From an uncultured archaeon (GTDB lineage Archaea; Asgardarchaeota; Jordiarchaeia; Jordiarchaeales; Jordiarchaeaceae): DNA of 64,000 nucleotides. Positions 1 to 64,000 of the stretch are shown here, piece by piece. The position numbers and the translations under genes are program-made. The notes beneath the pieces were generated by a model. That model saw nothing but the letters and a program-made list of their open reading frames with translations, did no database searches and was not told the DNA's origin. Where the stretch lies: positions 1,248 through 65,247 of the forward strand of contig CAZECW010000193.1 in the NCBI GenBank assembly GCA_964510585.1, read 5' to 3'. How positions within the stretch are numbered: position 1 is the stretch's first letter; each line of letters opens with the position of its first letter.

Positions 1-817
1 TTTTGGGATCAGCGTCTTTTACTATTTCAGCAATCTTAACTATTTGGTCCTTCTCCACCCATCCCGGAATATATAAGGTTAAAACCTCAATCACAAAACC
101 TCTAGCAATTAATTCTTGAGGAAGTTTGAGAATCCACTCATTGGTGGTTCCGCAGAGCCTACGGTAAACCTTCTCGTCATAGGCCTTTATATCCAGCCAG
201 AAAGAATCCACACCAGCATCCCTAAGCAAGTCCATATTTTTAGGCGTCAAGCCATAACCATTAGTTTCAATGAGGACAAAGATGTTTTCACACTTCTCCT
301 TTATTTTCCGAGTTGCCTCAGCATAGAACTCCGCACAACACACCACATCTCCTCCCGTGAAGGCCACAATGTTTCTTGCAGGTCCCCATCCCTGAGGACT
401 CAGCACTACCTGCTCTGGGCTGAGTTTACCGGGACAGTGCCTGCTTCTCCTGCCTTCAAGAACGCAGGAACCACAGTGGCGACAAAAATCCGTGGCCGTT
501 GACATAAGGGCTCTTTCTCTAGGCTCTACAAGGGTTACGGTTTTTTCATACTCCGCGCACATTTCCGCTATCTCATCGGTGGACATCCAGTGTCCTGAAA
601 AAATTTGGCTAAACTCCCAAGAGTGGCATTTGAGGCAGGCGTGATTGCAGCCACTCTGATATATGGAGAAATAATCTTCAGGCCGTGAAAGGTGCGCGGA
701 TTTAATCACCCTACTCCACACACCTCCTGACTGCCTAAGAGTTGCCTTACAGGCAGGTTTCACACCCTCCTGAGTCTGGGTCAAACATTTACCCCTAGGA
801 AACCCCTGATCCACCAT
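1..817 (-). CDS. Radical SAM enzyme (PflA / AmmeMemoRadiSam-like activating-enzyme family). Start ATG at 815-817; the C-terminus runs off the left window edge
   Basis: Manual reverse-strand translation gives MVDQGFPRGKCLTQ...YFSIYQSGCNHACLKCHSWEF with the canonical CxxxCxxC cluster. It continues VAFTGGDVVCC...LDIKAYDEKVYRRLCG, typical of radical-SAM activases. Not in the ORF track because it has no stop inside the window. The + ORF 116..502 is its antisense shadow. Confidence 0.8.
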   Translation of the reverse strand, partial: MVDQGFPRGKCLTQTQEGVKPACKATLRQSGGVWSRVIKSAHLSRPEDYFSIYQSGCNHACLKCHSWEFSQIFSGHWMSTDEIAEMCAEYEKTVTLVEPRERALMSTATDFCRHCGSCVLEGRRSRHCPGKLSPEQVVLSPQGWGPARNIVAFTGGDVVCCAEFYAEATRKIKEKCENIFVLIETNGYGLTPKNMDLLRDAGVDSFWLDIKAYDEKVYRRLCGTTNEWILKLPQELIARGFVIEVLTLYIPGWVEKDQIVKIAEIVKDADPK

Positions 818-1293
818 TCTGCAAGACGACAAATCATCACCCCAAGTAAGAATGTACACGTGGTGGCCAAGTAAAAAGGTGTACCTGAATATTTTAGTAT
901 TTATCTTTTGCTCCAAATTTTTGCCGTCACAATCTTCCCAAATGTTTCTCGAGTCACTGGAAGCTTTTGTCTTATTTGTACTTAAAGCCCAAAACTACTT
1001 TTTTCATAAGAAACGTAGAATGTTTTTGTTTGAACTAAATTGTCTTTAATTATTTTTGTAATATGCTAGTTTACTTGGTTAATATCGTGGCGCCCACAAT
1101 TTTTTATCTCAATTTTTCTATAAACCTTTGTTGGAGTAAATCTGCACTTACTGCAACTTTTTATTTAGCTGATTTTCAAAAAAAGCTAAAATATTTATCT
1201 AGTTTCTGCTTTTTTTTCAGAATTCTTATATAATTTTTTGCATTTTTTTCAAGGCAACACTAATAAAGCCTATCAGCGCCATAGATTTCAACT

Positions 1294-1542
1294 ATGACAA
1301 TTCGGCTTGGTGAGGTGTATATGTTTAGGAAAGTCTTAAGGAGGAAACGGTACTGGCGGAGCAGAAACTCTGGAGAAGTGGTTTATTTAAACCATGATAA
1401 GGACAGCGGGGGAGTTTACGTGACCCTAAAAGAAGGGCAGGCCATTGTCAGAGTTGAGGACTTGGACATGATAAAAGTTTTCACAAGCGCAAAGAAGCTT
1501 GAGGACTTCTTAGACGAATTAAAACCGGAACTTTGGGATTAG
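1294..1542 (+). CDS. Hypothetical small protein (82 aa)
   Basis: Intact ORF after an AT-rich putative promoter region; no recognisable family. Confidence 0.3.
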   Translation: MTIRLGEVYMFRKVLRRKRYWRSRNSGEVVYLNHDKDSGGVYVTLKEGQAIVRVEDLDMIKVFTSAKKLEDFLDELKPELWD

Positions 1543-1743
1543 CTAAAACACCCTCTATCAGTAGACTTGGTAAAAATAGTGATGCTCACGTTCTCCCCCC
1601 ACTCCTTTTCATGTAGCATATTTTAGAACCTGTAGTGGTTCCTAAGCTTGTCAATTTTTTTCCACATAACTATTGCTTCAAATGATACATGTGTATTTCT
1701 GTTCGATATATTCGGGTAGCAGTGGGTTATAAATAGAAGCTGT

Positions 1744-2028
1744 TTGCAAGTACTTGCCAAATATATGATTCTGGAGAGAGTTGGAGTGCCTGAAGTGTTT
1801 TGTCGTGTACTAAATAGAGTGGTGGATGGTGGCTACTGCGCGTTTATATGTGAGCTTCCTGAAACGGAAAAAAAGATTGTCTTCAATCCATTTAGGGGAA
1901 TATTTACGGGTTGCAGATTCAGCGTTGAAGATTTAAGGAATCCATTAATACAACTTAAAACTGAGAAATTTAACTATTTGAAACTTAATGACACAAAAAA
2001 GGAACTAGTAGAGAATCGAGCCGTCTAA
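1744..2028 (+). CDS. Hypothetical protein (94 aa)
   Basis: ORF only; no recognisable motif. Confidence 0.25.
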   Translation: MQVLAKYMILERVGVPEVFCRVLNRVVDGGYCAFICELPETEKKIVFNPFRGIFTGCRFSVEDLRNPLIQLKTEKFNYLKLNDTKKELVENRAV

Positions 2029-2519
2029 CGTAAGCTTCCAAAAATTATGAGTTCCCATTTTGAAATAGAACCGGCAAACACCATTCTTGGAGAGCATAAT
2101 TTCAACTTCTAAGTGTGGCGTCTAGGAATTTGTGATCAATACTGACAAAAGGTTCAGACTTAAGGTATCTCTTTTTAAAACCGGATAATAAAGTACTGTT
2201 ATTCCTGATTGAAATTTTAACTGGTTGAAGCCTTTTGCTTTAAACTCAATCCGGATTGTTCATCTCAACCTATGGATGTAAGAAAGCCCTGCCATGATAA
2301 TCAGTCTTCCATAGTTTGACAACCAATAACTTCTGAGAGTAATTATGTTGCAAGTTTTTGTTTCTGGTGATCTGTTTTTCCCATCTGAAAGATGTTTTGT
2401 TGAAATCAAATATTTGGGTGCTATTTTTCAGTGAGTTTTGTTTTTTGAGATACATGGGTTAAATTTATTAATTTTGAATCGGAAAAAAACAGAAATCTAT
2501 CTTGTGGAGGTGAACATCT

Positions 2520-2918
2520 TTGGTTAAAGTTAATGACATTGCAAGACAAAATGTTGTCACCTGCAAAATAACTGATGATGTGCCCTACGTTGCCAAAAAG
2601 ATGGTTGATGCAGAAGTTGGGTCTATTTTTGTGGAGGATGAAGAAGGGAGAATAGTGGGGCTCATTACTGATGGTCAAATTTTCAGGCTTGTAGCGGATA
2701 GAGAGGATCCCACCAGGAAAACCGCCAAAGACATCATGGTTACACCGATCCAAAAAATAGATAAGAACGCATCATTAAAGGAGGCTTGGGAACTCTTCCA
2801 AAAAACGGGTTACAAGAGATTAGCGGTAACAGATAAAGGCAAAATTGTGGGAGTGTTAAGCCGAAAAATCGTGCAGAAATTCATGAAGTATTCACGAGCA
2901 AAAACACTCCTAGAATAG
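2520..2918 (+). CDS. CBS-domain pair protein
   Basis: TTG start 8 nt after a GGAGGTG Shine-Dalgarno-like site. Two CBS-like modules (…VVTCKITDDVPYVAKKMVDAEVGSIFVEDEEGRIVGLITDGQI… and …ASLKEAWELFQKTGYKRLAVTDKGKIVGVLSRKIV…). Confidence 0.6.
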   Translation: MVKVNDIARQNVVTCKITDDVPYVAKKMVDAEVGSIFVEDEEGRIVGLITDGQIFRLVADREDPTRKTAKDIMVTPIQKIDKNASLKEAWELFQKTGYKRLAVTDKGKIVGVLSRKIVQKFMKYSRAKTLLE

Positions 2919-3157
2919 AATGTACCTTTTTATCTAAGGCTCTCCAAAGTTTGAGCGCATTGTAAAATGACTTCACAGTTTCCTTAATCGGCTCCTTCTT
3001 GTACTTTTCCAATTAATGATGCCAAAAAAGCGGAGAATGGAAGCGTCTAACCCTTGGAGTAAATCTTCCCCGAACTTGGAATTGTGATATCCATATTAAT
3101 GGGGATACGAAGGTCTGGATTTAAAAATCCGTCAGTATTTTTAAGATTTTTTAGTCC

Positions 3158-3637
3158 TCAGCTCGGTCTTTTGTTTGACACCATGACTGTTGCGTAGCCT
3201 TCAACTACAGTTTCGCCTCTCTGATTCTTTATTTGTATATTGAATTTGACCACTCCTCCGTCATATTTCTGTACAGGTTTAGTCTCTGCCACTTCGAGTT
3301 CTGTATGGATTGTGTCGTTGATTTTTACTGGGGCTTTGAATTTATACTCAGCTTCCAAGAACGCAATTGCGGTTCCAGCTAGAAGCATACCAATGAATCC
3401 AGATTCCATAGATATTGTCAGCATTCCGTGTGCAATTCTTCCCTTGAAGGGCATTTTTTGGGCAAACTCCTCATTTGTGTGAAGTGGGTTGAAATCTCCA
3501 GATAAGCCAGCGAAGAGTGATATGTGAGATTCGGTGACTGTGATTGAAGGCGAAACCAACTTGTCACCTACCTTAAATTCCGGAAAGGTTTTTCCTTTAT
3601 AACTCATAGCAACACACCGAACCCTAAAGGATTCCAA
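3158..3637 (-). CDS. MaoC-like (R)-specific enoyl-CoA hydratase / hot-dog fold dehydratase
   Basis: Hot-dog fold signature …GDFNPLHTNEEFAQKMPFKGRIAHGMLT…; length about 150 aa. The true start may be the internal ATG at 3605-3607 (MSYKGK…). Confidence 0.75.
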   Translation of the reverse strand: MESFRVRCVAMSYKGKTFPEFKVGDKLVSPSITVTESHISLFAGLSGDFNPLHTNEEFAQKMPFKGRIAHGMLTISMESGFIGMLLAGTAIAFLEAEYKFKAPVKINDTIHTELEVAETKPVQKYDGGVVKFNIQIKNQRGETVVEGYATVMVSNKRPS

Positions 3638-4162
3638 GTTTTACTTAAATCTTTCGGGAAAAAGTCTGCATAAAAACAGTTGCTGGATTGTGTAAGCTAT
3701 CCTAATTTTGGTATATAATCTCAACTTAGTGGAGTTATCCATAATGTTCTAGTAACTTATTTGATCTATGTGTACTTCTTATATGTCCTCAAGGCTTGGG
3801 AGTGTGCAAATTGGGGGGAATGGGATGTTGGGAATATTTCTCATTCTTTGGTTAAAGGTGGCAAATTCTTCAACTGCTTCTCGTTTTAGGACTTGTTTAG
3901 GTGTAGAACTCCTATGTCTCATTGGGCCAATAAACTATGCTTCACTGAGTCTATAGAAAAAAGGAATGCTTGTTATGTTGTGCGAAGATTCATCAGATAA
4001 CCTTTATATTTAAACAAAGGATTCTGTTACTTGGAAAATGGATGTAACCTTTAAGAGTGGGTGAGGAGAAAAAACTTGCTGCGGGTTTGGGGGCGAGAAA
4101 AGTCATGGAGTAGAGCGTTTCACGTGTTTCAGTTTGGAATCTATTCCTCTAAGTAAGGAAGG

Positions 4163-5341
4163 TTGATGGTTATGGAAACTCTTAGAATAGCATTCTTCTG
4201 CTGGGAGTCCCTTTATTCTGTGAGAGTGGGAGGGCTGGCTATGGCAGCTACTAATCTCGCTGAAAGTATTGGGAGGGAACATGAGGTTCACTACTTTACA
4301 CCGGGTTTGAAAGATCAGAAGAAGACAACCGAAAAGCAGGGGGTTTTTTACCATCGTTGCTGGCCCTCTGGGTCAAACATAGTTGATTACTGTAAAAATA
4401 TGAGTCTAAAAATGGTGGAGGACTATTTAGCCGAAGAAAAGAATGGAGATTTTGACGTTCTCCACTTCCATGACTGGCATCCTACTGAAGCATTGCACCT
4501 CCTTCAGAATCGATCAACTGTCCTAACTTTTCATTCGACGGAATACGGTAGAAATGGAAACAATTTTGGAGGCTGGTGGGAGTTTAAAGAAATTTCTGGT
4601 AAAGAATGGTACGCCGCTCTCATATGCAAAAAGATTACAACAATTTCTCAGGCTTTAAGGAAGGAGGCTATGTGGCTCTACAACATTCCAGATTGGAAGA
4701 TTAAAGTCATCCCAAATGGAATAGAGCCTGAAAAATTTCACATGAATGTTGATGCAGCTAAGGTGAAAAAAGATTACGGCGTAAACCCTCAAGAACCTCT
4801 GGTGTTCTACATGGGAAGGCTAGTTTACCAGAAAGGACCAGACTTACTTCTTCAAGCTGTTCCAAAAATTCTGGAACACCATAAAAACGCAAAATTCCTC
4901 TTTGCAGGAGATGGGGATATGCGTTCCTACCTAGAAGGCTTGTCAAATAACTTTGGAGGACGCGTAAGATTTTTGGGCTATCTCCCAGACATGGAATTCG
5001 TTAGGCTACTCAACTCAGTGGATTTAGTGACTATCCCCAGCAGAAACGAGCCCTTCGGTCTGGTCTTGCTGGAGGCATGGAGCGCCCAAAAAGGCGTTGT
5101 AGCAACGGAAGTTGGAGGGCTCTCAGAAAACATAGACAACTTTGTAGATGGAGTTAAAGTCTATGTGAATCCCGAATCCATTGCTTGGGGAGTAAACTAT
5201 TGTCTAGACGACCTCGAAGCCACCAAAAATATGGGAAAAAAGGGGTGGGGGAAGCTTGGCAAATTCAGATGGGAAAACATTGCAAAAGAAATGGTGGAAT
5301 ACTATAAAAGTCAACCAGAAACCGTCACAAAAAATCAATAA
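4163..5341 (+). CDS. Glycosyltransferase family 4 (GT-B, glycogen-synthase-like)
   Basis: N-terminal Rossmann-like region (RIAFFCWESLYSVRVGGLAMAATNLAESI). C-terminal E-X7-E-like region NEPFGLVLLEAWSAQKGVVATEVGGLSE. Confidence 0.7.
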   Translation: MMVMETLRIAFFCWESLYSVRVGGLAMAATNLAESIGREHEVHYFTPGLKDQKKTTEKQGVFYHRCWPSGSNIVDYCKNMSLKMVEDYLAEEKNGDFDVLHFHDWHPTEALHLLQNRSTVLTFHSTEYGRNGNNFGGWWEFKEISGKEWYAALICKKITTISQALRKEAMWLYNIPDWKIKVIPNGIEPEKFHMNVDAAKVKKDYGVNPQEPLVFYMGRLVYQKGPDLLLQAVPKILEHHKNAKFLFAGDGDMRSYLEGLSNNFGGRVRFLGYLPDMEFVRLLNSVDLVTIPSRNEPFGLVLLEAWSAQKGVVATEVGGLSENIDNFVDGVKVYVNPESIAWGVNYCLDDLEATKNMGKKGWGKLGKFRWENIAKEMVEYYKSQPETVTKNQ

Positions 5342-5371
5342 AAGTGTAATTCTACAATTTTTTCGAGTTCT

Positions 5372-6163
5372 CTAATGGAATTCTACGCCTCCATCAATGT
5401 TAATCGATTGGCCAGTCATATAGTCCGAATCAGTTGATGCCAGAAAAGCAGCAAGCGGAGCCACATCATCCGCGGTTCCCAACCTTCCCCTAAGAATTTC
5501 TGGAGCCTTAAAAGTCTTCATACTTTCCCTAACCACCTCTTCACTATTAAGATAGATGCCTGTCACATGGAAACCGGGACAAATGGCATTCACAGTTATG
5601 TCGGGAGCCAACTCCTTCGCCAAAACTTGGGTTAAAGCTATCACTCCGAATTTGCTCACTGAGTAGGCACCTATGTGGGGAACCGCTGTTTTACCCGCTA
5701 TGGAAGCAATGTTAATTATTTTTCCCCTCAGTTCCCCAAACTTTTTCTCCTGTTTCAGCATTCTTATGGCAGCAAATTTTGAGCAAAGCCAAGCACCCTT
5801 AACATTAGTATTCATAACGCGATCCCAATCTTCCTCGGTCTGCTCAATGAGAATATAAGGGAGGCCACTTATGCCAGCGTTATTAACTAGAATGTCTAGT
5901 CTTCCCCACTCATCGTAAACTTTTTCAATCATTGCCTCCACTTCGGCTGATTTTCCCACATCGGCTCGGATAACCATAACTCTTCTCCCTAGTTTTTCTA
6001 TCATCTTCGCAGTCTCATTTGCTCCTTCCAAATTTACGTCGTTAACAACAATGTCTGCTCCTTCCTTAGCATACCGCACACTAATTGCTCTGCCAATGCC
6101 AGAACCGCTCCCAGTAACTAGGGCTATCCTACCACCCAATCTCTGTTCCGAAAACTCTTTCAA
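5372..6163 (-). CDS. Short-chain dehydrogenase/reductase (FabG-like 3-oxoacyl reductase family)
   Basis: TGSGSGIGRA NAD(P)-binding motif, NNAG, and a catalytic S…YSVSK segment. The likely real start is the TTG at 6161-6163, 5 nt after GGAGGTG; the ORF-track ATG at 6181 appears to be embedded in that RBS. Confidence 0.8.
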   Translation of the reverse strand: MKEFSEQRLGGRIALVTGSGSGIGRAISVRYAKEGADIVVNDVNLEGANETAKMIEKLGRRVMVIRADVGKSAEVEAMIEKVYDEWGRLDILVNNAGISGLPYILIEQTEEDWDRVMNTNVKGAWLCSKFAAIRMLKQEKKFGELRGKIINIASIAGKTAVPHIGAYSVSKFGVIALTQVLAKELAPDITVNAICPGFHVTGIYLNSEEVVRESMKTFKAPEILRGRLGTADDVAPLAAFLASTDSDYMTGQSINIDGGVEFH

Positions 6164-6617
6164 AAACACACCTCCACACATATTATGTTTATCAATAATT
6201 TTCCCTGTCTCCCCTTATAAATAACTAGGTTTGTAAATTAATAATTTATCTTACGGGAATAGTTCCGATTTATTCCTCTTCCTTTTGGAAATAATGGGTA
6301 AAGGTAGAGCCTCTCCTCTAAATTTGATTTTGCAAAAATAAGTTCCCATTGAATTAAGAGGTCCCCCATTCTTCCTTCACTCAAAAAGAGGGATAAACGA
6401 TCTCATATATTTGAATACAGCTCTCAAAAGAGTGTTGACTTATTACTGGGCATACCCGGTTCTATTTCTGCTTTCTCTTCCGTTTACAGTTTTCTAAATT
6501 TTAAAAAGAACGGGTATTTCCAATTTTGGTTAAGCAGTCTTAAGTGGAGTCAACCATATGGGGGTGCATTCTAGGTTTTAGATGCATAGCTTTTAGGAAA
6601 ACATATTATTTCTTCTT

Positions 6618-7427
6618 CTATTTTTCAAAAATTTTTCTCACCTTATTTTTGCTTAGGGTTAAATAGTCCCGATCTATGGTGAAGACTTCTAGGGTTATGG
6701 TCTTATTGTATCCTTTTTTGGCCAGTTCTTCGAGGGGTGCTTTATAATTGGTTCTACCTGCACCTAATGGGAGATGGTCGTCTCTTTCTCCAAGGTTGTC
6801 GCTGACATGTATATGAGCCACTCGATTGTAGAGTTTGTTGATGAACTCTTGGGGTGGATCTGATCCGCGTAGGTAGGCGTGGGAAATGTCCAATATGAGG
6901 GATAGCTTGTCTGATGCAAGTTGGCTGAAAAGATCTTCAAACTCCTTAACCCTTGTGAAGTGGTCGGATGAGGGGAAGAATCCTGAGGGTAGGTTTTCAA
7001 CGCCTAAAATCATATCATAGTCCTCTGCTTTTTTCAGAAGTTTATTCAGAGATTGGACTGTGTTCTGATATGCTTTTTCTTTGGGTAGGAGGGGGAAGCG
7101 GAAGCCGGGATGCACAGTTAGAAGGCGTACTCCCAGCTCGTAGGCTGCATTTATCGCCTTCATGGTTTCCTGAACAGAAGCCTCTCTCAGCCCATCGTAA
7201 AAATTGCAAATGTCCACAAATGTGGGGGTATGTGCAAGTCTTACAAGGCTGTATGTTGAGAGTGTGTCCAGTAACTGCTTCTTCTTGGTTAATATTTGCT
7301 CTGGAGTTGAAAAGGGATACTCAAAAACTATTTCAAAGCCATCAAAACCATTTTCACCAGCAAATCTAATATCCTCCGCGATGTCTTTAAAGGGGCTGTT
7401 CATCATGCAAATTTTCAAGTAAAACAC
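6618..7427 (-). CDS. Sugar-phosphate isomerase/epimerase (xylose-isomerase-like TIM barrel)
   Basis: LTVHPG…, ILGVENL…, ILDISHAYL…, HIHVSDN… metal-ligand pattern of the AP-endonuclease-2 / TIM-barrel family. Alternative starts at M8/M9. Confidence 0.65.
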   Translation of the reverse strand: MFYLKICMMNSPFKDIAEDIRFAGENGFDGFEIVFEYPFSTPEQILTKKKQLLDTLSTYSLVRLAHTPTFVDICNFYDGLREASVQETMKAINAAYELGVRLLTVHPGFRFPLLPKEKAYQNTVQSLNKLLKKAEDYDMILGVENLPSGFFPSSDHFTRVKEFEDLFSQLASDKLSLILDISHAYLRGSDPPQEFINKLYNRVAHIHVSDNLGERDDHLPLGAGRTNYKAPLEELAKKGYNKTITLEVFTIDRDYLTLSKNKVRKIFEK

Positions 7428-7765
7428 CTCTCCAATAATGAGGAGTAAGTTTCCTTAAATCCTTTCTTTTCCTTATCATTCTCTTCCAAATTTGTTTCGT
7501 TTACCCCAATATCTGCTCTCCCTATCCTTTATAGCAGATAAGTGATTCTTTAAACCTCATTACTCCTGCTAAATTGGCTTTTTTACATCTATATTATCTC
7601 TAAAAAAAGACTCTTCGTAGAGCAGTTCTAATTTCTTGCTCTCGTAATCCAAAAATATTGCTGTTTCCTCTCATAAAAAATATAAATTTATTTTAGACAA
7701 TTATAAAAAGAAGAGGGGAGAAATGCTACGAATTCTGATTTCTCCAGCCTTCAATTTACCTTCTT

Positions 7766-9742
7766 TTATTCATCCTTCTCTTTTTGAAGCTCAGGAAGAA
7801 TTTTTTCAAAGTAGTCCAGCGATTCTGGATTGATTAGTGCATCCCTGTTTAGGACTGGCTTGCCGTTTATTATGTTTGAAACGGCTATTTCCACTTTTTT
7901 GCCGCTGAAGGTGTATGGGATATCTGGAGCCTCTAGTATTAGGGCCGGATTATGCTGGGGTGAGGCTTTTTCACGCAGATTTTTTCTTATCTTCTTTTTT
8001 AATTCATCTGTGAGGCTATATTTTGGGGCGAGTTTTACAAAAAGGATAATTCGTTGGTCTCCTTTCCAATTCTGCCCTATAGCTACGCTATCAGCAATTT
8101 CCTCCATATCTTCCACCACACTGTATATCTCAGCAGTGCCTATGCGTACACCAGAGGGTTTTAACACAGCATCTGAACGACCGTAGAAGGTTACTCCACC
8201 AGTATCGCTGTGAATCACTATGTAATCGCCATGTCTCCATACATTTTTATGCGGATAAAATTCAAAGTAGCTTGCTTTGTACTTTTGGTAATCAGTGTCT
8301 TTGAAGAAATAGAGTGGCATAGAGGGGGCAGGAGCTTCGCAGACGAGTTCCCCCTGTTTATCATATATCTCATTTCCGTTCTCATCATACGCCTTAACTT
8401 TCATTCCTAAAGCTCGATACTGTAACTCACCGGCATAAACTGGAAGAGTGGGGCTTCCACAAGCAAAACAGCCGTTGATATCTGTGCCTCCCGATATCGA
8501 GTTGAAATGTAAATCTTTTTTGACTTCTCTGTAAACCCACTCAAAACCTTCGGCCGAAAGCGCTGACCCAGTCTGGGATATTTCTCGTAACGTCGATAAA
8601 TCGTAATCTCGCCCCGGCTTAACTCCCTGACTCCGAAGATAATTTATGTAACTTGCACTGCAACCGAAAATAGTAATTTTTTCATCCTGAATCATTCTCC
8701 ACATAGCACCAGGATCAGGATAATTAGGATTACCGTCGTATAATACTAGTGTTGCCCCAGTTGCTAGAGAGCTCATCAGCCAGTTCCACATCATCCAGCT
8801 GCAACTCGTTATATACATGATGGTGTCTTCACGTTTAAGATCCGTATTTAGTATAAGCTCCTTCAAGTGATTGATGAGCACTCCCGCTGCTCCCTGAACC
8901 ATACACTTTGGTTTACCAGTTGTTCCGGAGGAGAACATGATGAATAAAGGATGGTCGGCAGGCAATTGTTCAAACCGAATTTCCGGCTCTTTTTCGGGAG
9001 ATATAAAATCATCCCAATAAACGGATTTAGGGATTTTGCTAATGTCTGGATCGTCTTCCACATATTTTGTAACAACAACTTTCTCCAGTGAGGGTATTCC
9101 CTCAGCCACTTCTTGAGCTTTACTTAAAATATTATATGTGACACCCTTGTAGATGTGTCCATCAACTGTAAACAAAAGCTTGGGTTCAATTTGACCAAGA
9201 CGATCAAGTGCTGCTTTTGTCCCAAGCTCAGCACCACAAGAAGACCAAACGGCACCAACACTTGTAGCGGCAAGCATTGCAATGGATGTCTGTATCATAT
9301 TGGGCATCAGAGCGCATACCCGATCACCAGGTTTGATTCCTAACTCACGTAGAGATTTTGCTAGGCGCGCCACAGTGTCGTACACTTCTTTATAGGTCAT
9401 CCTTGCTGATTTCTGGTTTTCTCCTCTAAATTTGAAAGCCAATTTGTCGTCTTTGTATCTCAAAAGGTTCTCAGCATAGTTTAATCTTGCACCAATGAAC
9501 CATTTTGCACCCGGAAACTTGGTTAAGTCATCAACCACTTTATCATACTTGCGAGAAGCTTTAATCTCTACGAAATCCCAAACAGCCGCCCAGAAATCGG
9601 GTATATTCTCAACAGACCAATCATATAATTCAGCGTAGGAACCAATTTCTAGACCGTATTCCCTGTTGACAAAGTCAATAAAACGAGTCATGTTCGCCTG
9701 CTTTATAATTTCCTCGGAGGGTTCCCAAAGTAGTTTTCCCAC
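7766..9742 (-). CDS. Acetoacetyl-CoA synthetase (acetoacetate--CoA ligase, AMP-forming)
   Basis: 658 aa. N-terminal MGKLLWEPSEEIIKQANMTRF…YAELYDWSVENIPDFWAAVWDF characteristic of the AACS family. AMP-binding SSGTTGKPK motif is present. Confidence 0.85.
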   Translation of the reverse strand: MGKLLWEPSEEIIKQANMTRFIDFVNREYGLEIGSYAELYDWSVENIPDFWAAVWDFVEIKASRKYDKVVDDLTKFPGAKWFIGARLNYAENLLRYKDDKLAFKFRGENQKSARMTYKEVYDTVARLAKSLRELGIKPGDRVCALMPNMIQTSIAMLAATSVGAVWSSCGAELGTKAALDRLGQIEPKLLFTVDGHIYKGVTYNILSKAQEVAEGIPSLEKVVVTKYVEDDPDISKIPKSVYWDDFISPEKEPEIRFEQLPADHPLFIMFSSGTTGKPKCMVQGAAGVLINHLKELILNTDLKREDTIMYITSCSWMMWNWLMSSLATGATLVLYDGNPNYPDPGAMWRMIQDEKITIFGCSASYINYLRSQGVKPGRDYDLSTLREISQTGSALSAEGFEWVYREVKKDLHFNSISGGTDINGCFACGSPTLPVYAGELQYRALGMKVKAYDENGNEIYDKQGELVCEAPAPSMPLYFFKDTDYQKYKASYFEFYPHKNVWRHGDYIVIHSDTGGVTFYGRSDAVLKPSGVRIGTAEIYSVVEDMEEIADSVAIGQNWKGDQRIILFVKLAPKYSLTDELKKKIRKNLREKASPQHNPALILEAPDIPYTFSGKKVEIAVSNIINGKPVLNRDALINPESLDYFEKILPELQKEKDE

Positions 9743-9990
9743 GAGAGCTCCACACCTCCAAAAAGTTTTTGGACACAGAACTTCACTTTTTTGGGAAAAA
9801 AATGTATTTTTCTTTATTAAATCTTACTATTTTCGCGTTAAAATGTACGAAAAATAAACTTGTATTGACTTTATTTAACATAATTACATATAGATGATTA
9901 TTTTTTTATTAAAATCTAAATTTTAAGAAAAAATTATAAAAAGTTCCAAGTTATCGTCTTATAACTTACAAGCAAGATGGTGATTTTTTT

Positions 9991-11028
9991 ATGACTGTAA
10001 TCAAATTAAATGAATTGAAAGTCCTGGCCAGAGGAAAAGGTGAGTTAGTAGGCTGGCATGATCCAGATGAGCATCGAAAATGGATACGTGAAAACAAAAC
10101 CCGAGACTTAGTGGACAAAACCATGACGGTGAAGGAGGCAGTTTCCAAATTCGTTAAAGACGGAAGCTACATCGCCTCTGGTGGATTCGGCCACATCAGG
10201 GTTTCCATGTCCGTAATTTATGAGATAATAAGGCAGAAAAAAAGGAACCTAACAATGGCTGGAAAAACAGCTGTACACGACCTTGATGTACTTGTGGGCT
10301 CCGGTGTAGTTAACAAGGTTGAGGTTGCCTACTCATTCGGCCACGAGCTGAGAGGTCTCTCCCCCGCCTCCAGAAGAATGGTTGAAGGGGGAAAATGTAA
10401 GGTCATCGCTGAAATAAGCAATGCAGGTTACCAGTGGCGCTTCCTAGGAGGAATGATGGGAGTACCCTTCATACCCTCACGCAACATGGTGGGCACAGAC
10501 ACTTTCAACTACAGCTCCTCCATAGTAATTGAAGATCCCTTCAGCGGGAAACCCATATGCTTGATTCCCTCATGCAACCCTGATGTAGCTTTCATTCATG
10601 TGCCCCGATGTGACATATATGGTAATGCCCAAATCGACGGTATACTGGTAGAAGACTTTGAACTCGCAAGGGCTGCAAGGAGACTAATAATCACAACTGA
10701 GGAGATAATTCCAGAAAATAAGATTAGAAGCGAACCATGGAGAACAGCAATTCCATTCTACTGTGTGGACGCAGTTTGTGAGGTACCATTCGGTTCACAC
10801 CCCTGCCAGATGCCTTTAATGTACTTCTTTGACGAAGAACACATCGCCGAGTGGCTTCAACTCTCCAGCACAGAGGAAGGCACACAGCAATATCTCGACA
10901 AGTATGTATTTGGCGCCGAGGACTTCGAAGAGTACTTAAAACTTATTGGTGGAATTAAGAAGCTAAACTATCTTAAGAGAGTCGAACAGTTAAGGGCGCC
11001 CATGGTAGCTCCTTGGCGTAAAAAGTGA
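9991..11028 (+). CDS. Family I CoA-transferase, subunit A (GctA/AtoD-like)
   Basis: …YIASGGFGHIRVSMSVIYEI…GSGVVNKVEVAYSFGHE… typical of 3-oxoacid/glutaconate CoA-transferase alpha. Followed directly by subunit B. Confidence 0.8.
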   Translation: MTVIKLNELKVLARGKGELVGWHDPDEHRKWIRENKTRDLVDKTMTVKEAVSKFVKDGSYIASGGFGHIRVSMSVIYEIIRQKKRNLTMAGKTAVHDLDVLVGSGVVNKVEVAYSFGHELRGLSPASRRMVEGGKCKVIAEISNAGYQWRFLGGMMGVPFIPSRNMVGTDTFNYSSSIVIEDPFSGKPICLIPSCNPDVAFIHVPRCDIYGNAQIDGILVEDFELARAARRLIITTEEIIPENKIRSEPWRTAIPFYCVDAVCEVPFGSHPCQMPLMYFFDEEHIAEWLQLSSTEEGTQQYLDKYVFGAEDFEEYLKLIGGIKKLNYLKRVEQLRAPMVAPWRKK

Positions 11029-11039
11029 GGTGAAGCTAA

Positions 11040-11816
11040 ATGAGTAAAGAAGTTAAATACACGATGGGTGAACTCCTAGCAGTAGCAGCTGCAAAGTTAC
11101 TTGAAGACAAAAAATCGGTTTTCGTGGGAACCGGCTTACCCATGATCGCATCCATGCTGGCCCAAAGAACACACGCACCCAACCTATTAATTATCTTTGA
11201 AGCGGGCGGCATTGGGCCACAAATACCAACCCTACCCATCTCAGTTGGTGACTCAAGAACGTTCCACAAGGCAGTGGGAGCATCCAGCATGCATGACGTT
11301 ATGTCCGCCTGCCAAGCGGGCTACATAGACTACGGCTTCTTGGGCGGAGCCCAAATAGACATGTATGGGAACCTAAACACCACCTGCATCGGAGACCACG
11401 ACCATCCAAAGGTAAGATTCCCGGGAAGCGGTGGAGCAAATGACATTGGTTCACTATCTCATAAAACTATTTACATTATGAGAAACCAAGCTCCTAGAAC
11501 CTTTGTGAAGAGGGTTGACTTCATAACAACTCCGGGTTACCTATCTGGGCCAGGAGCGCGAGAAAAAGCTGGGCTTCCAGAAGGCACGGGCCCCTACAGG
11601 GTAATAACGCAGCTGGGTATATACGACTTTGAAGAGAAGACTAAGAGGATGAGGCTAATATCCATACATCCCGGTGTCACACTAGAGCAGGTAAAGGAGA
11701 ACTGTAGCTTTGAGCTACTTATTGCGGACGACCTTCAAACAACACCAATACCCACAGAGAAGGAAATTAAAATACTACATGAGCTTGACCCACAAGGAGT
11801 ATCCATAGGCAAGTAG
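11040..11816 (+). CDS. Family I CoA-transferase, subunit B (GctB/AtoA-like)
   Basis: …SVFVGTGLPMIASMLA…IIFEAGGIGPQ… plus a C-terminal TTPGYLSGPGAREKAGLPEGTGPYRVIT region; operonic with subunit A. Confidence 0.8.
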   Translation: MSKEVKYTMGELLAVAAAKLLEDKKSVFVGTGLPMIASMLAQRTHAPNLLIIFEAGGIGPQIPTLPISVGDSRTFHKAVGASSMHDVMSACQAGYIDYGFLGGAQIDMYGNLNTTCIGDHDHPKVRFPGSGGANDIGSLSHKTIYIMRNQAPRTFVKRVDFITTPGYLSGPGAREKAGLPEGTGPYRVITQLGIYDFEEKTKRMRLISIHPGVTLEQVKENCSFELLIADDLQTTPIPTEKEIKILHELDPQGVSIGK

Positions 11817-11941
11817 CAGGTTGCACTGAAATCGTTTATTATTTCGCCATTCCCCATTTATTTTCTGCTTCTCTTTTTTAGGAAAGTTATAAAAGAGGTT
11901 TAGTATCACTAATTTTTTAATTTGAAATTTTCTGAAGATGT

Positions 11942-12733
11942 TTGAGGAGAGTGAAGATTATTCCCTACAAGTATATTATTGTTGAAAAAGAAAAGGATAT
12001 TGCCGTAATAACTATGAATCGCCCCGAAAAGCTAAACGCTTTAAACCTTGAATTGCAGGAGGAGTTAAAACACGCATTGGATACCCTCTACTTGGACAAT
12101 GAGGTGAAAGTTATTATACTAACTGGTGCAGGCAGAGCTTTTAGTGCTGGTGGAGATATTGGAACAATGAAGGAGGCTCACCAGTTAGATCCACTATTGC
12201 TGAGACAAGCTTTGTATCAATCTACGTCTGAAGTAACCAATAGAATTTGGAACTATGAGAAGCCTATTATAGCTGCGGTTAATGGGGTGGCGGCTGGAGG
12301 TGCTTGCAACTGGGCTTTAGCTTGTGACTTTGTTATAGCCTCTGAGAACGCAAGATTCGGCGAAGTTTTCATTCATGTTGGATTGGTCCCCGATGGTGGC
12401 GGAAGCTGGCTTCTTCCCAGGCTGGTGGGTTTGCAGAGAGCGAAGGAAATTATTATGATGGGGAAGATGGTGTCTGCTGAGGAGGCTGAGCGAATCGGAA
12501 TGGTGAACAAAGTTGTTCCAGAAAATGACTTGATGTCCACAGCTAAAGAGTATGCAAGGATACTAGCTTCTCTGCCATCGAGAACACTTGGGGCGGCTAA
12601 GAAAACCATTAATAAGGCTATGACCACAAGCCTTGGAGAAGCAATGGATTATGAAATGACTATGCAGGCAATATGTTTCCAAACAGAAGCTCACCGAGAA
12701 CGTGTAAAAGCCTTTTTAGAGAAGAAAAAGTAG
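11942..12733 (+). CDS. Enoyl-CoA hydratase/isomerase (crotonase)
   Basis: ITMNRPEKLNAL…ILTGAGRAFSAGGDI…AAVNGVAAGGACNWALACDFVIAS crotonase-fold signature. TTG/GTG start. Confidence 0.85.
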   Translation: MRRVKIIPYKYIIVEKEKDIAVITMNRPEKLNALNLELQEELKHALDTLYLDNEVKVIILTGAGRAFSAGGDIGTMKEAHQLDPLLLRQALYQSTSEVTNRIWNYEKPIIAAVNGVAAGGACNWALACDFVIASENARFGEVFIHVGLVPDGGGSWLLPRLVGLQRAKEIIMMGKMVSAEEAERIGMVNKVVPENDLMSTAKEYARILASLPSRTLGAAKKTINKAMTTSLGEAMDYEMTMQAICFQTEAHRERVKAFLEKKK

Positions 12734-12981
12734 CCATAGCTACTTCGCCCCTTCCATAAATTTTTCTAATAGGATAAGGATACGGTCATCTTCTTGGTGC
12801 AACTTGCCCCAAGAAACATGGTTAGGCTGACTTTTTAAGATTCAGAATTTGTTATTCTCCCTTTTTTAAATTTATTAAATTAACCACTTTATATTATATT
12901 CTTAATTGCTTTTTTGTTTAAACCATATCCTTAGGAAAAGATTAAATAATTTTTACACTCCTCCGTTTTCCAAAATTTATA

Positions 12982-13290
12982 ATGTTTGTAGAAAAACTTG
13001 ATTATCTAACTAGCCCCGGATATCTAGATGGAAGTGTAGGTGCGGGAGAGAAAGCAGTGTGGCCGGGTTCTGGTCCTGTACTAGTGATAACCAATTTTAC
13101 ACTGCTGTATTTTGACGTAAAAACCATGAGAATGAGGCTAAAATCGGTTCACACAGGGGTAACAGTTGACTAGGTGGTGGATGTTACAGGCTTTGAGTTG
13201 ATACTATCCAAGGAGAATAGGAGAAACTGAGCCGCCCACTACAGAGGAGTTGAGACTGCTAAGAGAGAAGATAGATCCCCATGGCAATTT
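12982..13290 (+). pseudogene. Decayed 3' fragment of a CoA-transferase subunit-B gene (partial duplicate of 11040..11816)
   Basis: Translation FVEKLDYLTSPGYLDGSVGAGEKAVWPGSGPVLVITNFTLLYFDVKTMRMRLKSVHTGVTVD* aligns residue-for-residue with the C-terminal ~100 aa of the intact subunit B (FVKRVDFITTPGYLSGPGAREKAGLPEGTGPYRVITQLGIYDFEEKTKRMRLISIHPGVTLEQ…). Homology continues after an in-frame stop and a frameshift (…PPTTEELRLLREKIDPHG vs PIPTEKEIKILHELDPQG). There is no N-terminal part. Confidence 0.6.
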
Positions 13291-13520
13291 TAAAGAAAAC
13301 ACTAAAAGAATAGAGGAACAGGCAGCCCGGAACTATTACTACAATTTTTTTACCCTAAAAAATATTTTTCATTTTTTGGTTTAAAAAAAGAAGTTTGCAC
13401 AGGCTTTTTAAACTGAAGGGGATAATTTAAAACCCGAATACTACCACAAGTTATAAATATATTTATTTGATACTCAGAGAATCACTCCAAAGAACAATTT
13501 TTTGATGGGATGCAATTAGA

Positions 13521-15392
13521 ATGAGGATTCTACTAATACATTCTGATGAGTTTTCCTACAGGGTAACCCAGAAAACGCCCATTGCTGAGAAATTGGAGGA
13601 CGAATCAGTCAAGCAGGGCTCCTCTGAAGACTGCTTGGTGGTTTTTTCAGCTGTTGAGAAGGGCGATGAACTTAACAAGAACTATGTTATCAACCAGACC
13701 GTTGAAGAAATAAAGAAGGTAGCAGACCAGGTGGGGGCCAAAAAAATAGTGGTTTACCCCTACGCCCACCTATCATCCAATCTTTCAGACCCCAAAACAG
13801 CCATAGAGATTCTTAAGGGCGTTGCCAAGAAGTTGGGGGAACAGTACTCAGTTATGCGCTCCCCATTCGGTTTCTACAAGGCCTTCAAGTTGAGCTGTAA
13901 GGGGCATCCTATGTCGGAACTCTCCCGCGAGATTCACCCACCTGAGAGGGAGGTTGAAGAAAAGGAGGCACCAAAAGAGGCACCCCGAAAAATCGCCAAG
14001 AGGTTTCTGGTGCTCACCCCCAACGGTGAGGAAATGGAACCCGGAGAATTTGTGAAAAATTGTGAGGACGACGAGTTCAAGACCCTTGTGGAAAAGGAGG
14101 CGTTGGGTAAGGAGAGCCCTGGTTCTGGTGAGGAACCAGAATTCATAGGCATAGTCAAGAGGTATAATATAAATTGGGAGGGCTTCTCTGATAGGGGACA
14201 TATGAAGTTTGGTCCCGAAGGCAACCTACTATTTGAACTCATAGCGGAGTACGCAGAGAGAATCGTCAGGGACTTTGGAATTCCGGTTTACTCTGTTAGG
14301 GGGACAAATATGTTTGATTTGGAAATGAAGCCGGTGAGAGAACATGCGGAACTCTACGGCGACCGCCTATATCAGCTGGAAGTGGAGGATAAGAAATTGG
14401 TTATGCGATACGCCGCTTGTCACCAGCAATTTTCCATGATTAAGGACTGGACGATTAGTTATCGCAACCTTCCCTTCGGAGCCTTCGAAGTGGCGGACAG
14501 TTATCGCATGGAGCAGAGCGGAGAACTATTGCTATGTTTCAGAACCAGAAAAATGCACATGCCCGACTTCCACGTAATATGCCGAGACGAGAAGGAAGCC
14601 CTAGAATGGTTTTACAAAATACACGAGAAAATCTATGAGGCCATGGAAGAGTTGGGACGAAACTATGAACTGCTCATAAATCTTACCTCAGAGGAGTTCT
14701 ACGAGAGAAACAAGGACTTCCTGCTCAAACTCGCCAAAACCCGCAAAAAGAATCTTCTATTATGCTTCTATCCTCCAGGAATAAACTACTACTGGTCAAT
14801 AAATAATGAGTACCACATAACCGACGAACTCAACAGGCCCAGAGAGATTGGCACTGTCCAGATAGATTTTGGAAACAGTAAAAGGTTCGGAATAAAATAC
14901 ACTGATGCTGATGGAAGCGAAAGGTTCCCCTTCATACTGCACACCGCCGTTATCGGCACAATTGAGAGATACCTATTTGCCCTTTTCGACACCGCAGTAA
15001 AAATGAAGAAGGAAGGCAAACCCCCCATGCTGCCAGTATGGGTCTCCCCCACTCAGCTAAGGATAGTTCCCGTCGCCGAGAGACACCTGAAATTCGCCGA
15101 AGAGCTGGCAAGCAAAATCAGAGGAATACGGGTGGACATTGATGATAGAAGTGAAACAGTGGCAAGAAGAATAAAACAAGCTGAGGAGGAGTGGATACCC
15201 TACATAGTAGTGGTGGGAGACAAAGAAGTGGAGGGAGAAAAACTCACAGTTCGAATCCGAGAAATCAGAAAAGAAGTCCAAATGACCCTCGAAGAACTTG
15301 TGAAAGAAATCCACAAAAAGATTGGCGACAAACCCTTCAAACCCCTAACTCTACCAATCCACGTTTCAAAAAGACCAATCTTTAACGTCTAA
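13521..15392 (+). CDS. thrS: Threonyl-tRNA synthetase, archaeal type, with fused N-terminal editing (DTD-like) domain
   Basis: N-terminus MRILLIHSDEFSYRV…LVVFSAVEKGDE matches the archaeal ThrRS editing domain. Class II catalytic core is present (…RYAACHQQFSMIKDW…FRTRKMHMPDFHVIC…). Confidence 0.9.
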   Translation: MRILLIHSDEFSYRVTQKTPIAEKLEDESVKQGSSEDCLVVFSAVEKGDELNKNYVINQTVEEIKKVADQVGAKKIVVYPYAHLSSNLSDPKTAIEILKGVAKKLGEQYSVMRSPFGFYKAFKLSCKGHPMSELSREIHPPEREVEEKEAPKEAPRKIAKRFLVLTPNGEEMEPGEFVKNCEDDEFKTLVEKEALGKESPGSGEEPEFIGIVKRYNINWEGFSDRGHMKFGPEGNLLFELIAEYAERIVRDFGIPVYSVRGTNMFDLEMKPVREHAELYGDRLYQLEVEDKKLVMRYAACHQQFSMIKDWTISYRNLPFGAFEVADSYRMEQSGELLLCFRTRKMHMPDFHVICRDEKEALEWFYKIHEKIYEAMEELGRNYELLINLTSEEFYERNKDFLLKLAKTRKKNLLLCFYPPGINYYWSINNEYHITDELNRPREIGTVQIDFGNSKRFGIKYTDADGSERFPFILHTAVIGTIERYLFALFDTAVKMKKEGKPPMLPVWVSPTQLRIVPVAERHLKFAEELASKIRGIRVDIDDRSETVARRIKQAEEEWIPYIVVVGDKEVEGEKLTVRIREIRKEVQMTLEELVKEIHKKIGDKPFKPLTLPIHVSKRPIFNV

Positions 15393-15623
15393 AATTTCCA
15401 CACACCAGAGCCGAAAAACTCCCAAATAATTAAAAAACTTTTATGTCCTATCTACCCCGAACCACACTTCAAATCAGTCCGCCCCAAATTGGAACAGAAC
15501 CCTACCCCCTCGCACCATTTATCCATTTATTTATTCAATTCTTAAAGTTCCGCTTCCCCATATTCAAAATATAAAATAAAAATTGGAGTAGGGCTTTTGT
15601 AAAAGAAAAAATTGTGGGTTCGG

Positions 15624-16037
15624 CTACTCTGTGGTTCGTCCGTCAAAATGTTCCTTACTCTCCATGGCGTCCTTTTTGGTGCGATGTACTATACCATCTT
15701 GGTGTTCGGGTGGAGAGTAAATCGTGTAAAGTTTGAGATTAGCGCTCTTGGAGGTATTTATGACGTTATGTTTTGCGCCCGCTGGAACTACGACCGCGCT
15801 CCCATCCTTTACGCGGTGTTCTACACCGTCAATTACTACTTTTCCTTCTCCTTCCTCAAATCGGAAGAATTGATCCACATCGTCATGTGTTTCTTCACCT
15901 ATCTCTTCGCCGGGCTTAAGGTTCATAAGCACAAGTTGACTGTGTTTACCAGTGTAGAGTACGCGTCGAAAATTGGTGTTCTTCTTGGTTTCTTTCTCAA
16001 TGGATACTACAAATCCCTTCAAACTCGTCGCCTCCAT
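15624..16037 (-). CDS. Cupin-domain protein
   Basis: …GEEIGEETHDDVDQFFRFEEGEGKVVIDGVEHRVKDGSAVVVPAGAKHNVIN… two-His/Glu cupin motif. The + ORF 15612..16043 is antisense. Confidence 0.65.
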   Translation of the reverse strand: MEATSLKGFVVSIEKETKKNTNFRRVLYTGKHSQLVLMNLKPGEEIGEETHDDVDQFFRFEEGEGKVVIDGVEHRVKDGSAVVVPAGAKHNVINTSKSANLKLYTIYSPPEHQDGIVHRTKKDAMESKEHFDGRTTE

Positions 16038-16357
16038 AAATGAAAAAGCTCATTTCGCTTATCAAGATTTCTTATCAATAAAGTGCTTATTGGTCTTGCT
16101 TCTTATAACTGGTACCCTTTTTTTGGCAAAGAAGGCGATTTAACAGTAAAACTTTAAAGGACGTTTTCAAAATCTTGGAGCACACTATTTTCGCGGTGGG
16201 AATTACGCTTTCTGGGTTAATTTTTTTAGTTGTATTTTCTTTTATAGTTTTGTTTTCGCCGTGCTGCTCGTATGGAAAATTTATTGTACGAACGAATTAT
16301 TTGGAAAAATATAATAATTTTGTAGGGTTAACCTTCAAAGAATAGGAAGGGTACAAT

Positions 16358-17578
16358 GTGAGATCTTTGAGGCTAAAAGATTTTTCCATCACTTCTGCTA
16401 GAGAAATCTTGGGTATTACATGTTTAAGTCTCTTTGTGGATTCCCTTGGTTACGGGATAGTGATTCCAATTCTTCCCACATATGTTTTGTCTCTGGGGGC
16501 CACAGATTACGATTTGGCACTTATTTTTTCCTCATTTGCCATGGTGCAGCTCTTCACTACCATACCTTTTGGCTTGTTTTCGGATAAGTATGGGCGAAAA
16601 GTGTTCATGGTTACGGGAATGCTTCTTCTTGGCATTTCTTTTATGTATTTTCCCTTCGCTCATAGTGTTCTTGCGCTTATTACTTGTAGGGTGGTGCAGG
16701 GCTTGGCCGCCTCTGCTACTTGGTCTTCTGCCCTGGCTCTGGTTGCCGATGCGTATCCTGGTGGTGATAAGGGTGAAAAGTTGGGTATTGCAAATGGGGC
16801 TGTGGGTTTGGGTAACATTGCTGGTCCATTGGTGGGGGGCGTTTTGGGTGATATTAATTTTGGTTTGCCCTTTTTAGTTATAGGTTCTATTGCTTTTTTC
16901 GCCTGTTTCTATATGGTTATGAGATTAAAGTTGGAAAGAGGCGAAGCTGTGGAGGCTCCTGTAGCTTTTCGTGAGATGTTGCGGGGGGCTATCCGAGTCA
17001 GGAATGTTTTGTTGGTGGTTTTCATCAACCTTTTGGTAGCTGTGTTTTTCGGCTTCATTGAGCCACTTTTGCCGCCCTACTTGGGTGGGAGGTTTAACAT
17101 GTCGGGTACGCAGATTGGTTTATTCTTTGGGGGCGCCTTTCTAACCTATGTAGTTTCTCAGCCCTTTGTAGGAAGATTGTCGGATAGGTATGGGAGAAAG
17201 ATGTTTATTGTGAGTGGGTTAATTGCTCTTTGTATCACAAATGTGGTGATTCCCTATCTCTCTGATGTGTGGACTCTCTTTGCACTGCTTGTTGTTATGG
17301 GGGTTTTTTGGAGTTTAGCGTATACGCCGCTTATGCCTCTTGCTGTGGATTCTTTGAGGAGCAAAAATAGGGAAACTTTTGGGACAATGTCTGGATTCTT
17401 CAATATTGCCTGGAACTCGGGATACAGCATAGGTCCCATAATAGGGGCTCTGGTAACCTCCTATTTTGGTTTTGAATCAATATTCTGGTTTTTCAGCGGG
17501 TTGCTTGTGGTGATGATAATTGTTTCCCAAACCTTGATAGCTGAGAAGAGGGTGTTTGTCGCGAAGGCGACTAATTAA
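16358..17578 (+). CDS. MFS transporter (DHA1-like), paralogue 1
   Basis: 12-TM hydrophobic profile. Motif A-like GLFSDKYGRK and repeated GRLSDRYGRK. Confidence 0.8.
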   Translation: MRSLRLKDFSITSAREILGITCLSLFVDSLGYGIVIPILPTYVLSLGATDYDLALIFSSFAMVQLFTTIPFGLFSDKYGRKVFMVTGMLLLGISFMYFPFAHSVLALITCRVVQGLAASATWSSALALVADAYPGGDKGEKLGIANGAVGLGNIAGPLVGGVLGDINFGLPFLVIGSIAFFACFYMVMRLKLERGEAVEAPVAFREMLRGAIRVRNVLLVVFINLLVAVFFGFIEPLLPPYLGGRFNMSGTQIGLFFGGAFLTYVVSQPFVGRLSDRYGRKMFIVSGLIALCITNVVIPYLSDVWTLFALLVVMGVFWSLAYTPLMPLAVDSLRSKNRETFGTMSGFFNIAWNSGYSIGPIIGALVTSYFGFESIFWFFSGLLVVMIIVSQTLIAEKRVFVAKATN

Positions 17579-17727
17579 AAATTTTTTTATGAATAATAAC
17601 AAATAAATTTAAATAAATAGCCAAAAATTTCTTATTTTTTAAGTCTGAGAAATCGGTTAGCCTTAAAAATTCTCCAGCCATTTTCTTTCTGGAGAAGACC
17701 AAAGAGCCGAGAAGGGGGCGTTAAAAT

Positions 17728-19008
17728 ATGCAGAGACATTTTAAGAAGATGCCCCGCTCAACCGAAATACTCATAATGGTTTGTACCAGTGCATTTACTG
17801 ACTCATTGGGATACGGGATAATAATTCCGTTCCTCCCACAGTACGCCATGTCCCTTGGCGCGTCTGACCTAGATGTGGGCATTATCTTCGCCACCTACGC
17901 ACTGGTACAGTTAGTGACCACCATACCATTCGGTTTGCTATCTGATCGCTATGGTAGAAGACCCTTCATGATTTCGGGAATGCTCCTTCTCGGCATAGCT
18001 TCACTATTATTCCCCCTAGCCCAAACCGTGCACCTGATGATATTATGTAGAGCAATACAGGGTTTGGCGGCTGCGGCGACCTGGTCTTCAGCAGTAGCAT
18101 TAGTGGCAGACACATTTCCGGGAAACGATAAGGGAACAAAACTCGGAATAATGGCGGGAGTAACCAATATGGGAGGCATTGCAGGACCCTTACTGGGAGG
18201 AGCCCTATCCGATGTGAATTTCAACATACCATTTCTATTAATTGCCGCTCTATCAATATTTATGTTCGCCTACATGTTCTTCCGACTAAAACTGCCCCCC
18301 AGAGAAAATAAGGCGGGGGAAATTTCGTACATGACGATGATAAGAGGCGCCCTGAGAATCAGAAACGTTGTTATAATCATACTCATTAACGCGTTGACAA
18401 TGATTTTCTGGGGCTTCGTAGAACCCTTAATGCCCCCGTACCTCTCTGGTAGATTTTCACTGTCAAGTACCCAGATTGGCATCATTTTTGGTGCCATGTC
18501 TCTCATCTATGCCTCAATTCAACCATTAGTGGGCAGACTAACTGACAAGTATGGACAGAAAAGATTCATAATAGCGGGAATGGCCCTCCAAGCATCCATA
18601 GGTTTAATCATACCACTATGCAGTGATGTGGTAAGCTTAGCCGTTTGCCTGGTGCTAATCGCCGCGGTGGGTGCCATAGCTTGGACACCATTAACACCCC
18701 TATATGTAGAATCTCTCCAAGATGGAAACATGGAAGCCTACGCAACAGTTGGCTCTCTCTTTGGCACCGCATACTACATAGGATACATTATTGGGCCGGT
18801 AATTGGAACTCTGGTAAGTTCCCATTTCGGATTTGGAGCAGTCTTCATCTTTAACAGCATAATACTATTAGCCCTAGTTCTCTTATCAGGATTATATATT
18901 AAAGACGGAAAAAGGGCAGAGGCAAAAACGCAAGTAATGGAGTCGAAAATTTCCAGACAAAGAATCATAAACCGCAAAAAACCTCAGGAGCTAACAATAA
19001 GAGCTTAG
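17728..19008 (+). CDS. MFS transporter, paralogue 2
   Basis: Estimated ~75% aa identity to paralogue 3 and ~55% to paralogue 1. GLLSDRYGRRP and GRLTDKYGQKR motifs. The start may be the internal M (MPRSTEIL… or MVC…). Confidence 0.8.
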   Translation: MQRHFKKMPRSTEILIMVCTSAFTDSLGYGIIIPFLPQYAMSLGASDLDVGIIFATYALVQLVTTIPFGLLSDRYGRRPFMISGMLLLGIASLLFPLAQTVHLMILCRAIQGLAAAATWSSAVALVADTFPGNDKGTKLGIMAGVTNMGGIAGPLLGGALSDVNFNIPFLLIAALSIFMFAYMFFRLKLPPRENKAGEISYMTMIRGALRIRNVVIIILINALTMIFWGFVEPLMPPYLSGRFSLSSTQIGIIFGAMSLIYASIQPLVGRLTDKYGQKRFIIAGMALQASIGLIIPLCSDVVSLAVCLVLIAAVGAIAWTPLTPLYVESLQDGNMEAYATVGSLFGTAYYIGYIIGPVIGTLVSSHFGFGAVFIFNSIILLALVLLSGLYIKDGKRAEAKTQVMESKISRQRIINRKKPQELTIRA

Positions 19009-19386
19009 ACCTACTGAACATAAGATTGGTTTCACTTATCCCCACAATTAAAATTGTTCCGCCACTATTTACTTTCCTCACCTTCCCTTTTTATGGCCTG
19101 GAGCCGCTGTACATTTGCCATCTCCAGCAACTTGGGGAAAACTAAACCAACCCCAATTTAACTCATTCAAATTAGTGGAATTCTCTCTAATACCGTAACC
19201 TATTTTCAATTAATACAGGCAAGGGTTCAATAAATAGTTGGTGTGACTTATTTCTTCCCATTACAGGTTAGAATGTCACAAGCCACACTATTTTTTCAAT
19301 CATTATTGAGATTTCTTCTTTTATCATTTTTGAAAAGTTAAGCTTAAAAATTTAAGAGCTACTGGTTTTTTGAAAAATGGAATTAA

Positions 19387-20631
19387 TTGTGGGACCTGAT
19401 TTTTTTGCGGTTATCACTAGCCAGGCCTAAACCACCTATTGAAATATTAATCATGGTTTGCCTAAGTGCATTCATAGACTCCTTAGGCTACGGGATAGTG
19501 GTTCCTTTTCTTCCCCAGTATGCTTTGTCACTGGGAGCCTCGGATTTAGATTTGGGTATTATTTTTTCCTCCTATGCCCTGGTGCAGCTGGTGACATCTG
19601 TTCCTTTTGGGCTGATGTCTGACCGTTATGGCAGAAGATGGTTTATGATTAGCGGAATGCTTCTTCTGGGTGTGGCTTCTCTTGTTTATCCTTTGGCGCA
19701 AAGTGTGCTTATGATATCAGCATGTAGAGCTATACAAGGTTTGGCGGCTTCTGCTACCTGGTCTTCTGCCATAGCATTAGTGGCTGACACGTTCCCAGGG
19801 AGGGATAAGGGGGAAAAGTTAGGAATCGCGACTGGAGTATCCGGTATGGGAGGCATTGTGGGCCCCATGGTGGGGGGCGCCTTATCTGACATAAATTTTA
19901 TTTATCCCTTCCTCCTTATAGCTGTCCTTTCTTTGGCTATGTTCACCTACATGTTTTTCAGATTGAAAATTTCCAGAAAAGAAAAATTAGTTGAAGCTCC
20001 ACCCTATGTGGAAACCATTAAAAAGGCTCTTGGAATCAGAAACATTCTCATAATAATAGTTATCAATGTTTTAACCACAATTTTCTGGGGATTCATTGAG
20101 CCCTTAATGCCCCCATACCTTTCTGGACGTTTTTCGCTCTCCGCTACACAAATAGGTTTAATTTTCGGCGTGGCTTCTCTGAGCTACGCGGTCTGCCAAC
20201 CATTTGTGGGCAGACTATCTGATAGATACGGAAGAAAGATTTTTATTGTAACAGGTATGGCTCTACTTGCAGCTGTGAATCTAATTATCCCATTTTGTGT
20301 AGACCCAGTAAGTTTAACAATAGTTATAATGACCACCGCATCCATCGGAGCCTTGGCCTTTACTCCCTTGACTCCCCTGGCCATAGAGTCGCTTCAAGAC
20401 CAAAATATTGAAGCCTATGCTACAGTGAACTCGCTGTTTGGTATCGCTTTCTATATAGGTTATAGCGCTGGCCCGGTGATTGGAGCTTTAATCAGTTCAT
20501 ATTTTGGATTCGAATCAATGTTCTTCTTCTACAGCATAATACTGTTAACAGTTCTCATCGTATCCCAGGCCAAATTAAAAGAAATAATGAAAAAAGAGGA
20601 AAAAGCAGTGATAAGAAGCACAAAAAAATAA
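19387..20631 (+). CDS. MFS transporter, paralogue 3
   Basis: GLMSDRYGRRW and GRLSDRYGRKI motifs. Nucleotide similarity to paralogue 2 extends into the 5' end (…gaaatattaatcATGGTTTG…). The start is possibly the internal ATG at ~19453. Confidence 0.8.
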   Translation: MWDLIFLRLSLARPKPPIEILIMVCLSAFIDSLGYGIVVPFLPQYALSLGASDLDLGIIFSSYALVQLVTSVPFGLMSDRYGRRWFMISGMLLLGVASLVYPLAQSVLMISACRAIQGLAASATWSSAIALVADTFPGRDKGEKLGIATGVSGMGGIVGPMVGGALSDINFIYPFLLIAVLSLAMFTYMFFRLKISRKEKLVEAPPYVETIKKALGIRNILIIIVINVLTTIFWGFIEPLMPPYLSGRFSLSATQIGLIFGVASLSYAVCQPFVGRLSDRYGRKIFIVTGMALLAAVNLIIPFCVDPVSLTIVIMTTASIGALAFTPLTPLAIESLQDQNIEAYATVNSLFGIAFYIGYSAGPVIGALISSYFGFESMFFFYSIILLTVLIVSQAKLKEIMKKEEKAVIRSTKK

Positions 20632-20843
20632 CCTAAAACTTCCAATAAATCTCATTTTTCGCACTCTGGTTTATTTTATTCCAGTTTTGACGGAATTAAT
20701 TAGATACTGGAATTCTATTCTTCAATGAATATTTTTTGAGAGCTTAAAATCTCTGCAAGAGAAATGGGCAGAACTCGGGAAAAAAGAAGAATGCAAAAAC
20801 TTAATGATGCGGAATGTGGGTTAAAATCCTAATTTTAAACTTT

Positions 20844-21590
20844 TTATAACTCTATTTCTAATTCTTTTATTCCATCCATGAAAATCAGTCTATCTTCTGC
20901 CTTGTAATCTTTAACATATTTTAAGGGCTGGGTGAGTTTGCCTATTTGTTGCAGTGTGTGTGCATCGGATCCAAGTGAGAGCTTAATTTCTTCTACCTCA
21001 AGTATCCTTTCGAATCCTTCCATCTTGTAGTTCTGATATGTGGAATTGAGTTCCACAAACAGGTCTGCATCCACAATTATTTTAATCGCTTCCTCCAATT
21101 CTTCCTGTGGCAGTATGTGAAGGTAAGCGTGGGCCAGCCCCACTAAACAATCCTTGGGAAGCCGCTTCTTAAATTCCCTTATACGATGCAAAAGCACTAA
21201 CGGCAACCTATTATTCTTGTAAGGCAAAGAATTTGCACCCGCACCAAAATTGTCCGTCACATACTCAAAAAGATAATAATCAAATTTTTGGGATGTGAGT
21301 ACTCTACTCTCCCTTGGCGAATCGAAAACACAAGCCCTAGTGTCTATTTCTATACCCTTCTTTAAAACAATTTTATCCCAATAAGCTTCACAGAGAGTTT
21401 TTAATTCTTGGAAGTATCCAGTCATATTTCCCATAATTTGGGAGCACTTCACAGTGTTGTGAGAATAGTGGTCTGTGACTCCCACCGCCTTTAAACCCTT
21501 ACGAACACAGTAATTGAGTATACTCTCAATGCTGGAGTAGCCATCAGACCAAGTTGAATGGATGTGATAATCAGTGGTAACCAACTTCAA
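20844..21590 (-). CDS. PHP-domain metal-dependent phosphoesterase
   Basis: N-terminal DYHIHSTWSDG…VGVTDH motif of the PHP/histidinol-phosphatase superfamily. Confidence 0.7.
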   Translation of the reverse strand: MKLVTTDYHIHSTWSDGYSSIESILNYCVRKGLKAVGVTDHYSHNTVKCSQIMGNMTGYFQELKTLCEAYWDKIVLKKGIEIDTRACVFDSPRESRVLTSQKFDYYLFEYVTDNFGAGANSLPYKNNRLPLVLLHRIREFKKRLPKDCLVGLAHAYLHILPQEELEEAIKIIVDADLFVELNSTYQNYKMEGFERILEVEEIKLSLGSDAHTLQQIGKLTQPLKYVKDYKAEDRLIFMDGIKELEIEL

Positions 21591-22069
21591 ACCAGATACC
21601 CCAAGTAAAAGCGATAACTCAAATAGCTAATTGGAGGGAGAGTAACGTGAACGTTTTTGAACGATACGAACTCCTATATTAAAATTTTATGTATGGATTG
21701 CGTTGTTGCATAATTTTATTTTTTTTCAATTTATTTAATATATTTTGATGAATTTTTTGCAATTTCACATTGTTAATCTGAAAAAAATTAGGAGTATTAA
21801 ATAAATCCATTCGAAAAAGTAAAATTGTGCAACAAAGCAGTATGGATTAAAAAACACTTTATGGATTGCTTCAAACTTAAAACAGTAGGATAAATTATCA
21901 TTTTTCTCGTTATTGAAAAGTGATAAAATTGCAAAAAAACTTATATTGATAATCGAATATAACAGGTTATCAAAAAGAGAAGAAGAGGAAAACCCCTAAA
22001 GGAAGAGGCAAAGTAGGGGGCCTCAGTCGGCAATAAGGAACTTATTATGATTCAAATTATGAATGAGAA

Positions 22070-23263
22070 TTGTTTAAAAGGGAAGGATATGAAATGGTTA
22101 GAAAAGTAGCCATAGTTGGCACGGGCCAAACTAAACATGGCAAAAGACAGGATGCGAGTTTCCCAGAGCTAGTTTACGACGCAGTTAGCAAGGCTCTGAA
22201 TGATGCCGGCCTACAAATAGAAGAAATAGATGCGGTGGTGACAGGGTCAATGCCTGCCCCCATGGAGGGAGTCAACGCCCCCCACCTCTATTGGGGTGAT
22301 GACCCCGCGGGAGCAGTTTTGAAACCATTAATGCGCGTTGCAACTTGTGGAACCACCGGCGTTTCTGTCGCCCACTCTGGTTACTATCATGTGGCCTCGG
22401 GTATGTTTGATGTAGTAATTGCGGTGGGTGCAGAAAAACAATATGAGGGAGAACCGCAGGGAACAATGACCACTGTTGTTGAGGGGTGCTTCCAAAGACC
22501 CTTTACTGCTGGTGCCCCCAGCGTATTTGCAATTCAATCAAATGAATACGTTCATAGATATAATATTCCTGAGCAAAGGGTGCGTATGGCGGCGGCAGAG
22601 GTTTCGGTGAGAAACCATAACGATGCGCTTGACAATCCCTACGCACACATTCAGATAAAAATCACGGTGGATGATGTTCTAAAGTCAAGAATAATCTGTT
22701 ATCCAGTCAGGCTTTTAGATGTCTGCCCCTCATCTGATGGAGCCACAGCAATAATATATGCTTGTGAGGAGAAGGCTAGGAAAATAACAGACACGCCCGT
22801 TTGGGTTAAGGGTTTAGGATACCGAGGCGACGAGTATTGGATAGGTGACAGCGACAAGGTGATTTGGGATTCAGCAATCGAGGCAGCCAGAATCGCCTAC
22901 AAACAGGCTAAAATTACCAACCCCTTAAAACAACTAGATGTGGCGGAAGTTTACAACCCCTTCACATTCCAAGAACTCTTATACTATGAATGCTTCGGCT
23001 TCTGCGAAAAGGGTGAAGCCTGCAAGTTAGTCGAGGACCAAGTGGTCATGAGGCATGGAGAACTACCCTGCGACCCTTCAGGAGGCGTGCTCTGCACTAA
23101 CCCCATAGGAGCCACCGGAATAACGAGAGTCGCAGAAGCGGCACTACAGGTTCAGGGAAAAGCTGGAAAGCACCAAATTCCAGATGTTGAAACCGCCTTT
23201 GCACACGCAATGGGTGGCGTTTCACAACTAAACGGGGTAATGATACTGGGAAGAACACCCTAA
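22070..23263 (+). CDS. Thiolase (archaeal acetyl-CoA C-acetyltransferase / SCP-x-type)
   Basis: VAIVGTGQTKHGKRQD…; thiolase-like fold with a C-terminal …CDPSGGVLCTNPIGATGITRVAEA… region. The start is probably M at 22094 (MVRKVAIVG). Confidence 0.8.
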   Translation: MFKREGYEMVRKVAIVGTGQTKHGKRQDASFPELVYDAVSKALNDAGLQIEEIDAVVTGSMPAPMEGVNAPHLYWGDDPAGAVLKPLMRVATCGTTGVSVAHSGYYHVASGMFDVVIAVGAEKQYEGEPQGTMTTVVEGCFQRPFTAGAPSVFAIQSNEYVHRYNIPEQRVRMAAAEVSVRNHNDALDNPYAHIQIKITVDDVLKSRIICYPVRLLDVCPSSDGATAIIYACEEKARKITDTPVWVKGLGYRGDEYWIGDSDKVIWDSAIEAARIAYKQAKITNPLKQLDVAEVYNPFTFQELLYYECFGFCEKGEACKLVEDQVVMRHGELPCDPSGGVLCTNPIGATGITRVAEAALQVQGKAGKHQIPDVETAFAHAMGGVSQLNGVMILGRTP

Positions 23264-23714
23264 AAAACCATTTATTTCACCTTTCTTCCCACAGCAAAAT
23301 TATACCCTCTGAGAATTCTCTGCCTTCGACATAGTTCTTCTTGTTTCTTCTAATTTGGATTCTTTAACGCAAATTTCCCTAAACAAACATGTACAATTGT
23401 TTCTTTAGTTTGTGAAGTTTTCTCTCACCCCTCCTTTTTCAGAGACTAATACTTCCACTAAATGGGGCAGCCTCTATCCTAATTTTTCCCTCGGTGTGAA
23501 TTCTCTTTTTGGTTACATGATTAGTTGCTCTTTAATTGTGTTTGACTTGTTTCCTTGAGTTAAGTTGGTTTGGGTAAACCATTAATTTTGGAGTTCGATT
23601 TCGGCATATTCGTCATTTGTCGTATCTCTAGGAAGTGTTGGAGATAAAGTTTAAATTTGGAAAAAACGCAAAAATAGTAATTCCAACCAATCAAGTATAG
23701 AGGAGTGATATTGA

Positions 23715-24131
23715 ATGAGTCTCACCTACATAAAATATGGTGTTCTATTGGCTCTACTGGGCGGTCTCCTCGGAATCATTGCCTTCATTTTGGGACTACT
23801 GATGACCCCTATTTTGGCCTCGCTGATGCCTAACATGCTCCTTACTATTCTTGGATACCTAAGCCTACTAGCCTCAATTATAATACTCATACTTACTTTA
23901 GCACTGGCAGCAAGGAAGCTTCTAGCAAAAATAAAGACAATAATTCTCCTAGTGATTATCTTGGGAATTATCGAGCTTTTGAACCTTAACTTCGCAACCA
24001 TTGCGCCAGTCATTTCAATTATAGGCGGCTTACTCGCCATAATTGGTGGCGTATTAGCCATGATGGGCATGAGACCAGCGCCGGCACCAAAACCAGCTGA
24101 AGCAAAACCAAAAGCTAAGAAGGCAAAGTAA
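23715..24131 (+). CDS. Small multi-TM membrane protein with a lysine/proline/alanine-rich C-terminal tail
   Basis: AGGAGTG RBS before the ATG. Four predicted hydrophobic helices; tail PAPAPKPAEAKPKAKKAK. Chosen over the antisense ORF 23726..24160. Confidence 0.5.
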   Translation: MSLTYIKYGVLLALLGGLLGIIAFILGLLMTPILASLMPNMLLTILGYLSLLASIIILILTLALAARKLLAKIKTIILLVIILGIIELLNLNFATIAPVISIIGGLLAIIGGVLAMMGMRPAPAPKPAEAKPKAKKAK

Positions 24132-24305
24132 GGAGACCAAAAGGCGTTTCTAAAAAACATTTTTTGTTTTTTCTTTTCTTAATTTAATGGAATATGCTCT
24201 CTCTTTTGATTGTGGTTCCCATAAGGATTTTTCAAGTTTTTGTTTGGCATTGTTGATGATTACTTTTATTAATACTGGTGTTTTAGGAATTTTGTGGGGT
24301 TCTAA

Positions 24306-24932
24306 ATGAATATTGGAGTGCTTGTTTCCGGTAGGGGTTCTAATCTTCAAGCAATTATAGATGCTGTGGAGTCTGGCTATATTAAGGCTAAAATCAGTGT
24401 AGTTATAAGTAGTCGAAAGGACGCTCCAGCCCTGCAGAGAGCCAAAGAACATGGGATTGAAGCCATCTTCATTGATCCTCAGGATTTCTGGAAGGACAAG
24501 GAGCACCGTGAGGAGAAAAGGGTCGAGTACGATAAGAAAATTATTGCGGAACTTGAAAAGAGAAATGTTGAATTGGTGCTCCTTGCAGGCTACATGCTCA
24601 TGCTCAGCCCCTACTTTGTCAACAAATACAAAAACAGGATTATGAACATTCACCCCGCCCTGCTCCCTTCATTCCCCGGAGTAAACGCTCAAAAACAGGC
24701 TCTAGAATACGGAGTTAAATACACCGGAGCCACAGTACACTTTGTGGATGCAGAAATGGATCATGGACCCATAATACTCCAAGATGTTGTGCCAGTTTAT
24801 GACGACGACACAGTGGAAACCCTATCCAATAGAATCCTGGAAAAGGAACACAAAATCTACGTAGAAGCAGTTAAACTATTCACAGAAGGAAAACTCAAGG
24901 TAGAGGGGAGAAGGGTAAAAATTTTGAAATGA
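24306..24932 (+). CDS. purN: Phosphoribosylglycinamide formyltransferase
   Basis: IGVLVSGRGSNLQAIID…, NIHPALLPSFPG, HFVDAEMDHGPII formyltransferase motifs. Confidence 0.85.
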   Translation: MNIGVLVSGRGSNLQAIIDAVESGYIKAKISVVISSRKDAPALQRAKEHGIEAIFIDPQDFWKDKEHREEKRVEYDKKIIAELEKRNVELVLLAGYMLMLSPYFVNKYKNRIMNIHPALLPSFPGVNAQKQALEYGVKYTGATVHFVDAEMDHGPIILQDVVPVYDDDTVETLSNRILEKEHKIYVEAVKLFTEGKLKVEGRRVKILK

Positions 24933-24952
24933 TTCATCTCAATTTGTGTAAC

Positions 24953-26386
24953 CTATCCTTCCCTGTGTTTGTCTAGGAATTCCCTGTACTCAATTATTCT
25001 CTTTATGGCTTTAGAGGCTCGGGTCATGGTGGGCACCACAGATATGCCGCGGGCAGTGTAGAATTTTCTGAGAAATATGGCTTCATGTTCACTAAATGCG
25101 GGCAGAATTGCCATAACAAAGGGTTTCCCCAACTCGTTTTTTATGTAGTCAGCAGCATCCTTTATGGATTTGCGGAGATTAATGTACCATTCATAACCTC
25201 TAGAGCGTTTTGCAAAGCTTCTGAAGCGGTCTAACATCTCGAAAATGACGAAGTCAATGTTATCCTCAGACGCTGCCACCTTGACCACTTCGGCAATGTT
25301 TGCGAATCGGAAAAAGGCTGAAGGAATATCCAGAGGGTTTCTGGTGCTTATACCCGCTGCGGGAACCATTTTCTCAATTTTCTCCCTGGTCTCTCTCGAG
25401 AGTAAGGGAATCTCCAAACCCATTTCCACAGCTTTGTCCGTTTCTGTGACACTTTCCCCTCCGCTAAAGGAGACTATGAGGCCTCTCCTACCCCTAGGTG
25501 GTGGATTTTTCAGAAAAACCAAATAAGTATCAACTAGATCCTCTAGGTCCCTAATGTCTATGGCCCCAATCTGTTTCAAAGCCGCCCTCCAAATATTCCC
25601 AGAACCCGCCAGAGAGCCAGTGTGAGAAGAAACCGCCACCGCTCCCCTCTCTGTTTGTCCCCCCTTCCAAACTATCACCGGCTTCTTCTTAACCGCTTCT
25701 TTTAACGTTTCGAAGAGTCTCCTCCCATTCTTGGTTCCCTCAATATAGGTGGAGATAATCTTTGTTTTGGGATCTTCAGCCAGATACTCTAAAAAGTCCG
25801 GATTGTCCAAGTCTATGGCGTTCCCGTAGCTAACCACTTTACTGAAGCCAACACCCCTCAATCTACCAGTATAAATCACCTGCTCCGTAAGCGCACCGCT
25901 CTGAGCTATGAAGGCTACTGGTCCGGGACGCTTGGGAAAGCCGGGTAGGAAAGATAAACCACTCTCCGGGCAATAGACACCCATACAGTTGGGTCCAATT
26001 ATTCGGGTCACACCCTTCCTCGCAATTTTTAGAAGCTCCTGCTCCAGCTTTTTTCCTTCCTCGGTTCCAGTCTCACTGAACCCCGAGGTGAAAAAATGAA
26101 CCGTTTTAACCCCCTTCTCAACACATTCCCTCATAACATCCGGAGTATACTTGGCGGGAACAGTCACTGTGGCGAAATCAATGTCACCAGGAATATCAAG
26201 GACACTCTTATAACATTTGAAGTTCAAAATGCTTTCCCTATTGGGGTTGACCACATATATTTTTCCCCTAAATCCTGTAACTAGGGGACCCTGAAGATAG
26301 AATAAGGAGCCCTCATTAATGCCGATAAAGGCAATGGACTCAGGGTGAAACAATCTCTCGAAATACTCGAATTTTTCACGATCCAA
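24953..26386 (-). CDS. Acyl-CoA synthetase (NDP/ADP-forming), alpha subunit (CoA-binding + ligase-CoA domains)
   Basis: SIAFIGINEGSL…YVVNP…ATVTVPAKYTPDVMRECVEKGVKTVHFFTSGFSE…IIGPNCMGVY… as in ACD alpha. Confidence 0.75.
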   Translation of the reverse strand: MDREKFEYFERLFHPESIAFIGINEGSLFYLQGPLVTGFRGKIYVVNPNRESILNFKCYKSVLDIPGDIDFATVTVPAKYTPDVMRECVEKGVKTVHFFTSGFSETGTEEGKKLEQELLKIARKGVTRIIGPNCMGVYCPESGLSFLPGFPKRPGPVAFIAQSGALTEQVIYTGRLRGVGFSKVVSYGNAIDLDNPDFLEYLAEDPKTKIISTYIEGTKNGRRLFETLKEAVKKKPVIVWKGGQTERGAVAVSSHTGSLAGSGNIWRAALKQIGAIDIRDLEDLVDTYLVFLKNPPPRGRRGLIVSFSGGESVTETDKAVEMGLEIPLLSRETREKIEKMVPAAGISTRNPLDIPSAFFRFANIAEVVKVAASEDNIDFVIFEMLDRFRSFAKRSRGYEWYINLRKSIKDAADYIKNELGKPFVMAILPAFSEHEAIFLRKFYTARGISVVPTMTRASKAIKRIIEYREFLDKHREG

Positions 26387-26544
26387 GAAAAATCACCAGT
26401 ATACTGTACTTTTAACAACACAAGTCATAAGGATTGAATATTAAACTTTTCCAAAATTTTCTACACACCAAAATTTTTGGTAACGCATATAAGTACCAAC
26501 GACCAAAATACTTTATCCAATACCTTGAATAGTGAGATGGTATT

Positions 26545-28026
26545 ATGGTTAGTGTTTTAAAGGCTTTAGAAGACGCCGTAGGCTCAGAATATGTTTCAGA
26601 CAAGGACTTCATAACCTATGCCTACGCCAGAGGAATAGACAGCGCCCTCCCAGCAAACCCACCAGACTATGTGGTGAAGCCAGGAACAACAGAGGAAGTC
26701 GCTGCGGTAATGCGCATCGCCAACCAGTACAAAATACCAGTGGTTCCACGTGGAGGAGGCTGCTGTTTAACCGGTGGTTCAAAGCCCATAGAGAAGGGAG
26801 GAATACTTCTAGACACAACCAGAATGCACAAAATACTAAACATTGATTTAAACACCCTAACCGTAACCGTTGAAGCAGGAATAACTTGGGCAGAGCTCAA
26901 CAACAAACTTAACGAGTTGGGCTACTACACTGGAAACCTTGGTCCAGGAAGCGGAATGTCCGCTGTAGTAGGAGGCGGACTCTCGCACCACAGCGTGGGA
27001 GGAGGCGGAGGAGCGAAATACGGCACTTGCACCGAGCACGTTGTAGCCCTAGAAGTTGTATTGCCAACTGGCCAAATAATAAATACGGGCGCAAACGCCA
27101 GCGTCTACACCAAGGAGCCATTCTGCAGATTTGGATTCGGCCCAGATCTAACCGGACTATTTCTGGGCGATAATGGACTTTTGGGAATAAAAACCAAAGC
27201 AACATTGGAGATTTTCCCCAAACCTCCCTACCATGCGGCTAAGACCTTCACCATAGAGGAGCCCTCAGCTGAGAACGCGGCCAAAATCTGGCTAGCATGG
27301 AGGAGAAGAGGAGACCTTGGAATTTATGATTCACAGTGGTGGCCTCTAATAATGGTTCTAGGTCTACAACTACTTTTAGATGTGCCACCAGTAAAGCCTT
27401 GGGTGGGGCTACAGAAGGCAGTGTTCTGGTACACAATGGAGGCCGAAACAGAGGAGCAGCTGGAAGCCAACATGAAAATTGTGGATAAAATATGTAAGGA
27501 AAATGGTTGTACAGAGTTGGGACCCGAATTAAAGGATGGAAACATTGCAAAATGGCACTATGAGGAACAGGGACACTGGCTGAACTGGCACAGCCTCTGG
27601 GGAGGGATGGGGCCAGGTTCCATACCCCTAACAACAGAACATCACCAGGCCATACACCGCGTTCCTTATATTAGCAAGAAACTTGACGAGTGGGAAGCGG
27701 CACACAGGGCAGAACTTGATGCGAACGGTGGAATGCAGACCGGCATATCTACAGCAATTCTCTGTGGGCATACGACTGTGGAGGTTGACTCTGGGCTTCT
27801 GGCTTGGGATAAACCAGAATACCGTGAGAAGAATCTGGAGCTCTGGAAGAGTCAGATTGAGATGCTGCTAAGAGAGGGGGCAATGCCCTACATGGTTGGA
27901 GAGATGTTTAGCAAGGGACTAATAGACACTGAGGCATTTAACGGAACCTATTACGCTTTTCTTAGAGATGTAAAAAGGGCTTTGGATCCCAATAGAATTC
28001 TGAGTCCCGGAAAATTCTATCTCTAG
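26545..28026 (+). CDS. FAD-linked oxidase (GlcD / D-lactate dehydrogenase family)
   Basis: FAD-binding PCMH domain (…VVPRGGGCCLTGGS…) and a C-terminal FAD-oxidase domain. Confidence 0.8.
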   Translation: MVSVLKALEDAVGSEYVSDKDFITYAYARGIDSALPANPPDYVVKPGTTEEVAAVMRIANQYKIPVVPRGGGCCLTGGSKPIEKGGILLDTTRMHKILNIDLNTLTVTVEAGITWAELNNKLNELGYYTGNLGPGSGMSAVVGGGLSHHSVGGGGGAKYGTCTEHVVALEVVLPTGQIINTGANASVYTKEPFCRFGFGPDLTGLFLGDNGLLGIKTKATLEIFPKPPYHAAKTFTIEEPSAENAAKIWLAWRRRGDLGIYDSQWWPLIMVLGLQLLLDVPPVKPWVGLQKAVFWYTMEAETEEQLEANMKIVDKICKENGCTELGPELKDGNIAKWHYEEQGHWLNWHSLWGGMGPGSIPLTTEHHQAIHRVPYISKKLDEWEAAHRAELDANGGMQTGISTAILCGHTTVEVDSGLLAWDKPEYREKNLELWKSQIEMLLREGAMPYMVGEMFSKGLIDTEAFNGTYYAFLRDVKRALDPNRILSPGKFYL

Positions 28027-28040
28027 GAGGAAAAAGAATA

Positions 28041-29246
28041 ATGGCTAAAATGAAAAATACAAGAAAGCTATCGGACATGGTTTATGCCTGCTCCGGCATT
28101 GGCGATTGTAGAATAGCTTATAGGTGGGCTGTGGGCAGATACGGAGTTTGCCCGGTTCTTGAGCACTCCCCCCAGTTTGACCCCTTCTATGCTCGGGGCA
28201 AAATACGCATCGCTAAGGGGCTTTTAGAGGGTGCGCTTGAACCCAGCAAAGAACTAGCAGAAGTACTATATCAGTGCACCACTTGTGGTAATTGTCACTC
28301 CGCCTGCCACCAGAGCATGTGTGAGGAAATAGTACTACCCATAAGTAGATTTATTGATCATGTGAAGCTTTTCGAGGCTATGAGGGCGGACCTGGTTGAG
28401 GAAGGATTTGGTCCCATGCCCAGGCATAAAGAGATACTGGAGTCAACCAGAAAGGAGCATAATCCCTACATGGAGAAACACGCTGACCGCGTAAAATGGA
28501 TTCCTAAGGGTAAAAAGATTCCCCAGAAGGCAGACCTAGTATGGTTTGTGGGTTGTACGGAGCCCTATCGCCAACCAGATTTGGCTCAAGCATTTCTGAA
28601 AATTCTGGAGGCTTCAAAAACAAACTTTGCAATAATACATCCCGAGGAGTGGTGCTGCGGTTCCGTGTTTTTCAGAACTGGAGTGTGGGACATGGCTGAG
28701 GAGCTTGCAAAACACAACTTAGAAGCTCTCAAAGCTGCTGGAGCTAAAAAAGTGGTAATTCACTGTGCAGGTTGCTACAGAACAATTGCCAAGGATTATG
28801 CGGAATTATTTGGAGAGCTTCCCTTCAAAGTGGTTAACGCAGTGGAGCTTATCAGAGACTTCATGAAGGAGGGCAAGTTGAAACTCAAAAAACTGGACAC
28901 CAAAGTAACCTACCATGACCCCTGCCACCTTGGAAGACATATGAAAATATATGACGCTCCTCGAGAGATACTTGAAATGATGCCTGGAGTGCAACTTGTT
29001 GAGATGAAAAGGATAAAGGAAGCTTCCTGGTGCTGCGGAGCGGGTGGGGGCGTTAAAAGCGGCTTTCCAGAACTGGCAGTAGACATAGCTAAGGACAGAA
29101 TAAAGGAAGCTGAGGAGACTGGAGCAGATTACTTGGTGACTGCTTGTCCCTTCTGCGTGAAGAATCTCCAAGACGCGGCAGAGGCTTTGAACAGCAAAAT
29201 TAAGGTTTTAGACATTGTGGAACTAGTAGCCGAAAACTTGGCATAA
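28041..29246 (+). CDS. Fe-S subunit with two CCG (cysteine-rich) domains, GlcF/HdrD-like partner of the upstream oxidase
   Basis: CTTCGNCHSACHQ ferredoxin-like cluster. Two CCG motifs (EEWCCGSVFF; SWCCGAGGG) and …CPFC…. Confidence 0.75.
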   Translation: MAKMKNTRKLSDMVYACSGIGDCRIAYRWAVGRYGVCPVLEHSPQFDPFYARGKIRIAKGLLEGALEPSKELAEVLYQCTTCGNCHSACHQSMCEEIVLPISRFIDHVKLFEAMRADLVEEGFGPMPRHKEILESTRKEHNPYMEKHADRVKWIPKGKKIPQKADLVWFVGCTEPYRQPDLAQAFLKILEASKTNFAIIHPEEWCCGSVFFRTGVWDMAEELAKHNLEALKAAGAKKVVIHCAGCYRTIAKDYAELFGELPFKVVNAVELIRDFMKEGKLKLKKLDTKVTYHDPCHLGRHMKIYDAPREILEMMPGVQLVEMKRIKEASWCCGAGGGVKSGFPELAVDIAKDRIKEAEETGADYLVTACPFCVKNLQDAAEALNSKIKVLDIVELVAENLA

Positions 29247-29540
29247 AAAAGCGACATCATTCCCCTCCTTTTCCGAACACATCTTTTATTTTTTGATGAT
29301 TCGTCGGTCAATGTGGGGGTCGCCTGAGTTTTCTATAACTCGGGGTCAAATTTGATTTTTTTAATTTTGAATAATTGGATGCTTCCATCTTAGCCTGTTC
29401 TCGTTAAACTTAAAAAGGTTGTAGAATTCCTAAAGCGTAAAAACAAATTCAATTGAGATTAAAATTCAAGTTAATTATGAGCCTGTTTAGGGATAGATGT
29501 TACCTTTATGATGGGATAATCTAAATAAGGCTACCATTCT

Positions 29541-29560
29541 CAGTTACTAGATAGTAACTG
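29541..29560. promoter_or_regulatory. Perfect 20-bp palindrome (9-bp arms, 2-nt spacer) abutting the nadK start codon
   Basis: CAGTTACTAGATAGTAACTG ends 1 nt before GTGATGATG (nadK start). Candidate operator or RBS-sequestering hairpin. Confidence 0.5.
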
Positions 29561-30439
29561 GTGATGATGTTAGAGATGGCAAACAAGGTTGGTTTCGTGG
29601 TTAGGACTGGTTCCCAGGCGGCATTATCCTCCACCGAAGATATTTCAAAATTTTTGAAGAGAAGGGGATTCGCCACTTATACCATTAGTGGTGTGGATGA
29701 TGTGCAGGATGGCACCTTTTTCATAATTTCTAATGGGGGGGATGGTACAGTTCTGAAAACCGCCAGGATGGTTGTGGAGCGTGGGGGAGGTATTCCCATT
29801 TTTCCAGTGAATTCTGGCACCGTTGGTTTTCTAACTGAGGTGGATGCTCACAACGCGATACCAGAACTGGAAAAGATTTTGGGAGGGCATTACAAGGAGG
29901 AAGATCACCACGTATTAGACGTTTACCTGAAAGAAAAGTATGTGGGATTCGCGGTAAATGATGTTGTCATCACTTGTGAGCATGGAAGGATACTTAATGG
30001 AAAATTGTTTCTGGATAATGTTCTAATATCATCAATTCGCGGTGACCGGGTAGTAATAGCTCCACCCTTGGGTTCGACTGCCTACAATTTATCCGCAGGA
30101 GGATCAATAATACATCCAAAACTTGAGGCGATGTCGATTACCTGCGTTGCGCAATTTTACACAAGTAGGTTTTTCCCACTTATTGTGCCCATTAACACTA
30201 ATGTAAAATTTGTTTTGTCTGATACACCTTACGACAACTATGTTGTTCTAGACGGACAGATAGCTGAGGTAAATGGGAAGAAAATTAGAGGTGGACAAAC
30301 CATCGAGGTGAGGGTGTCTCAGAAAACATTCAAACTAATTTACACTGAAAGATCCTTCTATGAAAGGATAAACAAGGTTATCCTAACCCAACAAGAGAAA
30401 GCCCCATGGATAGAACCCCTTCCCGGAGACATCTACTGA
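29561..30439 (+). CDS. nadK: NAD+ kinase
   Basis: GGDGT motif (ISNGGDGTVL), NDVVI, and the C-terminal …GSTAYNLSAGGSIIHP… segment. Confidence 0.85.
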   Translation: MMMLEMANKVGFVVRTGSQAALSSTEDISKFLKRRGFATYTISGVDDVQDGTFFIISNGGDGTVLKTARMVVERGGGIPIFPVNSGTVGFLTEVDAHNAIPELEKILGGHYKEEDHHVLDVYLKEKYVGFAVNDVVITCEHGRILNGKLFLDNVLISSIRGDRVVIAPPLGSTAYNLSAGGSIIHPKLEAMSITCVAQFYTSRFFPLIVPINTNVKFVLSDTPYDNYVVLDGQIAEVNGKKIRGGQTIEVRVSQKTFKLIYTERSFYERINKVILTQQEKAPWIEPLPGDIY

Positions 30440-30617
30440 AAAGTGAACCCTGCCTATTATTCTGAAACAACCTAATGTTTATGCTAAAGTGTATGAATCA
30501 AGTCGTAGGAATCATCGTCAATTATTGAATAGAAACAGAACCATTAAATATGAAGTTTGCATAACTATTGATTCACTTAAAATTTTTGCCTATTTTTCAA
30601 GAATTGGAGTTGGTGCT

Positions 30618-31028
30618 ATGCCGATTAAGGTAGGAGATATGGTGAAAATTGAGTATACTTTAACCCTTAACGATGGAACTATTCTCGACACATCGGAGGG
30701 TAAAAGACCCCTAGAATTTGAGGCGGGTTCGGGACGCGTAATAAAGGGTTTGAGTCAAGCAGTGATAGGGATGGAAAAAGGGGAAGAAAAACTGGTCAAA
30801 ATAGAACCCAAAGACGCTTACGGATACCGCAAGCCTGAATGGATAAAAAGGATTCCCAGAGACAAGCTTCCCCCCAATTTGGAGGAGAATATGACCCTGA
30901 CGTTTACTATGTTTGATGGGACACAGATATCGGGACGAATAATAGGAATAACAGAGGAGGTAGTCACTGTGGATTTCAACCATCCATTAGCCGGGCTGGT
31001 TCTAAACTTTAAGATAAAAATTGTGTAA
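30618..31028 (+). CDS. FKBP-type peptidyl-prolyl cis-trans isomerase (SlyD-like)
   Basis: MPIKVGDMVKIEYTLTLNDGTILDTSEG…LEFEAGSGRVIKGLSQAVIGMEKGE… FKBP fold. The ORF-track start at 30489 is probably too far upstream. Confidence 0.8.
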   Translation: MPIKVGDMVKIEYTLTLNDGTILDTSEGKRPLEFEAGSGRVIKGLSQAVIGMEKGEEKLVKIEPKDAYGYRKPEWIKRIPRDKLPPNLEENMTLTFTMFDGTQISGRIIGITEEVVTVDFNHPLAGLVLNFKIKIV

Positions 31029-31040
31029 CTGTCTCAAACA

Positions 31041-31217
31041 TTATTCCAGCCTGATGGCTCCCGCTGTGCATACAGAAACGCACTTTCCGCATCCTTTACA
31101 CTCATCCTTGACCCTTGCTTTTGCCTTGACTATTTTGACTCCTTTCTCGGGCAGTGGGCACTCAAATAAGCAAAATGCGCAACCTGTACACTTATCCTCA
31201 TCAATGATTATTTTCAT
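31041..31217 (-). CDS. 2x[4Fe-4S] ferredoxin (58 aa), immediately downstream of acyl-CoA dehydrogenase
   Basis: Manual translation gives MKIIIDEDKCTGCAFCLFECPLPEKGVKIVKAKARVKDECKGCGKCVSVCTAGAIRLE. Two CxxCxxCxxxC(P) clusters. AGGAGGA Shine-Dalgarno-like site 7 nt upstream. Below the 60-aa ORF-track cutoff. Confidence 0.65.
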   Translation of the reverse strand: MKIIIDEDKCTGCAFCLFECPLPEKGVKIVKAKARVKDECKGCGKCVSVCTAGAIRLE

Positions 31218-31253
31218 TGATCCTCCTCTTTACATGTCATAAAATTAACTAGT

Positions 31254-32402
31254 TTAGGACTTCAGAAGCTGCCCAGCAATTACCATTCTTTGAACCTCGC
31301 TTGTTCCCTCATATATCTCAAGTACTTTGGCGTCTCGATAGTATCTCTCAATGGGATAGTCTTTCATGTATCCATAGCCTCCATGAATTTGAAGTGCTTT
31401 TGAAACCACTTCGGTGCAAATCCTTGAGGAGTACAGTTTTGCCATTGCTACTTCTTTGGTGAATCTTGCCCCTTTATCTTTTAGGTATGCGGCTCTGTAG
31501 GTAAGGAGGCTAGCTGCTTCTATTTGGGTAGCCATCTCGGCCAGCATGAATTGTACCGCTTGGAACTGGGCGATAGGTCTTCCGAACTGCTGCCTTTGCT
31601 GGGAGTATTTGAGTGCTTCTTCGAATGCTGCTCTGGCTAGTCCCACTGCTTGAGCTGATGCTCCAATTCTAGCCGAGTCAAGAATGGTCATAGCTATTCT
31701 GAAGCCTTCCCCTTCCTTTCCCAAAAGATTAGCTTTAGGTATTCTACAATCATCAAAAATTAGTTCGGAATTGACGGCGGCACGCATGCCCATCTTGTCT
31801 TCTTTGGGACCGGCACTAAATCTTGGGGTTCCCTTCTCAACTAGGAAGGCACTTATGGGTTTTTTCTTGGCATCACCGGTTGAGGGTGTTGTGGCAAATA
31901 CTAGGGCTACCCCCGCTACTGGGCCGCTTGTTATAAATATTTTACTACCCTTTAGTATGTACTCATCTCCATCTGGAGTAGCAGTGGTTCTGAGGGCTTG
32001 AGCGTCGCTTCCAGCGCCTGGTTCTGTTAGCGCGAAGGCTCCTATGAGTTCGCCTTTGGCGAGTCTGGGAAGGAATCTTTTCTTCTGTTCTTCGGTGCCG
32101 AACTGCGCTATGGGTTGGGCGCAGGCAGAGTTGTGAATCTGTAGAGTTAAACCAATTCCACATACCACTCGGGATATTTCTTCTATCATTATGGCGTAGC
32201 TCACGGTGTCCAGTTCCGAGCCGCCGTACTCTTTGGGAATCTGTGCGCCTAAATAGCCCTGCTCTGCCATTTTCTTAATCTCTTCCCAGGGGAACTCCGC
32301 CTTCTCATCCATTTCTCGGGCTCTGGGGGCTAATACGGTTTCAGCGAATTCTCTAACCGTACTTCTGATTAATTGCTGCTCCTCGGTAAAGTCAAAATTC
32401 AT
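31254..32402 (-). CDS. Acyl-CoA dehydrogenase (butyryl-CoA dehydrogenase-like)
   Basis: …GAFALTEPGAGSDA…; C-terminal …YEGTSEVQRMVIAGQLLK; length 382 aa. Confidence 0.9.
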   Translation of the reverse strand: MNFDFTEEQQLIRSTVREFAETVLAPRAREMDEKAEFPWEEIKKMAEQGYLGAQIPKEYGGSELDTVSYAIMIEEISRVVCGIGLTLQIHNSACAQPIAQFGTEEQKKRFLPRLAKGELIGAFALTEPGAGSDAQALRTTATPDGDEYILKGSKIFITSGPVAGVALVFATTPSTGDAKKKPISAFLVEKGTPRFSAGPKEDKMGMRAAVNSELIFDDCRIPKANLLGKEGEGFRIAMTILDSARIGASAQAVGLARAAFEEALKYSQQRQQFGRPIAQFQAVQFMLAEMATQIEAASLLTYRAAYLKDKGARFTKEVAMAKLYSSRICTEVVSKALQIHGGYGYMKDYPIERYYRDAKVLEIYEGTSEVQRMVIAGQLLKS

Positions 32403-32622
32403 AACAACACCTCACATACTGAATTTGTTCTTCAAACAGTTGTTAATGTTATAAACTAATGAATTTTTGTGTTCTATAAACTTATATAATTAATGATTCC
32501 CCGCCCGAAAAATATGTGTCAAACAACCAGTTTACTTTGAAAAAGCTCTTGCTTTGAAAAAATTTTTAGAATGTACCAAAGTGTGGGTGGATTTAACCCC
32601 TAATAATTTGTAGAAGTAGGGC

Positions 32623-33255
32623 TTAGAGGGATGGCTGTGGAGATGGCTGCATAAGTGTAATTGTTATTAGTCCGGTGTGTATTCTGTATTTGTCTTGATC
32701 CGCCTCTAGTATTTCTGCTTTTACTAGTTTTTCTAGTGATTCCTCAATAGTTGCTTCCTCCAATCCCAACTTTAGTAAATCCTCTTTGGCAGCCTCCCCT
32801 TTTTCAACTATGAATTCAAGGATTTTACCTATGGCAGTTGTGGAATCGCATCCCAAGAGGTCGCAGATTTTTCTATTCTCAGGATAGTTTACTTTTAATG
32901 AGTTGATGTTGTAGTTTTTTTCGTCTATACTATCAAACCAGCCTGCGAAGGCTGCGACTCGACCGACTAGTGAGAGTTGAGCTAGGGCTACCTTTTGTTC
33001 GCTTGCAAATTTTAGGATGACTGTGATGCCGCTTGACACGCGTAGAATGAGGTAGTTTCCCGTGGAGAGAAAATCGCCCACCTTTAATTGGGGGAAAAGG
33101 TTGATTAAATCCCTTAATACTTCGTTGTCATCGAAATTATATTGGTAAAGAATTTTTCCCGAGTTGGCGACAACCACTCCTCCCACCGGCCTGCCACTTC
33201 CACACTGCGCAAAAACATTTTTGAAAGCCAGTTCGGGGTTTATCTCCAAAGACAC
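32623..33255 (-). CDS. Roadblock/LC7 (MglB-like) domain protein with a C-terminal winged-helix domain
   Basis: N-terminus …PVGGVVVANSGKILYQYNF…DFLSTGNYLILRVSSGITVILKFASE has the roadblock beta-alpha-beta-beta pattern. C-terminus …ICDLLGCDSTTAIGKILEFIVEKGEAAKEDLLKLGLEEATIEESLEKLVKAEIL looks wHTH-like. Directly downstream of the small GTPase on the same strand. Confidence 0.5.
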   Translation of the reverse strand: MSLEINPELAFKNVFAQCGSGRPVGGVVVANSGKILYQYNFDDNEVLRDLINLFPQLKVGDFLSTGNYLILRVSSGITVILKFASEQKVALAQLSLVGRVAAFAGWFDSIDEKNYNINSLKVNYPENRKICDLLGCDSTTAIGKILEFIVEKGEAAKEDLLKLGLEEATIEESLEKLVKAEILEADQDKYRIHTGLITITLMQPSPQPSL

Positions 33256-33307
33256 CGACCTCTAGAAATACTATTTTGGGAGCTTAAGGGTCAAACATCT
33301 ATTTTCT

Positions 33308-33868
33308 CTAGGATGTTTCCTCACTCAAGTTCAGGTACTTGGTTGCAATCATTTTTACCAGTTCTTTGAGCAGTTCTTTTGTGCCGTCGCCGCGTAGGGC
33401 TGAAGTTTCAAAGTAGTCTATTCCCAGTTTTTCACAAAACTTTTTTGCTTGCTCTGTGGATACATGTCCCTTATCTATTTTCCTTATGTCGATTTTATTT
33501 CCAACTATTATTTTGGGAATACCGTCAACGTTTTCCTGCTTCATTATTTTTAACCATTCCTTGATGCCCTCAAGAGTCTTAGGCTGGGTAACATCAAACA
33601 TTAATACAGCGGCCTTTGCTCCCTTATAAAAAGAGCCGGAAATTTCGCGAAACTGGTCTTGGCCCCCGATGTCCCAGAAATGCAGCCAGATTTCCTGTTT
33701 TGAATGTTTTACGTCAATGAGTCCAAAATCAACCCCTATAGTTGTACGGTATATGGGATCAACCAATCCCTCAGTGTATCTTTGCTTAATGGTGGTTTTT
33801 CCCACCCCACCGTTACCCAGTAAAAGCACCTTAAATATGTACTTTTCTTTCAAGAGAGTTAACCTCAC
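33308..33868 (-). CDS. Ras-superfamily small GTPase, Rab-like
   Basis: G1 GNGGVGKTT; switch I YRTTIGVDF; G3 WDIGGQDQF; G4 GNKIDI; G5 ETSAL. Closely follows the Rab consensus (YxSTIGVDF / WDTAGQERF / GNKxDL / ETSAK). No C-terminal prenylation Cys motif. Confidence 0.8.
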   Translation of the reverse strand: MRLTLLKEKYIFKVLLLGNGGVGKTTIKQRYTEGLVDPIYRTTIGVDFGLIDVKHSKQEIWLHFWDIGGQDQFREISGSFYKGAKAAVLMFDVTQPKTLEGIKEWLKIMKQENVDGIPKIIVGNKIDIRKIDKGHVSTEQAKKFCEKLGIDYFETSALRGDGTKELLKELVKMIATKYLNLSEETS

Positions 33869-33972
33869 TCACAGTGCCTGTTGCTACAATTTTATTTTTC
33901 CGCTAAAAATAAATAGCTTTTGGCTCTTAAGATTTTTCATATTACAACTTTTAGTTTTGTGGGGTTTCTCCT

Positions 33973-34977
33973 TTGATTCACGCTCTACTTATTATCACGC
34001 AAGACGGAATGGGGCACGTAGCATTTGATGATGGCTTGGGTATTAATTTCACTCTTTTTTCGGGCATGCTGATGGCCTTAAACAAGTTTCTATCCCAGAT
34101 TTTTGGTGGGGAACAAATTAACCGTGAAATTGAACTTGAACTGTACTCGCTTCTACTTAGGGAAACAGGTAAGGGTCTATGGGTTTGTATTCACGATGCG
34201 TCTGATAATATGGAACTTATGTATTCAAAATTGGACCAACTAATCAGTTTGATTGAGAAGGAGGTAGACTTCGAAAATGACTTGAAAGGTACTTTAGATC
34301 TGGATGCCAAATTAAAGAAGAAAATAGAAAAAATTGTTAAAATTAAAACCGTACCCAGATCACTTCAATCATTCATAAGTAAAGAGATTAACTGGCTATC
34401 CGAGGGACGAATGATAAATATTATTCTCCAGAATGTCTACCTTATTTCTCTGGAGGGAGGAATAGCTTCCAGCTGGGAAAAAGAAGCCAAACCGGACATC
34501 GGCACCCGCTACGCATGTTTAAAGATGCTAAAAAGCCTACCCAACACTGTGAATCTCAAACTGGAGCTTTCCATCAAACACGAGGCTGGAACTGAGGAGT
34601 GGCGGTTCAGAAGAATAGGGGATAGCGAATTTTTCCTATTTCTGAGAGCGATTATGAACGAGGGCTCAAGAGCTCTCTTCGGGATTCTAGTCGACAAGAT
34701 AGTGGAAGGTCTAGTTGATGTACTAAAAGAGAAAGCCTCCATCGAACCAATAGTAGAACCCAGCGCCATTCTCCCCCCACAGAAGCCACTAGCAACCCTA
34801 AAGCAGAAAAAACAGGTCACCCTTATGAAGGAGGAGAAAATTCCCAAGGACGAGGAATTATTAACCAGTTTAGAAACCCTTGTTCAGAAGGTAGCAAAAA
34901 GAATCAAAACACTCTCAACGATAGAAGTCAAAGAAGAGAATATTAAACCAACCAAAAGGGCCGAGGTGGATGATTAG
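33973..34977 (+). CDS. Longin/roadblock-like domain protein with a Lys/Glu-rich C-terminal region
   Basis: N-terminus MIHALLIITQDGMGHVAFDDGLGINFTLFSGMLMALNKFLSQIFGGE…LYSLLLRETGKGLWVCIHDASDN fits a longin/roadblock-type beta-beta-alpha-beta-beta-alpha pattern. Divergently oriented from the GTPase gene. Confidence 0.4.
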   Translation: MIHALLIITQDGMGHVAFDDGLGINFTLFSGMLMALNKFLSQIFGGEQINREIELELYSLLLRETGKGLWVCIHDASDNMELMYSKLDQLISLIEKEVDFENDLKGTLDLDAKLKKKIEKIVKIKTVPRSLQSFISKEINWLSEGRMINIILQNVYLISLEGGIASSWEKEAKPDIGTRYACLKMLKSLPNTVNLKLELSIKHEAGTEEWRFRRIGDSEFFLFLRAIMNEGSRALFGILVDKIVEGLVDVLKEKASIEPIVEPSAILPPQKPLATLKQKKQVTLMKEEKIPKDEELLTSLETLVQKVAKRIKTLSTIEVKEENIKPTKRAEVDD

Positions 34978-35045
34978 CATAACTATCCAAAATATAGCCC
35001 AAAATTTTATGGATTACTGGGTAAAGTTTTAAATGTCCATTTTGT

Positions 35046-36140
35046 GTGGATTTTTTTACAAAGAAATATGGTGAGGGAGCAGATATTAAAGATGGAAAAC
35101 TGGAGTTCTACTCTCCCCTAATGAATAGTCTAATAAAACCTCTCATCGAGAAAAAGAGGAAGGAACACGAAACACTGTTCAACGAAGTTGGAGTTCTAGT
35201 TCAGGCGAATTTTTCTCAGAGAACCATCGAGCTATACATGGAAATTTTGAAAAATAAACAAACCATTGAATATCTTTTGGAGCAGGGTTACAATTTACTT
35301 TCAATATCCGGGTTACTGACAAACATTGCTCAAATAAACGTTTTAAGGGCCAAAATTGAAGGCCGCGTTAAAAAGAACTTGGAGAGCAAGATTGAAGAGG
35401 CTGAGGAGAAACTAAACTCGGCTAAAAGGCAACTAAACCAAACCTATGAGAATATAAAGTCCTATCAAGGATTCGAATGGTTAATATTCGCATACACATA
35501 TCTTAAAGATGCTGAAACCAGTGTCAACACCCTAAAAGCCAGAGAGGAGGTAGACTCAGAATTATTCTATCAAGCATGCCTAGCAATAGAGCTATGCAAT
35601 ATTTTCACAGACTTCACCAAAATTGTAGAAGACATCGACGAGAAGGGGAAAAAAGCCGAAGATTTAAAAAAATCCATGAAAGACTTCGCCTTTAGAATGA
35701 TCCAAACCGCAGAATACACTCTCAAAACTGTGCAACCAGAACACGTCAACAATCCCGAAGAGGAATTCTTACTCCTAAAAACAACAAACTACTACGTCCC
35801 AGTAATGGAGAAGGCATTTAAAGAAGGAGATTACCTCAAAACAATCGACACCGCCCAACAAGTAATATACAATGCAGAAATAATAAAAGCAGCATTCCTT
35901 CAAGCACCCCAATCCTATATTAGAAACATGATAACACAAAAATTCTTAGAGTTCAACCAACTAATACTCCTAACCAGACAAAAAGGCAAATTCGACGCGA
36001 TACTACCCCTATTCTACTATGAAAAAGCAGCGGGGCCCCTGGGTGAACCTTCAAAAATGATAGCAAGCGCAAACCTCTCCATGACCCTAATAGGAGTAAT
36101 GGAACAAGAACTAAGACCATCAGCAATATTCACCACTTAA
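35046..36140 (+). CDS. Hypothetical all-alpha (coiled-coil-rich) protein, 364 aa
   Basis: ORF only; helical and heptad-like composition; no recognised family. Confidence 0.35.
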   Translation: MDFFTKKYGEGADIKDGKLEFYSPLMNSLIKPLIEKKRKEHETLFNEVGVLVQANFSQRTIELYMEILKNKQTIEYLLEQGYNLLSISGLLTNIAQINVLRAKIEGRVKKNLESKIEEAEEKLNSAKRQLNQTYENIKSYQGFEWLIFAYTYLKDAETSVNTLKAREEVDSELFYQACLAIELCNIFTDFTKIVEDIDEKGKKAEDLKKSMKDFAFRMIQTAEYTLKTVQPEHVNNPEEEFLLLKTTNYYVPVMEKAFKEGDYLKTIDTAQQVIYNAEIIKAAFLQAPQSYIRNMITQKFLEFNQLILLTRQKGKFDAILPLFYYEKAAGPLGEPSKMIASANLSMTLIGVMEQELRPSAIFTT

Positions 36141-36816
36141 AAAATATCTAAAAAATGTTGCTTTGACGAAAATGCATCATCCAAGCTCACATGACAAAAA
36201 AGGGGACACTATTCACAAGGCGGAAACTATAAAGTTACCAATGTGCATTATAGAGCCCAGAAATTTGAATTATTATAAATCCATTGAAATTGTTTTAATA
36301 TCATCAGCTTAAAGACAAAATTCATAACCTAACGTACTCCACGGTTAAAGTGGTTGGAGAAGTACCATTTTTCGTCGAAAAAGTAAAATGTTTCAAGAAT
36401 GGAAACATCAAAAAGTAGAAACGAAAACAAATTTTTCGCAAGCCAATATGGTGATTAAGAATTAATTGAGTTCATCCCTTATTTTGTGTTCTAAACTGTG
36501 AGAAAACGCATAAGCCATATGTCATAACATTGACTCCTAACTTTTTATTTTACTATTGATTTTGCTAACTGCTTGTTTCCACCCCTACTCAACCGTGGTT
36601 TTCACGGAGTAGCGCTAAAACTTGTTAATTTAGGCTAAGCAAGTGGAATGTGGGGCTTTTCTAGCCTCCTCCACAAGGCTTCCATGCACCAACAGTTTTT
36701 ATTGAATATACGGGTGTGTGCCTTTTTGAAATCAAGGCGAACTTCTCTACTTCACCAGACAAAATTATCCAAATACTTAAATAATTTAATAGCGCTAAAT
36801 TATAAAAACCATCTGA

Positions 36817-37935
36817 ATGCAGTGTATGAATGTATGGGAGGTAAGATTTTTGGTCGAGGAATGGAGACTAATTTACAATCCAGAAGGAGATATGGCGGAC
36901 ACCGTAGCTTATCCCGCCGCATTAATAACTGGAAAAATGGTGGGAGCACCAAACACCATATTCATAGGAGGATTCAAAAAACTCGGAATCAGCCTAGGAT
37001 ACTTCCAAGACATAGACAGTGAAGTCGACGTAGCCAAGGCACAAGACCTAGACGTGGAAATTGTGCGCAGGCTAGGAGTAGGAGGAGGAACAATACTAAT
37101 AGACCCAAAAGGATCAATGGCAATGCTAATGACCTTCAACGCAGACCGATACCCCAACATGGACAAAGCATTCTGCCAAATCGGCGGTGCACTAGCGCAA
37201 GCCTACTGGAGACTAGGAGTAAAACGAGCATATTATGACCATATCGGAGATATCAAGGTGGGTTTTGAGAAGATTACTGGTTTTGGATTTGCAACTATCG
37301 GTAACATAACTGTTCAGAACACTATTTTCAGTTTGGGGCCCCCAGACGTTGAAACATTTTTGAAGGTTGCCAAGATTCCTCCGGAGAAGTGGAAGGACAA
37401 GAAGATTAGTGATGTGAAAAAATATATCGCCAGTGTTGAAACAGAAACCGGGAGGTTGCCCTCCAAGGAGGAGTTCAGGGATGCTGTGGTAGAAGCCTTC
37501 GAGGATATGTTGGAGGTTAAGTTTGTTGAAGGAGAACTGTTGCCGGAGGAGAAGAAGGCCTACGATGGGAATAGGGCCGTGGCGCTGTCTGACGAGCACA
37601 ACTTTAGGGTTTCGAGTGCTAGGAGATTCGCGAAAATTCCCGAGGATTGCAAGTTAAATATGGCGAGGTACAAGTCGCGGAAACTTATAGTGGCTCATGT
37701 TTTGAGCGATAAGAATGATGTGATAAAGGACGTTATGATTTCAGGAGACTTCTACTGTTCTCCGCTGCCCTATCTGGGAGAGATGGAAAAGTCTCTCGTG
37801 GGATTGAAGGCTACGGATAAGAATGCTCTAGTTAACAAGATTAAGGAGACCTATGCTAAGCCGAATTGGCAGATTCCCATGGTTGACGCAGAAGATATCG
37901 CATCCGCTATATACATGACTACTGGAAAAATTTGA
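36817..37935 (+). CDS. lplA: Lipoate-protein ligase A family protein, paralogue 1
   Basis: …EEWRLIYNPEGDMADTVAYPAALITGKMVGAPNTIFIGG…VEIVRRLGVGGGTILID… corresponds to the LplA RRxxGGGAVYHD region. Alignable with the second paralogue at 50723. ORF 36648..37022 overlaps its N-terminus and is rejected. Confidence 0.7.
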   Translation: MQCMNVWEVRFLVEEWRLIYNPEGDMADTVAYPAALITGKMVGAPNTIFIGGFKKLGISLGYFQDIDSEVDVAKAQDLDVEIVRRLGVGGGTILIDPKGSMAMLMTFNADRYPNMDKAFCQIGGALAQAYWRLGVKRAYYDHIGDIKVGFEKITGFGFATIGNITVQNTIFSLGPPDVETFLKVAKIPPEKWKDKKISDVKKYIASVETETGRLPSKEEFRDAVVEAFEDMLEVKFVEGELLPEEKKAYDGNRAVALSDEHNFRVSSARRFAKIPEDCKLNMARYKSRKLIVAHVLSDKNDVIKDVMISGDFYCSPLPYLGEMEKSLVGLKATDKNALVNKIKETYAKPNWQIPMVDAEDIASAIYMTTGKI

Positions 37936-37989
37936 ACCGCACAAAACACATTCACTTTTAGGCTTGGTTTAACCTTCCTCTATTTTTTG

Positions 37990-39044
37990 TTAGGCTAATT
38001 CCATTAGGTTGAGATAATATTCGCTTTCTCCATTCTGTACTATTTCTTGGATTATTTTTCCTATTTTTTCTCCTACTCCGGGGATTTTGGTTATTTTTTC
38101 TTCTTTTGTGAGTTTGACTATGTCTTGCGTGGTTTTGAAAATTTGATTTGCGGCTTTTCGATAGGCGCTTCCCCTTTTTCCGGTTATGTCTAGGAAGTAT
38201 GCTATTTGTTGGAGTAAGTGTGAGCATTCGTCTTTGATTGGGATTTTTCCATGGAAAAGTTTATGGGGAATTCTTAGTGGGATTTCATACTTTCTGCATG
38301 CTTCAAGAACGGTGCTGTTTATTTTTTGGTTGTATTCTTCGTTTGCGTGGTATCCTTGTTCACTGCATATCTGGCTGTACTTTGGGATTAGTTCCGGATG
38401 TTTTTCTTGCAGTTTTTGGTAGTAGTATTTTTTCTGGCGATCCCTGAGCATCAAGCCTCCTGCAATGATGAAGCTGGCTCCCTCCATTTTGGCCCTGGAA
38501 ACAAGTTTTTCGATGGATTCTGTGCTATCTGAAATAAAGGGTAAGATGGGCATTATCACCACTCCTGTTGGAACTCCCATTTTTGAAAATTTTCCAATTA
38601 CTCTGAGTCTTTCTTCTGGTGGGGAGGCTTGGGGCTCCCAGGTTTTCCAAACTTCGTCCTCAAGGCTGGTGATGGAGAAGGCTACTATGGCTAGGTTTTG
38701 CCCGTTTATTTCTCCTATTAGGTCGATGTCCCTCTCCACTAGGCTGGACTTGGTTAGAATGAAAATGGGGAAATTTAATTCTTTTATTGCCTCAAGCACC
38801 CTGCGGGTTACCTCATACTTTTTTCCAGGGGCTGGTATGAATCACCTATCCCTCCACCCACAGCCACGATTCCTTTTTCCCTGTTTCTCAGTTCTTTTTT
38901 CACAAGTTGGGGGGCGTTGACCTTTATGTAAATCTTGCTTCCAATGTCCAAATCCAAATAGTACCTTTCAGACCTTCCATCGCAATATTCACAGGCATGC
39001 TGACATCCCCGGTAAATATTCATAGCATATTTTCCAGAAACCAA
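37990..39044 (-). pseudogene. Radical SAM protein with a C-terminal helix-hairpin-helix (SPL/Rv2578c-like), split by a -1 frameshift in an A6 run
   Basis: N-terminal part (38808..39044) contains …YRGCQHACEYCDGRSE (CxxxCxxC)…GDSYQPLEKSMR*. The downstream frame continues …(P)GKKYEVTRRVLEAIKELNFPIFILTKSS… C-terminus …ITKIPGVGEKIGKIIQEI (HhH). One extra A in the ggAAAAAAgt run would fuse the frames. Confidence 0.7.
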
Positions 39045-39220
39045 CCATCGGCATAATTCCTCTCAAGAAGAATACTCCTAGGCTCAGTTAAAACTTCTAT
39101 AGGCATAACTTACTTGGCTCCCAAACAACTTTAGAAAACCATTTTTAGCCACAATGAAGCAAATTCAAACGTGAAAAATATTTGAAAAAGAAGGTTATAT
39201 GTTCTAAGTGTTTTCTGGGG

Positions 39221-39745
39221 CTAGTAGGTTTCCCAATGTATCATTTCTTCCAGGGGTCTTCTTCTGGGCGGGGTTTCGGGTCTCTTTGAGGGGTAGCCTA
39301 GTGCCAAGATGCTGAATGGCTCCACATGTTCGGGGATTTTTAATAATTCTCTTATCGCTTTTTTGTCAAGCACAGAGTCCCAGCAGGTTCCTAAACCTAA
39401 TCCGTGGGCTGCGAGCATCATGTTCATTATGGCTGCGGAGGCGTCCATAGGGGTATAGAATTGGCGGGCGTTCTCGTATCCCTTAGTGTACTTGTTCTGG
39501 TTAACGCAAACCACTAATGCTACTGGGGAATCCTTTAGGTAGGGGGCGTAGCCGGATAAGGAAGCCAGTTTCTCCCTCATTTCCTGACTGGAAACTACTA
39601 TCACCTCTATGGGTTGACGGTTACCCGCTGTGGGTGCCCATCTGGCTGCGTTAACAATTTTTTCTATGATTTCTTTGGAGACAGGTTTGCTTCGGTCATA
39701 GTCCCTTATACTTCTCCTATTTTCTATGGCTTCAAAAATATCCAT
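39221..39745 (-). CDS. Nitroreductase family protein
   Basis: …IENRRSIRDY…NAARWAPTAGNRQP… nitroreductase signature. Confidence 0.85.
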   Translation of the reverse strand: MDIFEAIENRRSIRDYDRSKPVSKEIIEKIVNAARWAPTAGNRQPIEVIVVSSQEMREKLASLSGYAPYLKDSPVALVVCVNQNKYTKGYENARQFYTPMDASAAIMNMMLAAHGLGLGTCWDSVLDKKAIRELLKIPEHVEPFSILALGYPSKRPETPPRRRPLEEMIHWETY

Positions 39746-39780
39746 TTCTTTTTCCCTTCTTTAGAATAATATTTTAACAT

Positions 39781-41271
39781 TTATCTCATGTAGGGGGTTA
39801 TATCTTTTTTTGCAGCTAAAACAACCATGTTGGCTAGTTCTTGAAGGTTTTTAACTGGGTAGCATTCAGCCCCTGCCTGAATATAATAGTCTACTACGGA
39901 GTCGCCGGTGTTCCAGAACTTGGGATCTTCAGGGTTTAGAATCATGAGTCTTTTTGAAATTTTGGCAAGTTTAGCTATTTTTTGGGCCGAGAGAGGGTAT
40001 CCTCTTAGGCTGCCGTAGAGTTCTCTTCTTCCGAGGTAGTCTCTGCAATCGCTTAGAATGATTACCGTGGTTTTCTTGGTTATGGTTCCCTCCGTTTTTT
40101 TGAGAAAGTCCTCGAAGGCTGTTTCCATGTTGCTGCTTCCTCCTCCCCGGTAAACATCCCACCAGTGGCTAATCTCTTGGAACAGCCTCTCAACCATACC
40201 CGTATCCAGTGCCTTGGTCACAGCCCAGCAGTGATCTGTGAAAATGTAGCCCCTAACTTCACTGAAGGCCTTTTTGATTCCCAACATTAAAGTTATAAAA
40301 AAGTCGGATATCCATTCGCAGCTCCCAGAAACATCACAGAGCAGTACAATTTCTGGCCTTTGAATCTTTCTCATCTTGTAATCCAGCTTGACCATTACTC
40401 CCCCATACTCAAGGGACTTGCGAATTGACTTGCGAATATTTATCTTACCTCTATCCGCAAGTTTCTCTCTTCTTGAAAGCCTGGATGCCAGCTGCTTTGC
40501 CAGTTTCTTTATGGTTCTCTCAATTTTTTCCACATTACTCACAAGAAAAACCAAGTCTCCCACATACTTGTTAAATTCCAGCTCCTCAATGTTTTGATAA
40601 TCCAGTTTCACGAGTTTAGAAATGAGTTCCTCCAGAGGATACTCTCCCCTAAACAATTCAAGAAATTTCCTCTGCGCAAAAGTTAGAACTTTCTCAATTC
40701 TCTCCAAATAGTCCTTAAAATCGGTGGGTTCATCCAGAGCCCATCCAGAGTAAAGCTTCATATACTCTATAAAATTTTTAAGCATCTTAGCAAAGGTGTC
40801 AGGGTCCTTGGTTTTGCTGAGGATTCGCTCCACAAGTTGGTCGGCGGCTCCCTCCAAATCATTTTCATCAATTGCCATACCTATCCCTCGGATACCACCA
40901 AACCTTGCCAAAACCTCCCGTCTTTGTCCTTGCTGGTCTCGCTGCTGAGGCTCAGTCTGCTGGTCTCCCTCCTGCGATGGTCTCTCTGTTCTCCGCTCCT
41001 GTCTCTCACCTTCGGAAAACAAGTCTCTTAATTGAGAGGGTGCTTTAGGTGTTCTTTTATTTTCCTCCATTATGTTGCAGAAATAGAGGTCGAAGATGCG
41101 GTCAAAATCTGGCCTGTCTGCTTCATCCTTTATGAGGCAGGCGGCTAAACCTTCCCTCATCACTTCCTTATCTATGTCTAGTAGTGTGAAGGCTCTGCAG
41201 GCGTCTATGGTCTCCGCTAAACCTACCCGAATGTTCCTTTCGCGAAGAAGCCTTACAAAGCCCTCAATCAT
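39781..41271 (-). CDS. VWA-domain protein, CoxE-like
   Basis: MIDAS-containing VWA domain (…IVLLCDVSGSCEWI…). Partner of the upstream MoxR ATPase (4-nt overlap region). Confidence 0.75.
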   Translation of the reverse strand: MIEGFVRLLRERNIRVGLAETIDACRAFTLLDIDKEVMREGLAACLIKDEADRPDFDRIFDLYFCNIMEENKRTPKAPSQLRDLFSEGERQERRTERPSQEGDQQTEPQQRDQQGQRREVLARFGGIRGIGMAIDENDLEGAADQLVERILSKTKDPDTFAKMLKNFIEYMKLYSGWALDEPTDFKDYLERIEKVLTFAQRKFLELFRGEYPLEELISKLVKLDYQNIEELEFNKYVGDLVFLVSNVEKIERTIKKLAKQLASRLSRREKLADRGKINIRKSIRKSLEYGGVMVKLDYKMRKIQRPEIVLLCDVSGSCEWISDFFITLMLGIKKAFSEVRGYIFTDHCWAVTKALDTGMVERLFQEISHWWDVYRGGGSSNMETAFEDFLKKTEGTITKKTTVIILSDCRDYLGRRELYGSLRGYPLSAQKIAKLAKISKRLMILNPEDPKFWNTGDSVVDYYIQAGAECYPVKNLQELANMVVLAAKKDITPYMR

Positions 41272-41283
41272 GTCTGGTAACCT

Positions 41284-42225
41284 TTACCCTTTTTCGCCGT
41301 TCAAGTCGAGAAGGTTCTCAATACCTTTACGGGCCACCAGGTCTATGTCACTCTTAACCTTAAGAAGAGTCGAAAGGAGAGAGTTAACAGTATCCGGATC
41401 CAACTCACTTTTACCGATAGCTATGAGAGATCTGGCGAAGTCAATGGACTCCGCAATGGAGGGAACCTTTTGCAGCCTCATGCTTCGCAGATTCTCCACA
41501 AAACTCAATATATTATCCACAAATTCATCATACAGCTGGGGACAGTTGAGAAGTATAATCCTTTTTTCCAAATCCCTTGGGGGATAGTCCAAGTAGAGGT
41601 GTAAGCACCGCCTTTTCAAAGGCTCAGACAATTCCCTCGAACTATTAGAAGTCAGCACAGTAATAAGTTTCTGGTTCGGAGGAGCCCTCACGGTTCCCAA
41701 TTCCGGAATCGTGATTTGCCGCTCGCCAAGGAGTTCAAGAAGGAAGGCTTCGAATTGCTCGTCGGCCTTATCAATCTCATCTATGAGAAGCACCGCTTCA
41801 GGAGACTTTAAAGCGGTTAACAAGGGGCGTTCCAAGAGGTACTCCTCAGAAAAAATTGATTTTTCACCCCCATCATTACCTTTAAGATGGTTCATCTGAA
41901 TCCTGAGAAGCTGCTTATGATAGTTCCACTCATAAATTGATTGTTCAGGAAGAATCCCCTCATAGCACTGAAGCCTAATCAGCGGAAAGCCAAACAGCTT
42001 CGCGGTGCAAACACCCAGATAGGTTTTACCGCAACCCGCAGGACCCTCCACCAGAATCGGCTTATCAAGCTGGAAAGCCAGAAAAAGAGTGGTAACTACC
42101 TTCCGATTAGGCAAATAACCGACACTCACAAGTCCATCTTCAATATCCTTAGGCTTAAGCCTCACTGGATTTTCCAAAAGTTCTCTCGGAAGCAAACCCG
42201 CCATAAATCCCACCAACAGAACCAA
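41284..42225 (-). CDS. MoxR/CoxD-family AAA+ ATPase
   Basis: Walker A GPAGCGKT; Walker B LLIDEIDKA; …LLELLGERQITIPELG… MoxR signature. Confidence 0.85.
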   Translation of the reverse strand: MVLLVGFMAGLLPRELLENPVRLKPKDIEDGLVSVGYLPNRKVVTTLFLAFQLDKPILVEGPAGCGKTYLGVCTAKLFGFPLIRLQCYEGILPEQSIYEWNYHKQLLRIQMNHLKGNDGGEKSIFSEEYLLERPLLTALKSPEAVLLIDEIDKADEQFEAFLLELLGERQITIPELGTVRAPPNQKLITVLTSNSSRELSEPLKRRCLHLYLDYPPRDLEKRIILLNCPQLYDEFVDNILSFVENLRSMRLQKVPSIAESIDFARSLIAIGKSELDPDTVNSLLSTLLKVKSDIDLVARKGIENLLDLNGEKG

Positions 42226-42692
42226 ATATAAGACTAAACGGAACAGTATTTTTAAACAAGCTATAAATCTATCTACAACATTAAAAAACTACAAGAAACA
42301 CAGGAAAACATTGAGTCAGAAACACAACACCAAACACAGCAAATAAAAAATCTTTGCAAACACAATTAAGAAACACAAGCAAATTTATAGCCACACTTGC
42401 TCCAGCTTTCATGGAAGGCACTTTCTCTTCCATATTCGAGAGGGCCAATTACACCTGCGACGTTTTTCACCCATAGACACAGATCTGTCCCCTTTTTTGA
42501 GGGCTGAAAAATCAGATATCTGGTTATCAACGCTTTACCTAAAAAAAGAAGCCGCACTCTGCTCATTGGGAAGGTCTCTGGGTGGTTCCAGACGTACACC
42601 TTTCTTGTGTTTGTGTTTGTTTGGCTTCACTGAGGACTCGTTTAAAAGGATTTTAGAAAAAGGGGGAAGGGAAGACTTAATTCTTGTGGTTC

Positions 42693-43291
42693 TTATTTTT
42701 TCAGGAGTTCTTTCCTCCTTTCTTCTAGTTTCAGGAGTTCTTTCCTCCTTTCTTCTAGAAGTTGAAGGATTTTGTCTCTGTCTTTGGGAAATGTTTTGTA
42801 AGGTATGAACCATATTAGAAAGCAGATTGTCCATGGAATTACTGTTGTCCAAAGCATAGCTGTTGTCAGTGATTGTCCAGAAAGCGTGAATAATACAAGC
42901 AGGAAAGGTAGCGGGAGGATACCAAGCCAGTAACCCATGTAAGGCGTTATGGTCTGCATTGTTAAGCCGGCTATTCCCCCGTTGAGAGTATCTGCAAGCC
43001 ATCCTACAAACACAGCTGCGACAGCTGCAAATCCCCCCTCAAACATTTGTTCTATGGAGAAGGCGGTGCTTCTTATTTCTGGTTTGGTTACCATAGCAAC
43101 CAAGGGTTGAACTGCGGCAGGGCCAGACCAACTACTCAGAATCGCTGCGATGAAGGCCAAAATTGTGTATTCTGTTATTGACAGGGGCAAAACTAGAATC
43201 AAGAATATTAAAGGAATACCGGAGAAAACAGAAATCTGAGTTACAAAACCTTGGTGAGAAAGCCCCCGACTTCAAGTCGTGGGGATGAATC
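42693..43291 (-). pseudogene. C-terminal (last ~4-5 TM) fragment of an MFS transporter gene, 5'-truncated at the boundary of the GC-rich segment
   Basis: Open frame reads …SRGLSHQGFVTQISVFSGIPLIFLILVLPLS…GWLADTLNGG (motif-A-like loop 8-9)…TPYMGYWLGILPLP… It has no N-terminal half and no ATG. The frame opens exactly where the base composition changes (~43265-43291). It carries a 30-bp tandem duplication at its 3' end. Confidence 0.5.
42703..42765. repeat. Perfect 30-bp tandem direct repeat (2 copies)
   Basis: The + strand reads tttcaggagttctttcctcctttcttctag x2. On the minus strand it encodes the duplicated peptide LEERRKELLK at the C-terminus of the MFS fragment. Confidence 0.9.
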
Positions 43292-44990
43292 GCCAGAAAG
43301 TTTATTTGAAAGTAGGGTATATAAATAGTTGTTGGTAGCTGAAGGGTTTGGCTTGGGCTTAAGAGGCTAAACAAGATGCAGCCCCCATGAGGGTGCCAAC
43401 ATAGACGCCGTTCCCCTGAGGGAAGGGCGTGTTAACTGGGTGATGGCACACCCATTGCTTCGAAGGCTCCCGATGAGCCAGAAGCAAGAATCTCCCGACT
43501 TTAGTCACGGAGAGTGTCAATTTTTGCATCGCCTGAAATAGTTATATGTCGGAGGCCTGTACCCTACCACTACGCTTTCAGGCTACTCAATGTACAGAGT
43601 TTTACCCTCTACAGCTTTGGGAACACTCCCTATGCTCTTGATTTCGGCGCCCATTCCACTAGTGGACGAAATCTGCACCAACGTCAAAAGCGTAGTTCTT
43701 CGAGCGGCGATTAGTGAAGAGCAGAAGGGTACAGCACAAACAGCCACTTGCCGGAGAGGAAGAGACCTCGGTCAGCGACGAGGACCGAGGCTCATTGTGG
43801 AACCGCGTGATCAGGGAAACAAGAAGTCAGCACCTCAGAGGGCACTATCTCCTCGCCGACAAAATCGCCACAATCCTGGGACTCCATAGAGGCCTTTAAA
43901 AAGAGGAGTAGAAACACTGCTATAAAACCCCTTGAGAAGCTTGCTGCGATGCTCATTGTGAAGGAGACGGCGAACCTGAGCTTCGAGAAGCTTCACATGG
44001 AGGCGAGAGCCACAAAGCTACGATGCCCAAAACAGACCAGGCGGAGGAAAAGGATTACAAAGGCCACGGAGTCTCCTGCCAGTACCAACAGAACTGGGCA
44101 AAGACCAAAATCCCAGAGGAGTGCCTCCAAAAGACCCTTATGCTTCTAGATCAGATGGTTGCCCAGATGTACGCGGAGCGCTCTTAGGAGATGAAAATCT
44201 TGAAGAATACAGCATGTCCTCAAAAATGGTACACCTGCATCCTCCTTAGAGAAGTCCGGGTTGCCATGAGGATTATTCTTCGACACCAAATAGTCAGATA
44301 CAATATTTTGACTAGGCTAGCAACGAACACTGTAGGGACTATAGACGCCCCACTGCTGAAGAATACGAGGGGTGCAAGAACCCTTCTGGAACAGGTACCA
44401 CCAGGCTCAACCGTCTATATGGACTGTGAGTAAGGTGTCGAGTACAAATATCTGCATTCTCACAGGGGAGAGTACTCCTCATTTTGTGTCTTAAAGCAGT
44501 ACCGGGAATGCCCTATAAGGGATACTCCGTTGCCAAGCTCAGAAGAACTTTGACTGGGAGAGATACCGCCGCTGTGAGCTTGCTTGGGAGACCCATGGGA
44601 GATAGGTGTGGCGAGGGACGGTGGCACGCTGAAGTACCGGAGGCTAGACAAGGTATGAAGTTGTCTTACTCTCAGGTACATAGCTCACAATGTTAATGTG
44701 TGGTTCACGCAACGAGCAATACTCTTCAGCAGATACAAACTTGGTAGGTGTACAGGACAGTACGTATAGGAGCCCAGAGCAGTTGTCACTGTCTGACCGC
44801 TCGGCTCAGTCGTCACGACAGCATAGCATCCGAATGGGAAGTGAATGAGGGGAAACAGAAACACTGTATGGGCTCAAGCAAAACTAATAAGCGTATAAGT
44901 ACATCAATCTTTTTACATGTTTTCACGGAAGAAAAAAAGACAAAAATATCTTCCTCTTTGGGAAAAGGTAGGCAGAAAAGCTAGATCTAC
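43265..44990. other. ~1.7 kb compositionally distinct (about 50% GC), ORF-poor segment. Candidate structured RNA or degraded foreign/mobile insertion
   Basis: Only short overlapping ORFs (<100 aa) in several frames, with low-complexity R/G/P translations. Multiple GC-rich hairpins, e.g. gagaCCTCGGTCagcgacgagGACCGAGGctc at ~43768-43799. It abuts the truncated MFS gene on one side and the nuoI 3' end on the other. Confidence 0.4.
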
Positions 44991-45092
44991 TTCCTGAGCT
45001 GGACAACAAAATACTGCAACTAACTCCAAAAAACCAAAAAGGAAACAAACAACCAACAAACAAAAAATAAATTAAAAATTAGGGAAGGAGAC

Positions 45093-45482
45093 TCACTCAG
45101 TCTCCATGTCAACGATCCATTCCATAGCCTTCCGATCCGAAGTAGCCAGCTCATACTCTGTAGTCATCGTAAGGGCATCTCTAGGGCAGCTCTCGACACA
45201 CTGTTCGCAAAACAAGCAGCGACCTAGGTCTACTCGTGGTAGTTTGCCCGCCTTATTCTTCAATTCTTCTGGATACTCTTTTGGCCAGTCTATCATTTCG
45301 ATGGCTGCGGATGGACAGTCCTTAGCGCATGTGCCACAACCGACGCATCTTTTGAGGTATAATATGTGTCTTCCTCTGAGGCGTTCGAATGGTGGTAGTT
45401 TCTCGAATGGGTAGAATATTGTGAATGGTTTTTTTGGAAGGTTTTTTAGTAGTTCGGGTTCCATTGCTCCTGGTATGGGCAT
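45093..45482 (-). CDS. nuoI: NADH-quinone oxidoreductase subunit I (2x[4Fe-4S])
   Basis: CVGCGTCAKDCP and CLFCEQCVESCP clusters. Confidence 0.85.
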   Translation of the reverse strand: MPIPGAMEPELLKNLPKKPFTIFYPFEKLPPFERLRGRHILYLKRCVGCGTCAKDCPSAAIEMIDWPKEYPEELKNKAGKLPRVDLGRCLFCEQCVESCPRDALTMTTEYELATSDRKAMEWIVDMETE

Positions 45483-45495
45483 TTTTTCACGCTCC

Positions 45496-46755
45496 TTATA
45501 TGAGTAGTGTTATCCATATTAGTAGGTTGTAGGTTGCTTGCCACTTGAATAGGTCGAAGTAGAATACAAGTTGAAGTATGAGTATGTTTAGGAATGCTAG
45601 TGGAATCAGATATTTCCAAGAGCCTCGGACTACTTGGTCTATTCTGAATCTTGCGAAGAGTGTTCTTAGGTTGGCTATTAAGAATATGATTGCGAATACT
45701 TTTATTAGGAACCATATGGTGCCGATTATGTATCCCAGTGGGAAGGCTCCCATTATTCTTTCTATTGTGGTTAGTCCTATTTCGCTTCCCGGGCCCCAGG
45801 GGCCTCCTAGGAATAGGGCTGCTGCTAGTCCCGCTGCCCATAGGTATTCGAGGTCGTTGGCTAGTCGGAATAGGGCTAGTTTTCTGCCTGATATTTCGGT
45901 TTGCCACCCCGCTACTATTTCTGTGTGTGCTTCTGGAATGTCGAAGGGTACTTTTTCAAGTTCTGCCATTTGGGAGATTATGAGTACTGCGAATGATATT
46001 GGTGCTACCAGTATGAAGGGTATGCCTATGGTTTGTTGGGCTTGGGTTATGTTTGCTATAGTTAGGACTGAGAATATTGTGGGTGTAGTTATAGGGGCTA
46101 TTCCGAGGACTGTGTTTAGGAGGTTGTTGACTTGTACTGGTACTGAGTAGTAGTAGGCCACGATTATTGCTGGTGTTAGAGTTGATAGTACTAGTGGGAT
46201 TTCGTAGGCGATGAGTTGCATTCCTGCTCTGGCTGTTCCTACTTCACTGAATCTGTCGATTGAGAACCAGCCGGTTAATATGATTGCTAGGACGTAGATT
46301 GTGGAGAGGAATAGTAGTACTATGAGGTCTCCTTCAAAGCTTATGATGCCTGCGCTTCTGTAAACGGGGATGAACATGAGCATTACCAGTGATAACGTTA
46401 GGGCAAAGATTGGTGTTGCCGCAAGGCTGCGGGCTTCTGCGCCTTTGTGCACTATATCTTCTTTGGCTAGAAGTTTTATTATGTCCGCTAATGGCTGCAG
46501 AATCCCGTGGTACCCGGTGTGGAATGGTCCTACCCGGTTTTGTAATCTGGCGTATATTTTTCGGTCGTACCATTCTGCAAAGAGTGAGACGACGCTTACG
46601 AATAGTATGCCTGGGAATATGAGTATTTTGAATAGGTCCAGTGGAAGGTTTACTTGTTGCTGGAGTAAGTATTGGATCAGTGTGATGAGGTTGCTATATT
46701 GTGGGAATAGGTATAGTATTATGTACCAGAATAGGTCAACTGCCATTTTTACCAC
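45496..46755 (-). CDS. nuoH: NADH-quinone oxidoreductase subunit H, with ~50-aa N-terminal extension
   Basis: …LFAEWYDRKIYARLQNRVGPFHTGYHGILQPLADIIKLLAKEDI… NuoH/ND1 signature. 419 aa. Confidence 0.85.
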   Translation of the reverse strand: MVKMAVDLFWYIILYLFPQYSNLITLIQYLLQQQVNLPLDLFKILIFPGILFVSVVSLFAEWYDRKIYARLQNRVGPFHTGYHGILQPLADIIKLLAKEDIVHKGAEARSLAATPIFALTLSLVMLMFIPVYRSAGIISFEGDLIVLLFLSTIYVLAIILTGWFSIDRFSEVGTARAGMQLIAYEIPLVLSTLTPAIIVAYYYSVPVQVNNLLNTVLGIAPITTPTIFSVLTIANITQAQQTIGIPFILVAPISFAVLIISQMAELEKVPFDIPEAHTEIVAGWQTEISGRKLALFRLANDLEYLWAAGLAAALFLGGPWGPGSEIGLTTIERIMGAFPLGYIIGTIWFLIKVFAIIFLIANLRTLFARFRIDQVVRGSWKYLIPLAFLNILILQLVFYFDLFKWQATYNLLIWITLLI

Positions 46756-46767
46756 CCTTTACTCTTT

Positions 46768-47946
46768 TTACCTCCCGTTCTTTTTGTAGAATTCGATGCC
46801 GTATCTTCGTAGGCTTTCTAAGTCCATTGTCCACGTTTTTTCTTTTTCGGTGTTTACGAATGTGATTCTGTCGGTGCAGCTAAGGCAGGGGTCTATTGAT
46901 GCGATGGTTATTGGTACGTCTGCGATGTAGCCTCCCTTGAGCATATATTCTACTGAGGGCCAGTTTGCGAGTGTGGGTGTTCGGATTTTTACTCTTTCAG
47001 GTTTGTCGGATCCGTTGCTTTTGATGTAATGTATGAGTTCACCTCTGGGTGCTTCGTATCTGCTTAGTACTTCTCCTTCGGGTACGCGTCTTTTGAGTTT
47101 GAGTCTTATTTCGTCTTTGGGGAGATGGTCTAGTAGCCATTGTATCATGTTGCAGGATTGAACCATTTCTAGGATGCGTACTGCCACTCTTCCGAATACG
47201 TCGCAGGTGTCCCAGGTGACTACGTCGAAGGGTACTTCGTCGTAGGCTGCGTTGGGGTCGTCTTTGCGGCAGTCCATGTTGATTCCTGAGGCTCTCAGGG
47301 TTGGTCCGACGGCTCCTAGTTTGCGGGCGATGTCTGGTGGGAGCACTCCTATACCTTGGGTTCTTTTTAGGACGGTAGGTTCATTTATGCATAGTTTGAG
47401 GTAGTAGTTTAATCTTTCTCTAAAAATGTCCATTCCCTTTTTTATTTTTGGGATGTTTTCTTTGCTTATGTCTCTTCGGACTCCGCCTATGGTGTTCATT
47501 GCGTAGTTTACTCTGTTTCCGGAAATCATTTCGAGGAAGTCCATGACTAGTTCTCGGTCCCTCCAGGTGTAGTGGAGTAGGGTGTCGAATCCAATTTCGT
47601 GTCCTGCCACTCCGAGCCACAGCATGTGGGAGTGGAGTCTCTCCAACTCGCATACGATGGTTCTTATGTAGAGTCCTCTTCGGGGGACTTCTTCGTCAAG
47701 TAGTTCTTCAACTCCTTGGACAAATGTAGTTGTGTGTGAGTGGGAGCAGATTCCACATACTCTTTCTAGTAGGTATATGTCTCGGACGTATGTTCTTAGT
47801 TCGGCTGCTTTTTCTATTCCTCGATGGTTGTATCCTATTCTAACCTTTGCGTCAACAACTTGTTCTCCATCAACTTCAACTGTGAAATTTACTGGTTCTT
47901 TTAATGCGGGGTGTTGGGGTCCTATTGGTATTTTTACAGTCGACAT
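46768..47946 (-). CDS. nuoD: NADH-quinone oxidoreductase subunit D
   Basis: …RIGYNHRGIEKAAE…; [NiFe]-hydrogenase-large-subunit-like fold typical of NuoD. 392 aa. Confidence 0.9.
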   Translation of the reverse strand: MSTVKIPIGPQHPALKEPVNFTVEVDGEQVVDAKVRIGYNHRGIEKAAELRTYVRDIYLLERVCGICSHSHTTTFVQGVEELLDEEVPRRGLYIRTIVCELERLHSHMLWLGVAGHEIGFDTLLHYTWRDRELVMDFLEMISGNRVNYAMNTIGGVRRDISKENIPKIKKGMDIFRERLNYYLKLCINEPTVLKRTQGIGVLPPDIARKLGAVGPTLRASGINMDCRKDDPNAAYDEVPFDVVTWDTCDVFGRVAVRILEMVQSCNMIQWLLDHLPKDEIRLKLKRRVPEGEVLSRYEAPRGELIHYIKSNGSDKPERVKIRTPTLANWPSVEYMLKGGYIADVPITIASIDPCLSCTDRITFVNTEKEKTWTMDLESLRRYGIEFYKKNGR

Positions 47947-47948
47947 TT

Positions 47949-48455
47949 TTACTCAACTCCTTCTGGTAGCCAATCTTTTCGGAGAGGATATACCCCCTCG
48001 GGCCAATCGTCTGGCAGTATTAAACGCTTCAGGTTGGGATGGTTCTCAAAAACTATTCCAAGAAGGTCGTGCGCTTCCCTCTCATAAAAATTGGCTGACG
48101 GTAATATATCAACTATAGTTTCAATCTTAGGGTTATTCTTAGGAATCTCTGTTTTAATGTTGGGATATGTGCGGTAACCCTGATACTTATAGAGGTGATA
48201 AACGATTTCGAAGGTTTCGCCCTTGTCAACTCCAGATATGGTGGTTACATGTTGTACGTCCCAGTTATCCTTCATCCATTGGATAACTTTGCGGTGGTCT
48301 CCCGGCTTTACTTTGATAAATATTCTTTTTGCCCTGGGAATCCACACTTCAACGGCTGCTCCAAACGCCTTCTCTATTTCTGCTTTTAGTTTTTCGTCCT
48401 CCTTTGAGGATGGCTTGGGTTTGGGCTTTGCTTTCTCAGCTTCTGGTTCTGACAT
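47949..48455 (-). CDS. nuoC: NADH-quinone oxidoreductase subunit C (30 kDa)
   Basis: …ERFEIVYHLYKY…YEREAHDLLGIVFENHP… NuoC signature. Confidence 0.85.
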   Translation of the reverse strand: MSEPEAEKAKPKPKPSSKEDEKLKAEIEKAFGAAVEVWIPRAKRIFIKVKPGDHRKVIQWMKDNWDVQHVTTISGVDKGETFEIVYHLYKYQGYRTYPNIKTEIPKNNPKIETIVDILPSANFYEREAHDLLGIVFENHPNLKRLILPDDWPEGVYPLRKDWLPEGVE

Positions 48456-48459
48456 TGCA

Positions 48460-48894
48460 TTATCCTCCTTGCAATTTTCCTATGAGTTTTGCGACGGCGT
48501 CGATTATGGCTTCTGGTTTGGGTGGACATCCGGGCACGTACATGTCAACTGGAATTATCCTGTCGTATCCTCCCTCGATGTTATAACATCCTTTAAAGAC
48601 GCCTCCAGAGATGGCGCAGTTTCCAACTGCAATCACAAATTTTGGTTCTGGCATCTGTTCGTATAGGCGTTTAAATCTGGGTGTCATCTGTTTGGTTATG
48701 GAGCCTGTACCAATCATGACGTCTGCGTGTCTCGGAGAACCTACCAGTATTATGCCGAAGCGTTCAATGTCATATCTGGGCATTAGGGCGGCGATAACTT
48801 CTATGTCACAGGCGTTACATGCTCCTGTGTTCATGTGAAAAACCCAGGGAGATTTTACTCTCGCCCAAGTTACAAGCTTATCCTTAAGTCCCAA
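48460..48894 (-). CDS. nuoB: NADH-quinone oxidoreductase subunit B (N2 cluster)
   Basis: …TGACNACDIE…GSPRHADVM…AVGNCAISGG…GCPPKP motifs. Confidence 0.9.
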   Translation of the reverse strand: MGLKDKLVTWARVKSPWVFHMNTGACNACDIEVIAALMPRYDIERFGIILVGSPRHADVMIGTGSITKQMTPRFKRLYEQMPEPKFVIAVGNCAISGGVFKGCYNIEGGYDRIIPVDMYVPGCPPKPEAIIDAVAKLIGKLQGG

Positions 48895-48911
48895 ATTTAC
48901 ACCACCTTCTC

Positions 48912-49229
48912 CTATCTCCTGTATAAGACTAACACTGCGGCTATCGTTGCAAATATTACGAATATTCCACCGTAGAGTGGATTTGCAAAGGCAGAGGTGA
49001 ATATTATGAAGCCTGCTGTTTCAAGTATTGTGAAGAAAACAGCGTAGTAGAACAGTTGCAGTCTGAACTGGAATTTCTCGGCGGGATAGTTTTCTCCACA
49101 GGCGTATACCATGAGTTTTTCTTTGCTCTTCTTTCCTTTTGGCGCTAGGAACTTTGCAGAAACATATAATCCGCAGGCGCTGAGTAGGCTGATTAACAGT
49201 GCTAGTCCAAAAGTTAGTATTCCTGCCAA
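48912..49229 (-). CDS. nuoA: NADH-quinone oxidoreductase subunit A
   Basis: 3-TM protein with the Y(E/A)CGE motif (YACGENYPAEK). Confidence 0.8.
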   Translation of the reverse strand: MAGILTFGLALLISLLSACGLYVSAKFLAPKGKKSKEKLMVYACGENYPAEKFQFRLQLFYYAVFFTILETAGFIIFTSAFANPLYGGIFVIFATIAAVLVLYRR

Positions 49230-49885
49230 AGTGCTTTTGCACCTCCAACTCTGAGAATAATAGCGTTTAGATACATTCTCCTATTTAAGGTTTCACAATA
49301 ACAGAGATTTGTATCGAATTAAAAGTTTTTCCATTGACGATTTTCCTATTTTTCCTCAGATTCTATTCCCCAAACCAACAACACTGCCCAGTATTGTGGA
49401 CAAATTTGGTAACTTCCAAAAGCTACATTCACAACAACACTAGGAACACATGGCTCTCTGTTTACTCTATTTAAAATCATACTTGTATTCATATAGCCCA
49501 CATTCCGCATCCTTTGTGATTTTTTGGTATTTTTTGTTTTTACCAGTTTCTGCTCACGTTTCTTGCGTGGATTTGGAGGTTTCCAAAAATTTTTTGATAA
49601 AGTCCAGCATTCCTCCTATAAGACTTATTCTGCAAAAATAGAAAAATAAACCGAGGGTGCGGAAAGTGGGATATAAACTTAAATAGTTAAACTCACATGA
49701 AAAATTGGACTTCAGGTTTCTACGCACACCTCGGTAAATCCCCAAGAAGGGTGGAGGGCTTCTCGTAAAGTAGCTATATAAAGACTCAAGGGGGATGGTC
49801 TGGGCTTCACAGCCTCTCCCATAAATAATCTATTGTTTCGTTTGATTCTCAAGCACATTTTACACAACGGTTTCCACAGTTTGGG

Positions 49886-50005
49886 CTCGTTTTTGTAAAA
49901 TTTCTTGTCCTTTTCCGGCTCTAAACAGGCATTTTTACACCTCTAAAAAGCCGATTTGCGCCCTTGAAACTTTTTGAAATTTGTCCACAGTAGAATGAGC
50001 TGGGT
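49886..50005. repeat. Intergenic repeat element, copy A (paralogue at 53305..53440)
   Basis: Core tccttttccggCtcTaaacaggcatttttAcacctctaaaaagccgatttgcgCccttGaaac versus tccttttccggGtcCaaacaggcatttttCtgtgcttcaaaagccgatttgcgGcttAaaac. Flanks are also similar (…gtttt(g/c)(t/a)aaa(a)ttt… upstream; …tt(g/t)(t)ccaca(g/a)tag(a/g)…agc… downstream). Confidence 0.6.
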
Positions 50006-50234
50006 TAAAAATGGCAATCTGTAAGAGGGGGTTTAGGACAATTTATATCTCCTTTCTCACAATTTTAAAAGGGACAAAAAAAGGGCTCCTGCCAGGAAGT
50101 TTAACAAAAAGTTATTTATCTTCTAATGACACGAAGAAAAGTTTAGTTTCAAAAATTGAAATCATATACTGCTAACCAAAACTGTTAATAAAATGGTTAG
50201 ACTATGCTATACTATATTTAGTGAGGTGTGAAAT

Positions 50235-50681
50235 ATGGAAGTAACGTTTGATTTGGAAGGTGAGAAGGTAACTGTTAAACTTCCCGAAGACCTATATTAC
50301 CACAATGATCACTGTTGGGTCAAGGTGGAGAATGAAAAAGCCAGAATTGGATTCGACGACTTCGGACAGGCAACTGCGGGAAAAATCCTATTTGTGAGGC
50401 TCAAACCCGAGGGAAAAACCATAGAGTTTGATAAAAGTTTTGGCTCCATAGAAACAGGAAAGTGGGTGGGTCCACTTAAGGCTCCCATTAGCGGCACCAT
50501 ATTGGAGGTCAACCCCGAACTTAAAAAGAAACCCACCATCATCAATGAGGATCCTTACGGAAAAGGATGGCTACTAGTCGTTAAACCGACAGATAACCTG
50601 AAGGCGGAATTATCTAAACTCGTCACTGGAAGTGCAATAAAGGACTGGATAAATAAAGAGATAAAAGAGCGTCTAAAATAA
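50235..50681 (+). CDS. gcvH: Glycine-cleavage H-protein-like lipoyl-carrier protein
   Basis: …IGFDDFGQATAGKILFVRLKPEGKTIEFDKSFGSIETGKWVGPLKAPISGTILEVN… matches the H-protein hybrid-barrel pattern, with Lys in the ETGKW position equivalent to ESVKA. Confidence 0.7.
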   Translation: MEVTFDLEGEKVTVKLPEDLYYHNDHCWVKVENEKARIGFDDFGQATAGKILFVRLKPEGKTIEFDKSFGSIETGKWVGPLKAPISGTILEVNPELKKKPTIINEDPYGKGWLLVVKPTDNLKAELSKLVTGSAIKDWINKEIKERLK

Positions 50682-50722
50682 ATAGAAAATCTGATCTTCC
50701 TTTTTTAGTCCCCAGGGGGTGC

Positions 50723-51817
50723 TTGAACTTGGAGGAGTGGAGGCTTTTAGACTTAGGTGCTCTACCTCCAATTGACACTCAAATTATTTACGAGGCAGTA
50801 GCGGTAGCCAGAAGCAAGGCTTTAGTTCCTGACACTCTGATACTCTGCTATCCCAAAAGTCCACTGGTCTGCATTGGATACCACCAAGAGCTGGAAAAAG
50901 AAGTAGATCATGCCTATTGCAAGTCTCAAGGAATACCCGTAGTTCGAAGAATCCTGGGGGGAGGAGCAGTTTACTTAGACCAAGGACAGCTCTTCTACCA
51001 GGTGATTGTGGATAAAAAAAGCCCCAAAGTTCCGGTTTCCATAAAGGACTTTTTCAGGAAGCTTTTGGAGGCGCCCACAAAAACCTATCAGGATTTAGGC
51101 ATACCTGCCCAGTACAAGCCCATAAACGACATTGAGGTAAATGGCAGAAAAATCAGTGGAAACGGGGCTGGAACAGTGGATAATGTTGTGAACATTTTGA
51201 CTGGAAACATCATTATGGACTTTAACTATGAAATGATGGTGAAGGTTCTAAAGGTTCCCAGCGAAAAGTTCCGAGACAAGGTGGCCAAAAGCCTTGAGGA
51301 GAGAATGACCACCATAAAGAGAGAACTTGGACACATAGTCCCCCTAGAAAAAATAAAATCCCTACTCATAAAAAACTATGAAGAAACCCTAAACATAAAA
51401 TTTAGAAGGGGAGCATTAACCAGCAACGAGCAGGAAATCATGAGGGATCTTAGGAAGAAATATGAATCCCAGGAATGGCTGAACCTCTCATATATGCGGC
51501 ACCCCGACTTGGTTAGGCGGGTCAAAATTTCGGGTGCCACCTCTGTTTCTGAGTCTGCCTATAAAGCTCCTGGAGGACTAATAAGAGTCACCATGATAAT
51601 CGAGGAAAACCGCATAAAGGAAATAATGTTTAGCGGAGACTTCTGGATATACCCTCAAGACAAGCTAGCTGAATTAGAGAAAAGCCTCACCATGGCCCCA
51701 ACCAACAGGGAGGAAATAACCAAAATAATTCGCTCCTTCTATGAAAAAGAAGGAATAGAAACCCCAGGAGTAACCCCAGAAGACTTCGCAACAGTAATAA
51801 ACCAAGCACTAGAATAA
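50723..51817 (+). CDS. lplA: Lipoate-protein ligase A family protein, paralogue 2
   Basis: …EEWRLLDLGALPPIDTQIIYEAV…GIPVVRRILGGGAVYLDQGQ… LplA catalytic motif. Confidence 0.8.
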   Translation: MNLEEWRLLDLGALPPIDTQIIYEAVAVARSKALVPDTLILCYPKSPLVCIGYHQELEKEVDHAYCKSQGIPVVRRILGGGAVYLDQGQLFYQVIVDKKSPKVPVSIKDFFRKLLEAPTKTYQDLGIPAQYKPINDIEVNGRKISGNGAGTVDNVVNILTGNIIMDFNYEMMVKVLKVPSEKFRDKVAKSLEERMTTIKRELGHIVPLEKIKSLLIKNYEETLNIKFRRGALTSNEQEIMRDLRKKYESQEWLNLSYMRHPDLVRRVKISGATSVSESAYKAPGGLIRVTMIIEENRIKEIMFSGDFWIYPQDKLAELEKSLTMAPTNREEITKIIRSFYEKEGIETPGVTPEDFATVINQALE

Positions 51818-52093
51818 ACATCTCCTGCCAAAACGTCTAAAACCTATCCTACAAATACGGTCGCCCTTTCTCTATTATGCCAAACTAGATTAGGATTTCT
51901 GTTTCCAAGATAAAAACTGGCAAAAGCTACCTTCCCTTAAAAAAAGGCGAGAGGAAGGAAGCAATAGGAGCAATGAAGCCAAACCAAAGCTAAGCGCTCC
52001 CACGTTTTTCCAAAATTGTTTTTTGCTTTTCAATATTTTTTTAAGTTTTGATGACACTTGCTTAACTAGCGTAGTTTAATTACGCTAAAATAA

Positions 52094-53164
52094 TGGAGGT
52101 GTAAAGGCCTGGAAGACTATAGGTTAACGAAGGCAGTAACTCTTTATGGATGATCCTGTAAATTGCCTCAAACCAAGCTTCTGAATCTCTTGGAAAAAGT
52201 GGGCGTTAAAAAGGATCCCTCAGGCAGAGTTGTAGGAGGAATCGGAGAAGACGCAGCGGTCATAAAAATTCAAAAAGATTTGGTGCTCATAGAAACTGTG
52301 GACTTCATAACCCCCAACGTTGACGACCCCTACATTCAAGGCAAAATAGCTGCTGTAAACGTTACCAATGATGTGTACAATGTAAATCATAATGATTTAC
52401 ATGCATAAGCCATAGGTGGAACCGACGTGGTGAGCTTTCTTGCAATACTGGGAATTCCTGAGAACATGCCCCTCAAGATGGCTGAGGAGATGTTACGGGG
52501 GATAAACGACTTGATAAGTGAGTTGGGCACCACAACCATTACTGGGGGACACACCATAATAAACCCTTGGCCCCTAGTGGGAGGCGTAGCCTCAGGAATA
52601 GCCCACCCAGACCAGATAGTAACTCACAAAGATGCGCAGCCCGGCGACATACTCATACTCACCAAACCCTTAGGCACACAACCCGCAATGGCTGTCTACA
52701 GAGGATTACGAGACCCCGCCGTGGCAGAACAAATCCTGAAGTTGGTTTCTCGAAAGGAAGCAGAAGAAATGGTTGAAAAAGGAATTAAATTGATGACCAC
52801 CTCAAATAAACCCGTGGCTGAGGTCATGAGGGTGGTTAAACCCCACGCTTCCACCGATGTCACAGGCTTCGGCTTACTCGGCCACACCCAGGGAATAGCG
52901 GAAAGCAGCAAAGTAGACATCACCATTCATACCCTACCCATCATTAAAGGCACCTTACAAATTTCGGATCTCTTTGGCTACGGCCTGCAATCTGGAGAAT
53001 CAGCAGAGACCGCTGGCGGCATGATTCTCTTTGTCCCAAGTGATTTAAAGGAAAATTTGGAACACGAACTTGACAGGAGATCTGTAACCCATTACGAGAT
53101 AGGAAAAACTAGTAAAGGGTCAGGAAAAGTAGACTTCAGCAAGGCAGAAATACTTGAAGTTTAA
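52094..53164 (+). CDS. selD: Selenophosphate synthetase (selenide, water dikinase), with in-frame TGA (Sec) at 52151-52153. No canonical start codon. Interrupted at 52381-52410 by a 30-bp palindromic insertion containing TAA, so possibly a pseudogene
   Basis: Frame after the TAA at 52091: WRCKGLEDYRLTKAVTLYG-[TGA]-SCKLPQTKLLNLLEKVG… matches the E. coli SelD N-terminus [25 protein letters not shown], with TGA at the Cys17 (Sec) position. Continues …DAAVIKI…LVLIETVDFITPNVDDPYIQGKIAAVNVTNDVY | NVNHNDLHA* | AIGGTDVVSFLAILG…GGHTII…PGDILILTKPLGT… (AIR-synthase-related fold). There is no ATG/GTG/TTG between the TAA and the TGA. The only candidate start is CTG at 52109, 7 nt after GGAGGTG. Confidence 0.7.
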
Positions 53165-53174
53165 AGCGGCAGTA

Positions 53175-53214
53175 ATGACCTGCAGACAAAACCCTTCATG
53201 GAGGTCTGCGGGGA
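53175..53214 (+). promoter_or_regulatory. Candidate SECIS-like RNA element (AUGA - 9-bp helix - AAAA apical loop - helix - GA), 11 nt after the selD stop
   Basis: ATGA(53175-78) CCTGCAGAC(53179-87) AAAAcccttcatggag GTCTGCGGG(53204-12) GA(53213-14). Nine consecutive pairs including one G-U. This is the eukaryote-type kink-turn quartet geometry (AUGA … GA), with unpaired A's immediately after the helix. Confidence 0.35.
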
Positions 53215-53304
53215 ACATTCCGCCTAGCAAGGTTGGTGCCGCCCCTACAAACTAATTAGTTTCCACACTGGTAGAAGCTTGAAGGAGCATTCCCCCTTCG
53301 TGGG

Positions 53305-53440
53305 TGTTGTTTTCAAATTTTTTATTCCTTTTCCGGGTCCAAACAGGCATTTTTCTGTGCTTCAAAAGCCGATTTGCGGCTTAAAACAACATTTTTCCTG
53401 CTTCCCGAAAATTTTCCACAATAGGTAGCTAGGCTGGCTG
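53305..53440. repeat. Intergenic repeat element, copy B (see 49886..50005)
   Basis: Core identity about 50/63, with similar flanks. Located ~270 nt upstream of nuoJ, comparable to copy A's distance from gcvH. Confidence 0.6.
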
Positions 53441-53658
53441 TGTCACACTTTTTTTGGGTTTTAACTTTAAAATTTTTGTTATAATAATATGCGGTTTCTG
53501 AATTTTAACGATTTTTCCAGTCACTAATCTCTTTCTGGGACCATTTTCGGCGGTCTTGGGCACGTAAGAGTTAAATATAACATTAAATCCAAACTAAAAC
53601 GTTTTAAAAACAACAAATTACGTGAGTGACGGATAATTCGATTTGAGAGGCGACTTGA

Positions 53659-53913
53659 ATGGTTGACCCTACAATTATTCACGTGGCTCTCATAGCTCTA
53701 GCAATAATTTTTGGAATAATCGCTGTGGAACTAAAAAGACTAGACCATGCAGTAATTTCATTCGCCGCGATGAATGTAGTCTTAGGGGCCCTATTCTACC
53801 TACTCTACGCTCCCTGGGTAGCAGTGTTCCAGTGGCTAATCTACGCCGGAGCCATAGTAGTTCTCTTACTAGTCACCGTAAGCCTCACCAGAGAAGCACG
53901 CGAGAGTGAGTAA
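53659..53913 (+). CDS. nuoJ: NADH-quinone oxidoreductase subunit J, N-terminal part (split nuoJ)
   Basis: …NVVLGALFYLLYAPWVAVFQWLIYAGAIVVLLLVTVSL matches the conserved NuoJ TM2-3 region (…AxFLAxVQVLVYxGAIMVLFLF…). Confidence 0.7.
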   Translation: MVDPTIIHVALIALAIIFGIIAVELKRLDHAVISFAAMNVVLGALFYLLYAPWVAVFQWLIYAGAIVVLLLVTVSLTREARESE

Positions 53914-53915
53914 AA

Positions 53916-54239
53916 ATGGTTAGTGAAACCATAATAAAAGTCACAAGAATTCTGGCAAGCATAATCCTAGCAGCATTCGTCATAGCAACAGTAATAAAAG
54001 TGTTCTGGCTAACCCCCGGAGTCTTCTACCCCTTCTACCTATCACTATTCCCACCAATGGCAAACGCCACAACGCCAACCGCCGCAGTTTGGCAAATAGC
54101 ATTCTTTGAAGGACAATACCTTTGGTCAAACAGAATCATCGACACCATGACACTAGCCATAGTGCTAGTCGCCACAGGAATTGGAGCAGCAATCATGCTC
54201 CGAGAAGAACCCGAAGAAGAGAAGGGAGTTGAAAAATAA
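53916..54239 (+). CDS. NADH-quinone oxidoreductase subunit J, C-terminal part (second ORF of split nuoJ)
   Basis: C-terminal …IIDTMTLAIVLVATGIGAAIMLRE resembles the NuoJ C-terminal helix (…LLVAxVGAIVLAR). Starts 3 nt after the previous ORF, in a different frame. Confidence 0.5.
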   Translation: MVSETIIKVTRILASIILAAFVIATVIKVFWLTPGVFYPFYLSLFPPMANATTPTAAVWQIAFFEGQYLWSNRIIDTMTLAIVLVATGIGAAIMLREEPEEEKGVEK

Positions 54240-54673
54240 TGGCGTTACCCGTATCACCTACAGTTTATTTGGTAGGCGCAGCCATACTCTACGGAGTTGG
54301 ACTATACTGCGTCACAACCAAAAGAAACGTCATAAAACTGGTAATCGGCATTGAAATACTGGTCGCAGCAGCCCACCTAAACTTCATAGCCTTTTCAGCA
54401 TACAGATGGTTCACCCAATGGGCCCTAGGCATATTCTCAGTCTTCAGCAGCATGGGAATAACCGACAACCTCACCCTGACACTACTTGGATCCTACTTCA
54501 TCACAGCCAACCTCTACACACCGCTCTACGTTGACCCCCTAGCACACGCCATAGTGATAATATCCATTGTTCTTGGAGGCTGTGTAGTAGCAATCGCCCT
54601 GTCCTTCATAGTGAACCTCTACAAGCACTACGGAACTCTAGACTCAGAAAAAATGAGAAAACTAAAATGGTAG
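54239..54673 (+). CDS. nuoK: NADH-quinone oxidoreductase subunit K (with internal insertion)
   Basis: …KRNVIKLVIGIEILVAAAHLNFIAFS… matches the NuoK core (RRNxIxxLMSIELMLNAVNLNFVAFS). Confidence 0.7.
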   Translation: MALPVSPTVYLVGAAILYGVGLYCVTTKRNVIKLVIGIEILVAAAHLNFIAFSAYRWFTQWALGIFSVFSSMGITDNLTLTLLGSYFITANLYTPLYVDPLAHAIVIISIVLGGCVVAIALSFIVNLYKHYGTLDSEKMRKLKW

Positions 54674-54682
54674 GGATGAAAA

Positions 54683-57085
54683 ATGATGATACCATATGCA
54701 CCTTGGCTTGTTTGGATAATTCCCATGTTAGGAGCAGTCCTAACACCCCTATTTAGCAAAATCCACCACAAATTCAGAGACCTATGCGCCATACTATTCG
54801 CAGGCGCAGCAGCAGTAATAGCCATAAGCATGATACCAGACATATGGGCCGGATACATAACCCTACCCCAACCACAAATACTACTGGGACTAACAGCATT
54901 CCCCACATACCCCTGGGACATAACAATACCCCTAACCACAGACTGGCACATAATCATCAAGTGGATGGCACTCATACCCTACGACTGGACCTACCTCTGG
55001 ATACCCAACATCCCCATAAACCCACCATCACAAATAGGAGTCTACCTACCCCAAGGACTATACGCAGGAGTACTAGTAGACCCACTAAGCATATTCATGG
55101 CCAACGTAACCGCATGCATAGGATTCCTAATAATGGTCTTCTCCCTAGGCTACATGCACGGAGAACCAGACCTAACACGCTACTGGTTCTTCATGAACTT
55201 CTTCATCGGCGGCATGATATTCCTAGTAATATCCGACAACCTCATCCAAATGTTCATAGGCTGGGAAATAGTTGGGCTCTGCAGCTGGGGCCTAATAGGC
55301 TTCTGGCACAAAGCCCGAGAACCAAGCCCAGTCCCCGACTACGTAACAGAGGGAGAGTACAACGCCTACTGCGGCATGAAAGCATTCATAACCACAAAAG
55401 TCGGCGACATAGCCCTACTAATAGCAATAGTAATCATATTCTTCGCCTCCGGAACCTTCAACTACGCCCAACTACAGCAAAACGCAGCAATACAACTCCT
55501 CAACCCACTAATAGGCCTCACAAGTAATGGTCTGGGTTGGGTGAGCAGCCTAGCCATAAGAGGACTACTCCCCGCAGTAGCCATACTATTCTTCGGCGGC
55601 CCAGTAGCAAAATCCGCACAGTTCCCACTAGACGTATGGTTACCAGAAGCCATGGCTGGTCCCACAACAGTCTCAGCACTCATACACGCTGCCACCATGG
55701 TAAAGGCAGGTGTATACCTAGTAGCCAGAATGCTACCCATATTCTTCGGAGTACCACACCTACTACAAACCCTAATAGTAGACCCCACACTATATACACT
55801 CTATGGCCTAACCCTCAACGCCCAACAATGGCTCCTACTCTACATAAACGTCCAAATGGGAATACAAATCTTCTTCACAACCGTTGCCATCATAGGAGGA
55901 TTCACAGCCTTCCTCACAGCCAGCATGGGCCTAGTAGCAAGCGAAATCAAAAAAGTCCTAGCCTACTCCACCATGTCACAAATTGGATACATGATGCTTG
56001 CCCTGGGAATCGCTGGAATCTCTGGAGTCACAGCCATGGGATTTCTCGCTGGTACATTCCACCTCATGGCCCACGCCATCTTCAAGGCCCTATTGTTCCT
56101 TAGCGCCGGAGCGGTTCTCCACGCTGTGGAAACTAAGAACATGTTTGAGATGGGTGGCCTAAAAACAAGGATGCCCATCACATACGCCTGCTTCCTTGTG
56201 GGTGCTCTATCCCTAGCGGGCTTTCCAGGATTTGCCGGCTTCTTCAGCAAGGAGGCAATACTCGGCGCAACACTACAAGCAAACCAACTAATTCTCTTCG
56301 CATTGGCAGGAATTGTGGTAGCAATGACCACCTTCTACACATTCCGTATGTTGGGATTAACCTTCCACGGACCAGAAAGCAAACATGTCAAAAGCTACGA
56401 GAAGGAAAAAGGGCCAGTTCACGAGGCCCCACCAGTCATGTGGACACCACTAGTAGTACTGGCTGGCGGCACAATACTAGCTGGATGGTTTGAGCCAGTT
56501 TTCAGAAAATACTTCCTAGGACCATTCACCAACTACCTGCACAGTTTCCAGGAGCTTTTCCACGTACAGCCATACCTTCTAGGCGGGCTGATTTTCAGTG
56601 AAGTCCCCTATGGCCTGTCCGAAGAGGCAACTCTACTCTTGGAGTACTGGCACTACTTTGAGATGACCAGTTACAGCGGATGGCTGGCAGAACTGGCAAG
56701 CGCTTGGCCATCAATCCTGCTTTCACTGGGACTATTCGCTCTGGGCTTCATACCTGCTTGGTACTACTACATATCCCGAAGGGGCGCCGCAGAAAGAATA
56801 ACCAGCAGCCGTTTGGGTGGAGCTATCTGGAAATTCTTGGTAAACAGGTGGTATATCAACCAGCTCTACCACATAGTTTTCGTCAAGGGATTCCTGGCGG
56901 GAATCGCTTGGCTCTACAGAAACCTGGAAGTCAAGGTTCTTGACGGATTCAACTACGCTACTGCAAAGTTGACCATAGTGGTAAGCGACAAGTTCAGAAG
57001 GACACAGACTGGAATAGCGTTCATCAATGCACTAATGATAGTTTTGGGAGTGACAATACTGGCAATAATATTTGTACTATGGTAG
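54683..57085 (+). CDS. nuoL: NADH-quinone oxidoreductase subunit L (long form, 800 aa)
   Basis: Mrp-antiporter-like core …FIGWEIVGLCSW…, …ALIHAATMVKAGVYLVARM…, …HAIFKALLFLSAG… Long amphipathic C-terminal extension typical of NuoL. Confidence 0.85.
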   Translation: MMIPYAPWLVWIIPMLGAVLTPLFSKIHHKFRDLCAILFAGAAAVIAISMIPDIWAGYITLPQPQILLGLTAFPTYPWDITIPLTTDWHIIIKWMALIPYDWTYLWIPNIPINPPSQIGVYLPQGLYAGVLVDPLSIFMANVTACIGFLIMVFSLGYMHGEPDLTRYWFFMNFFIGGMIFLVISDNLIQMFIGWEIVGLCSWGLIGFWHKAREPSPVPDYVTEGEYNAYCGMKAFITTKVGDIALLIAIVIIFFASGTFNYAQLQQNAAIQLLNPLIGLTSNGLGWVSSLAIRGLLPAVAILFFGGPVAKSAQFPLDVWLPEAMAGPTTVSALIHAATMVKAGVYLVARMLPIFFGVPHLLQTLIVDPTLYTLYGLTLNAQQWLLLYINVQMGIQIFFTTVAIIGGFTAFLTASMGLVASEIKKVLAYSTMSQIGYMMLALGIAGISGVTAMGFLAGTFHLMAHAIFKALLFLSAGAVLHAVETKNMFEMGGLKTRMPITYACFLVGALSLAGFPGFAGFFSKEAILGATLQANQLILFALAGIVVAMTTFYTFRMLGLTFHGPESKHVKSYEKEKGPVHEAPPVMWTPLVVLAGGTILAGWFEPVFRKYFLGPFTNYLHSFQELFHVQPYLLGGLIFSEVPYGLSEEATLLLEYWHYFEMTSYSGWLAELASAWPSILLSLGLFALGFIPAWYYYISRRGAAERITSSRLGGAIWKFLVNRWYINQLYHIVFVKGFLAGIAWLYRNLEVKVLDGFNYATAKLTIVVSDKFRRTQTGIAFINALMIVLGVTILAIIFVLW

Positions 57086-57097
57086 GAGGAATAAGAA

Positions 57098-58918
57098 ATG
57101 ATAAACAACATTTTAGCAAGCTACGAACTACTTGCATCAATAGCAGTACTACTAATAATGGGACCCATAGTTTACCTTATAGGAAAAAAGTCCGGCAAAG
57201 CTGCAAGATGGCTAGCCTTCCTAACCGCAGCAACATCAGCAGCACTCCTAGCACACATAGGAATAATTTTACTCGACCCCTACGCAGTATCCCTAACAGT
57301 AACAATTGACTCCACGACATGGACTTACAGCTTCATATACTCAAGCCAAATAGTGCCAACCGCCGCATTACAGTTCAATGTGCAACTCTACCCCTTCACC
57401 ACTTCCCTCAACCAAATCCCATGGATATGGAACAACTTCGACCGAGCAATAGCAGTCCCCATGTATCAGGCATACAGTGTAATACCCGACTACCCATACC
57501 TTGTACTGCTCTCCATGGATCCCCTAAGCAACATTCCAAGACTTCCTTCGCTTACCGCTGGCCTACTCGCCGACGGTTTAAGCTATCCCATAGCCATACT
57601 CATCTCGGGATTGGGCGCCGCTGTAATGTTCTTCTCCGCCTACTACATGAAGGACGTAGAGAGTCCAGGAAGCTTCTTTGGAAACATGCTATTCTTCATC
57701 GGTGGCATGATTGGAGTAGTACTGGCAACCACAGTAATAGAGTTCTTCATCTTCTGGGAAGTAATGCTAATACCATCGTACATACTGGTGAACCAGTTCG
57801 GACTGACCGAGAATAAGAGCAGAACCGCCCTCAAATACTTCCTGTGGACCACATTCGGCAGCGTAATAATGTTTGTAGGAATATTCATGATGGGCGTAAC
57901 CCTAAACACCTTCGACTTCCAACAAATGACCCTCAACCTAGCAGCAGCACAAACCGCATACGCAACCTACCTTGGCACACTCATACCCTTCGGAGCAACA
58001 TTCAACCAGTGGCTAAGCCTATTCCTAACCGGACTGGTACTCGTCATACCCGCAATACTAATCTTCATCGGCTTCGCAGTCAAAATGGCAATATTCCCAC
58101 TCCACACCTGGCTACCAGACACATATATGGAAGCACCAATGCCCGTCGTCCTACTATTAAGTGCGGCCATGACCAAAACCGCAGCCTACGGTATCGCCAG
58201 ATTCCTAGTAATCTACATGGGCCCATCACTACAAATGCTCCAAGTAAGCCTAGCAATAATCGGACTAGTAACCGCAGCTTACGGCGGAATCATGGCATTA
58301 ACACAAAACAACCTAAAGAAAATGCTAGCCTACTCATCTATGAGTCAAATGGGATATATTTTGTTCGGCTTTGCTATGGTTTCGGTGCTGGGTGTGAACG
58401 GTTCGCTTCTACATATTTTGAACCATGGTATTTGCATGGGCGTATGGTTTATGGTTGCAGCAATCATATCGAAGGCTACTGGCACCTTGGACTTCGATAA
58501 ACTTGGAGGTTTGTCTGAGAGGATGCCCGCAGTGGCCGCAATTGCTGTTATCGCTGGTTTATCAGTAGCTGGTGTTCCGCCCCTACTGGGCTTCTCCAGT
58601 GAGTGGATGATCTTTGCGGGTGGCGTGATGGCCACTCAGTACCTGCTTACAGCATTGTTAATAGTGGCTACCGCAATCACACTGGGCTACTATCTATGGG
58701 CGGTTCGTCGGATTTTCTTCGGACCACTAAAAGAGGGACTTGAGAAAGTGACTACTCCTCGAAGCCTACTGGCTCCAATTGTAGTTCTAGCAGCCTTCAT
58801 AATCGTGTTGGGCATAGCGCCAGCAATTGCCACACAGTACTTTACGCCGATAATCAACCAGATACTTGCGCCATGGTATGGATACCAACAAATACTGTAT
58901 TTATTAGGAGGCCTGTAA
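57098..58918 (+). CDS. nuoM: NADH-quinone oxidoreductase subunit M
   Basis: …FFIFWEVMLIPSYILV…, …HTWLPDTYMEAPMPVVLLLSA…, …ILNHGICMG… antiporter-like motifs. 606 aa. Confidence 0.85.
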   Translation: MINNILASYELLASIAVLLIMGPIVYLIGKKSGKAARWLAFLTAATSAALLAHIGIILLDPYAVSLTVTIDSTTWTYSFIYSSQIVPTAALQFNVQLYPFTTSLNQIPWIWNNFDRAIAVPMYQAYSVIPDYPYLVLLSMDPLSNIPRLPSLTAGLLADGLSYPIAILISGLGAAVMFFSAYYMKDVESPGSFFGNMLFFIGGMIGVVLATTVIEFFIFWEVMLIPSYILVNQFGLTENKSRTALKYFLWTTFGSVIMFVGIFMMGVTLNTFDFQQMTLNLAAAQTAYATYLGTLIPFGATFNQWLSLFLTGLVLVIPAILIFIGFAVKMAIFPLHTWLPDTYMEAPMPVVLLLSAAMTKTAAYGIARFLVIYMGPSLQMLQVSLAIIGLVTAAYGGIMALTQNNLKKMLAYSSMSQMGYILFGFAMVSVLGVNGSLLHILNHGICMGVWFMVAAIISKATGTLDFDKLGGLSERMPAVAAIAVIAGLSVAGVPPLLGFSSEWMIFAGGVMATQYLLTALLIVATAITLGYYLWAVRRIFFGPLKEGLEKVTTPRSLLAPIVVLAAFIIVLGIAPAIATQYFTPIINQILAPWYGYQQILYLLGGL

Positions 58919-58919
58919 A

Positions 58920-60674
58920 ATGATAAGCGACATTAACTTACTGTATCCCATAATAATCCCAATTGGGACCGCGTTACTGGTACTAGGAGCTGGCTCCCTA
59001 TTCGAAAAAGTGGCGGGAGGCAGACTCCAGAGAATTAGAGAAGCACTGGCAACTTTAGGCTTCGCGGCTACGGCAGTGGTTATTTATCAGCTGTACTGGG
59101 ATCTTACTGTTCTGAAACTAGTATCTGACTTCTCACTCCTAGTTTGGGGCGTCTATATTACGCCCACGTTCTACTTTGAGTACATGCCTGGCGGCTTTGC
59201 ATTAAATATGTTCATAAATCTGTTGTTGGGCGGCGCGGGTCCGTTGTCACTGGTCACAGCACCGCCTACGGGCTCTGTGTTCGCAGTAGACTTTCTAAGC
59301 ATGCTTATGGCGGCGGCCTTCACCGGTCTGGGGCTACTGGTATGCATCTACTCCATAAACTATATGGAGCACGATACAGGAAAGACCAAGTATTATGCAG
59401 CGCTACTAGTGCTGGTGGGTTCTCTTAACGGAATAGTTTTTGCAGGTGACCTGTTCACACTATTCGTGTTCTTTGAAATGATGAGCATCACCGCCTTTGT
59501 CTTGGTGGGATTCAGAAAAGAAAAGTGGGAACCGGTAGAGGCGGGTTTCAAGTATCTAGTAATGGTGGCAGTTGGGAGCACTTTGATTCTCTACGCTAGC
59601 TCATTCATATATGGATACACTGGCACGCTAAACTTCGCCTACGTTGGAACCCTTATGAACGCTTTGGATCAGCTTCAATTGTACACTGGCAGACCTCTAT
59701 TCTACCTGATAGTTGCATTTTTGATTGCGGGTTTCGGTGTTGAGTCTGCTATTGTGCCGTTCCACTTCTGGCTTCCTGACGCGCATCCGGCGGCTCCTAG
59801 CGGCATGAGTGCTATGCTGTCGGGTGTGGTGATCGCTTCTGGTGTGTATGCTTTGATTCGAAGCTTGACTGTGATGTTCCCAATTCAGTCCACACCATTC
59901 CCATATCTATGGTTCACGTTCTCCACAACTCCCTATAGTTACCCGTATGGTTTCCCATCCTTCCCCTATCCTTTTGACTGGAACTACGCACTAGTTGTAC
60001 TGTCTATAATTACTATGGTTGTAGCTAACATCATGGCTCTCCTACAAAAGGACATTAAGCGTCTGTTAGCTTATAGCAGTATTCTAAACATCGGCTACAT
60101 ATTAATCGGCTTATCCACTGGGACCCTTCTGGGATTCACCGCTTCGTGGTTCCACGTAGTTAACCATGCTATGATGAAGGGACTCCTGTTCTTGTGCGCG
60201 GGAGCTTACCTGCATGCTACGGGGTCTCGAATGCTAGATGACCTGTCTGGTATTGGACGGAAGATGCCCGCTACAAGCATTGCTTTAGCTATTGGCTCTT
60301 TGGGGCTTATTGGTTTACCACCGTTCAATGGCTTCTGGTCTAAGCTGTTGTTGATTCTTGCACCGGTTCAGCTTGCCCCCTTCACCCTGAATGGTGCGGT
60401 CTGGATTACTCTGGCTCTGGTGGCAGTATTGGCTAGTGGCTTCTCAGCCATATATTACTTGAGGCTGATTCAGATTATATGGTTTGGTAAGGAGTCTGCA
60501 AAGGTCAAGGAGCTGGAGAAGTCGAGAACTCCACTTTGGATGCTTGTGGCTATTGTGCTACTGGCTGTGGGCTGCGTGGTTTTCGGCTTATTCCCAGGTG
60601 TGCTTTATGCTATATCAAATAGGGCGGCTGAGGCTCTATTCTACTTGCCAGCGTACTTTGGCGGAATCCTCTAA
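58920..60674 (+). CDS. nuoN: NADH-quinone oxidoreductase subunit N
   Basis: …FVFFEMMSITAFVLVG…, …HFWLPDAHPAAPSGMSAML…, …VVNHAMMKGLLFLCAG… Overlaps the nuoM stop by 1 nt. Confidence 0.8.
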   Translation: MISDINLLYPIIIPIGTALLVLGAGSLFEKVAGGRLQRIREALATLGFAATAVVIYQLYWDLTVLKLVSDFSLLVWGVYITPTFYFEYMPGGFALNMFINLLLGGAGPLSLVTAPPTGSVFAVDFLSMLMAAAFTGLGLLVCIYSINYMEHDTGKTKYYAALLVLVGSLNGIVFAGDLFTLFVFFEMMSITAFVLVGFRKEKWEPVEAGFKYLVMVAVGSTLILYASSFIYGYTGTLNFAYVGTLMNALDQLQLYTGRPLFYLIVAFLIAGFGVESAIVPFHFWLPDAHPAAPSGMSAMLSGVVIASGVYALIRSLTVMFPIQSTPFPYLWFTFSTTPYSYPYGFPSFPYPFDWNYALVVLSIITMVVANIMALLQKDIKRLLAYSSILNIGYILIGLSTGTLLGFTASWFHVVNHAMMKGLLFLCAGAYLHATGSRMLDDLSGIGRKMPATSIALAIGSLGLIGLPPFNGFWSKLLLILAPVQLAPFTLNGAVWITLALVAVLASGFSAIYYLRLIQIIWFGKESAKVKELEKSRTPLWMLVAIVLLAVGCVVFGLFPGVLYAISNRAAEALFYLPAYFGGIL

Positions 60675-60856
60675 ATCTAATTCAATACCTTTTTTATTTT
60701 TTTTGGGAAAAATTGTCCTCGTCTTCTAGCCCTTTTTTGAGTTTTTGCTTCTTGGTGAATCTTTTCGAGACCATGTTCTTAGGGTAGTATGAGCCTTGAT
60801 TTTTTGGAAAAGATTTAATTGTTTATTCTATGATAGATGTTTCTGAGGGCTGATGT

Positions 60857-61306
60857 ATGAGTCTAGGAAGAGATAGGAAGGATTCTAGGAGATATAGTGT
60901 TGGGAATATTGGTAAATGGTTGGCCGTCGGTTCCGAGCTTCCTGTTATGATATTGGCCGGTGTTTTTATTGGATATTATGTTGGGGAACAGTTCGGTCCT
61001 CCCTTTTCTACTTATTCACTTATACTTGGTGCTGCCTTTGGCTTTCTAGTCGGAACTTATAATATAATTAAGATTGTTAAAATTTGGGAGAAGAGAGAGA
61101 TTTCCGAGAGAATTGATGGGAAAAAGCAAATTCGTACACCTCCTCCCTCAAAGGAATCAATGATAGTTAACAAAACAAGTACTGAAAAGGATTCTGAACT
61201 TTCTGATGATGAAAAATTTGAGAGGGTTTTAAGACTTCTGAAACTTCAAGCTGATCTGCTGGGTGAAAAGTCTTCTCCTGAAAATAATTCGAAATTTGAG
61301 GAATAG
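60857..61306 (+). CDS. AtpZ/AtpI-like small membrane protein (ATP-synthase gene-1 family), with a charged C-terminal tail
   Basis: Two TM helices: …WLAVGSELPVMILAGVFIGYYVGEQFGPPFSTYSLILGAAFGFLVGTYNIIKIV… Position immediately upstream of atpC. Confidence 0.4.
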   Translation: MSLGRDRKDSRRYSVGNIGKWLAVGSELPVMILAGVFIGYYVGEQFGPPFSTYSLILGAAFGFLVGTYNIIKIVKIWEKREISERIDGKKQIRTPPPSKESMIVNKTSTEKDSELSDDEKFERVLRLLKLQADLLGEKSSPENNSKFEE

Positions 61307-61369
61307 TTTTTATATGGGTAATTATCATAGTTGTCCCTGTCTCAAAAAGCGTCATTGGCGGGGTAGCTT

Positions 61370-62434
61370 ATGAGTGTTCTAACGGCTTCACAATATGCAC
61401 AAATTAACGCAAAGGTAAGAGCTCTTAAATCTAAAATGTTAACTGTAGGGGACTACGAGAGGCTGGTGCAAGCCAATAATATTGACGATGTAATACGTCT
61501 CCTAAGCACAACACCCTACGGTGAGAAAATCGCTCAGGTTGATCTGAGGCCTCCTTTTGACCTAGATTCCCTAGATAAAATTCTCAACGAAGATCTGATT
61601 AAGAGTTTTGACCTATTAATAGGGGCTGCCTCGGGGGCAGCAAAACATTACTTGAAGCTTTATAAAGAAAAGTTCTACTTTGACAATCTTAAAGTGGTAC
61701 TCAACGCTGTGCATAATAAAATACCTAAACAAAAAGCTATGCAGTATATTCTCTCCCTATCCCCCGAGGAGGATGAATCGCTTAAAACTCTTTTAGACTC
61801 GCAAAATCTATATCAAGTTGTTGACCAAGTAAGGAACAGGAAAGCTAAAGAGGCATTAACTGCGGCTCTTCCACAGTTTGACAATATTAAAGTGCCCATA
61901 GTTCTTGAAAACGCACTAGACGCTAAGATATTTGGAGAGCTATGGAGAAATATTAGTAGACTGTCGCAATCAGATAGAATTAACATAAAACCAATAATAG
62001 GAACAAAAATCGATGTTATAAATATTTTAACTATTATGAGGTGTAAATTTCTAAAGCTTCGTCCAGAAATAATAGATCAACTAATTCTACCAGTTTTTTA
62101 CAAGGCTGAGCAGGCTATCAGAGAATCAATTGGAGCACAAAACCTGGAAGCTGTACTAAATATCCTATCTTTATCTGACCACCGATACTTAGCCTACAGA
62201 GCAAGAGAAGCATATGAACATGAGAAATCCATTTTCAGTATTGAACACGCTTTGAATGAGTACTACATTCAGATAGTCTACTCAACATTAATTGGATTCC
62301 CGTTTCACATAGGTGTTCCCATATCTTATCTTGAGCTTAAAGGCCAAGAAATCCGAAACATTAAAATAATAATTGTCGGGAAAGTAGAGGCGGTAGAACC
62401 AAGCAAAATACGCGACTTACTAATAATCTTCTGA
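61370..62434 (+). CDS. atpC: A/V-type ATP synthase subunit C (V0 d-like)
   Basis: 354 aa; conserved d-subunit architecture (…YLKLYKEKFYFDNLKVVLNAV…IIGTKIDVINILTIMRCK…). Confidence 0.8.
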   Translation: MSVLTASQYAQINAKVRALKSKMLTVGDYERLVQANNIDDVIRLLSTTPYGEKIAQVDLRPPFDLDSLDKILNEDLIKSFDLLIGAASGAAKHYLKLYKEKFYFDNLKVVLNAVHNKIPKQKAMQYILSLSPEEDESLKTLLDSQNLYQVVDQVRNRKAKEALTAALPQFDNIKVPIVLENALDAKIFGELWRNISRLSQSDRINIKPIIGTKIDVINILTIMRCKFLKLRPEIIDQLILPVFYKAEQAIRESIGAQNLEAVLNILSLSDHRYLAYRAREAYEHEKSIFSIEHALNEYYIQIVYSTLIGFPFHIGVPISYLELKGQEIRNIKIIIVGKVEAVEPSKIRDLLIIF

Positions 62435-62440
62435 AATGAG

Positions 62441-62767
62441 GTGAAAAAAATGAACAAAAAAATCATATTTCTTCAATTGGCGATAGCACTAGTACTCATA
62501 ATTACAGTTTACACAACGTTCGTAGTTGCACAAACCTTCGACTTCACTCCCTTTGCTAAATCCACGGTAGGTGCAGGAGCAGGTATGGCTGTGGGTTTGG
62601 CGGGCCTCGGAGCTGGTGTGGGCATGGGTACCGCTTCGGCGGCGGCAATTGGAGCTATAAGCGAAAAGCCAGAGATGTTTGGTAGAACTATCATCTACAT
62701 TGTTCTAATTGAAGCTATTGCAATTTATGGACTGGTTATTAGCTTCTTGTTGTTGGGTTACCTGTAA
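62441..62767 (+). CDS. atpK: A/V-type ATP synthase subunit K (proteolipid c), with an extra N-terminal helix
   Basis: Gly-rich helix GAGAGMAVGLAGLGAGVGMGTASAAAIGA. Conserved Glu in IVLIEAIAIYGLV. Confidence 0.8.
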   Translation: MKKMNKKIIFLQLAIALVLIITVYTTFVVAQTFDFTPFAKSTVGAGAGMAVGLAGLGAGVGMGTASAAAIGAISEKPEMFGRTIIYIVLIEAIAIYGLVISFLLLGYL

Positions 62768-63134
62768 GAATTTTCAAGAAATATTATTACAAATTTTTTT
62801 AATCTTTTTCCTAAAATTCTACAAAAACCTGCGTTAGGCACATTTCTTGGGATTCTGTCCGCCCATCTATTTAGCTCTAGTAAGTTGAGTGTGTTAAATC
62901 TAACTCCGAACGTTAGGCCGAGAAACTTATTATGGTTACAAGGATCTCACATTTCACTGTTTCTCATTGCTATGTAAAAATTGGAGGTGCCGCATTTTCA
63001 TTTTCCCAAGCATTGTATAGATCATTAGTTCTCTTTGTTTCTTCATAACAGTTTCAAAATAAGTGGACTTAAAATAGTCGAGCCAAGTCGGAGGCTGCAA
63101 AAGGGTCGAAAAATAAGATGTTGCGAAAAATTTT

Positions 63135-63818
63135 TTAGAAGATAACTTTTGCTACTTTTACCCTCAATTCTTTGATGTTTCGCTCCATTATTGATTCAAA
63201 GGTGTTATCAATGAAGATGCTTCTATCTTTCTTTCTTACTAGGCATCCGCCGATGGCATCTATTGTTTCTTTTGACACTATTATACTAGTTGGATTTTTG
63301 GTTTCTGATCGCACTTTTTCTGCTATGGATGAGATATCCTTCAGGTGTTTTTCATGCCCCTTTGGCACTAGTACCTCTAATTCTCCTCCCCCAATTCCTA
63401 TCGCTGCTTTTTGAATTAGCCTTTCTAGAATACCCTTATATTCTGACGAGGCCGTTAACTCCTTCAGTTTTTCGTTGGCTTTCTGAAATGCTTGTTCGAT
63501 TAGTTGTTCTCGCGCTTGTGTTTTCCTTTGTCTTGCTCTGAGTTTTGCTTCTGCTAATTTTCTTCTTTTGTATCTTTCTGCCTCTTCCAATCCTCTCCTG
63601 ACTATTTCATCTGCTCTCTTTTCTGCTTTGGATATAGCTTCTTCCTCGATTTCTTTTGCTCTAATTTTTGCTTTTTCTATTATCTGTTTTGCTCTTTCTT
63701 CTGCGTCTTTTTCGATTTTACTTTTTATTTTCTTAAGTCTTTCCGACTCTGGCTCCTCTTCGCCCTCTACTATACCTTCTTTGATAACTTCTTCTTCTAC
63801 TGTGTTCATTTTAATCAT
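63135..63818 (-). CDS. atpE: A/V-type ATP synthase subunit E
   Basis: Charged coiled-coil N-terminus (…KIKSKIEKDAEERAKQIIEKAKIRAKEIEEEA…) plus a globular C-terminus (…ELEVLVPKGHEKHLKDI…GGCLVRKKDRSI…). Confidence 0.8.
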   Translation of the reverse strand: MIKMNTVEEEVIKEGIVEGEEEPESERLKKIKSKIEKDAEERAKQIIEKAKIRAKEIEEEAISKAEKRADEIVRRGLEEAERYKRRKLAEAKLRARQRKTQAREQLIEQAFQKANEKLKELTASSEYKGILERLIQKAAIGIGGGELEVLVPKGHEKHLKDISSIAEKVRSETKNPTSIIVSKETIDAIGGCLVRKKDRSIFIDNTFESIMERNIKELRVKVAKVIF

Positions 63819-64000
63819 CCCCCAACTATTGATTCTACGATTACCTTAACTGCTTCATCGACTTTTTTCGAACCTTCAGAAATTATTTTTTCTACTTCTT
63901 TTTCTACTTCGCCTTTTATTCTACTGATTTCTTCTTCGACTTCCTTTTCTACTTGCTTCATTATTTCTTGAACTCTCTTTTCAGCAGCGCTAACTTTTTC
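63815..64000 (-). CDS. atpH: A/V-type ATP synthase subunit H (partial; N-terminus beyond the right window edge)
   Basis: Manual translation gives …EKVSAAEKRVQEIMKQVEKEVEEEISRIKGEVEKEVEKIISEGSKKVDEAVKVIVESIVGG*. Its stop TGA overlaps the atpE ATG (ATGA). Not in the ORF track because it is edge-truncated. Confidence 0.55.
   Translation of the reverse strand, partial: EKVSAAEKRVQEIMKQVEKEVEEEISRIKGEVEKEVEKIISEGSKKVDEAVKVIVESIVGG

What the first reader, a model, noticed from the sequence alone, without database searches (positions are those of the whole stretch)
32623..36140. Rab-like small GTPase flanked by roadblock(MglB-like)-wHTH, longin-like and helical proteins: a candidate minimal GTPase-regulatory module
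The 186-aa protein at 33308..33868 has every G-box in Rab-like form (GNGGVGKTT, YRTTIGVDF, WDIGGQDQF, GNKIDI, ETSAL). It is not the MglA/Arf-like form common in prokaryotes. Immediately downstream on the same strand is a roadblock/LC7-fold protein fused to a winged helix. Roadblock proteins are the MglB-type GAPs of prokaryotic Ras-like GTPases. Divergently transcribed is a 334-aa protein whose N-terminus has a longin/roadblock-like pattern. Longin domains are the core of eukaryotic Rab/Arf GEFs (TRAPP, DENN, Mon1-Ccz1). Next to it is a 364-aa all-helical protein of unknown family. Clusters of Rab-like GTPases with roadblock/longin genes are hallmark eukaryotic-signature features of Asgard archaea. 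The roadblock+wHTH fusion and the adjacent helical protein are not described architectures to my knowledge.
Basis: partly seen in the sequence, partly recalled or inferred. Interest (0 to 1): 0.8.

Follow-up and report, generated by a model that had tools for sequence, protein, structure and literature searches.

The report
Asgard Rab-like GTPase with roadblock and longin-like neighbours
An Asgard archaeon (class Jordarchaeia) keeps a Rab-like small GTPase gene next to a roadblock/winged-helix protein and a probably longin-type protein; this pairs one GTPase with two candidate regulators that can be tested, but it is a variant of a gene arrangement already predicted for Asgard archaea.

Summary
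The four ORFs are real. The window comes from a Jordarchaeia (Asgard) genome.

- **GTPase (33308-33853, 181 aa after start correction):** a complete Ras-superfamily switch. Its best matches are eukaryotic Rabs and Thorarchaeota Rab. It has no prenylation cysteines.
- **p3 (divergent, 334 aa):** only borderline longin evidence for the N-domain (Pfam Intu_longin_1 at 20.7 bits against a cutoff of 23.7; Bet5/TRAPPC1 E=0.028). Its structure model failed. Its second domain matches nothing. The family has only 7 clusters among 1.84 billion representatives, and the five clusters that carry a name or locus title are Asgard.
- **Synteny:** the trio is kept in every Jordarchaeia locus recovered. One Sifarchaeia-like genome has a GTPase, a winged-helix protein and a p3 homologue together. 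Other lineages do not.
- **p4 (364 aa):** adjacent only in close relatives, so it is not part of the module.

Related ideas are already published. Liu et al. predicted a Roadblock / Rab-like GTPase / DENN operon, and asCOGs list "longin fused to HTH" families. My verdict is a plausible GTPase-regulator module that is a new variant of a known kind, of moderate interest.

The parts
33308..33853 (-). Rab-like small GTPase, 181 aa (ORF callable from GTG 33868; probable true start TTG 33853). Motifs: P-loop GNGGVGKTT, switch I TIGVDF, switch II WDIGGQ with the catalytic Gln, NKID, ETSAL. No C-terminal Cys.
   Evidence: Pfam Ras 5e-40, Roc 4e-27, Arf 1.5e-19. Top PDB hits are Rab30, Sec4, Rab3, Rab35, Rab1, Rab8 and Rab11, plus Thorarchaeota Rab 7ezb. 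G motifs are invariant in orthologues. Start corrected from the conserved GAGGT and homologue starts.
33256..33307 (-). 52-nt spacer between the GTPase stop and the p1 ORF. It carries a GAGGT Shine-Dalgarno sequence for the TTG start at 33249. No conserved promoter block and no terminator-like site, so the two genes are probably one transcript.
   Evidence: The spacer alignment is poorly conserved (62% mean identity, no block) apart from the SD/start. No terminator-like site was found there.
32623..33249 (-). p1, 208 aa: roadblock/LC7-fold domain followed by an acidic winged helix.
   Evidence: 17 homologues, all Jordarchaeia/Freyarchaeia. AlphaFold mean pLDDT 70; the N-domain 10-residue blocks range from 74 to 89.
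32926..33249 (-). p1 roadblock domain (residues ~5-110), topology alpha-beta-beta-alpha-beta-beta-beta-alpha.
32677..32868 (-). p1 winged helix-turn-helix (residues ~130-193), net acidic.
33854..33972 (.). Divergent promoter region between the GTPase and p3. The core 33898-33932 (TTCCGCTAAnAATAAATAGnTTTTGnnnCTTAAGA) is almost invariant. Back-to-back TATA-like boxes form a 9-bp inverted repeat, TTTATTTTT/AAAAATAAA, at 33891-33913.
   Evidence: Alignment of 7 Jordarchaeia loci gives invariant runs at 33898-33906, 33908-33916, 33918-33922 and 33926-33932. The control spacer shows no such block.
33973..34977 (+). p3, 334 aa: a two-domain protein restricted to Asgard archaea, with a C-terminal tail specific to Jordarchaeia.
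   Evidence: An exhaustive profile search found only 7 representative clusters in 1.84 billion proteins. The five that carry a name or locus title are Asgard: Jordarchaeia, Borrarchaeum/Promethearchaeota and Thorarchaeota. The conserved TTG start has a GGGGT SD-like element upstream.
33973..34272 (+). p3 N-domain (residues 1-100), probably a longin fold.
   Evidence: Pfam Intu_longin_1 E 5e-4, 20.7 bits against a cutoff of 23.7, found in 6 of 12 family members. The N-domain profile's best PDB hit is Bet5/TRAPPC1, E 0.028. DSSP of the low-confidence model reads beta-beta-alpha-beta-beta-beta-alpha. Not established.
34336..34740 (+). p3 second globular domain (residues ~122-256), unknown fold. 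Invariant residues: FP, DGG, EGW, RIG.
   Evidence: Conserved in all 7 distant clusters. No Pfam or PDB hit. No hhalign similarity to the p1 roadblock domain or to the p3 N-domain.
34843..34920 (+). p3 conserved C-terminal amphipathic helix (PKDEELLxSLExLVQKVAKRI), present only in Jordarchaeia.
   Evidence: Alignment A2. Absent from the distant homologues.
35046..36140 (+). p4, 364 aa (probably 339 aa from ATG 35121). Jordarchaeia-specific protein of unknown family. A neighbour here, not a conserved part of the module.
   Evidence: Adjacent to p3 only in the window, L015 and L017. About 10 kb away in Ga0315314 and Freyarchaeum, and on another contig in Jordarchaeum sp.. No Pfam or PDB family.

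Best explanation
This is a small-GTPase switch module restricted to a few Asgard lineages.

Shown:
- A complete, catalytically competent Rab-like GTPase is followed after 52 nt by p1, a protein with a roadblock domain and an acidic winged helix.
- The pair faces p3, a two-domain Asgard-only protein, across a strongly conserved bidirectional promoter.
- The trio is kept intact across Jordarchaeia.

Inferred:
- The GTPase and p1 are co-transcribed.
- The p1 roadblock domain dimerises and docks on the switch regions of the GTPase, as MglB, the LAMTOR pairs and the Rag C-terminal domains do. In that role it would act as a GAP or platform.
- p3 uses its longin-like N-domain as the second regulator, a GEF or the other half of a platform, as longin subunits do in the TRAPP core, Mon1-Ccz1 and DENN.
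- The acidic winged helix of p1 is a protein-protein adaptor that couples the GTPase state to an unknown effector. It is probably not an operator-binding domain.
- The GTPase is soluble or is recruited through its partners, because it has no lipidation motif.
For: - GTPase identity and intact G1-G5 motifs with the catalytic Gln.
- p1 roadblock fold by two independent fold searches on a model whose N-domain 10-residue blocks score pLDDT 74-89.
- p1 winged helix. It is net acidic.
- Gene layout: a short, unconserved GTPase-p1 spacer with an SD sequence and no terminator. The divergent promoter has a 35-bp near-invariant core.
- The trio is present in all Jordarchaeia loci recovered, down to 68% protein identity, and a rearrangement breakpoint lies immediately beyond p3.
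- A second class (Sifarchaeia/Borrarchaeum-like genome GCA_019057385.1) has a Ras-family GTPase, a Zn-ribbon protein with two winged-helix-like repeats, and a divergent p3 homologue.
- Borderline longin hits from two independent libraries.
- Rough chance estimate (inference): Lokiarchaeum has 109 GTPases, 38 roadblock and 41 longin domains (PMC4917890) among about 5,400 genes (gene count from my own knowledge). On those numbers, a GTPase flanked on both sides by superfamily members is expected about 0.02 times per genome.
Against: - No interaction, GAP or GEF activity was tested or modelled.
- The whole neighbourhood (acyl-CoA dehydrogenase, FKBP, NAD kinase) is also syntenic within Jordarchaeia. 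Conservation of the trio within that class is therefore weak evidence of functional coupling.
- The distant p3 relatives with readable neighbours (L009, L010/L011, L012/L013 on the downstream side only, and L023-L025) have no small GTPase beside them. L014 is cut 292 nt upstream.
- The winged-helix protein in the Sifarchaeia-like locus is not detectably homologous to p1.
Confidence: 0.55

Rival explanations
1. p1 is a one-component transcription factor. It would combine a roadblock/GAF-like sensor domain with a winged-helix DNA-binding domain and bind the conserved core of the divergent promoter. It would either autoregulate the locus or turn the nucleotide state of the GTPase into a transcriptional output.
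For: - Pfam hits of the C-terminal domain to TrmB, MarR_2, HTH_24, HTH_20 and Crp-type HTH families across the p1 family.
- Weak whole-chain Foldseek similarity to CodY and CRP, which are sensor-plus-wHTH proteins.
- A 35-bp near-invariant block, including a CTTAAG palindrome, lies between the TATA-like box and the p3 start.
- A winged-helix protein also sits between the GTPase and the p3 homologue in the Sifarchaeia-like locus.
Against: - The winged helix is net acidic (-8 to 0), and the presumed recognition helix plus wing is -5 to +2. That is unusual for an operator-binding wHTH.
- The best structural and Pfam matches are TFE-alpha/TFIIE/RPC62-type winged helices.
- The conserved block is largely explained by BRE/TATA elements of two back-to-back core promoters.
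- CTTAAGRRT is not enriched in the window.
Confidence: 0.22
2. The trio is the Jordarchaeia version of the operon Liu et al. predicted for most Asgard archaea: a LAMTOR-like Roadblock protein, a Rab-like GTPase and a DENN-domain protein. In that reading p3 is a very divergent longin-plus-DENN (FLCN-like) GEF.
For: - The composition matches: a roadblock-superfamily gene, a Rab-like GTPase, and a two-domain protein that starts with a longin-like domain (paper text).
Against: - No Pfam DENN, uDENN, dDENN or folliculin hit for p3, for its C-domain, or for 7 distant homologues, even at E up to 10.
- No PDB hit to FLCN, FNIP, DENND, SMCR8 or C9orf72.
- The p3 family has only 7 clusters, which does not fit 'most Asgard'.
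- The second domain is about 135 aa, which is short for a cDENN plus dDENN (from general knowledge).
Confidence: 0.15
3. The adjacency is inherited synteny with no functional coupling. The GTPase, p1 and p3 would then act in unrelated processes.
For: - The surrounding metabolic genes are equally syntenic in Jordarchaeia.
- Most distant p3 homologues are not next to a GTPase.
- Tran et al. report that MK-D1 GTPase genes are generally not in operons with roadblock or longin genes.
Against: - The tight layout: a 52-nt same-strand spacer and a shared, conserved divergent promoter.
- Both neighbours belong, or probably belong, to the superfamily that regulates small GTPases.
- The arrangement recurs in a second class.
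- The chance expectation is low (rough estimate from the numbers).
Confidence: 0.08

Closest known systems
MglA-MglB (prokaryotic Ras-like GTPase with a roadblock-domain GAP, encoded in one operon)
   Same: A small GTPase gene is followed on the same strand by a roadblock-fold protein. MglB and MglC are among the structural matches of p1.
   Different: p1 carries an extra winged helix. A third, longin-like partner is transcribed divergently.
Predicted Asgard operon: LAMTOR-like Roadblock + Rab-like GTPase + DENN-domain protein (Liu et al. 2021, bioRxiv 10.1101/2020.10.19.343400)
   Same: The same logic and two of the three component types. It was proposed as a GEF module for Rab/Rag-type GTPases.
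   Different: p3 gives no DENN signal at sequence level. p1 has a winged helix. The p3 family is confined to a few lineages. Jordarchaeia is not among the twelve Asgard lineages named in that paper's text.
Eukaryotic longin/roadblock GTPase platforms: TRAPP core (Bet5/TRAPPC1-Trs23) for Ypt1/Rab1, Mon1-Ccz1 for Rab7, Ragulator-Rag
   Same: The p3 N-domain's only sequence-level matches are Bet5/TRAPPC1 and the INTU/CCZ1/HPS4 longin domain. The p1 roadblock domain matches the RagC C-terminal domain, LAMTOR (MP1/p14), Mon1 and Ccz1 structurally.
   Different: All matches are fold-level or sub-threshold. There are no Bet3-type subunits here, no multi-subunit complex genes, and the GTPase has no membrane anchor.
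Thorarchaeota Rab (PDB 7ezb) and MK-D1 Rab-like GTPases (Tran et al. 2024, PMC10933270)
   Same: A Rab-like core without the C-terminal cysteine extension. 7ezb matches at E 8e-30 over the full length.
   Different: Tran et al. found that MK-D1 GTPases are generally not in operons with roadblock or longin genes, so GTPase-regulator pairs could not be read from the genome. Here the pairing is explicit.
[quoted passage not shown]
   Same: The same class of architecture as p1 (a roadblock/longin-superfamily domain plus HTH), and possibly as p3. These families are listed with hits in Atabeyarchaeia/Freyarchaeia genomes.
   Different: I could not map p1 or p3 to a specific asCOG. These families are catalogue entries with no functional or structural study that I found.
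Lokiarchaeota Roadblock-Longin fusion protein (PDB 8yqk/8yql)
   Different: Only 16-19% identity. Here the domains are on separate proteins with extra domains. I found no publication on that fusion protein.

Membership tests
Rab family (Ras superfamily) | Complete G1-G5 nucleotide-binding motifs with a switch II Gln | tested here: met
   GNGGVGKTT, TIGVDF, WDIGGQ, NKID and ETSAL, all invariant in orthologues. Pfam Ras 5e-40.
Rab family (Ras superfamily) | Closer to Rab than to Ras, Rho, Ran, Arf or MglA | tested here: met
   59 of the 60 best PDB hits are eukaryotic Rabs and one is Thor-Rab. No phylogenetic tree was built.
Rab family (Ras superfamily) | RabF1-F5 motifs (IGVDF, KLQIW, RFRSIT, YYRGA, LVYDIT; motif list from my own knowledge) | tested here: inconclusive
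   By direct reading: IGVDF is exact, and WLHFW, QFREIS, FYKGA and LMFDVT are approximate. Switch II is DIGGQ rather than DTAGQ.
Rab family (Ras superfamily) | C-terminal Cys prenylation motif on a hypervariable tail | tested here: not met
   The protein ends ...KYLNLSEETS. No C-terminal cysteine motif occurs in any orthologue. This agrees with Thor-Rab and MK-D1.
Roadblock/LC7 (MglB-like) domain: p1 N-terminus | alpha-beta-beta-alpha-beta-beta-beta-alpha fold matching solved roadblock structures | tested here: met
Roadblock/LC7 (MglB-like) domain: p1 N-terminus | Sequence-profile match to Pfam Robl_LC7 | tested here: not met
   No hit in p1 or in any of the 17 family members at E up to 1.
Roadblock/LC7 (MglB-like) domain: p1 N-terminus | Dimerisation and GAP or platform activity on the cognate GTPase | not testable with these tools
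   No multimer prediction or biochemistry was available.
Longin domain: p3 N-terminus | Profile match above the curated threshold to a longin family | tested here: inconclusive
   Intu_longin_1 at 20.7 bits against a cutoff of 23.7, E 5e-4, in 6 of 12 close members and none of the 7 distant ones. Bet5 E 0.028.
Longin domain: p3 N-terminus | beta-beta-alpha-beta-beta-beta-alpha fold | tested here: inconclusive
DENN/FLCN-type module (Liu et al. operon) | DENN core domain after the longin domain | tested here: not met
   No DENN, uDENN, dDENN or folliculin Pfam hits. No PDB hits to DENN-module proteins. This is sequence level only; the fold was not tested.
DENN/FLCN-type module (Liu et al. operon) | Roadblock-superfamily gene and Rab-like GTPase in the same cluster | tested here: met
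Winged-helix transcription factor (MarR/TrmB/ArsR type): p1 C-terminus | Winged helix-turn-helix fold | tested here: met
Winged-helix transcription factor (MarR/TrmB/ArsR type): p1 C-terminus | Basic recognition helix and wing suited to DNA contact | tested here: not met
   Net charge of helix 3 plus wing is -5 to +2, and of the whole domain -8 to 0, across 17 members.
MglA-type GTPase | Sequence similarity to MglA | tested here: not met
Canonical NKxD and DxxGQ are present.

The most novel reading that the evidence does not exclude
The module could be a GTPase-gated winged-helix switch. The roadblock domain of p1 would read the nucleotide state of the Rab-like GTPase. Its TFE/TFIIE-like winged helix would pass that state to the transcription machinery, or to the conserved divergent promoter. 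p3 would act as the exchange factor. In that case at least some Asgard 'Rab-like' GTPases would control gene expression rather than membrane identity. The recurrence of a winged-helix protein between a GTPase and a p3 homologue in a second Asgard class would then reflect a conserved output.
Probability: 0.12. Interest if true: 0.8.

Novelty: new variant of a known kind. Interest (0 to 1): 0.45.

Why it matters
What the many Asgard small GTPases do, and which roadblock or longin proteins regulate which GTPase, is an open question. Dey et al. 2016 list operon analysis of Loki GTPases as an outstanding question. Tran et al. 2024 note that the genome layout of MK-D1 does not reveal GTPase-regulator pairs.

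This locus gives one explicit, compact and conserved pairing: a Rab-like GTPase, a roadblock/winged-helix protein and a probable longin protein. All three are small enough for direct tests of complex formation, GAP/GEF activity and structure. If the pairing holds, it would be a minimal model of the longin/roadblock platforms that activate Rab and Rag GTPases in eukaryotes.

The value is tempered in three ways. A similar operon has already been predicted. The p3 fold is unproven. The arrangement is confined to a few lineages.

Tried and rejected
- **p3 profile searches.** The full-length profile against PDB gave nothing relevant. The C-domain profile against PDB and Pfam gave nothing.
- **hhalign comparisons.** p3 against p1, the p3 C-domain against the p1 roadblock domain, and the p3 N-domain against its C-domain all showed no similarity.
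- **The search for related loci.** With p1 in genome contigs it found only Jordarchaeia/Freyarchaeota. With distant p3 relatives in metagenomes it gave 5 loci, none with a GTPase.
- **afdb50 fold library.** Unavailable, so I could not survey how widespread roadblock-plus-wHTH proteins are.
- **L014.** The 292 nt upstream of this deep Jordarchaeia p3 homologue hold no GTPase start, but the contig ends there.
- **CTTAAG motif.** Not enriched in the window.
- **p4.** The SNARE hit (E 0.07) appears in 1 of 10 members, so I rejected it as coiled-coil noise. The JGI label 'S18 serine protease' has no support.
- **Amphipathic-periodicity secondary-structure guess for p3.** Too crude to use.
- **asCOG mapping.** The supplementary table holds counts per genome, not gene identifiers, so I could not map p1 or p3.
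- **Literature.** A search for 'Roadblock-Longin' found no paper on PDB 8yqk.

Full report
**Observation**

The four ORFs exist at the reported coordinates. Each has protein homologues at 62-100% identity, and all hits that carry names come from Candidatus Jordarchaeia/Freyarchaeota MAGs, apart from one p3 fragment labelled Bathyarchaeia. The species-representative genome scan found p1 only in Jordarchaeia/Freyarchaeota records. The closest is isolate QZM_A3, at 91% identity. The window is therefore from a Jordarchaeia genome, a class of Asgard archaea (taxonomy; Freyarchaeota is treated as a synonym of Jordarchaeia in 10.1101/2024.02.28.582541).

Aligning the intergenic regions across seven loci shows a conserved GAGGT Shine-Dalgarno sequence about 8 nt before a TTG or ATG. 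This moves the GTPase start to 33853 (181 aa, matching the 181-182 aa called in relatives) and the p1 start to 33249 (208 aa).

**The GTPase**

- Pfam: Ras 5e-40, Roc 4e-27, Arf 1.5e-19.
- PDB: 59 of the 60 best hits are eukaryotic Rabs (Rab30, Sec4, Rab3, Rab35, Rab1, Rab8, Rab11, Ypt1; E 6e-34 to 8e-30). The other is the Thorarchaeota Rab 7ezb, matched over the full length.
- All G motifs, including the switch II Gln, are invariant in the Jordarchaeia orthologues, and there is no C-terminal cysteine motif. Tran et al. describe the same for Thor-Rab and the MK-D1 GTPases (PMC10933270).

I did not build a phylogeny. 'Rab-like' here rests on best-hit evidence.

**p1 (32623-33249, minus strand)**

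The AlphaFold model from a 17-sequence alignment has mean pLDDT 70. The N-domain blocks score 74-89 and the winged-helix blocks 70-87, and the two domains are joined by a disordered linker. The N-domain topology is alpha-beta-beta-alpha-beta-beta-beta-alpha.

- Foldseek agrees independently: 8yql/8yqk E 1e-4, MglB 2e-3, Thor roadblock, MP1/p14.

**p3 (33973-34977, plus strand)**

This is the weakest part of the finding.

- Full-length p3 hits Pfam Intu_longin_1 at E 0.0036. The isolated N-domain hits at E 5e-4, 20.7 bits, below the 23.7-bit cutoff. Six of 12 close homologues also hit, but none of the seven distant ones.
- A profile of the N-domain built from diverse members has Bet5/TRAPPC1, a longin subunit of TRAPP, as its best PDB hit at E 0.028. 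It aligns helix 1 through strand 5.

Two independent libraries thus point to longin families at borderline significance. I rate the N-domain as probably longin, not shown. The second domain (residues ~122-256) is conserved across the family, with invariant FP, DGG, EGW and RIG. It matches nothing in Pfam or PDB, and it matches neither the p1 roadblock profile nor the p3 N-domain.

An exhaustive HMM search of 1.84 billion cluster representatives found only seven clusters. Those that carry names or locus titles are Asgard: Jordarchaeia, Borrarchaeum/Promethearchaeota and Thorarchaeota. They cover the two globular domains but lack the Jordarchaeia-specific C-terminal amphipathic helix.

**p4 (35046-36140, plus strand)**

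p4 is a real, conserved Jordarchaeia protein with no Pfam or PDB family. It follows p3 only in the window and in two ~90%-identical relatives, L015 and L017. In the Ga0315314 contig and in Candidatus Freyarchaeum it lies about 10 kb away, behind a block that begins with a ~1,400-aa GCS2-like protein. In Jordarchaeum sp. it is on another contig. It is not part of a conserved module.

**Layout and synteny**

The GTPase-p1 spacer is 52 nt. It is poorly conserved apart from the SD sequence and start, and it has no terminator-like site. That fits one transcript.

The divergent GTPase/p3 intergenic region contains a 35-bp core (33898-33932) in which 30 positions are invariant across loci whose proteins are only ~70% identical. 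In the window, two TATA-like boxes form a 9-bp inverted repeat around CCGCT. An invariant CTTAAGA lies just downstream of the p3-side TATA-like box.

The order p1 <- GTPase <- | -> p3 is present in every Jordarchaeia locus recovered. The flanking metabolic genes are syntenic too, so conservation within the class is weak evidence on its own. It does help that a rearrangement breakpoint lies immediately after p3 while the trio stays intact.

Outside the class, the picture is mixed:
- One Sifarchaeia/Borrarchaeum-like genome (GCA_019057385.1) has a Ras-family GTPase, then a 265-aa Zn-ribbon protein with two winged-helix-like repeats (PadR 7e-4, FUR 8e-4), then a divergent p3 homologue. That protein is not detectably related to p1.
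- A Thorarchaeota locus, an SMTZ1-type sediment lineage and two further lineages have no GTPase beside the p3 homologue.
- In the SMTZ1-type lineage the p3 homologue is always preceded by a 272-aa protein with weak N-terminal similarity to p3. That suggests a paired partner.

**Mechanism**

The best-supported reading is a GTPase switch with two cognate regulators from the roadblock/longin superfamily.

Shown:
- The domain identities of the GTPase and of p1.
- The gene layout.
- The conservation pattern.

Inferred from established knowledge of MglA-MglB, Ragulator-Rag, TRAPP, Mon1-Ccz1 and DENN (Levine et al. 2013, PMC3747258; listed):
- p1 binds the GTPase through a dimeric roadblock platform and acts as a GAP or scaffold.
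- p3 acts as a GEF or as the second half of a platform.
- The acidic winged helix is an adaptor.

The fact that the best structural match of p1 is the roadblock half of a Loki Roadblock-Longin fusion is a weak Rosetta-stone hint that p1 and p3 may contact each other. I put this reading at about 0.55. The rivals are a p1 transcription factor, possibly gated by the GTPase (about 0.22), a divergent form of the published Roadblock/Rab-like/DENN operon (about 0.15), and mere synteny (about 0.08). The first two rivals are not exclusive of the main reading.

**Comparison with what is known**

- Liu et al. (10.1101/2020.10.19.343400) predicted an operon 'conserved in most Asgard archaea' that encodes a LAMTOR1-like Roadblock protein, a Rab-like GTPase and a DENN-domain protein. 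They proposed it as a GEF module.
- The asCOG names reproduced in Valentin-Alvarado et al. [quoted passage not shown] So neither a Rab-like GTPase clustered with roadblock or longin genes, nor a roadblock/longin-HTH fusion, is new as a kind.

Three things are specific here. The third partner is a very narrow, Asgard-only two-domain family with no DENN signal. The arrangement is bidirectional, with a highly conserved promoter core. The roadblock protein carries an acidic TFE-like winged helix.

Tran et al. stress that MK-D1 GTPases are generally not in operons with such regulators, so pairs cannot be read from that genome. Dey et al. list operon analysis of Loki GTPases as an outstanding question. 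This locus offers one concrete pair to test.

**Verdict**

This is a real and plausible GTPase-regulator module, a new variant of a known kind. Interest is moderate (0.45). The main gaps are the unproven fold of p3 and the absence of any interaction evidence.

Noticed in passing
window 37990-39044 (-): A radical-SAM plus helix-hairpin-helix gene is split into two ORFs in different frames. The N-terminal piece carries CxxxCxxC. The C-terminal piece matches Radical_SAM model positions 68-162 and HHH_8. The break sits at a run of six A (about 38817-38822). One more A would restore a continuous reading ...DSYQPLEKKYEVTRRVLEAIKEL.... Possible causes are a homopolymer sequencing error, a pseudogene or a programmed frameshift.
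   Followed up: partly
L010 7047-8804; L024/L025 4040-5795: In an SMTZ1-type sediment Asgard lineage, the p3 homologue is always preceded on the same strand by a 272-aa protein with no Pfam family. That protein has weak N-terminal similarity to p3 (hhalign E 0.0026). It may be a paralogous partner pair, in the manner of Mon1-Ccz1 or FLCN-FNIP.
   Followed up: partly
L006 5628-7608: The GTPase next to the Sifarchaeia-like p3 homologue has WDFGGE (no catalytic Gln) and TKSD instead of NKxD, so it may be a slow or non-hydrolysing switch. The protein between them has an N-terminal CPNCG Zn-ribbon and two internal repeats with weak winged-helix hits.
   Followed up: partly
window 33891-33913: A perfect 9-bp inverted repeat, TTTATTTTT / AAAAATAAA, flanks CCGCT. 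It looks like two back-to-back TATA-like boxes sharing a central G+C element, for the divergent GTPase and p3 genes. The left arm is less conserved in relatives than the right.
   Followed up: partly
window 35046-35121: Most p4 homologues are 339 aa and begin at the residue that aligns with M26 of the window ORF, so the true start is probably ATG 35121. JGI names one homologue 'predicted S18 family serine protease', which no search here supports.
   Followed up: partly
window 34978-36816 compared with L001-L005 and L021: Compared with other Jordarchaeia, the window lineage lacks a block of about 10 kb between p3 and p4. That block holds a ~1,400-aa GCS2-like protein, a CDC48_N protein, an amidohydrolase and others. 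The window also lacks the genes between p4 and the LplA-like ligase. This is a lineage-specific deletion or relocation that brings p4 next to p3.
   Followed up: partly
window 16358-20631 (+): Three tandem paralogous ORFs of 406-426 aa have similar N-terminal sequences (…DSLGYGI(V/I)(I/V)P…). They look like tandemly duplicated membrane transporters. They were not scanned against any family library.
   Followed up: no

Follow-up and report, generated by a model that had tools for sequence, protein, structure and literature searches.

The GC-rich, ORF-poor segment lying between a fragment of an MFS transporter gene and a nuoI-like gene in the genome of an Asgard archaeon related to Candidatus Jordarchaeia is the wreck of an insertion sequence (IS) together with a 276-bp miniature transposon of the IS608 type, and is neither a structured RNA nor an intron. 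We are highly confident that positions 43245-44924 of the window (the whole 64,000-nucleotide stretch of DNA that was analysed) consist of mobile DNA that is dead or non-autonomous, in two pieces, one nested in the other. The outcome is mainly a clean negative: what might have been a large RNA or an intron of an Asgard archaeon is neither. It also reveals an Asgard IS608-type element that bears exactly the four guide and cleavage tetranucleotides of its Helicobacter pylori counterpart and has multiplied to dozens of copies. "Insertion remnant", an alternative in the title of the preliminary description, was the correct one in respect of the decayed IS, and the candidate explanation of anonymous foreign DNA gives way to the identification of the segment as a decayed IS plus an IS200/IS605-type element.

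The rise in base composition that first drew attention to this region is real: GC content is 49.0% over the originally proposed limits of 43265-44990 as against 42.8% in the whole window, which ranks this interval 23rd of 1246 windows of the same size (sd 3.1%). The flanking genes, however, have 43-45% GC and not the ~40% previously given. Another GC-high stretch of the window, at 50%, lies near position 55100. Likewise, the segment is indeed poor in ORFs, the longest being just 99 aa. It combines high GC with few ORFs and odd translations in all frames because the transposase gene of the inserted IS has decayed; members of this IS family have 52.6-54.8% GC, compared to the 42.8% of the host. 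While the segment as such stands, its limits have to be moved, as the true left junction is at 43241/43245 and the mobile DNA ends at 44924 (Table 1). A scan for tRNA and tmRNA genes found none, and searches of phage and plasmid DNA collections gave no match. The nuoI-like gene is the constant right-hand neighbor of the segment, and the same protein adjoins it in L001-L009.

Table 1. Features of the segment and its flanks, in window coordinates
Feature	Position	Strand	Basis
C-terminal remnant of MFS transporter gene (~175 codons and stop, of ~526)	42693-43244	-	tblastn with L068
TTAC, target and left cleavage tetranucleotide, part of the host (MFS) sequence	43241-43244	+	flanks of 82 matches
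276-bp protein-less IS200/IS605-family element (PATE/MITE), IS608-like	43245-43520	+	repeat limits, hairpins, motifs
Left guide AAAG	43259-43262		
Left hairpin	43263-43284	+	predicted fold
Right guide GAAT	43488-43491		
Right hairpin	43492-43512	+	predicted fold
Right cleavage site TCAA	43517-43520		
Decayed IS5-like (DDE_Tnp_1) IS; first 42 nt, with the left inverted repeat, missing	43521-44924	+	homology to L101, L102
Transposase pseudogene	43532-44741	+	stitched translation, tblastn, frameshift-aware alignment
Degraded right TIR of the IS (CAATCTTTTTACATGTTTTC versus CAATTTTTTGGACGTGTTC in L101, L102)	44905-44924	+	comparison with L101, L102
AT-rich intergenic DNA (34% GC), 3' flank of nuoI	44925-45092	.	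GC content; T-rich on minus strand
nuoI-like 2x[4Fe-4S] subunit gene, last of the nuoA-I cluster	45093-45482	-	Pfam Fer4 families

The larger of the two elements was recognized from both its DNA and its coding remnant. The DNA between 43521 and 44913 shows 75% nucleotide identity to two uninterrupted IS copies (L101 and L102), and the intact relatives of this IS are 1461 bp long, with the inverted repeat (TIR) GAGCACGTCCAAAAA, of 15-19 bp among these relatives, and a 9-bp target duplication (TSD). When its frames are stitched together, the translation matches a Jordarchaeia/Freyarchaeota transposase (P0001) in a large protein database at E=1.8e-56, with 49% identity and 94% coverage. The corresponding tblastn HSPs are spread over three frames, and a frameshift-aware alignment of 43532-44718 to DDE_Tnp_1 transposases (P0002/P0001) recovers 258 identical residues out of 388 (66.5%). 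It spans residues 2-394 of 404 and has to cross 13 frameshifts as well as 2 in-frame stops. Thus, where no transposase had been thought to be encoded, there is a DDE transposase gene, heavily frameshifted, that takes up the greater part of the segment, and a decayed protein-coding gene running across the frames is the very outcome that the preliminary description had named as counting against its proposal. Recoding of one type of stop codon was considered as a cause of the broken frames and rejected, as TAA, TAG and TGA are all present.

Pfam searches with the six-frame translations of the segment (stops masked) and with single inter-stop pieces returned no match, even at E<=10, and a stitched piece gave none either. 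Because Pfam is silent on these translations, the pseudogene call draws not on a family profile but on the more closely related Asgard transposases, and it was the large protein database, which includes these, that revealed it. Of the relatives, P0003 and P0001 exceed the Pfam cut-off for DDE_Tnp_1 (PF01609), and intact P0003 scores 52.7 bits against the closest NCBIfam model, that of the IS5 family (NF033579), for which the cut-off is 140. Going by sequence, the element is filed at the level of the IS4/IS5 superfamily only, the IS5 family in the sense of the NCBIfam/ISfinder cut-off not being reached; the score below this cut-off therefore marks it as a divergent, apparently Asgard-specific lineage. 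Its intact relatives share with other members of the superfamily a single 400-aa transposase gene, TIRs and a 9-bp TSD. The window copy, in contrast, is a pseudogene, lacks the left end and carries a nested element. Searches for further copies of the unique part of the segment (tblastx and blastn) found none in the window, in 534 kb of contigs from the same population or at the loci of five relatives.

In relatives with nuo genes 78-89% identical at the nucleotide level the segment is absent, nucleotide homology from the nuo genes stopping at window positions 45003-45088 in L090-L094. As for an intact MFS gene, which the preliminary description had suggested looking for at the orthologous locus, the gene downstream of nuoI in L093, examined as a candidate, is unrelated.

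The left 280 bp of the segment, overlooked so far as a separate element, belong to a high-copy IS200/IS605-type repeat, which is the actual neighbor of the MFS gene. Homology to contigs of the same species breaks exactly at 43241. The limits of the repeat were set by 11 full or near-full copies of 94-99% identity with unrelated flanks, and comparison of the ends and flanks of these copies revealed no TIR and no TSD. The ends read TTAC/AAAACC... and ...GTGTCAA/, the slash marking the element boundary. Matches to the left end number 82, in 79 stretches of related metagenomes and mostly at contig ends; TTAC precedes all 82 of them, being completed by the TT in front of each match, with 72 distinct upstream flanks. 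The uninterrupted IS copies L101 and L102 supply the empty site, ...ATTTTAC/TTTTTGCAT, at the place where the repeat sits in the window, and show that it was inserted exactly 3' of TTAC at nt 39-42 of the IS. Both ends carry a predicted, imperfect subterminal hairpin on the same strand, each with a 4-nt guide on its 5' side (AAAG with TTAC; GAAT with TCAA). The fold of the whole element is strong (z = -4.8); the right hairpin alone is statistically unexceptional (z -0.7), and position 43505 within it carries a G>A change in the window copy, because of which this copy may itself be immobile.

The cleavage and guide motifs of IS608 are TTAC, AAAG, GAAT and TCAA (PMC5934647, PMC3201880). The archaeal element has the same TTAC outside its left boundary, AAAG and GAAT directly 5' of the hairpins and TCAA at its end, and it conforms to the IS200/IS605 family in general in lacking inverted repeats and target duplication and in inserting in an orientation-specific manner. 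The spacing differs slightly, the foot of the left hairpin being 18 nt from TTAC versus 19 in IS608, and TCAA ending ~8 nt beyond the foot of the right hairpin versus 10. In contrast to IS608 of Helicobacter pylori, the element resides in an Asgard archaeon, has hairpins of unrelated sequence and measures 276 bp, with a strongly folding interior and, in the window copy, a mismatch in the right hairpin from the G>A change. Like the palindrome-associated transposable elements (PATEs), the protein-less derivatives of the IS200/IS605 family, it encodes no protein and is present in many copies beside an autonomous element that has a Y1 tnpA followed by a tnpB-like ORF; we refer to it as a PATE.

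Its autonomous counterpart is represented by L045, in which TTAC and a near-identical left end are followed by tnpA (Y1_Tnp, 114.9 bits) and then by the start of a tnpB-like gene. A full autonomous IS200/IS605 element with its RE was not recovered, L045 ending inside tnpB, and a scan of a genome-contig collection with the left-end motif of the PATE gave 0 matches. The right two-thirds of the PATE probably derive from an autonomous element of the L045 type, and a Y1 TnpA would mobilize the PATE in trans.

The possibility that the segment is instead a large structured non-coding RNA specific to this archaeon, in the manner of OLE, GOLLD and ROOL, drew on its raised GC, the want of a long ORF, a length of ~1.5 kb and some GC-rich hairpins. 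Two hairpins singled out earlier do exist, at 43766-43790 and 44770-44807, and locally stable folds are found at 43375-43524 (z ~-5) and 44200-44349 (plus strand, z -4). Nevertheless, the region as a whole folds no better than shuffled sequence (z -0.93 on the plus and -0.62 on the minus strand), the stem-loops described as frequent not being above chance, and sliding windows are mostly near 0 outside the 276-bp repeat and 44200-44349. It is the repeated PATE, not the unique part, that contains the strongest fold. Searching the whole window against Rfam at the gathering score gave no match, and relaxing the threshold to E<=10 for 42500-45500 brought up only chance-level miRNA and sRNA families. 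Furthermore, a transposase pseudogene with 66.5% amino-acid identity accounts for the sequence in full, and the segment is missing from close relatives; a structured RNA is consequently very improbable.

A retroelement splitting the MFS gene, such as a group II intron that is decayed or has no ORF, is more improbable still. Asgard genomes do carry group II introns, and two motifs might be taken for parts of one, namely GTGAG just inside the left junction and the GAGCC...GGCTC hairpin at 44770-44807, which had been likened to domain V. However, GTGAG is part of the 276-bp repeat bounded by TTAC and TCAA, and the hairpin departs from domain V in the extra bases on its 5' arm and its 18-nt loop. 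No Rfam group II family, be it the domain V/VI model or any other, matches 42500-45500 even at E<=10. Across the segment there is no upstream MFS exon, nuoI ending at 45093, and the coding remnant is that of a DDE transposase, not of a reverse transcriptase.

What the decayed IS and the nested PATE leave to be accounted for is the broken MFS gene. The observation that its frame opens without a start is borne out by tblastn with a 526-aa MFS_1 protein (L068, 131 bits against MFS_1), of which residues 353-524 alone match, to 43244-42729 at 70% identity; by itself the fragment has no Pfam match. Homology stops at GTAA, the reverse complement of TTAC, and the N-terminal part is absent from the window, so that in this assembly the gene is truncated at the segment, as had been claimed. 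As sources of the missing half, L068 (full-length, 70% identical) and L088 (52%) were rejected, being paralogues and not the same gene. A plausible partner is L106, where an MFS N-terminal part abuts the right end of a PATE in the expected orientation, with its break ~45 codons from that in the window.

We propose that an IS5-like element of the IS4/IS5 superfamily, ~1.46 kb long, inserted downstream of nuoI in a Jordarchaeia-like lineage, after which its transposase gene would have decayed. A PATE could then have inserted 3' of the TTAC within this IS by single-strand "peel-and-paste" transposition, the Y1 TnpA being supplied in trans by an autonomous relative, as in L045, and a second copy would have inserted 3' of a TTAC inside the MFS transporter gene. 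The assembly would join the left part of the latter copy, with its MFS flank, to the right part of the IS-borne copy, such that the MFS gene looks cut short and the IS is without its first 42 nt. The MFS/IS junction probably represents either homologous exchange within the PATE or copy-switching by the assembler.

Physical linkage of the MFS gene to the IS is seen in one assembly, that of the window, and we assign somewhat less than an even chance to its being an artefact in which the assembler switched copies inside the 276-bp multi-copy repeat. In that event the real genome would have the remainder of the MFS gene after the MFS-borne PATE, and the IS left end before the IS-borne one. The latter arrangement is seen on L053, where short-word BLAST located the missing, decayed IS left end joined to the left end of a PATE, next to genes in synteny with the region downstream of nuoI in relatives; no intact IS left repeat adjoining a PATE turned up in a regex search. 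No TSD is recognizable for the window IS copy, the left flank on L053, CAATCCCGT, mismatching the right flank in the window, ACGGAAGAA. In keeping with copy-switching, the same PATE-IS-nuoI right side has a different left flank in each of three assemblies. Moreover, the PATE in the window is a mosaic, whose left SNPs match the MFS-linked copies of L103 and L104, both ending inside the PATE, and whose right SNP (A at 43505) matches IS-linked contigs. The arrangement in L106 likewise points this way. Yet a real crossover between PATE copies would leave the same mosaic, the offset of the break in L106 means that it is not the simple complement of the window, and the window belongs to a long contig, of at least 64 kb, which continues through the repeat. 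Even if assembly is at fault, only the truncation by the segment would be illusory, and the identification of the two nested mobile elements is unaffected.

Copies of the PATE are found where contigs break and where independent assemblies differ in gene order, which makes them a practical hazard in the binning and assembly of Jordarchaeia genomes; possibly, they are also a real driver of rearrangement. A joint reading, in our estimate unlikely, would take the PATE to be more than passive junk, acting both as an omega-RNA-like guide RNA and as chromosome-reshuffling repeats. Under this proposal recombination between the dozens of copies could actively reshuffle Jordarchaeia chromosomes, as the three different left flanks at one locus would suggest. 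The interior of the PATE, putatively promoter-bearing, could encode a stand-alone omega-RNA-like guide RNA, whose putative guide would be supplied by the DNA immediately beyond TCAA and which the autonomous element's TnpB would use in trans. A TATA-like box is present in this interior at 43322-43329.

The segment between 43265 and 44990, downstream of nuoI, is an ordinary graveyard of mobile DNA, in which a decayed IS5-like insertion sequence (IS) carries a nested IS608-type PATE (a 276-bp protein-less element, 43245-43520); each of the two adds members to a well-known kind of element. The descriptive part of the preliminary description of this segment holds: the claimed rise in GC content amounts to 49.0% against 42.8% across the 64-kb window (s.d. 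of same-sized windows 3.1%; rank 23 of 1246), the segment is ORF-poor as stated, with no ORF longer than 99 aa, no start codon is present at 43271, where the minus-strand frame to its left opens, and both of the named GC-rich hairpins are present (43766-43790 and 44770-44807). The flanking genes, which had been put at about 40% GC, measure 43-45%, and 50% GC is also reached in one other stretch of the window.

Six-frame translations of the segment yielded no Pfam match, and plus-strand pieces look transposase-like by eye. A search of a large protein collection with a 274-aa stitched translation gave a match to 'transposase [Candidatus Freyarchaeota / Jordarchaeia]' (E=1.8e-56, 49% identity, 94% coverage), together with three relatives, and tblastn located the homology at 43532-44741, spread over all three plus-strand frames. 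The assertion that no transposase is encoded thus fails, and what the match reveals is a decayed protein-coding gene running across the frames, the very outcome that had been named as contradicting the initial interpretation. Two related Asgard transposases (P0002 and P0001) were combined into a 404-aa composite, and when this was aligned to the DNA with frameshifts allowed, its residues 2-394 were covered with 258/388 identities (66.5%); the alignment contains 13 frameshifts and 2 in-frame stops. The Pfam model DDE_Tnp_1 matches intact relatives (P0003, 400 aa) above its cut-off, whereas their best NCBIfam model, 'IS5 family', scores far under its own; their element is 1461 bp long, is bounded by GAGCACGTCCAAAAA terminal inverted repeats and has a duplication of 9 bp. 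At the DNA level, 43521-44913 shares 75% identity with two closer, uninterrupted copies (L101 and L102). The GC content of the IS family, 52.6-54.8%, accounts for the GC bump of the segment, and the 1.4 kb remaining beside the PATE are a dead insertion sequence. In the ERZ505355 assembly, record-name coverage is 67.8 for a contig with an intact 400-aa IS5-like transposase (L099) versus 7.8 for a nuoI contig (L006), which suggests about nine active copies of the IS per genome, if both come from the same host.

Features of the segment and of its right-hand neighbourhood
Feature	Position	Strand	Basis
PATE left end	TTAC 43241-43244; 18 nt ending in AAAG 43259-43262; hairpin 43263-43284	+	sequence, folding
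PATE right end	GAAT 43488-43491; hairpin 43492-43512; TCAA 43517-43520	+	sequence, folding
Degraded right inverted repeat of the IS	44905-44924		comparison with intact copies
nuoA-B-C-D-H-I cluster	right of the segment; last gene (129-aa 2x[4Fe-4S] subunit) 45093-45482	-	

An exact look-up of the NuoI protein retrieved nine same-species contigs. Going left from nuoI, two of these (L001 and L002) match the window at more than 99.5% identity until they diverge completely, exactly at 43241, into flanks that also differ from each other; the sequence beginning at 43241 is found again at the ends of these contigs. When metagenome contigs were scanned with the 24-nt left-end motif, 82 matches in 79 stretches were returned, most of them no more than about 100-200 nt from where a contig ends, which is the signature of a repeat breaking short-read assemblies. 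BLAST restricts the repeated unit to 43241-43520. The flanks of the eleven complete or nearly complete copies (94-99% identity) are unrelated on either side, and none of these copies has terminal inverted repeats or a target duplication; TT precedes all 82 left-end matches, giving TTAC (72 distinct upstream flanks).

In IS608, TTAC serves as both target and left cleavage site; it does not belong to the element and lies 19 nt from the left hairpin, on the 5' side. The left and right guides are AAAG and GAAT, and cleavage on the right occurs at TCAA, 10 nt from the right hairpin on the 3' side (PMC3201880, PMC5934647). All four motifs are shared by the PATE, in which the distance from TTAC to the left hairpin is 18 nt rather than 19. 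The reverse strand of contig L045, from the same metagenome population, reads TTAC, AAAACCGTTGGCGGGAAAG, a hairpin identical to that of the PATE and ATGAATCGCCAAAAAG; behind this left end, nearly identical to that of the PATE, come tnpA, a 129-aa ORF that matches Y1_Tnp at 114.9 bits, and a tnpB-like start, so that L045 carries an autonomous partner of the PATE. Together, the IS608 rule set and this partner mark the 276-bp unit, on sequence grounds, as derived from an IS200/IS605-family element and devoid of protein genes. Derivatives of this kind have been named PATEs and often carry omega-RNAs (PMC10055086). The autonomous element occupies L045 760-1 (reverse strand); its tnpB-like ORF has an in-frame TAA at codon 18, and the contig stops within tnpB. 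The PATE also contains, at 43322-43329, a TATATAAA / TTTATATA motif similar to an archaeal TATA box, which coincides with the point where the PATE and autonomous-element sequences part, and could drive a transcript either through the right end into the flank, in the manner of an omega-RNA, or leftwards into the remnant of the MFS transporter gene. Elsewhere, at L042 294-2207, a PATE left end stops after 60 nt and is followed by an opposite-strand 610-aa ORF with CxxC zinc-finger motifs, which may be another transposable element inserted into a PATE.

The uninterrupted IS copies begin with GAACACGTCC...GTGTTATTTTAC|TTTTTGCATGCC, and the IS sequence of the window begins at 43521 with TTTTTGCATCGCC, exactly past the TTAC at IS positions 39-42, which indicates that the PATE entered the IS by the target rule of its family. 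Nucleotides 1-42 of the IS are missing from the window; this left piece, in decayed form, is present in contig L053, joined to a PATE left end. The upstream genes of L053 are homologous to, and syntenic with, the region downstream of nuoI in two relatives (L090 and L093), so that the PATE-IS-nuoI arrangement of the window probably had L053 as its ancestral left partner. At L053 5069-5246 a decayed left inverted repeat of the IS, about 60 nt long with an internal duplication of about 20 nt, is linked through TTAC to the PATE left end.

The MFS remnant (42729-43244) shares 70% identity with residues 353-524 of an MFS_1 protein of 526 aa (L068), and residues 1-352 of that protein find no match anywhere in the window, in agreement with the earlier view that the gene is truncated at the segment and lacks its N-terminal half. 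Its final homologous codons, GTA ACT, include the reverse complement of TTAC, which argues that a PATE copy inserted within the MFS gene. Two other assemblies (L103 and L104) show the MFS-TTAC-PATE junction in identical form (100%), and both end within the PATE. The PATE of the window is a mosaic, with left SNPs as in these two and the right SNP (A at 43505) as in all IS-linked contigs, and PATE-IS-nuoI has three different left flanks (the window, L001 and L002). These observations point either to real homologous exchange between PATE copies or to assemblers switching copies inside the repeat; we give somewhat less than even chances to the latter, by which the MFS/IS junction would be an assembly artefact. 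The junction of the segment to the truncated gene is thus PATE-mediated or PATE-confounded. In L106 the N-terminal part of an MFS gene abuts the PATE right end in the expected orientation; it is possibly the missing half of the window's gene, though its break lies about 45 codons off that of the window. There (595-1671) about 303 N-terminal codons of the MFS paralogue enter the PATE right end directly, and the ORF as predicted by the gene caller continues into the PATE. At the extreme 3' end of the window's remnant (42690-42749), 30 bp are duplicated in tandem (90% identity), which repeats the peptide EERRKELLK right before the stop. Three tandem MFS_1 paralogues at 16358-20631 (+), of 406, 426 and 414 aa and 61-70% identical in DNA, are only 24% identical to the truncated family.

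A large structured RNA and a decayed group II intron had also been proposed for the segment, and neither is borne out. Rfam gave no match at gathering score or at E<=10, the first 1000 nt of the segment outside the PATE (43521-44520) fold no better than shuffles (z -0.93 and -0.62), and sliding-window z values outside the PATE stay near zero, bar one window; a structured RNA is accordingly rejected. The group II intron is rejected because no model matched, a reverse transcriptase and an upstream exon are both lacking, and the hairpin likened to domain V has the wrong geometry. The exceptional window, 150 nt within the transposase pseudogene (44200-44349; z -4.0 on the plus and -2.0 on the minus strand), may reflect chance among about 150 windows tested.

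In a scan of species-representative genomes the NuoH of the window was closest to those of Candidatus Jordarchaeia MAGs (94% and 92% identity), followed by Jordarchaeum madagascariense (77%) and a Freyarchaeia chromosome (73%), which indicates a Jordarchaeia-like Asgard archaeon as the source. Nucleotide homology covers the nuo genes and ends at 45003-45088 in 5/5 relatives, and neither the PATE nor the rest of the segment was found at their loci, so that the segment is lineage-specific. The 4.7 kb that follow nuoI in the closest relative among the MAGs (L090 9700-14400) are ORF-poor as well, with ORFs of only 76-148 aa, and share no similarity with the segment. The complex-I-like genes of the window form two divergent blocks, nuoA-I (45093-~49400, minus strand) and nuoJ-N (54239-60674, plus strand), between which sit genes for a lipoate-protein ligase, GcvH and an AIRS-domain protein.

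Follow-up and report, generated by a model that had tools for sequence, protein, structure and literature searches.

What are the two similar intergenic sequences on either side of a gcvH-lplA-selD operon in a hot-spring Asgard archaeon of the Jordarchaeia ("Freyarchaeota")? We addressed this question in a 64-kb stretch of the genome, hereafter the window, together with related loci. Genes occur in the order nuoIHDCBA (minus strand), an intergenic region with copy A (IG1), gcvH-lplA-selD, an intergenic region with copy B (IG2), and nuoJ-N. The copies are direct repeats on either side of the 3.4-kb gcvH-lplA-selD cassette, which interrupts the nuo (respiratory complex I) cluster. A Pfam scan of 30 ORFs in the window, which detected GCV_H, LplA, a split AIRS/AIRS_C selD, Oxidored_q3/q2 and three Proton_antipo genes, agrees with the gene names in the initial annotation of this DNA.

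Copies A and B are most likely modules that act at the level of DNA, rather than RNA genes or mobile elements. The specific reading that we favor, tentatively, is a lineage-specific cis-acting DNA module that combines a terminator zone with a protein-binding platform.

Two related elements in the nuo cluster

Copies A and B lie at the positions given in the initial annotation. The best local alignment of IG1 with IG2 pairs 49889-49970 with 53306-53387, and 67 of 79 positions are identical. Its score of 71 compares with 24 +/- 2.7 in dinucleotide shuffles (z = 17), confirming that the likeness is far above chance, as the initial annotation had claimed. A repeat search recovers a 45-nt block of 82% identity (49892-49936 and 53310-53354). 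Two matches to the 29-nt core pattern are found in the 64 kb, where shuffles predict 0.00, and the 15-mer AAAAGCCGATTTGCG, common to A (49946-49960) and B (53364-53378), also matches twice, against an expectation of 0.15. The copies have a third box in common, GAAAWTTKTCCACARTAG, and their likeness ends at the unit boundaries, which are approximate (Table 1).

Table 1. Features of copies A and B and of the cassette between them (positions in the window)
Feature	Position	Strand	Basis or remark
Copy A, whole unit	49865-50005	+	IG1, nuoA (minus strand) to gcvH; nhmmer 49880-50012, E=8e-33; alignments
GTTTCCACA upstream of A	49870-49878	+	motif count
A T-rich block, oligo-T, terminator-like	49889-49917	+	T5 at 49890, T4 at 49911
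A core 1, TCCTTTTCCGGCTCTAAACAGGCATTTTT	49908-49936	+	left half-site CAGGC and T tract; 90% identity to B core 1
A variable spacer, ACACCTCTA	49937-49945		between inverted arms GGCATTTTT and AAAAAGCC; 22% identity to B spacer
A core 2, AAAAGCCGATTTGCGCCC	49946-49963	+	best-conserved block of the family
A box 3, GAAATTTGTCCACAGTAG	49976-49993	+	shared-box alignment
Copy B, whole unit	53283-53440	+	IG2, selD 3' UTR to nuoJ; nhmmer 53300-53442, E=4e-41; alignments
GTTTCCACA-related motif upstream of B	53259-53267	+	motif count
B T-rich block	53306-53335	+	T4, T6, T4; first T runs of at least 4 listed (from 53250) past selD SECIS
B core 1, TCCTTTTCCGGGTCCAAACAGGCATTTTT	53326-53354	+	pattern match and segment identity
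B variable spacer, CTGTGCTTC	53355-53363		segment identity, 10-copy comparison
B core 2, AAAAGCCGATTTGCGGCT	53364-53381	+	pattern match and 10-copy comparison
B box 3, GAAAATTTTCCACAATAG	53407-53424	+	includes palindrome GAAAATTTTC
Solo box 3 ("C"), AAATTTGTCCACAATA	49392-49412	-	points to nuoA (start 49229); repeat search, nhmmer E=0.73
A/B-flanked cassette	50235-53164	+	Pfam and sequence analysis
gcvH	50235-50681	+	inside cassette
lplA	50723-51817	+	inside cassette
selD	about 52103-53164	+	Sec UGA at 52151-52153; 30-nt intervening sequence 52379-52408
SECIS-like element	53166-53242	+	selD 3' UTR, directly upstream of copy B

The selD gene between the copies has features of its own. Its conserved 30-nt intervening sequence has the form of a bulge-helix-bulge mini-intron. 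If spliced, it would add an Asgard example to the few introns known in protein-coding mRNAs of other archaea, and it may be of more interest, and matter more, than the A/B repeat. Eukaryote-like SECIS elements (eSECIS-like) have been described for Asgard selD genes (PMC11227280), and copy B begins about 60 nt past the SECIS of this selD, within its putative terminator zone.

Internal organization

Identity between the paralogues is uneven. It is 90% in core 1 and 89% in core 2, 22% in the spacer between them and 17% in the next segment, a pattern that fits constrained half-sites and not a uniformly decaying duplicate. The half-sites CAGGC and GCCG lie within the inverted arms and are held about 22 bp apart: across 10 copies the GGC-to-GCC distance varies by at most 1 nt, with the spacer sequence free. 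The arms GGCATTTT and AAAAGCC are retained across copies, and core 2 is invariant at AAAAG..ATTT..G.C.T in all 10. The T-rich block is 50% identical between A and B and about 80% identical between orthologues. One related locus that does not have the element, L026, has a T5 run at the place equivalent to the T-rich block of B.

The AA/TT periodicity of both units peaks at 10.5-11 bp. By this measure A and B fall within the highest 0.4-0.6% of the 125-nt segments of the 64 kb, their orthologues still score high, and the maximum of the whole window (start 49841) overlaps copy A. Plus-strand clusters of T runs of five or more (at least three per 110 nt, found in about 3% of segments) occur after lplA, selD, nuoN and other plus-strand genes, and also over A and B. 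The T runs of copy B are T4, T6, T4, T5 and T5. Three of at least T5 fall within 110 nt, from about 60 nt past the selD SECIS, as in an oligo-T terminator zone. Upstream of the T-run cluster of copy A, no plus-strand gene is annotated that it could terminate. Neither phased A/T tracts nor T-run clusters are peculiar to A and B: both are found at other intergenic sites of the window, and are therefore generic, not diagnostic.

Further short sequences accompany the units. The last box alone recurs once more, in degenerate form (49392-49407), 163 nt upstream of nuoA, and this solo copy is likewise found in L002, L017 and L023. The motif TCCACA occurs five times in the 1.5 kb of IG1 and IG2, where 1.6 occurrences are expected.

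Phylogenetic distribution and conservation

A degenerate pattern covering four known copies, those of the window and those of L002, was run against 185,579 species genomes. Within Jordarchaeia it hit the A and B loci alone, and the only other hits were chance matches in bacteria. A viral collection gave a single match, probably by chance. Apart from A and B, nhmmer searches of the window and 112 loci revealed no further copies, the solo box 3 being a weak match (E=0.73). Because there are only two loci per genome, a dispersed repeat is excluded.

Five lineages, with LplA proteins at least 90% identical, carry both A and B. Sister Jordarchaeia (L025, L026, L028 and L108; LplA 76-82%) have neither despite identical gene order, and these sisters keep just about 110-150 nt of promoter-proximal sequence. 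The gcvH and nuoJ operons can thus do without the element, and any regulatory role would be dispensable and recent. This distribution leaves the proposed co-regulation of the lipoylation/selD block with the membrane arm of complex I unsupported. The initial annotation would have taken a lack of further copies combined with unconserved orthologous regions as a sign of chance or local duplication. No further copies exist in the genome, but the orthologues are conserved within the narrow clade.

The spacing from downstream start codons had been given as equal, at about 270 nt. In this genome that is roughly so (from core start, A has 327 nt and B has 333 nt), but for A it is not conserved, because L023 has a 1.36-kb insertion between A and gcvH, so that the A-to-start distance is 1688 nt versus 327-349 nt elsewhere. 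The B-to-nuoJ spacing is kept at 342-349 nt. IG1 is a hot spot for insertions, and those specific to single lineages measure 175 nt, about 195 nt and 1.36 kb. Erosion is severe for B of the L002 group and for A of RPF2/L110. In four of the five lineages at least one copy stays close to the consensus, and the second may erode.

Identity between the window and L023 is 70-94% in the T block, core 1 and core 2, compared with about 62% at four-fold sites of the adjacent genes and 36-55% in the flanks. Positions that A and B have in common are better conserved between L023 and L002 (75% vs 55%, p=0.002). One of two rate-heterogeneity tests was not significant (p=0.26), and at 150-nt resolution A and B are conserved no better than the remaining intergenic DNA. 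The two copies also appear to change together. In L023 both carry GGAATTTTCAC and ATTTACG, and copy B of that lineage has an A-type spacer and derived states in common with A. In the window, core 1 is 90% identical between paralogues and 70-77% identical between orthologues, and this greater likeness of paralogues indicates concerted evolution. The genomes are recombination mosaics: the nuo genes of the window and L023 are 97-100% identical, and the region between them 67-90%.

A proposed DNA module and its alternatives

In our proposal, A and B are paralogous modules, each about 140 bp long, that act in cis and probably arose by local duplication, given that the genome has no further copies, in the ancestor of one narrow Jordarchaeia clade. 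One part would be the plus-strand oligo-T cluster, of the kind found after plus-strand genes of this genome. In copy B it is positioned such that it could terminate the selD mRNA right past the SECIS, and in copy A it follows a short promoter-like region. The other part would be a protein-binding platform, in which GC half-sites about 22 bp (two helical turns) apart flank a spacer of free sequence and sit among T and A tracts that recur every 10.5-11 bp, followed by a GAAAWTTTTCCACA box. The phased tracts imply intrinsically bent DNA. A dimeric or wrapping DNA-binding protein, such as an Lrp-like regulator or a chromatin protein, might occupy this platform and insulate or tune the downstream gcvH and nuoJ promoters. 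Selection on the half-sites, with occasional gene conversion, could maintain the likeness of A and B.

The protein-binding reading that the initial annotation slightly favored fits the constant half-site spacing, the variable spacer and the helically phased A/T tracts. Inverted half-sites at fixed spacing and helical phasing are what an operator should have; the absence of the site where the operons are conserved is not. No regulator gene adjacent to A or B, and no binding protein, was identified by the Pfam scan of the window or among the called genes of related loci. A more ambitious version of the platform, which we regard as unlikely, has A and B as dedicated sites for a lineage-specific DNA-wrapping regulator or a positioned archaeal-histone particle that co-ordinates or insulates the divergent complex I halves and the inserted lipoylation/selenophosphate cassette. 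If it were true, the parallel base changes in L023 would reflect co-evolution with the protein and not gene conversion.

A simpler account, somewhat unlikely in our judgment, dispenses with function: a piece of about 140 bp was duplicated from one intergenic region to the other in the ancestor of the clade and is now decaying, with sporadic gene conversion keeping patches alike. Just two copies, 3.4 kb apart and restricted to a young clade, are what such an event would leave, and the eroded copies, the unexceptional conservation at the 150-nt scale, the signs of conversion in L023 copy B and the mosaic genomes all suit it. It is harder to reconcile with arms that are 90% identical around a 9-nt spacer with about 20% identity, since short conversion tracts would not skip the spacer alone in several lineages. 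The constant half-site distance and the identity of orthologous blocks, which exceeds that of four-fold sites, also count against a functionless duplicate. We consider it improbable that A and B encode two sibling small RNAs acting in trans with redundant copies, B possibly being derived from a 3' UTR. Clade-specific paralogous units of about 100 nt with A/T-rich flanks and T runs are typical of sRNA genes, redundant products would predict the retention of at least one consensus-like copy in most lineages, and the GGCATTTT and AAAAGCC arms could form a hairpin with one compensatory change, in one lineage (GGC/GCC to GAC/GTC, L003-L006); the A core has a fold z-score of -2.45. Full units, on the other hand, have z-scores of only -0.4 to -1.65, A and B differ in their minimum free energy folds, and the RNAalifold consensus structure reaches -2.2 kcal/mol, so that no convincing RNA helix is present, in line with the initial annotation, which saw no obvious compensatory changes. 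Covariation does not exceed controls (hairpin 1 is 85% paired, vs 83.9% in shuffles). Rfam 15 gave no match in the 64 kb at gathering thresholds, and only chance-level matches in IG1 and IG2 at relaxed thresholds. Internal T runs (plus-strand T5 runs in the units; minus-strand T5 in A and T4 in B) would terminate archaeal RNA polymerase within the unit on either strand, the genome's promoter consensus RAAAG-TTWAWAWA has no correctly placed match at A or B, and a GC content of 35-40% with A-U stems is unfavorable for a structured RNA in an organism from a hot spring.

Least probable, and in our view very unlikely, is that the repeats are relics of a small mobile or site-specific element, either a MITE or a pair of att-like sites that delimit the gcvH-lplA-selD cassette. 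This idea draws on the direct-repeat arrangement around a cassette that interrupts the nuo cluster, on TTTCCACA-like motifs that bracket each unit, on the resemblance of arms with an 8-10-bp spacer to recombinase core sites, and on the insertion hot spot in IG1. The cassette occupies the identical place in sister lineages without A and B, so the repeats did not arrive with it. None of the genomes scanned has a further copy, inspection by eye found no terminal inverted repeats at the unit ends, and domain scans detected no integrase or recombinase in the window or flanking loci and no transposase in the window. The divergent spacers would block crossover by a tyrosine recombinase. The TTTCCACA-like motifs are part of the homologous unit, one of them being ancestral sequence.

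Other candidates were rejected. The frame RKSAF..KNACLEPEKE, a possible small protein gene, has a stop in copy A of the window and is broken by 1-nt indels in B of L002 and A of L023; minus-strand frames are interrupted differently in each lineage. A replication origin was dismissed because no Orc1/Cdc6 was found among the 30 ORFs scanned against Pfam or the called genes of related loci. The TTTCCACA motifs are direct repeats, and are not inverted around an A/T-rich center, as ORB repeats flanking an unwinding element would be.

If the proposed reading is right, A and B are a young cis-regulatory or architectural DNA module of an uncultured Asgard archaeon, born by local duplication and kept in concert. 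Their reach is limited, with two copies in a single narrow clade and no partner identified, and the repeat is of local interest and not surprising.

Comparison with known systems

Like REP/BIME elements and MITEs, A and B are noncoding, measure about 100-150 bp, contain an imperfect palindrome and are situated between operons. Those elements, however, number tens to hundreds of copies, whereas A and B occur twice per genome at one locus and show no terminal inverted repeats by eye. Bacterial sibling sRNAs such as OmrA/B and Qrr are also nearby, clade-restricted paralogues of about 100 nt with a conserved core and variable flanks. Unlike them, A and B have internal T5 runs and are without supported secondary structure or promoter/terminator framing.

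Archaeal oligo(T) terminator zones, known from Term-seq studies, consist of several consecutive T tracts downstream of genes. Copy B resembles them in its T runs past the selD SECIS, and similar clusters mark the 3' ends of lplA, nuoN and other plus-strand genes. Such terminators need no conserved GC blocks, whereas A and B are best conserved in their GC-containing cores, and A has no annotated gene upstream.

Regulators of the Lrp/AsnC (FFRP) family, and similar archaeal ones, bind arrays of palindromic, A/T-rich operators ahead of promoters. In E. coli, Lrp occupies several phased sites upstream of gcvTHP, and the archaeal regulator FL11 recognizes TGAAAWWWTTTCA. Unlike operators of this Lrp/AsnC (FFRP) family, A and B are without a known cognate protein or nearby regulator gene, are absent from sisters that have the same operons, and lie about 130-200 nt ahead of the likely BRE/TATA boxes, a long distance by archaeal standards. 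They resemble Lrp/AsnC-family operator arrays in their inverted half-sites with a free spacer, in helically phased A/T tracts over about 100 bp, in their placement upstream of operon promoters, and perhaps in the GAAA(W)TTTC-type palindromes of box 3.

Gene setting and extent of the repeat

An exact-protein look-up and the genome-collection scan place the source in the Asgard class Jordarchaeia; several MAG records carry the label 'Candidatus Freyarchaeota' or Jordarchaeaceae. The complex I genes nuoI-H-D-C-B-A are on the minus strand, and are followed by a 1-kb intergenic region (IG1) with copy A. Next come gcvH, lplA and selD, then IG2 (0.5 kb of intergenic DNA with copy B) and nuoJ, K, L, M and N, with all these genes on the plus strand. 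Given this gene order, A and B are direct repeats bordering a three-gene cassette that splits the 11-subunit complex I cluster.

A repeat search of the window detected a 45-nt direct repeat and an exact 15-mer common to the two units. The 15-mer and a 29-nt core pattern each occur exactly twice in 64 kb, against 0.15 and 0.00 occurrences expected from shuffles. In the best Smith-Waterman alignment of IG1 with IG2, 67 of 79 aligned positions are identical, and the local alignment of A with B scores 71, compared with 24 +/- 2.7 for dinucleotide shuffles (z = 17). The two-copy intergenic repeat proposed in the initial annotation, which had missed the cassette-flanking layout, is therefore real. 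A third common box (box 3) is separated from the core region by a variable stretch that includes a 15-nt indel. Homology beyond the units, toward the SECIS-like element and upstream region or toward the promoter-proximal regions, was tested and found on neither side. We therefore reject a more extended duplication and delimit each unit at ~140-160 bp.

Positions of the repeat units and associated features, in window coordinates (A / B where both copies apply)
Feature	Position	Strand	Remark
Copy A	49865-50005	+	in IG1
Copy B	53283-53440	+	in IG2
45-nt direct repeat	49892-49936 / 53310-53354		82% identical
Best IG1/IG2 alignment	49889-49970 / 53306-53387
Exact 15-mer	49946-49960 / 53364-53378		AAAAGCCGATTTGCG
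Box 3	49976-49993 / 53407-53424		GAAAWTTKTCCACARTAG
Solo box 3 copy	49392-49407	-	points at nuoA
nuoA start	49229	-
Window-specific insertion	49496-49671		175 nt, in IG1
Promoter-like box	49775-49793		GTAAAGTAGCTATATAAAG
AA/TT phasing maximum	starts 49841
18-nt island 5' of A	49847-49864		TTTCGTTTGATTCTCAAG
Two islands 3' of A	50006-50068		GGGTTAAAAATGGCAATCTG; GGGACAATTTATATCTCCTTTCTCACAATTTT (TATA-like)
gcvH start	50235	+
selD Sec UGA	52151-52153	+
selD in-frame insert	52379-52408	+	30 nt, ends in TAA
SECIS-like stem-loop	53166-53242		selD 3' UTR
Probable nuoJ promoter and leader	53560-53658		includes GAGTTAAATATAAC
nuoJ ORFs	53659-54239	+	84 aa (Oxidored_q3), then 107 aa
Small GTPase gene	33308-33868	-	Ras/Arf family
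Second LplA-like gene	36817-37935	+	divergent
Other top phasing sites	9731-9791, 5211-5221, 20541-20581, 38011-38061		10-11.5 bp; at or near gene boundaries

Each unit has a T-rich block, in which A and B of the window are 50% identical. Identity is 90% in core 1, 22% in a 9-nt spacer, 89% in core 2, 17% in the next ~25 nt and 83% in box 3. The spacer is bounded by inverted arms, GGCATTTTT and AAAAAGCC; in all of the nine to ten distinct copies compared, the GGC-to-GCC distance is constant within 1 nt and the spacer sequence is free. GAAA(W)TTTC-type palindromes occur inside box 3, and TCCACA is present five times in IG1 and IG2 together against 1.6 expected.

IG1 is a hot spot for insertions. 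In addition to the insertion specific to the window, one of ~195 nt is specific to lineage L017 and adjoins the solo box, and lineage L023 has one of 1.36 kb (L023 8005-9378) between A and gcvH, directly after the two islands 3' of A. The 135-aa ORF carried by the L023 insertion has no Pfam match. Upstream of A is a good match to the BRE/TATA pattern of this genome, and farther on an 18-nt island that is invariant in four lineages, with flanks ~40-60% identical, stops at the T5 run that begins copy A. The promoter-like box and this island may represent a short unannotated plus-strand transcript. The islands 3' of A are at or near 100% identity in three lineages.

In every lineage seen, nuoJ consists of two consecutive ORFs. 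For complex I, the 144-aa NuoK and an antiporter-like subunit of 800 aa seem long. The window also includes a Ras/Arf-family small GTPase, a type of protein typical of Asgard genomes, and a second LplA-like gene; the rest is rich in beta-oxidation and CoA-transferase genes.

Distribution and evolution

The initial annotation proposed a genome-wide search for further copies, and the searches found none. A degenerate pattern that fits four known copies, namely A and B from both the window and lineage L002, was scanned against one genome for each of 185,579 species. In Jordarchaeia it matched at the A and B loci only, and the remaining matches are about a dozen chance hits in bacteria. In SQRJ_82, the genome whose A and B both match it, there are exactly two copies. 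With an nhmmer profile, A and B were found in five lineages (window/L001, the L002-L006 group, QZM_A3/L017, RPF2/L013+L110 and L023/L024), and no other copies were found in the 64-kb window and 112 loci.

Orthologous intergenic regions, a comparison proposed at the same time, gave a divided answer. The element is conserved in these five lineages and absent in four relatives with the same gene order (L025, L026, L028 and L108; LplA 76-82% identical). The intergenic regions of these relatives are shorter (IG1 365-731 nt; IG2 342 nt in L026), and retain only ~110-150-nt sequences adjoining nuoA, gcvH and nuoJ, plus the SECIS. A metagenome scan with LplA for more orthologues returned distant lineages only, all without the element. 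The element is therefore local and either young or fast-evolving, and the operons as such do not need it. The equal spacing from downstream start codons that had been noted earlier is not a conserved property of A, which is 327-349 nt from gcvH in three lineages and, with the 1.36-kb insertion, 1688 nt in L023. The distance from B to nuoJ is 342-349 nt in all lineages.

A- and B-specific flanks, spacers and indels indicate that the duplication is older than the split of the five lineages. In the window, core 1 is nevertheless closer to its paralogue than to its orthologues (70-77% identity). Both L023 copies have GGAATTTTCAC and ATTTACG, and the B of L023 carries an A-type spacer. Gene conversion is one explanation suggested by this paralogue likeness, and co-evolution with a shared partner is another.

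The nuo genes on either side (~43500-49270 and 53560-61600) are 97-100% identical between the window and L023, with 95-98% identity at four-fold sites in the second nuoJ ORF, nuoK and nuoL, and the block from IG1 through gcvH, lplA and selD to IG2 (~49300-53560) is 67-90% identical. Sequence comparison thus gives a clear picture of a recombination mosaic between lineages. We reject A and B as its breakpoints, because the divergent block contains both and identity shifts gradually outside them.

Constraint and alternative explanations

A neutral local duplicate, kept homogeneous by conversion, would fit the paralogue likeness, the badly eroded state of certain single copies (B in the L002 group, A in RPF2) and the finding that other intergenic DNA is at least as well conserved as the elements at 150-nt resolution. 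When the window is compared with L023, identity is ~62% at the four-fold sites of gcvH, lplA and selD, 70-94% in the T block, core 1 and core 2, and 36-55% in the flanks. Conservation between L023 and L002 is more frequent at positions where A and B of the window agree (75% vs 55%, p = 0.002); repeated in a more independent form, the test is not significant (p = 0.26). Together, the segment identities, the four-fold comparison, these mixed tests and the erosion argue for a constraint that is real but moderate, concentrated on the arms and core 2, and we consider a neutral duplicate unlikely.

Sibling small RNAs, a possibility raised in the initial annotation, appear improbable. Rfam gave no match for A or B, whether thresholds were curated or relaxed. 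The full units have fold z-scores of -0.4 to -1.65, whichever strand is folded, and the predicted folds of A and B differ. RNAalifold on ten copies yields -2.2 kcal/mol, and in pair counts for two candidate hairpins the copies do not outdo column shuffles, except for one compensatory event in one lineage, in agreement with the earlier remark that compensatory changes indicative of a helix are not obvious. By-eye inspection revealed neither C nor D box, and an H/ACA-box check found ACA followed by T5 in B copies only. T5 runs, which would stop archaeal RNA polymerase, occur inside the unit on both strands. The evidence for RNA is weak on all these counts, and a structured RNA was set aside. The three core differences between A and B fall at 3-nt spacing and hence produce an apparent reading frame. 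The minus-strand frame, RKSAF..KNACLEPEKE, was rejected: it meets a stop in A, 1-nt indels break it in orthologues, and the upstream sequence has no conserved ORF. A relic of a mobile or site-specific element would accord with direct repeats around a cassette, and is very improbable: searches of the genome collection, a viral collection and HMM searches gave A and B alone, so a dispersed or mobile repeat is rejected, and att/lox-type sites were dropped because A and B have different spacers and a recombinase is lacking. A replication origin was dropped because an orc1/cdc6 gene was not found.

A candidate mini-intron in selD

selD is a selenoprotein gene with a Sec UGA, upstream of which no in-frame ATG, GTG or TTG start is obvious. 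Its 3' UTR folds into a SECIS-like stem-loop with an AUGA...GA core, which is not detected by Rfam but is kept in distant relatives whose LplA is only 76-79% identical. B starts ~60 nt past this element. Asgard selD genes with SECIS-like elements have been described (PMC11227280).

An in-frame 30-nt sequence also interrupts the gene, and does so in each of the eight Jordarchaeia lineages examined. Its exact excision restores the universal ...NDVY^AIGG... motif (^ marks the junction; the predicted joined sequence is ...GTGTAC^GCCATAGG...), and the resulting protein aligns without gaps to human SEPHS1 over the junction. The stem of the insert is invariant, its 5-nt loop has seven different sequences and the closing pair is A-U, G-U or G-C; codons 3' of the insert evolve synonymously and in frame. 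The RNA fits a bulge-helix-bulge with a 4-bp helix (GUGU/GCAU), 3-nt bulges (AC^A and AA^G) and a 9-bp intron helix (h'). The splice sites required by the protein are between nucleotides 2 and 3 of each bulge, which is the cleavage position in tRNA introns. Splicing was preferred to a split gene, to stop-codon read-through and to ribosomal bypass in view of the in-frame synonymous evolution, the restriction of nucleotide conservation to the stem and the lack of matching take-off and landing codons. We regard the insert as a probable mRNA mini-intron whose splicing would depend on the tRNA endonuclease. Both the motif definition and the presence of the broad-specificity (alpha-beta)2 endonuclease in Asgard archaea have been described (PMC5829648). 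Our literature search found no report of the selD intervening sequence. If spliced, it would be a protein-coding mRNA mini-intron in an Asgard archaeon.

A possible cis-acting module

Both units exhibit AA/TT phasing of 10.5-11 bp that ranks in the top 0.4-0.6% of all 125-nt windows in 64 kb, and the property is kept in orthologues. Other top phasing sites are at or near gene boundaries, so phased A/T tracts seem to characterize the regulatory DNA of this genome in general. Clusters of T-runs (three or more runs of T >= 5 per 110 nt, plus strand; ~3% of windows) are located directly 3' of lplA, selD, nuoN and other plus-strand genes, and also over A and B.

The apparent promoter consensus of this genome is RAAAG-TTWAWAWA (27 upstream regions). 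The T-rich block and core 2 were rejected as promoters: they match it only weakly, and a transcript would meet T5 within ~20 nt. The likely promoters of gcvH, nuoJ and nuoA are ~130-200 nt 3' of the elements, in promoter-proximal sequences that even distant relatives conserve. The ~100 nt 5' of nuoJ, 100% identical among close lineages and ~78% even in L026, are probably the real nuoJ promoter and leader.

As the preferred reading, we tentatively propose that A and B are a lineage-specific cis-acting DNA module that combines a terminator zone with a protein-bound platform. In B, the oligo-T zone would terminate selD just past the SECIS; in A, it would come after the promoter-like box and the invariant 18-nt island. 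The platform would be bent and phased, with two GC half-sites two helical turns apart, and might be bound by a dimeric or wrapping protein, with a possible effect on gcvH and nuoJ expression.

A and B do not demonstrably belong to a named family; they are best filed as a narrow-range conserved intergenic cis-element born by local duplication. Among known systems, they most resemble an Lrp/FFRP-type upstream array, operator or architectural, superimposed on an archaeal multi-T terminator.
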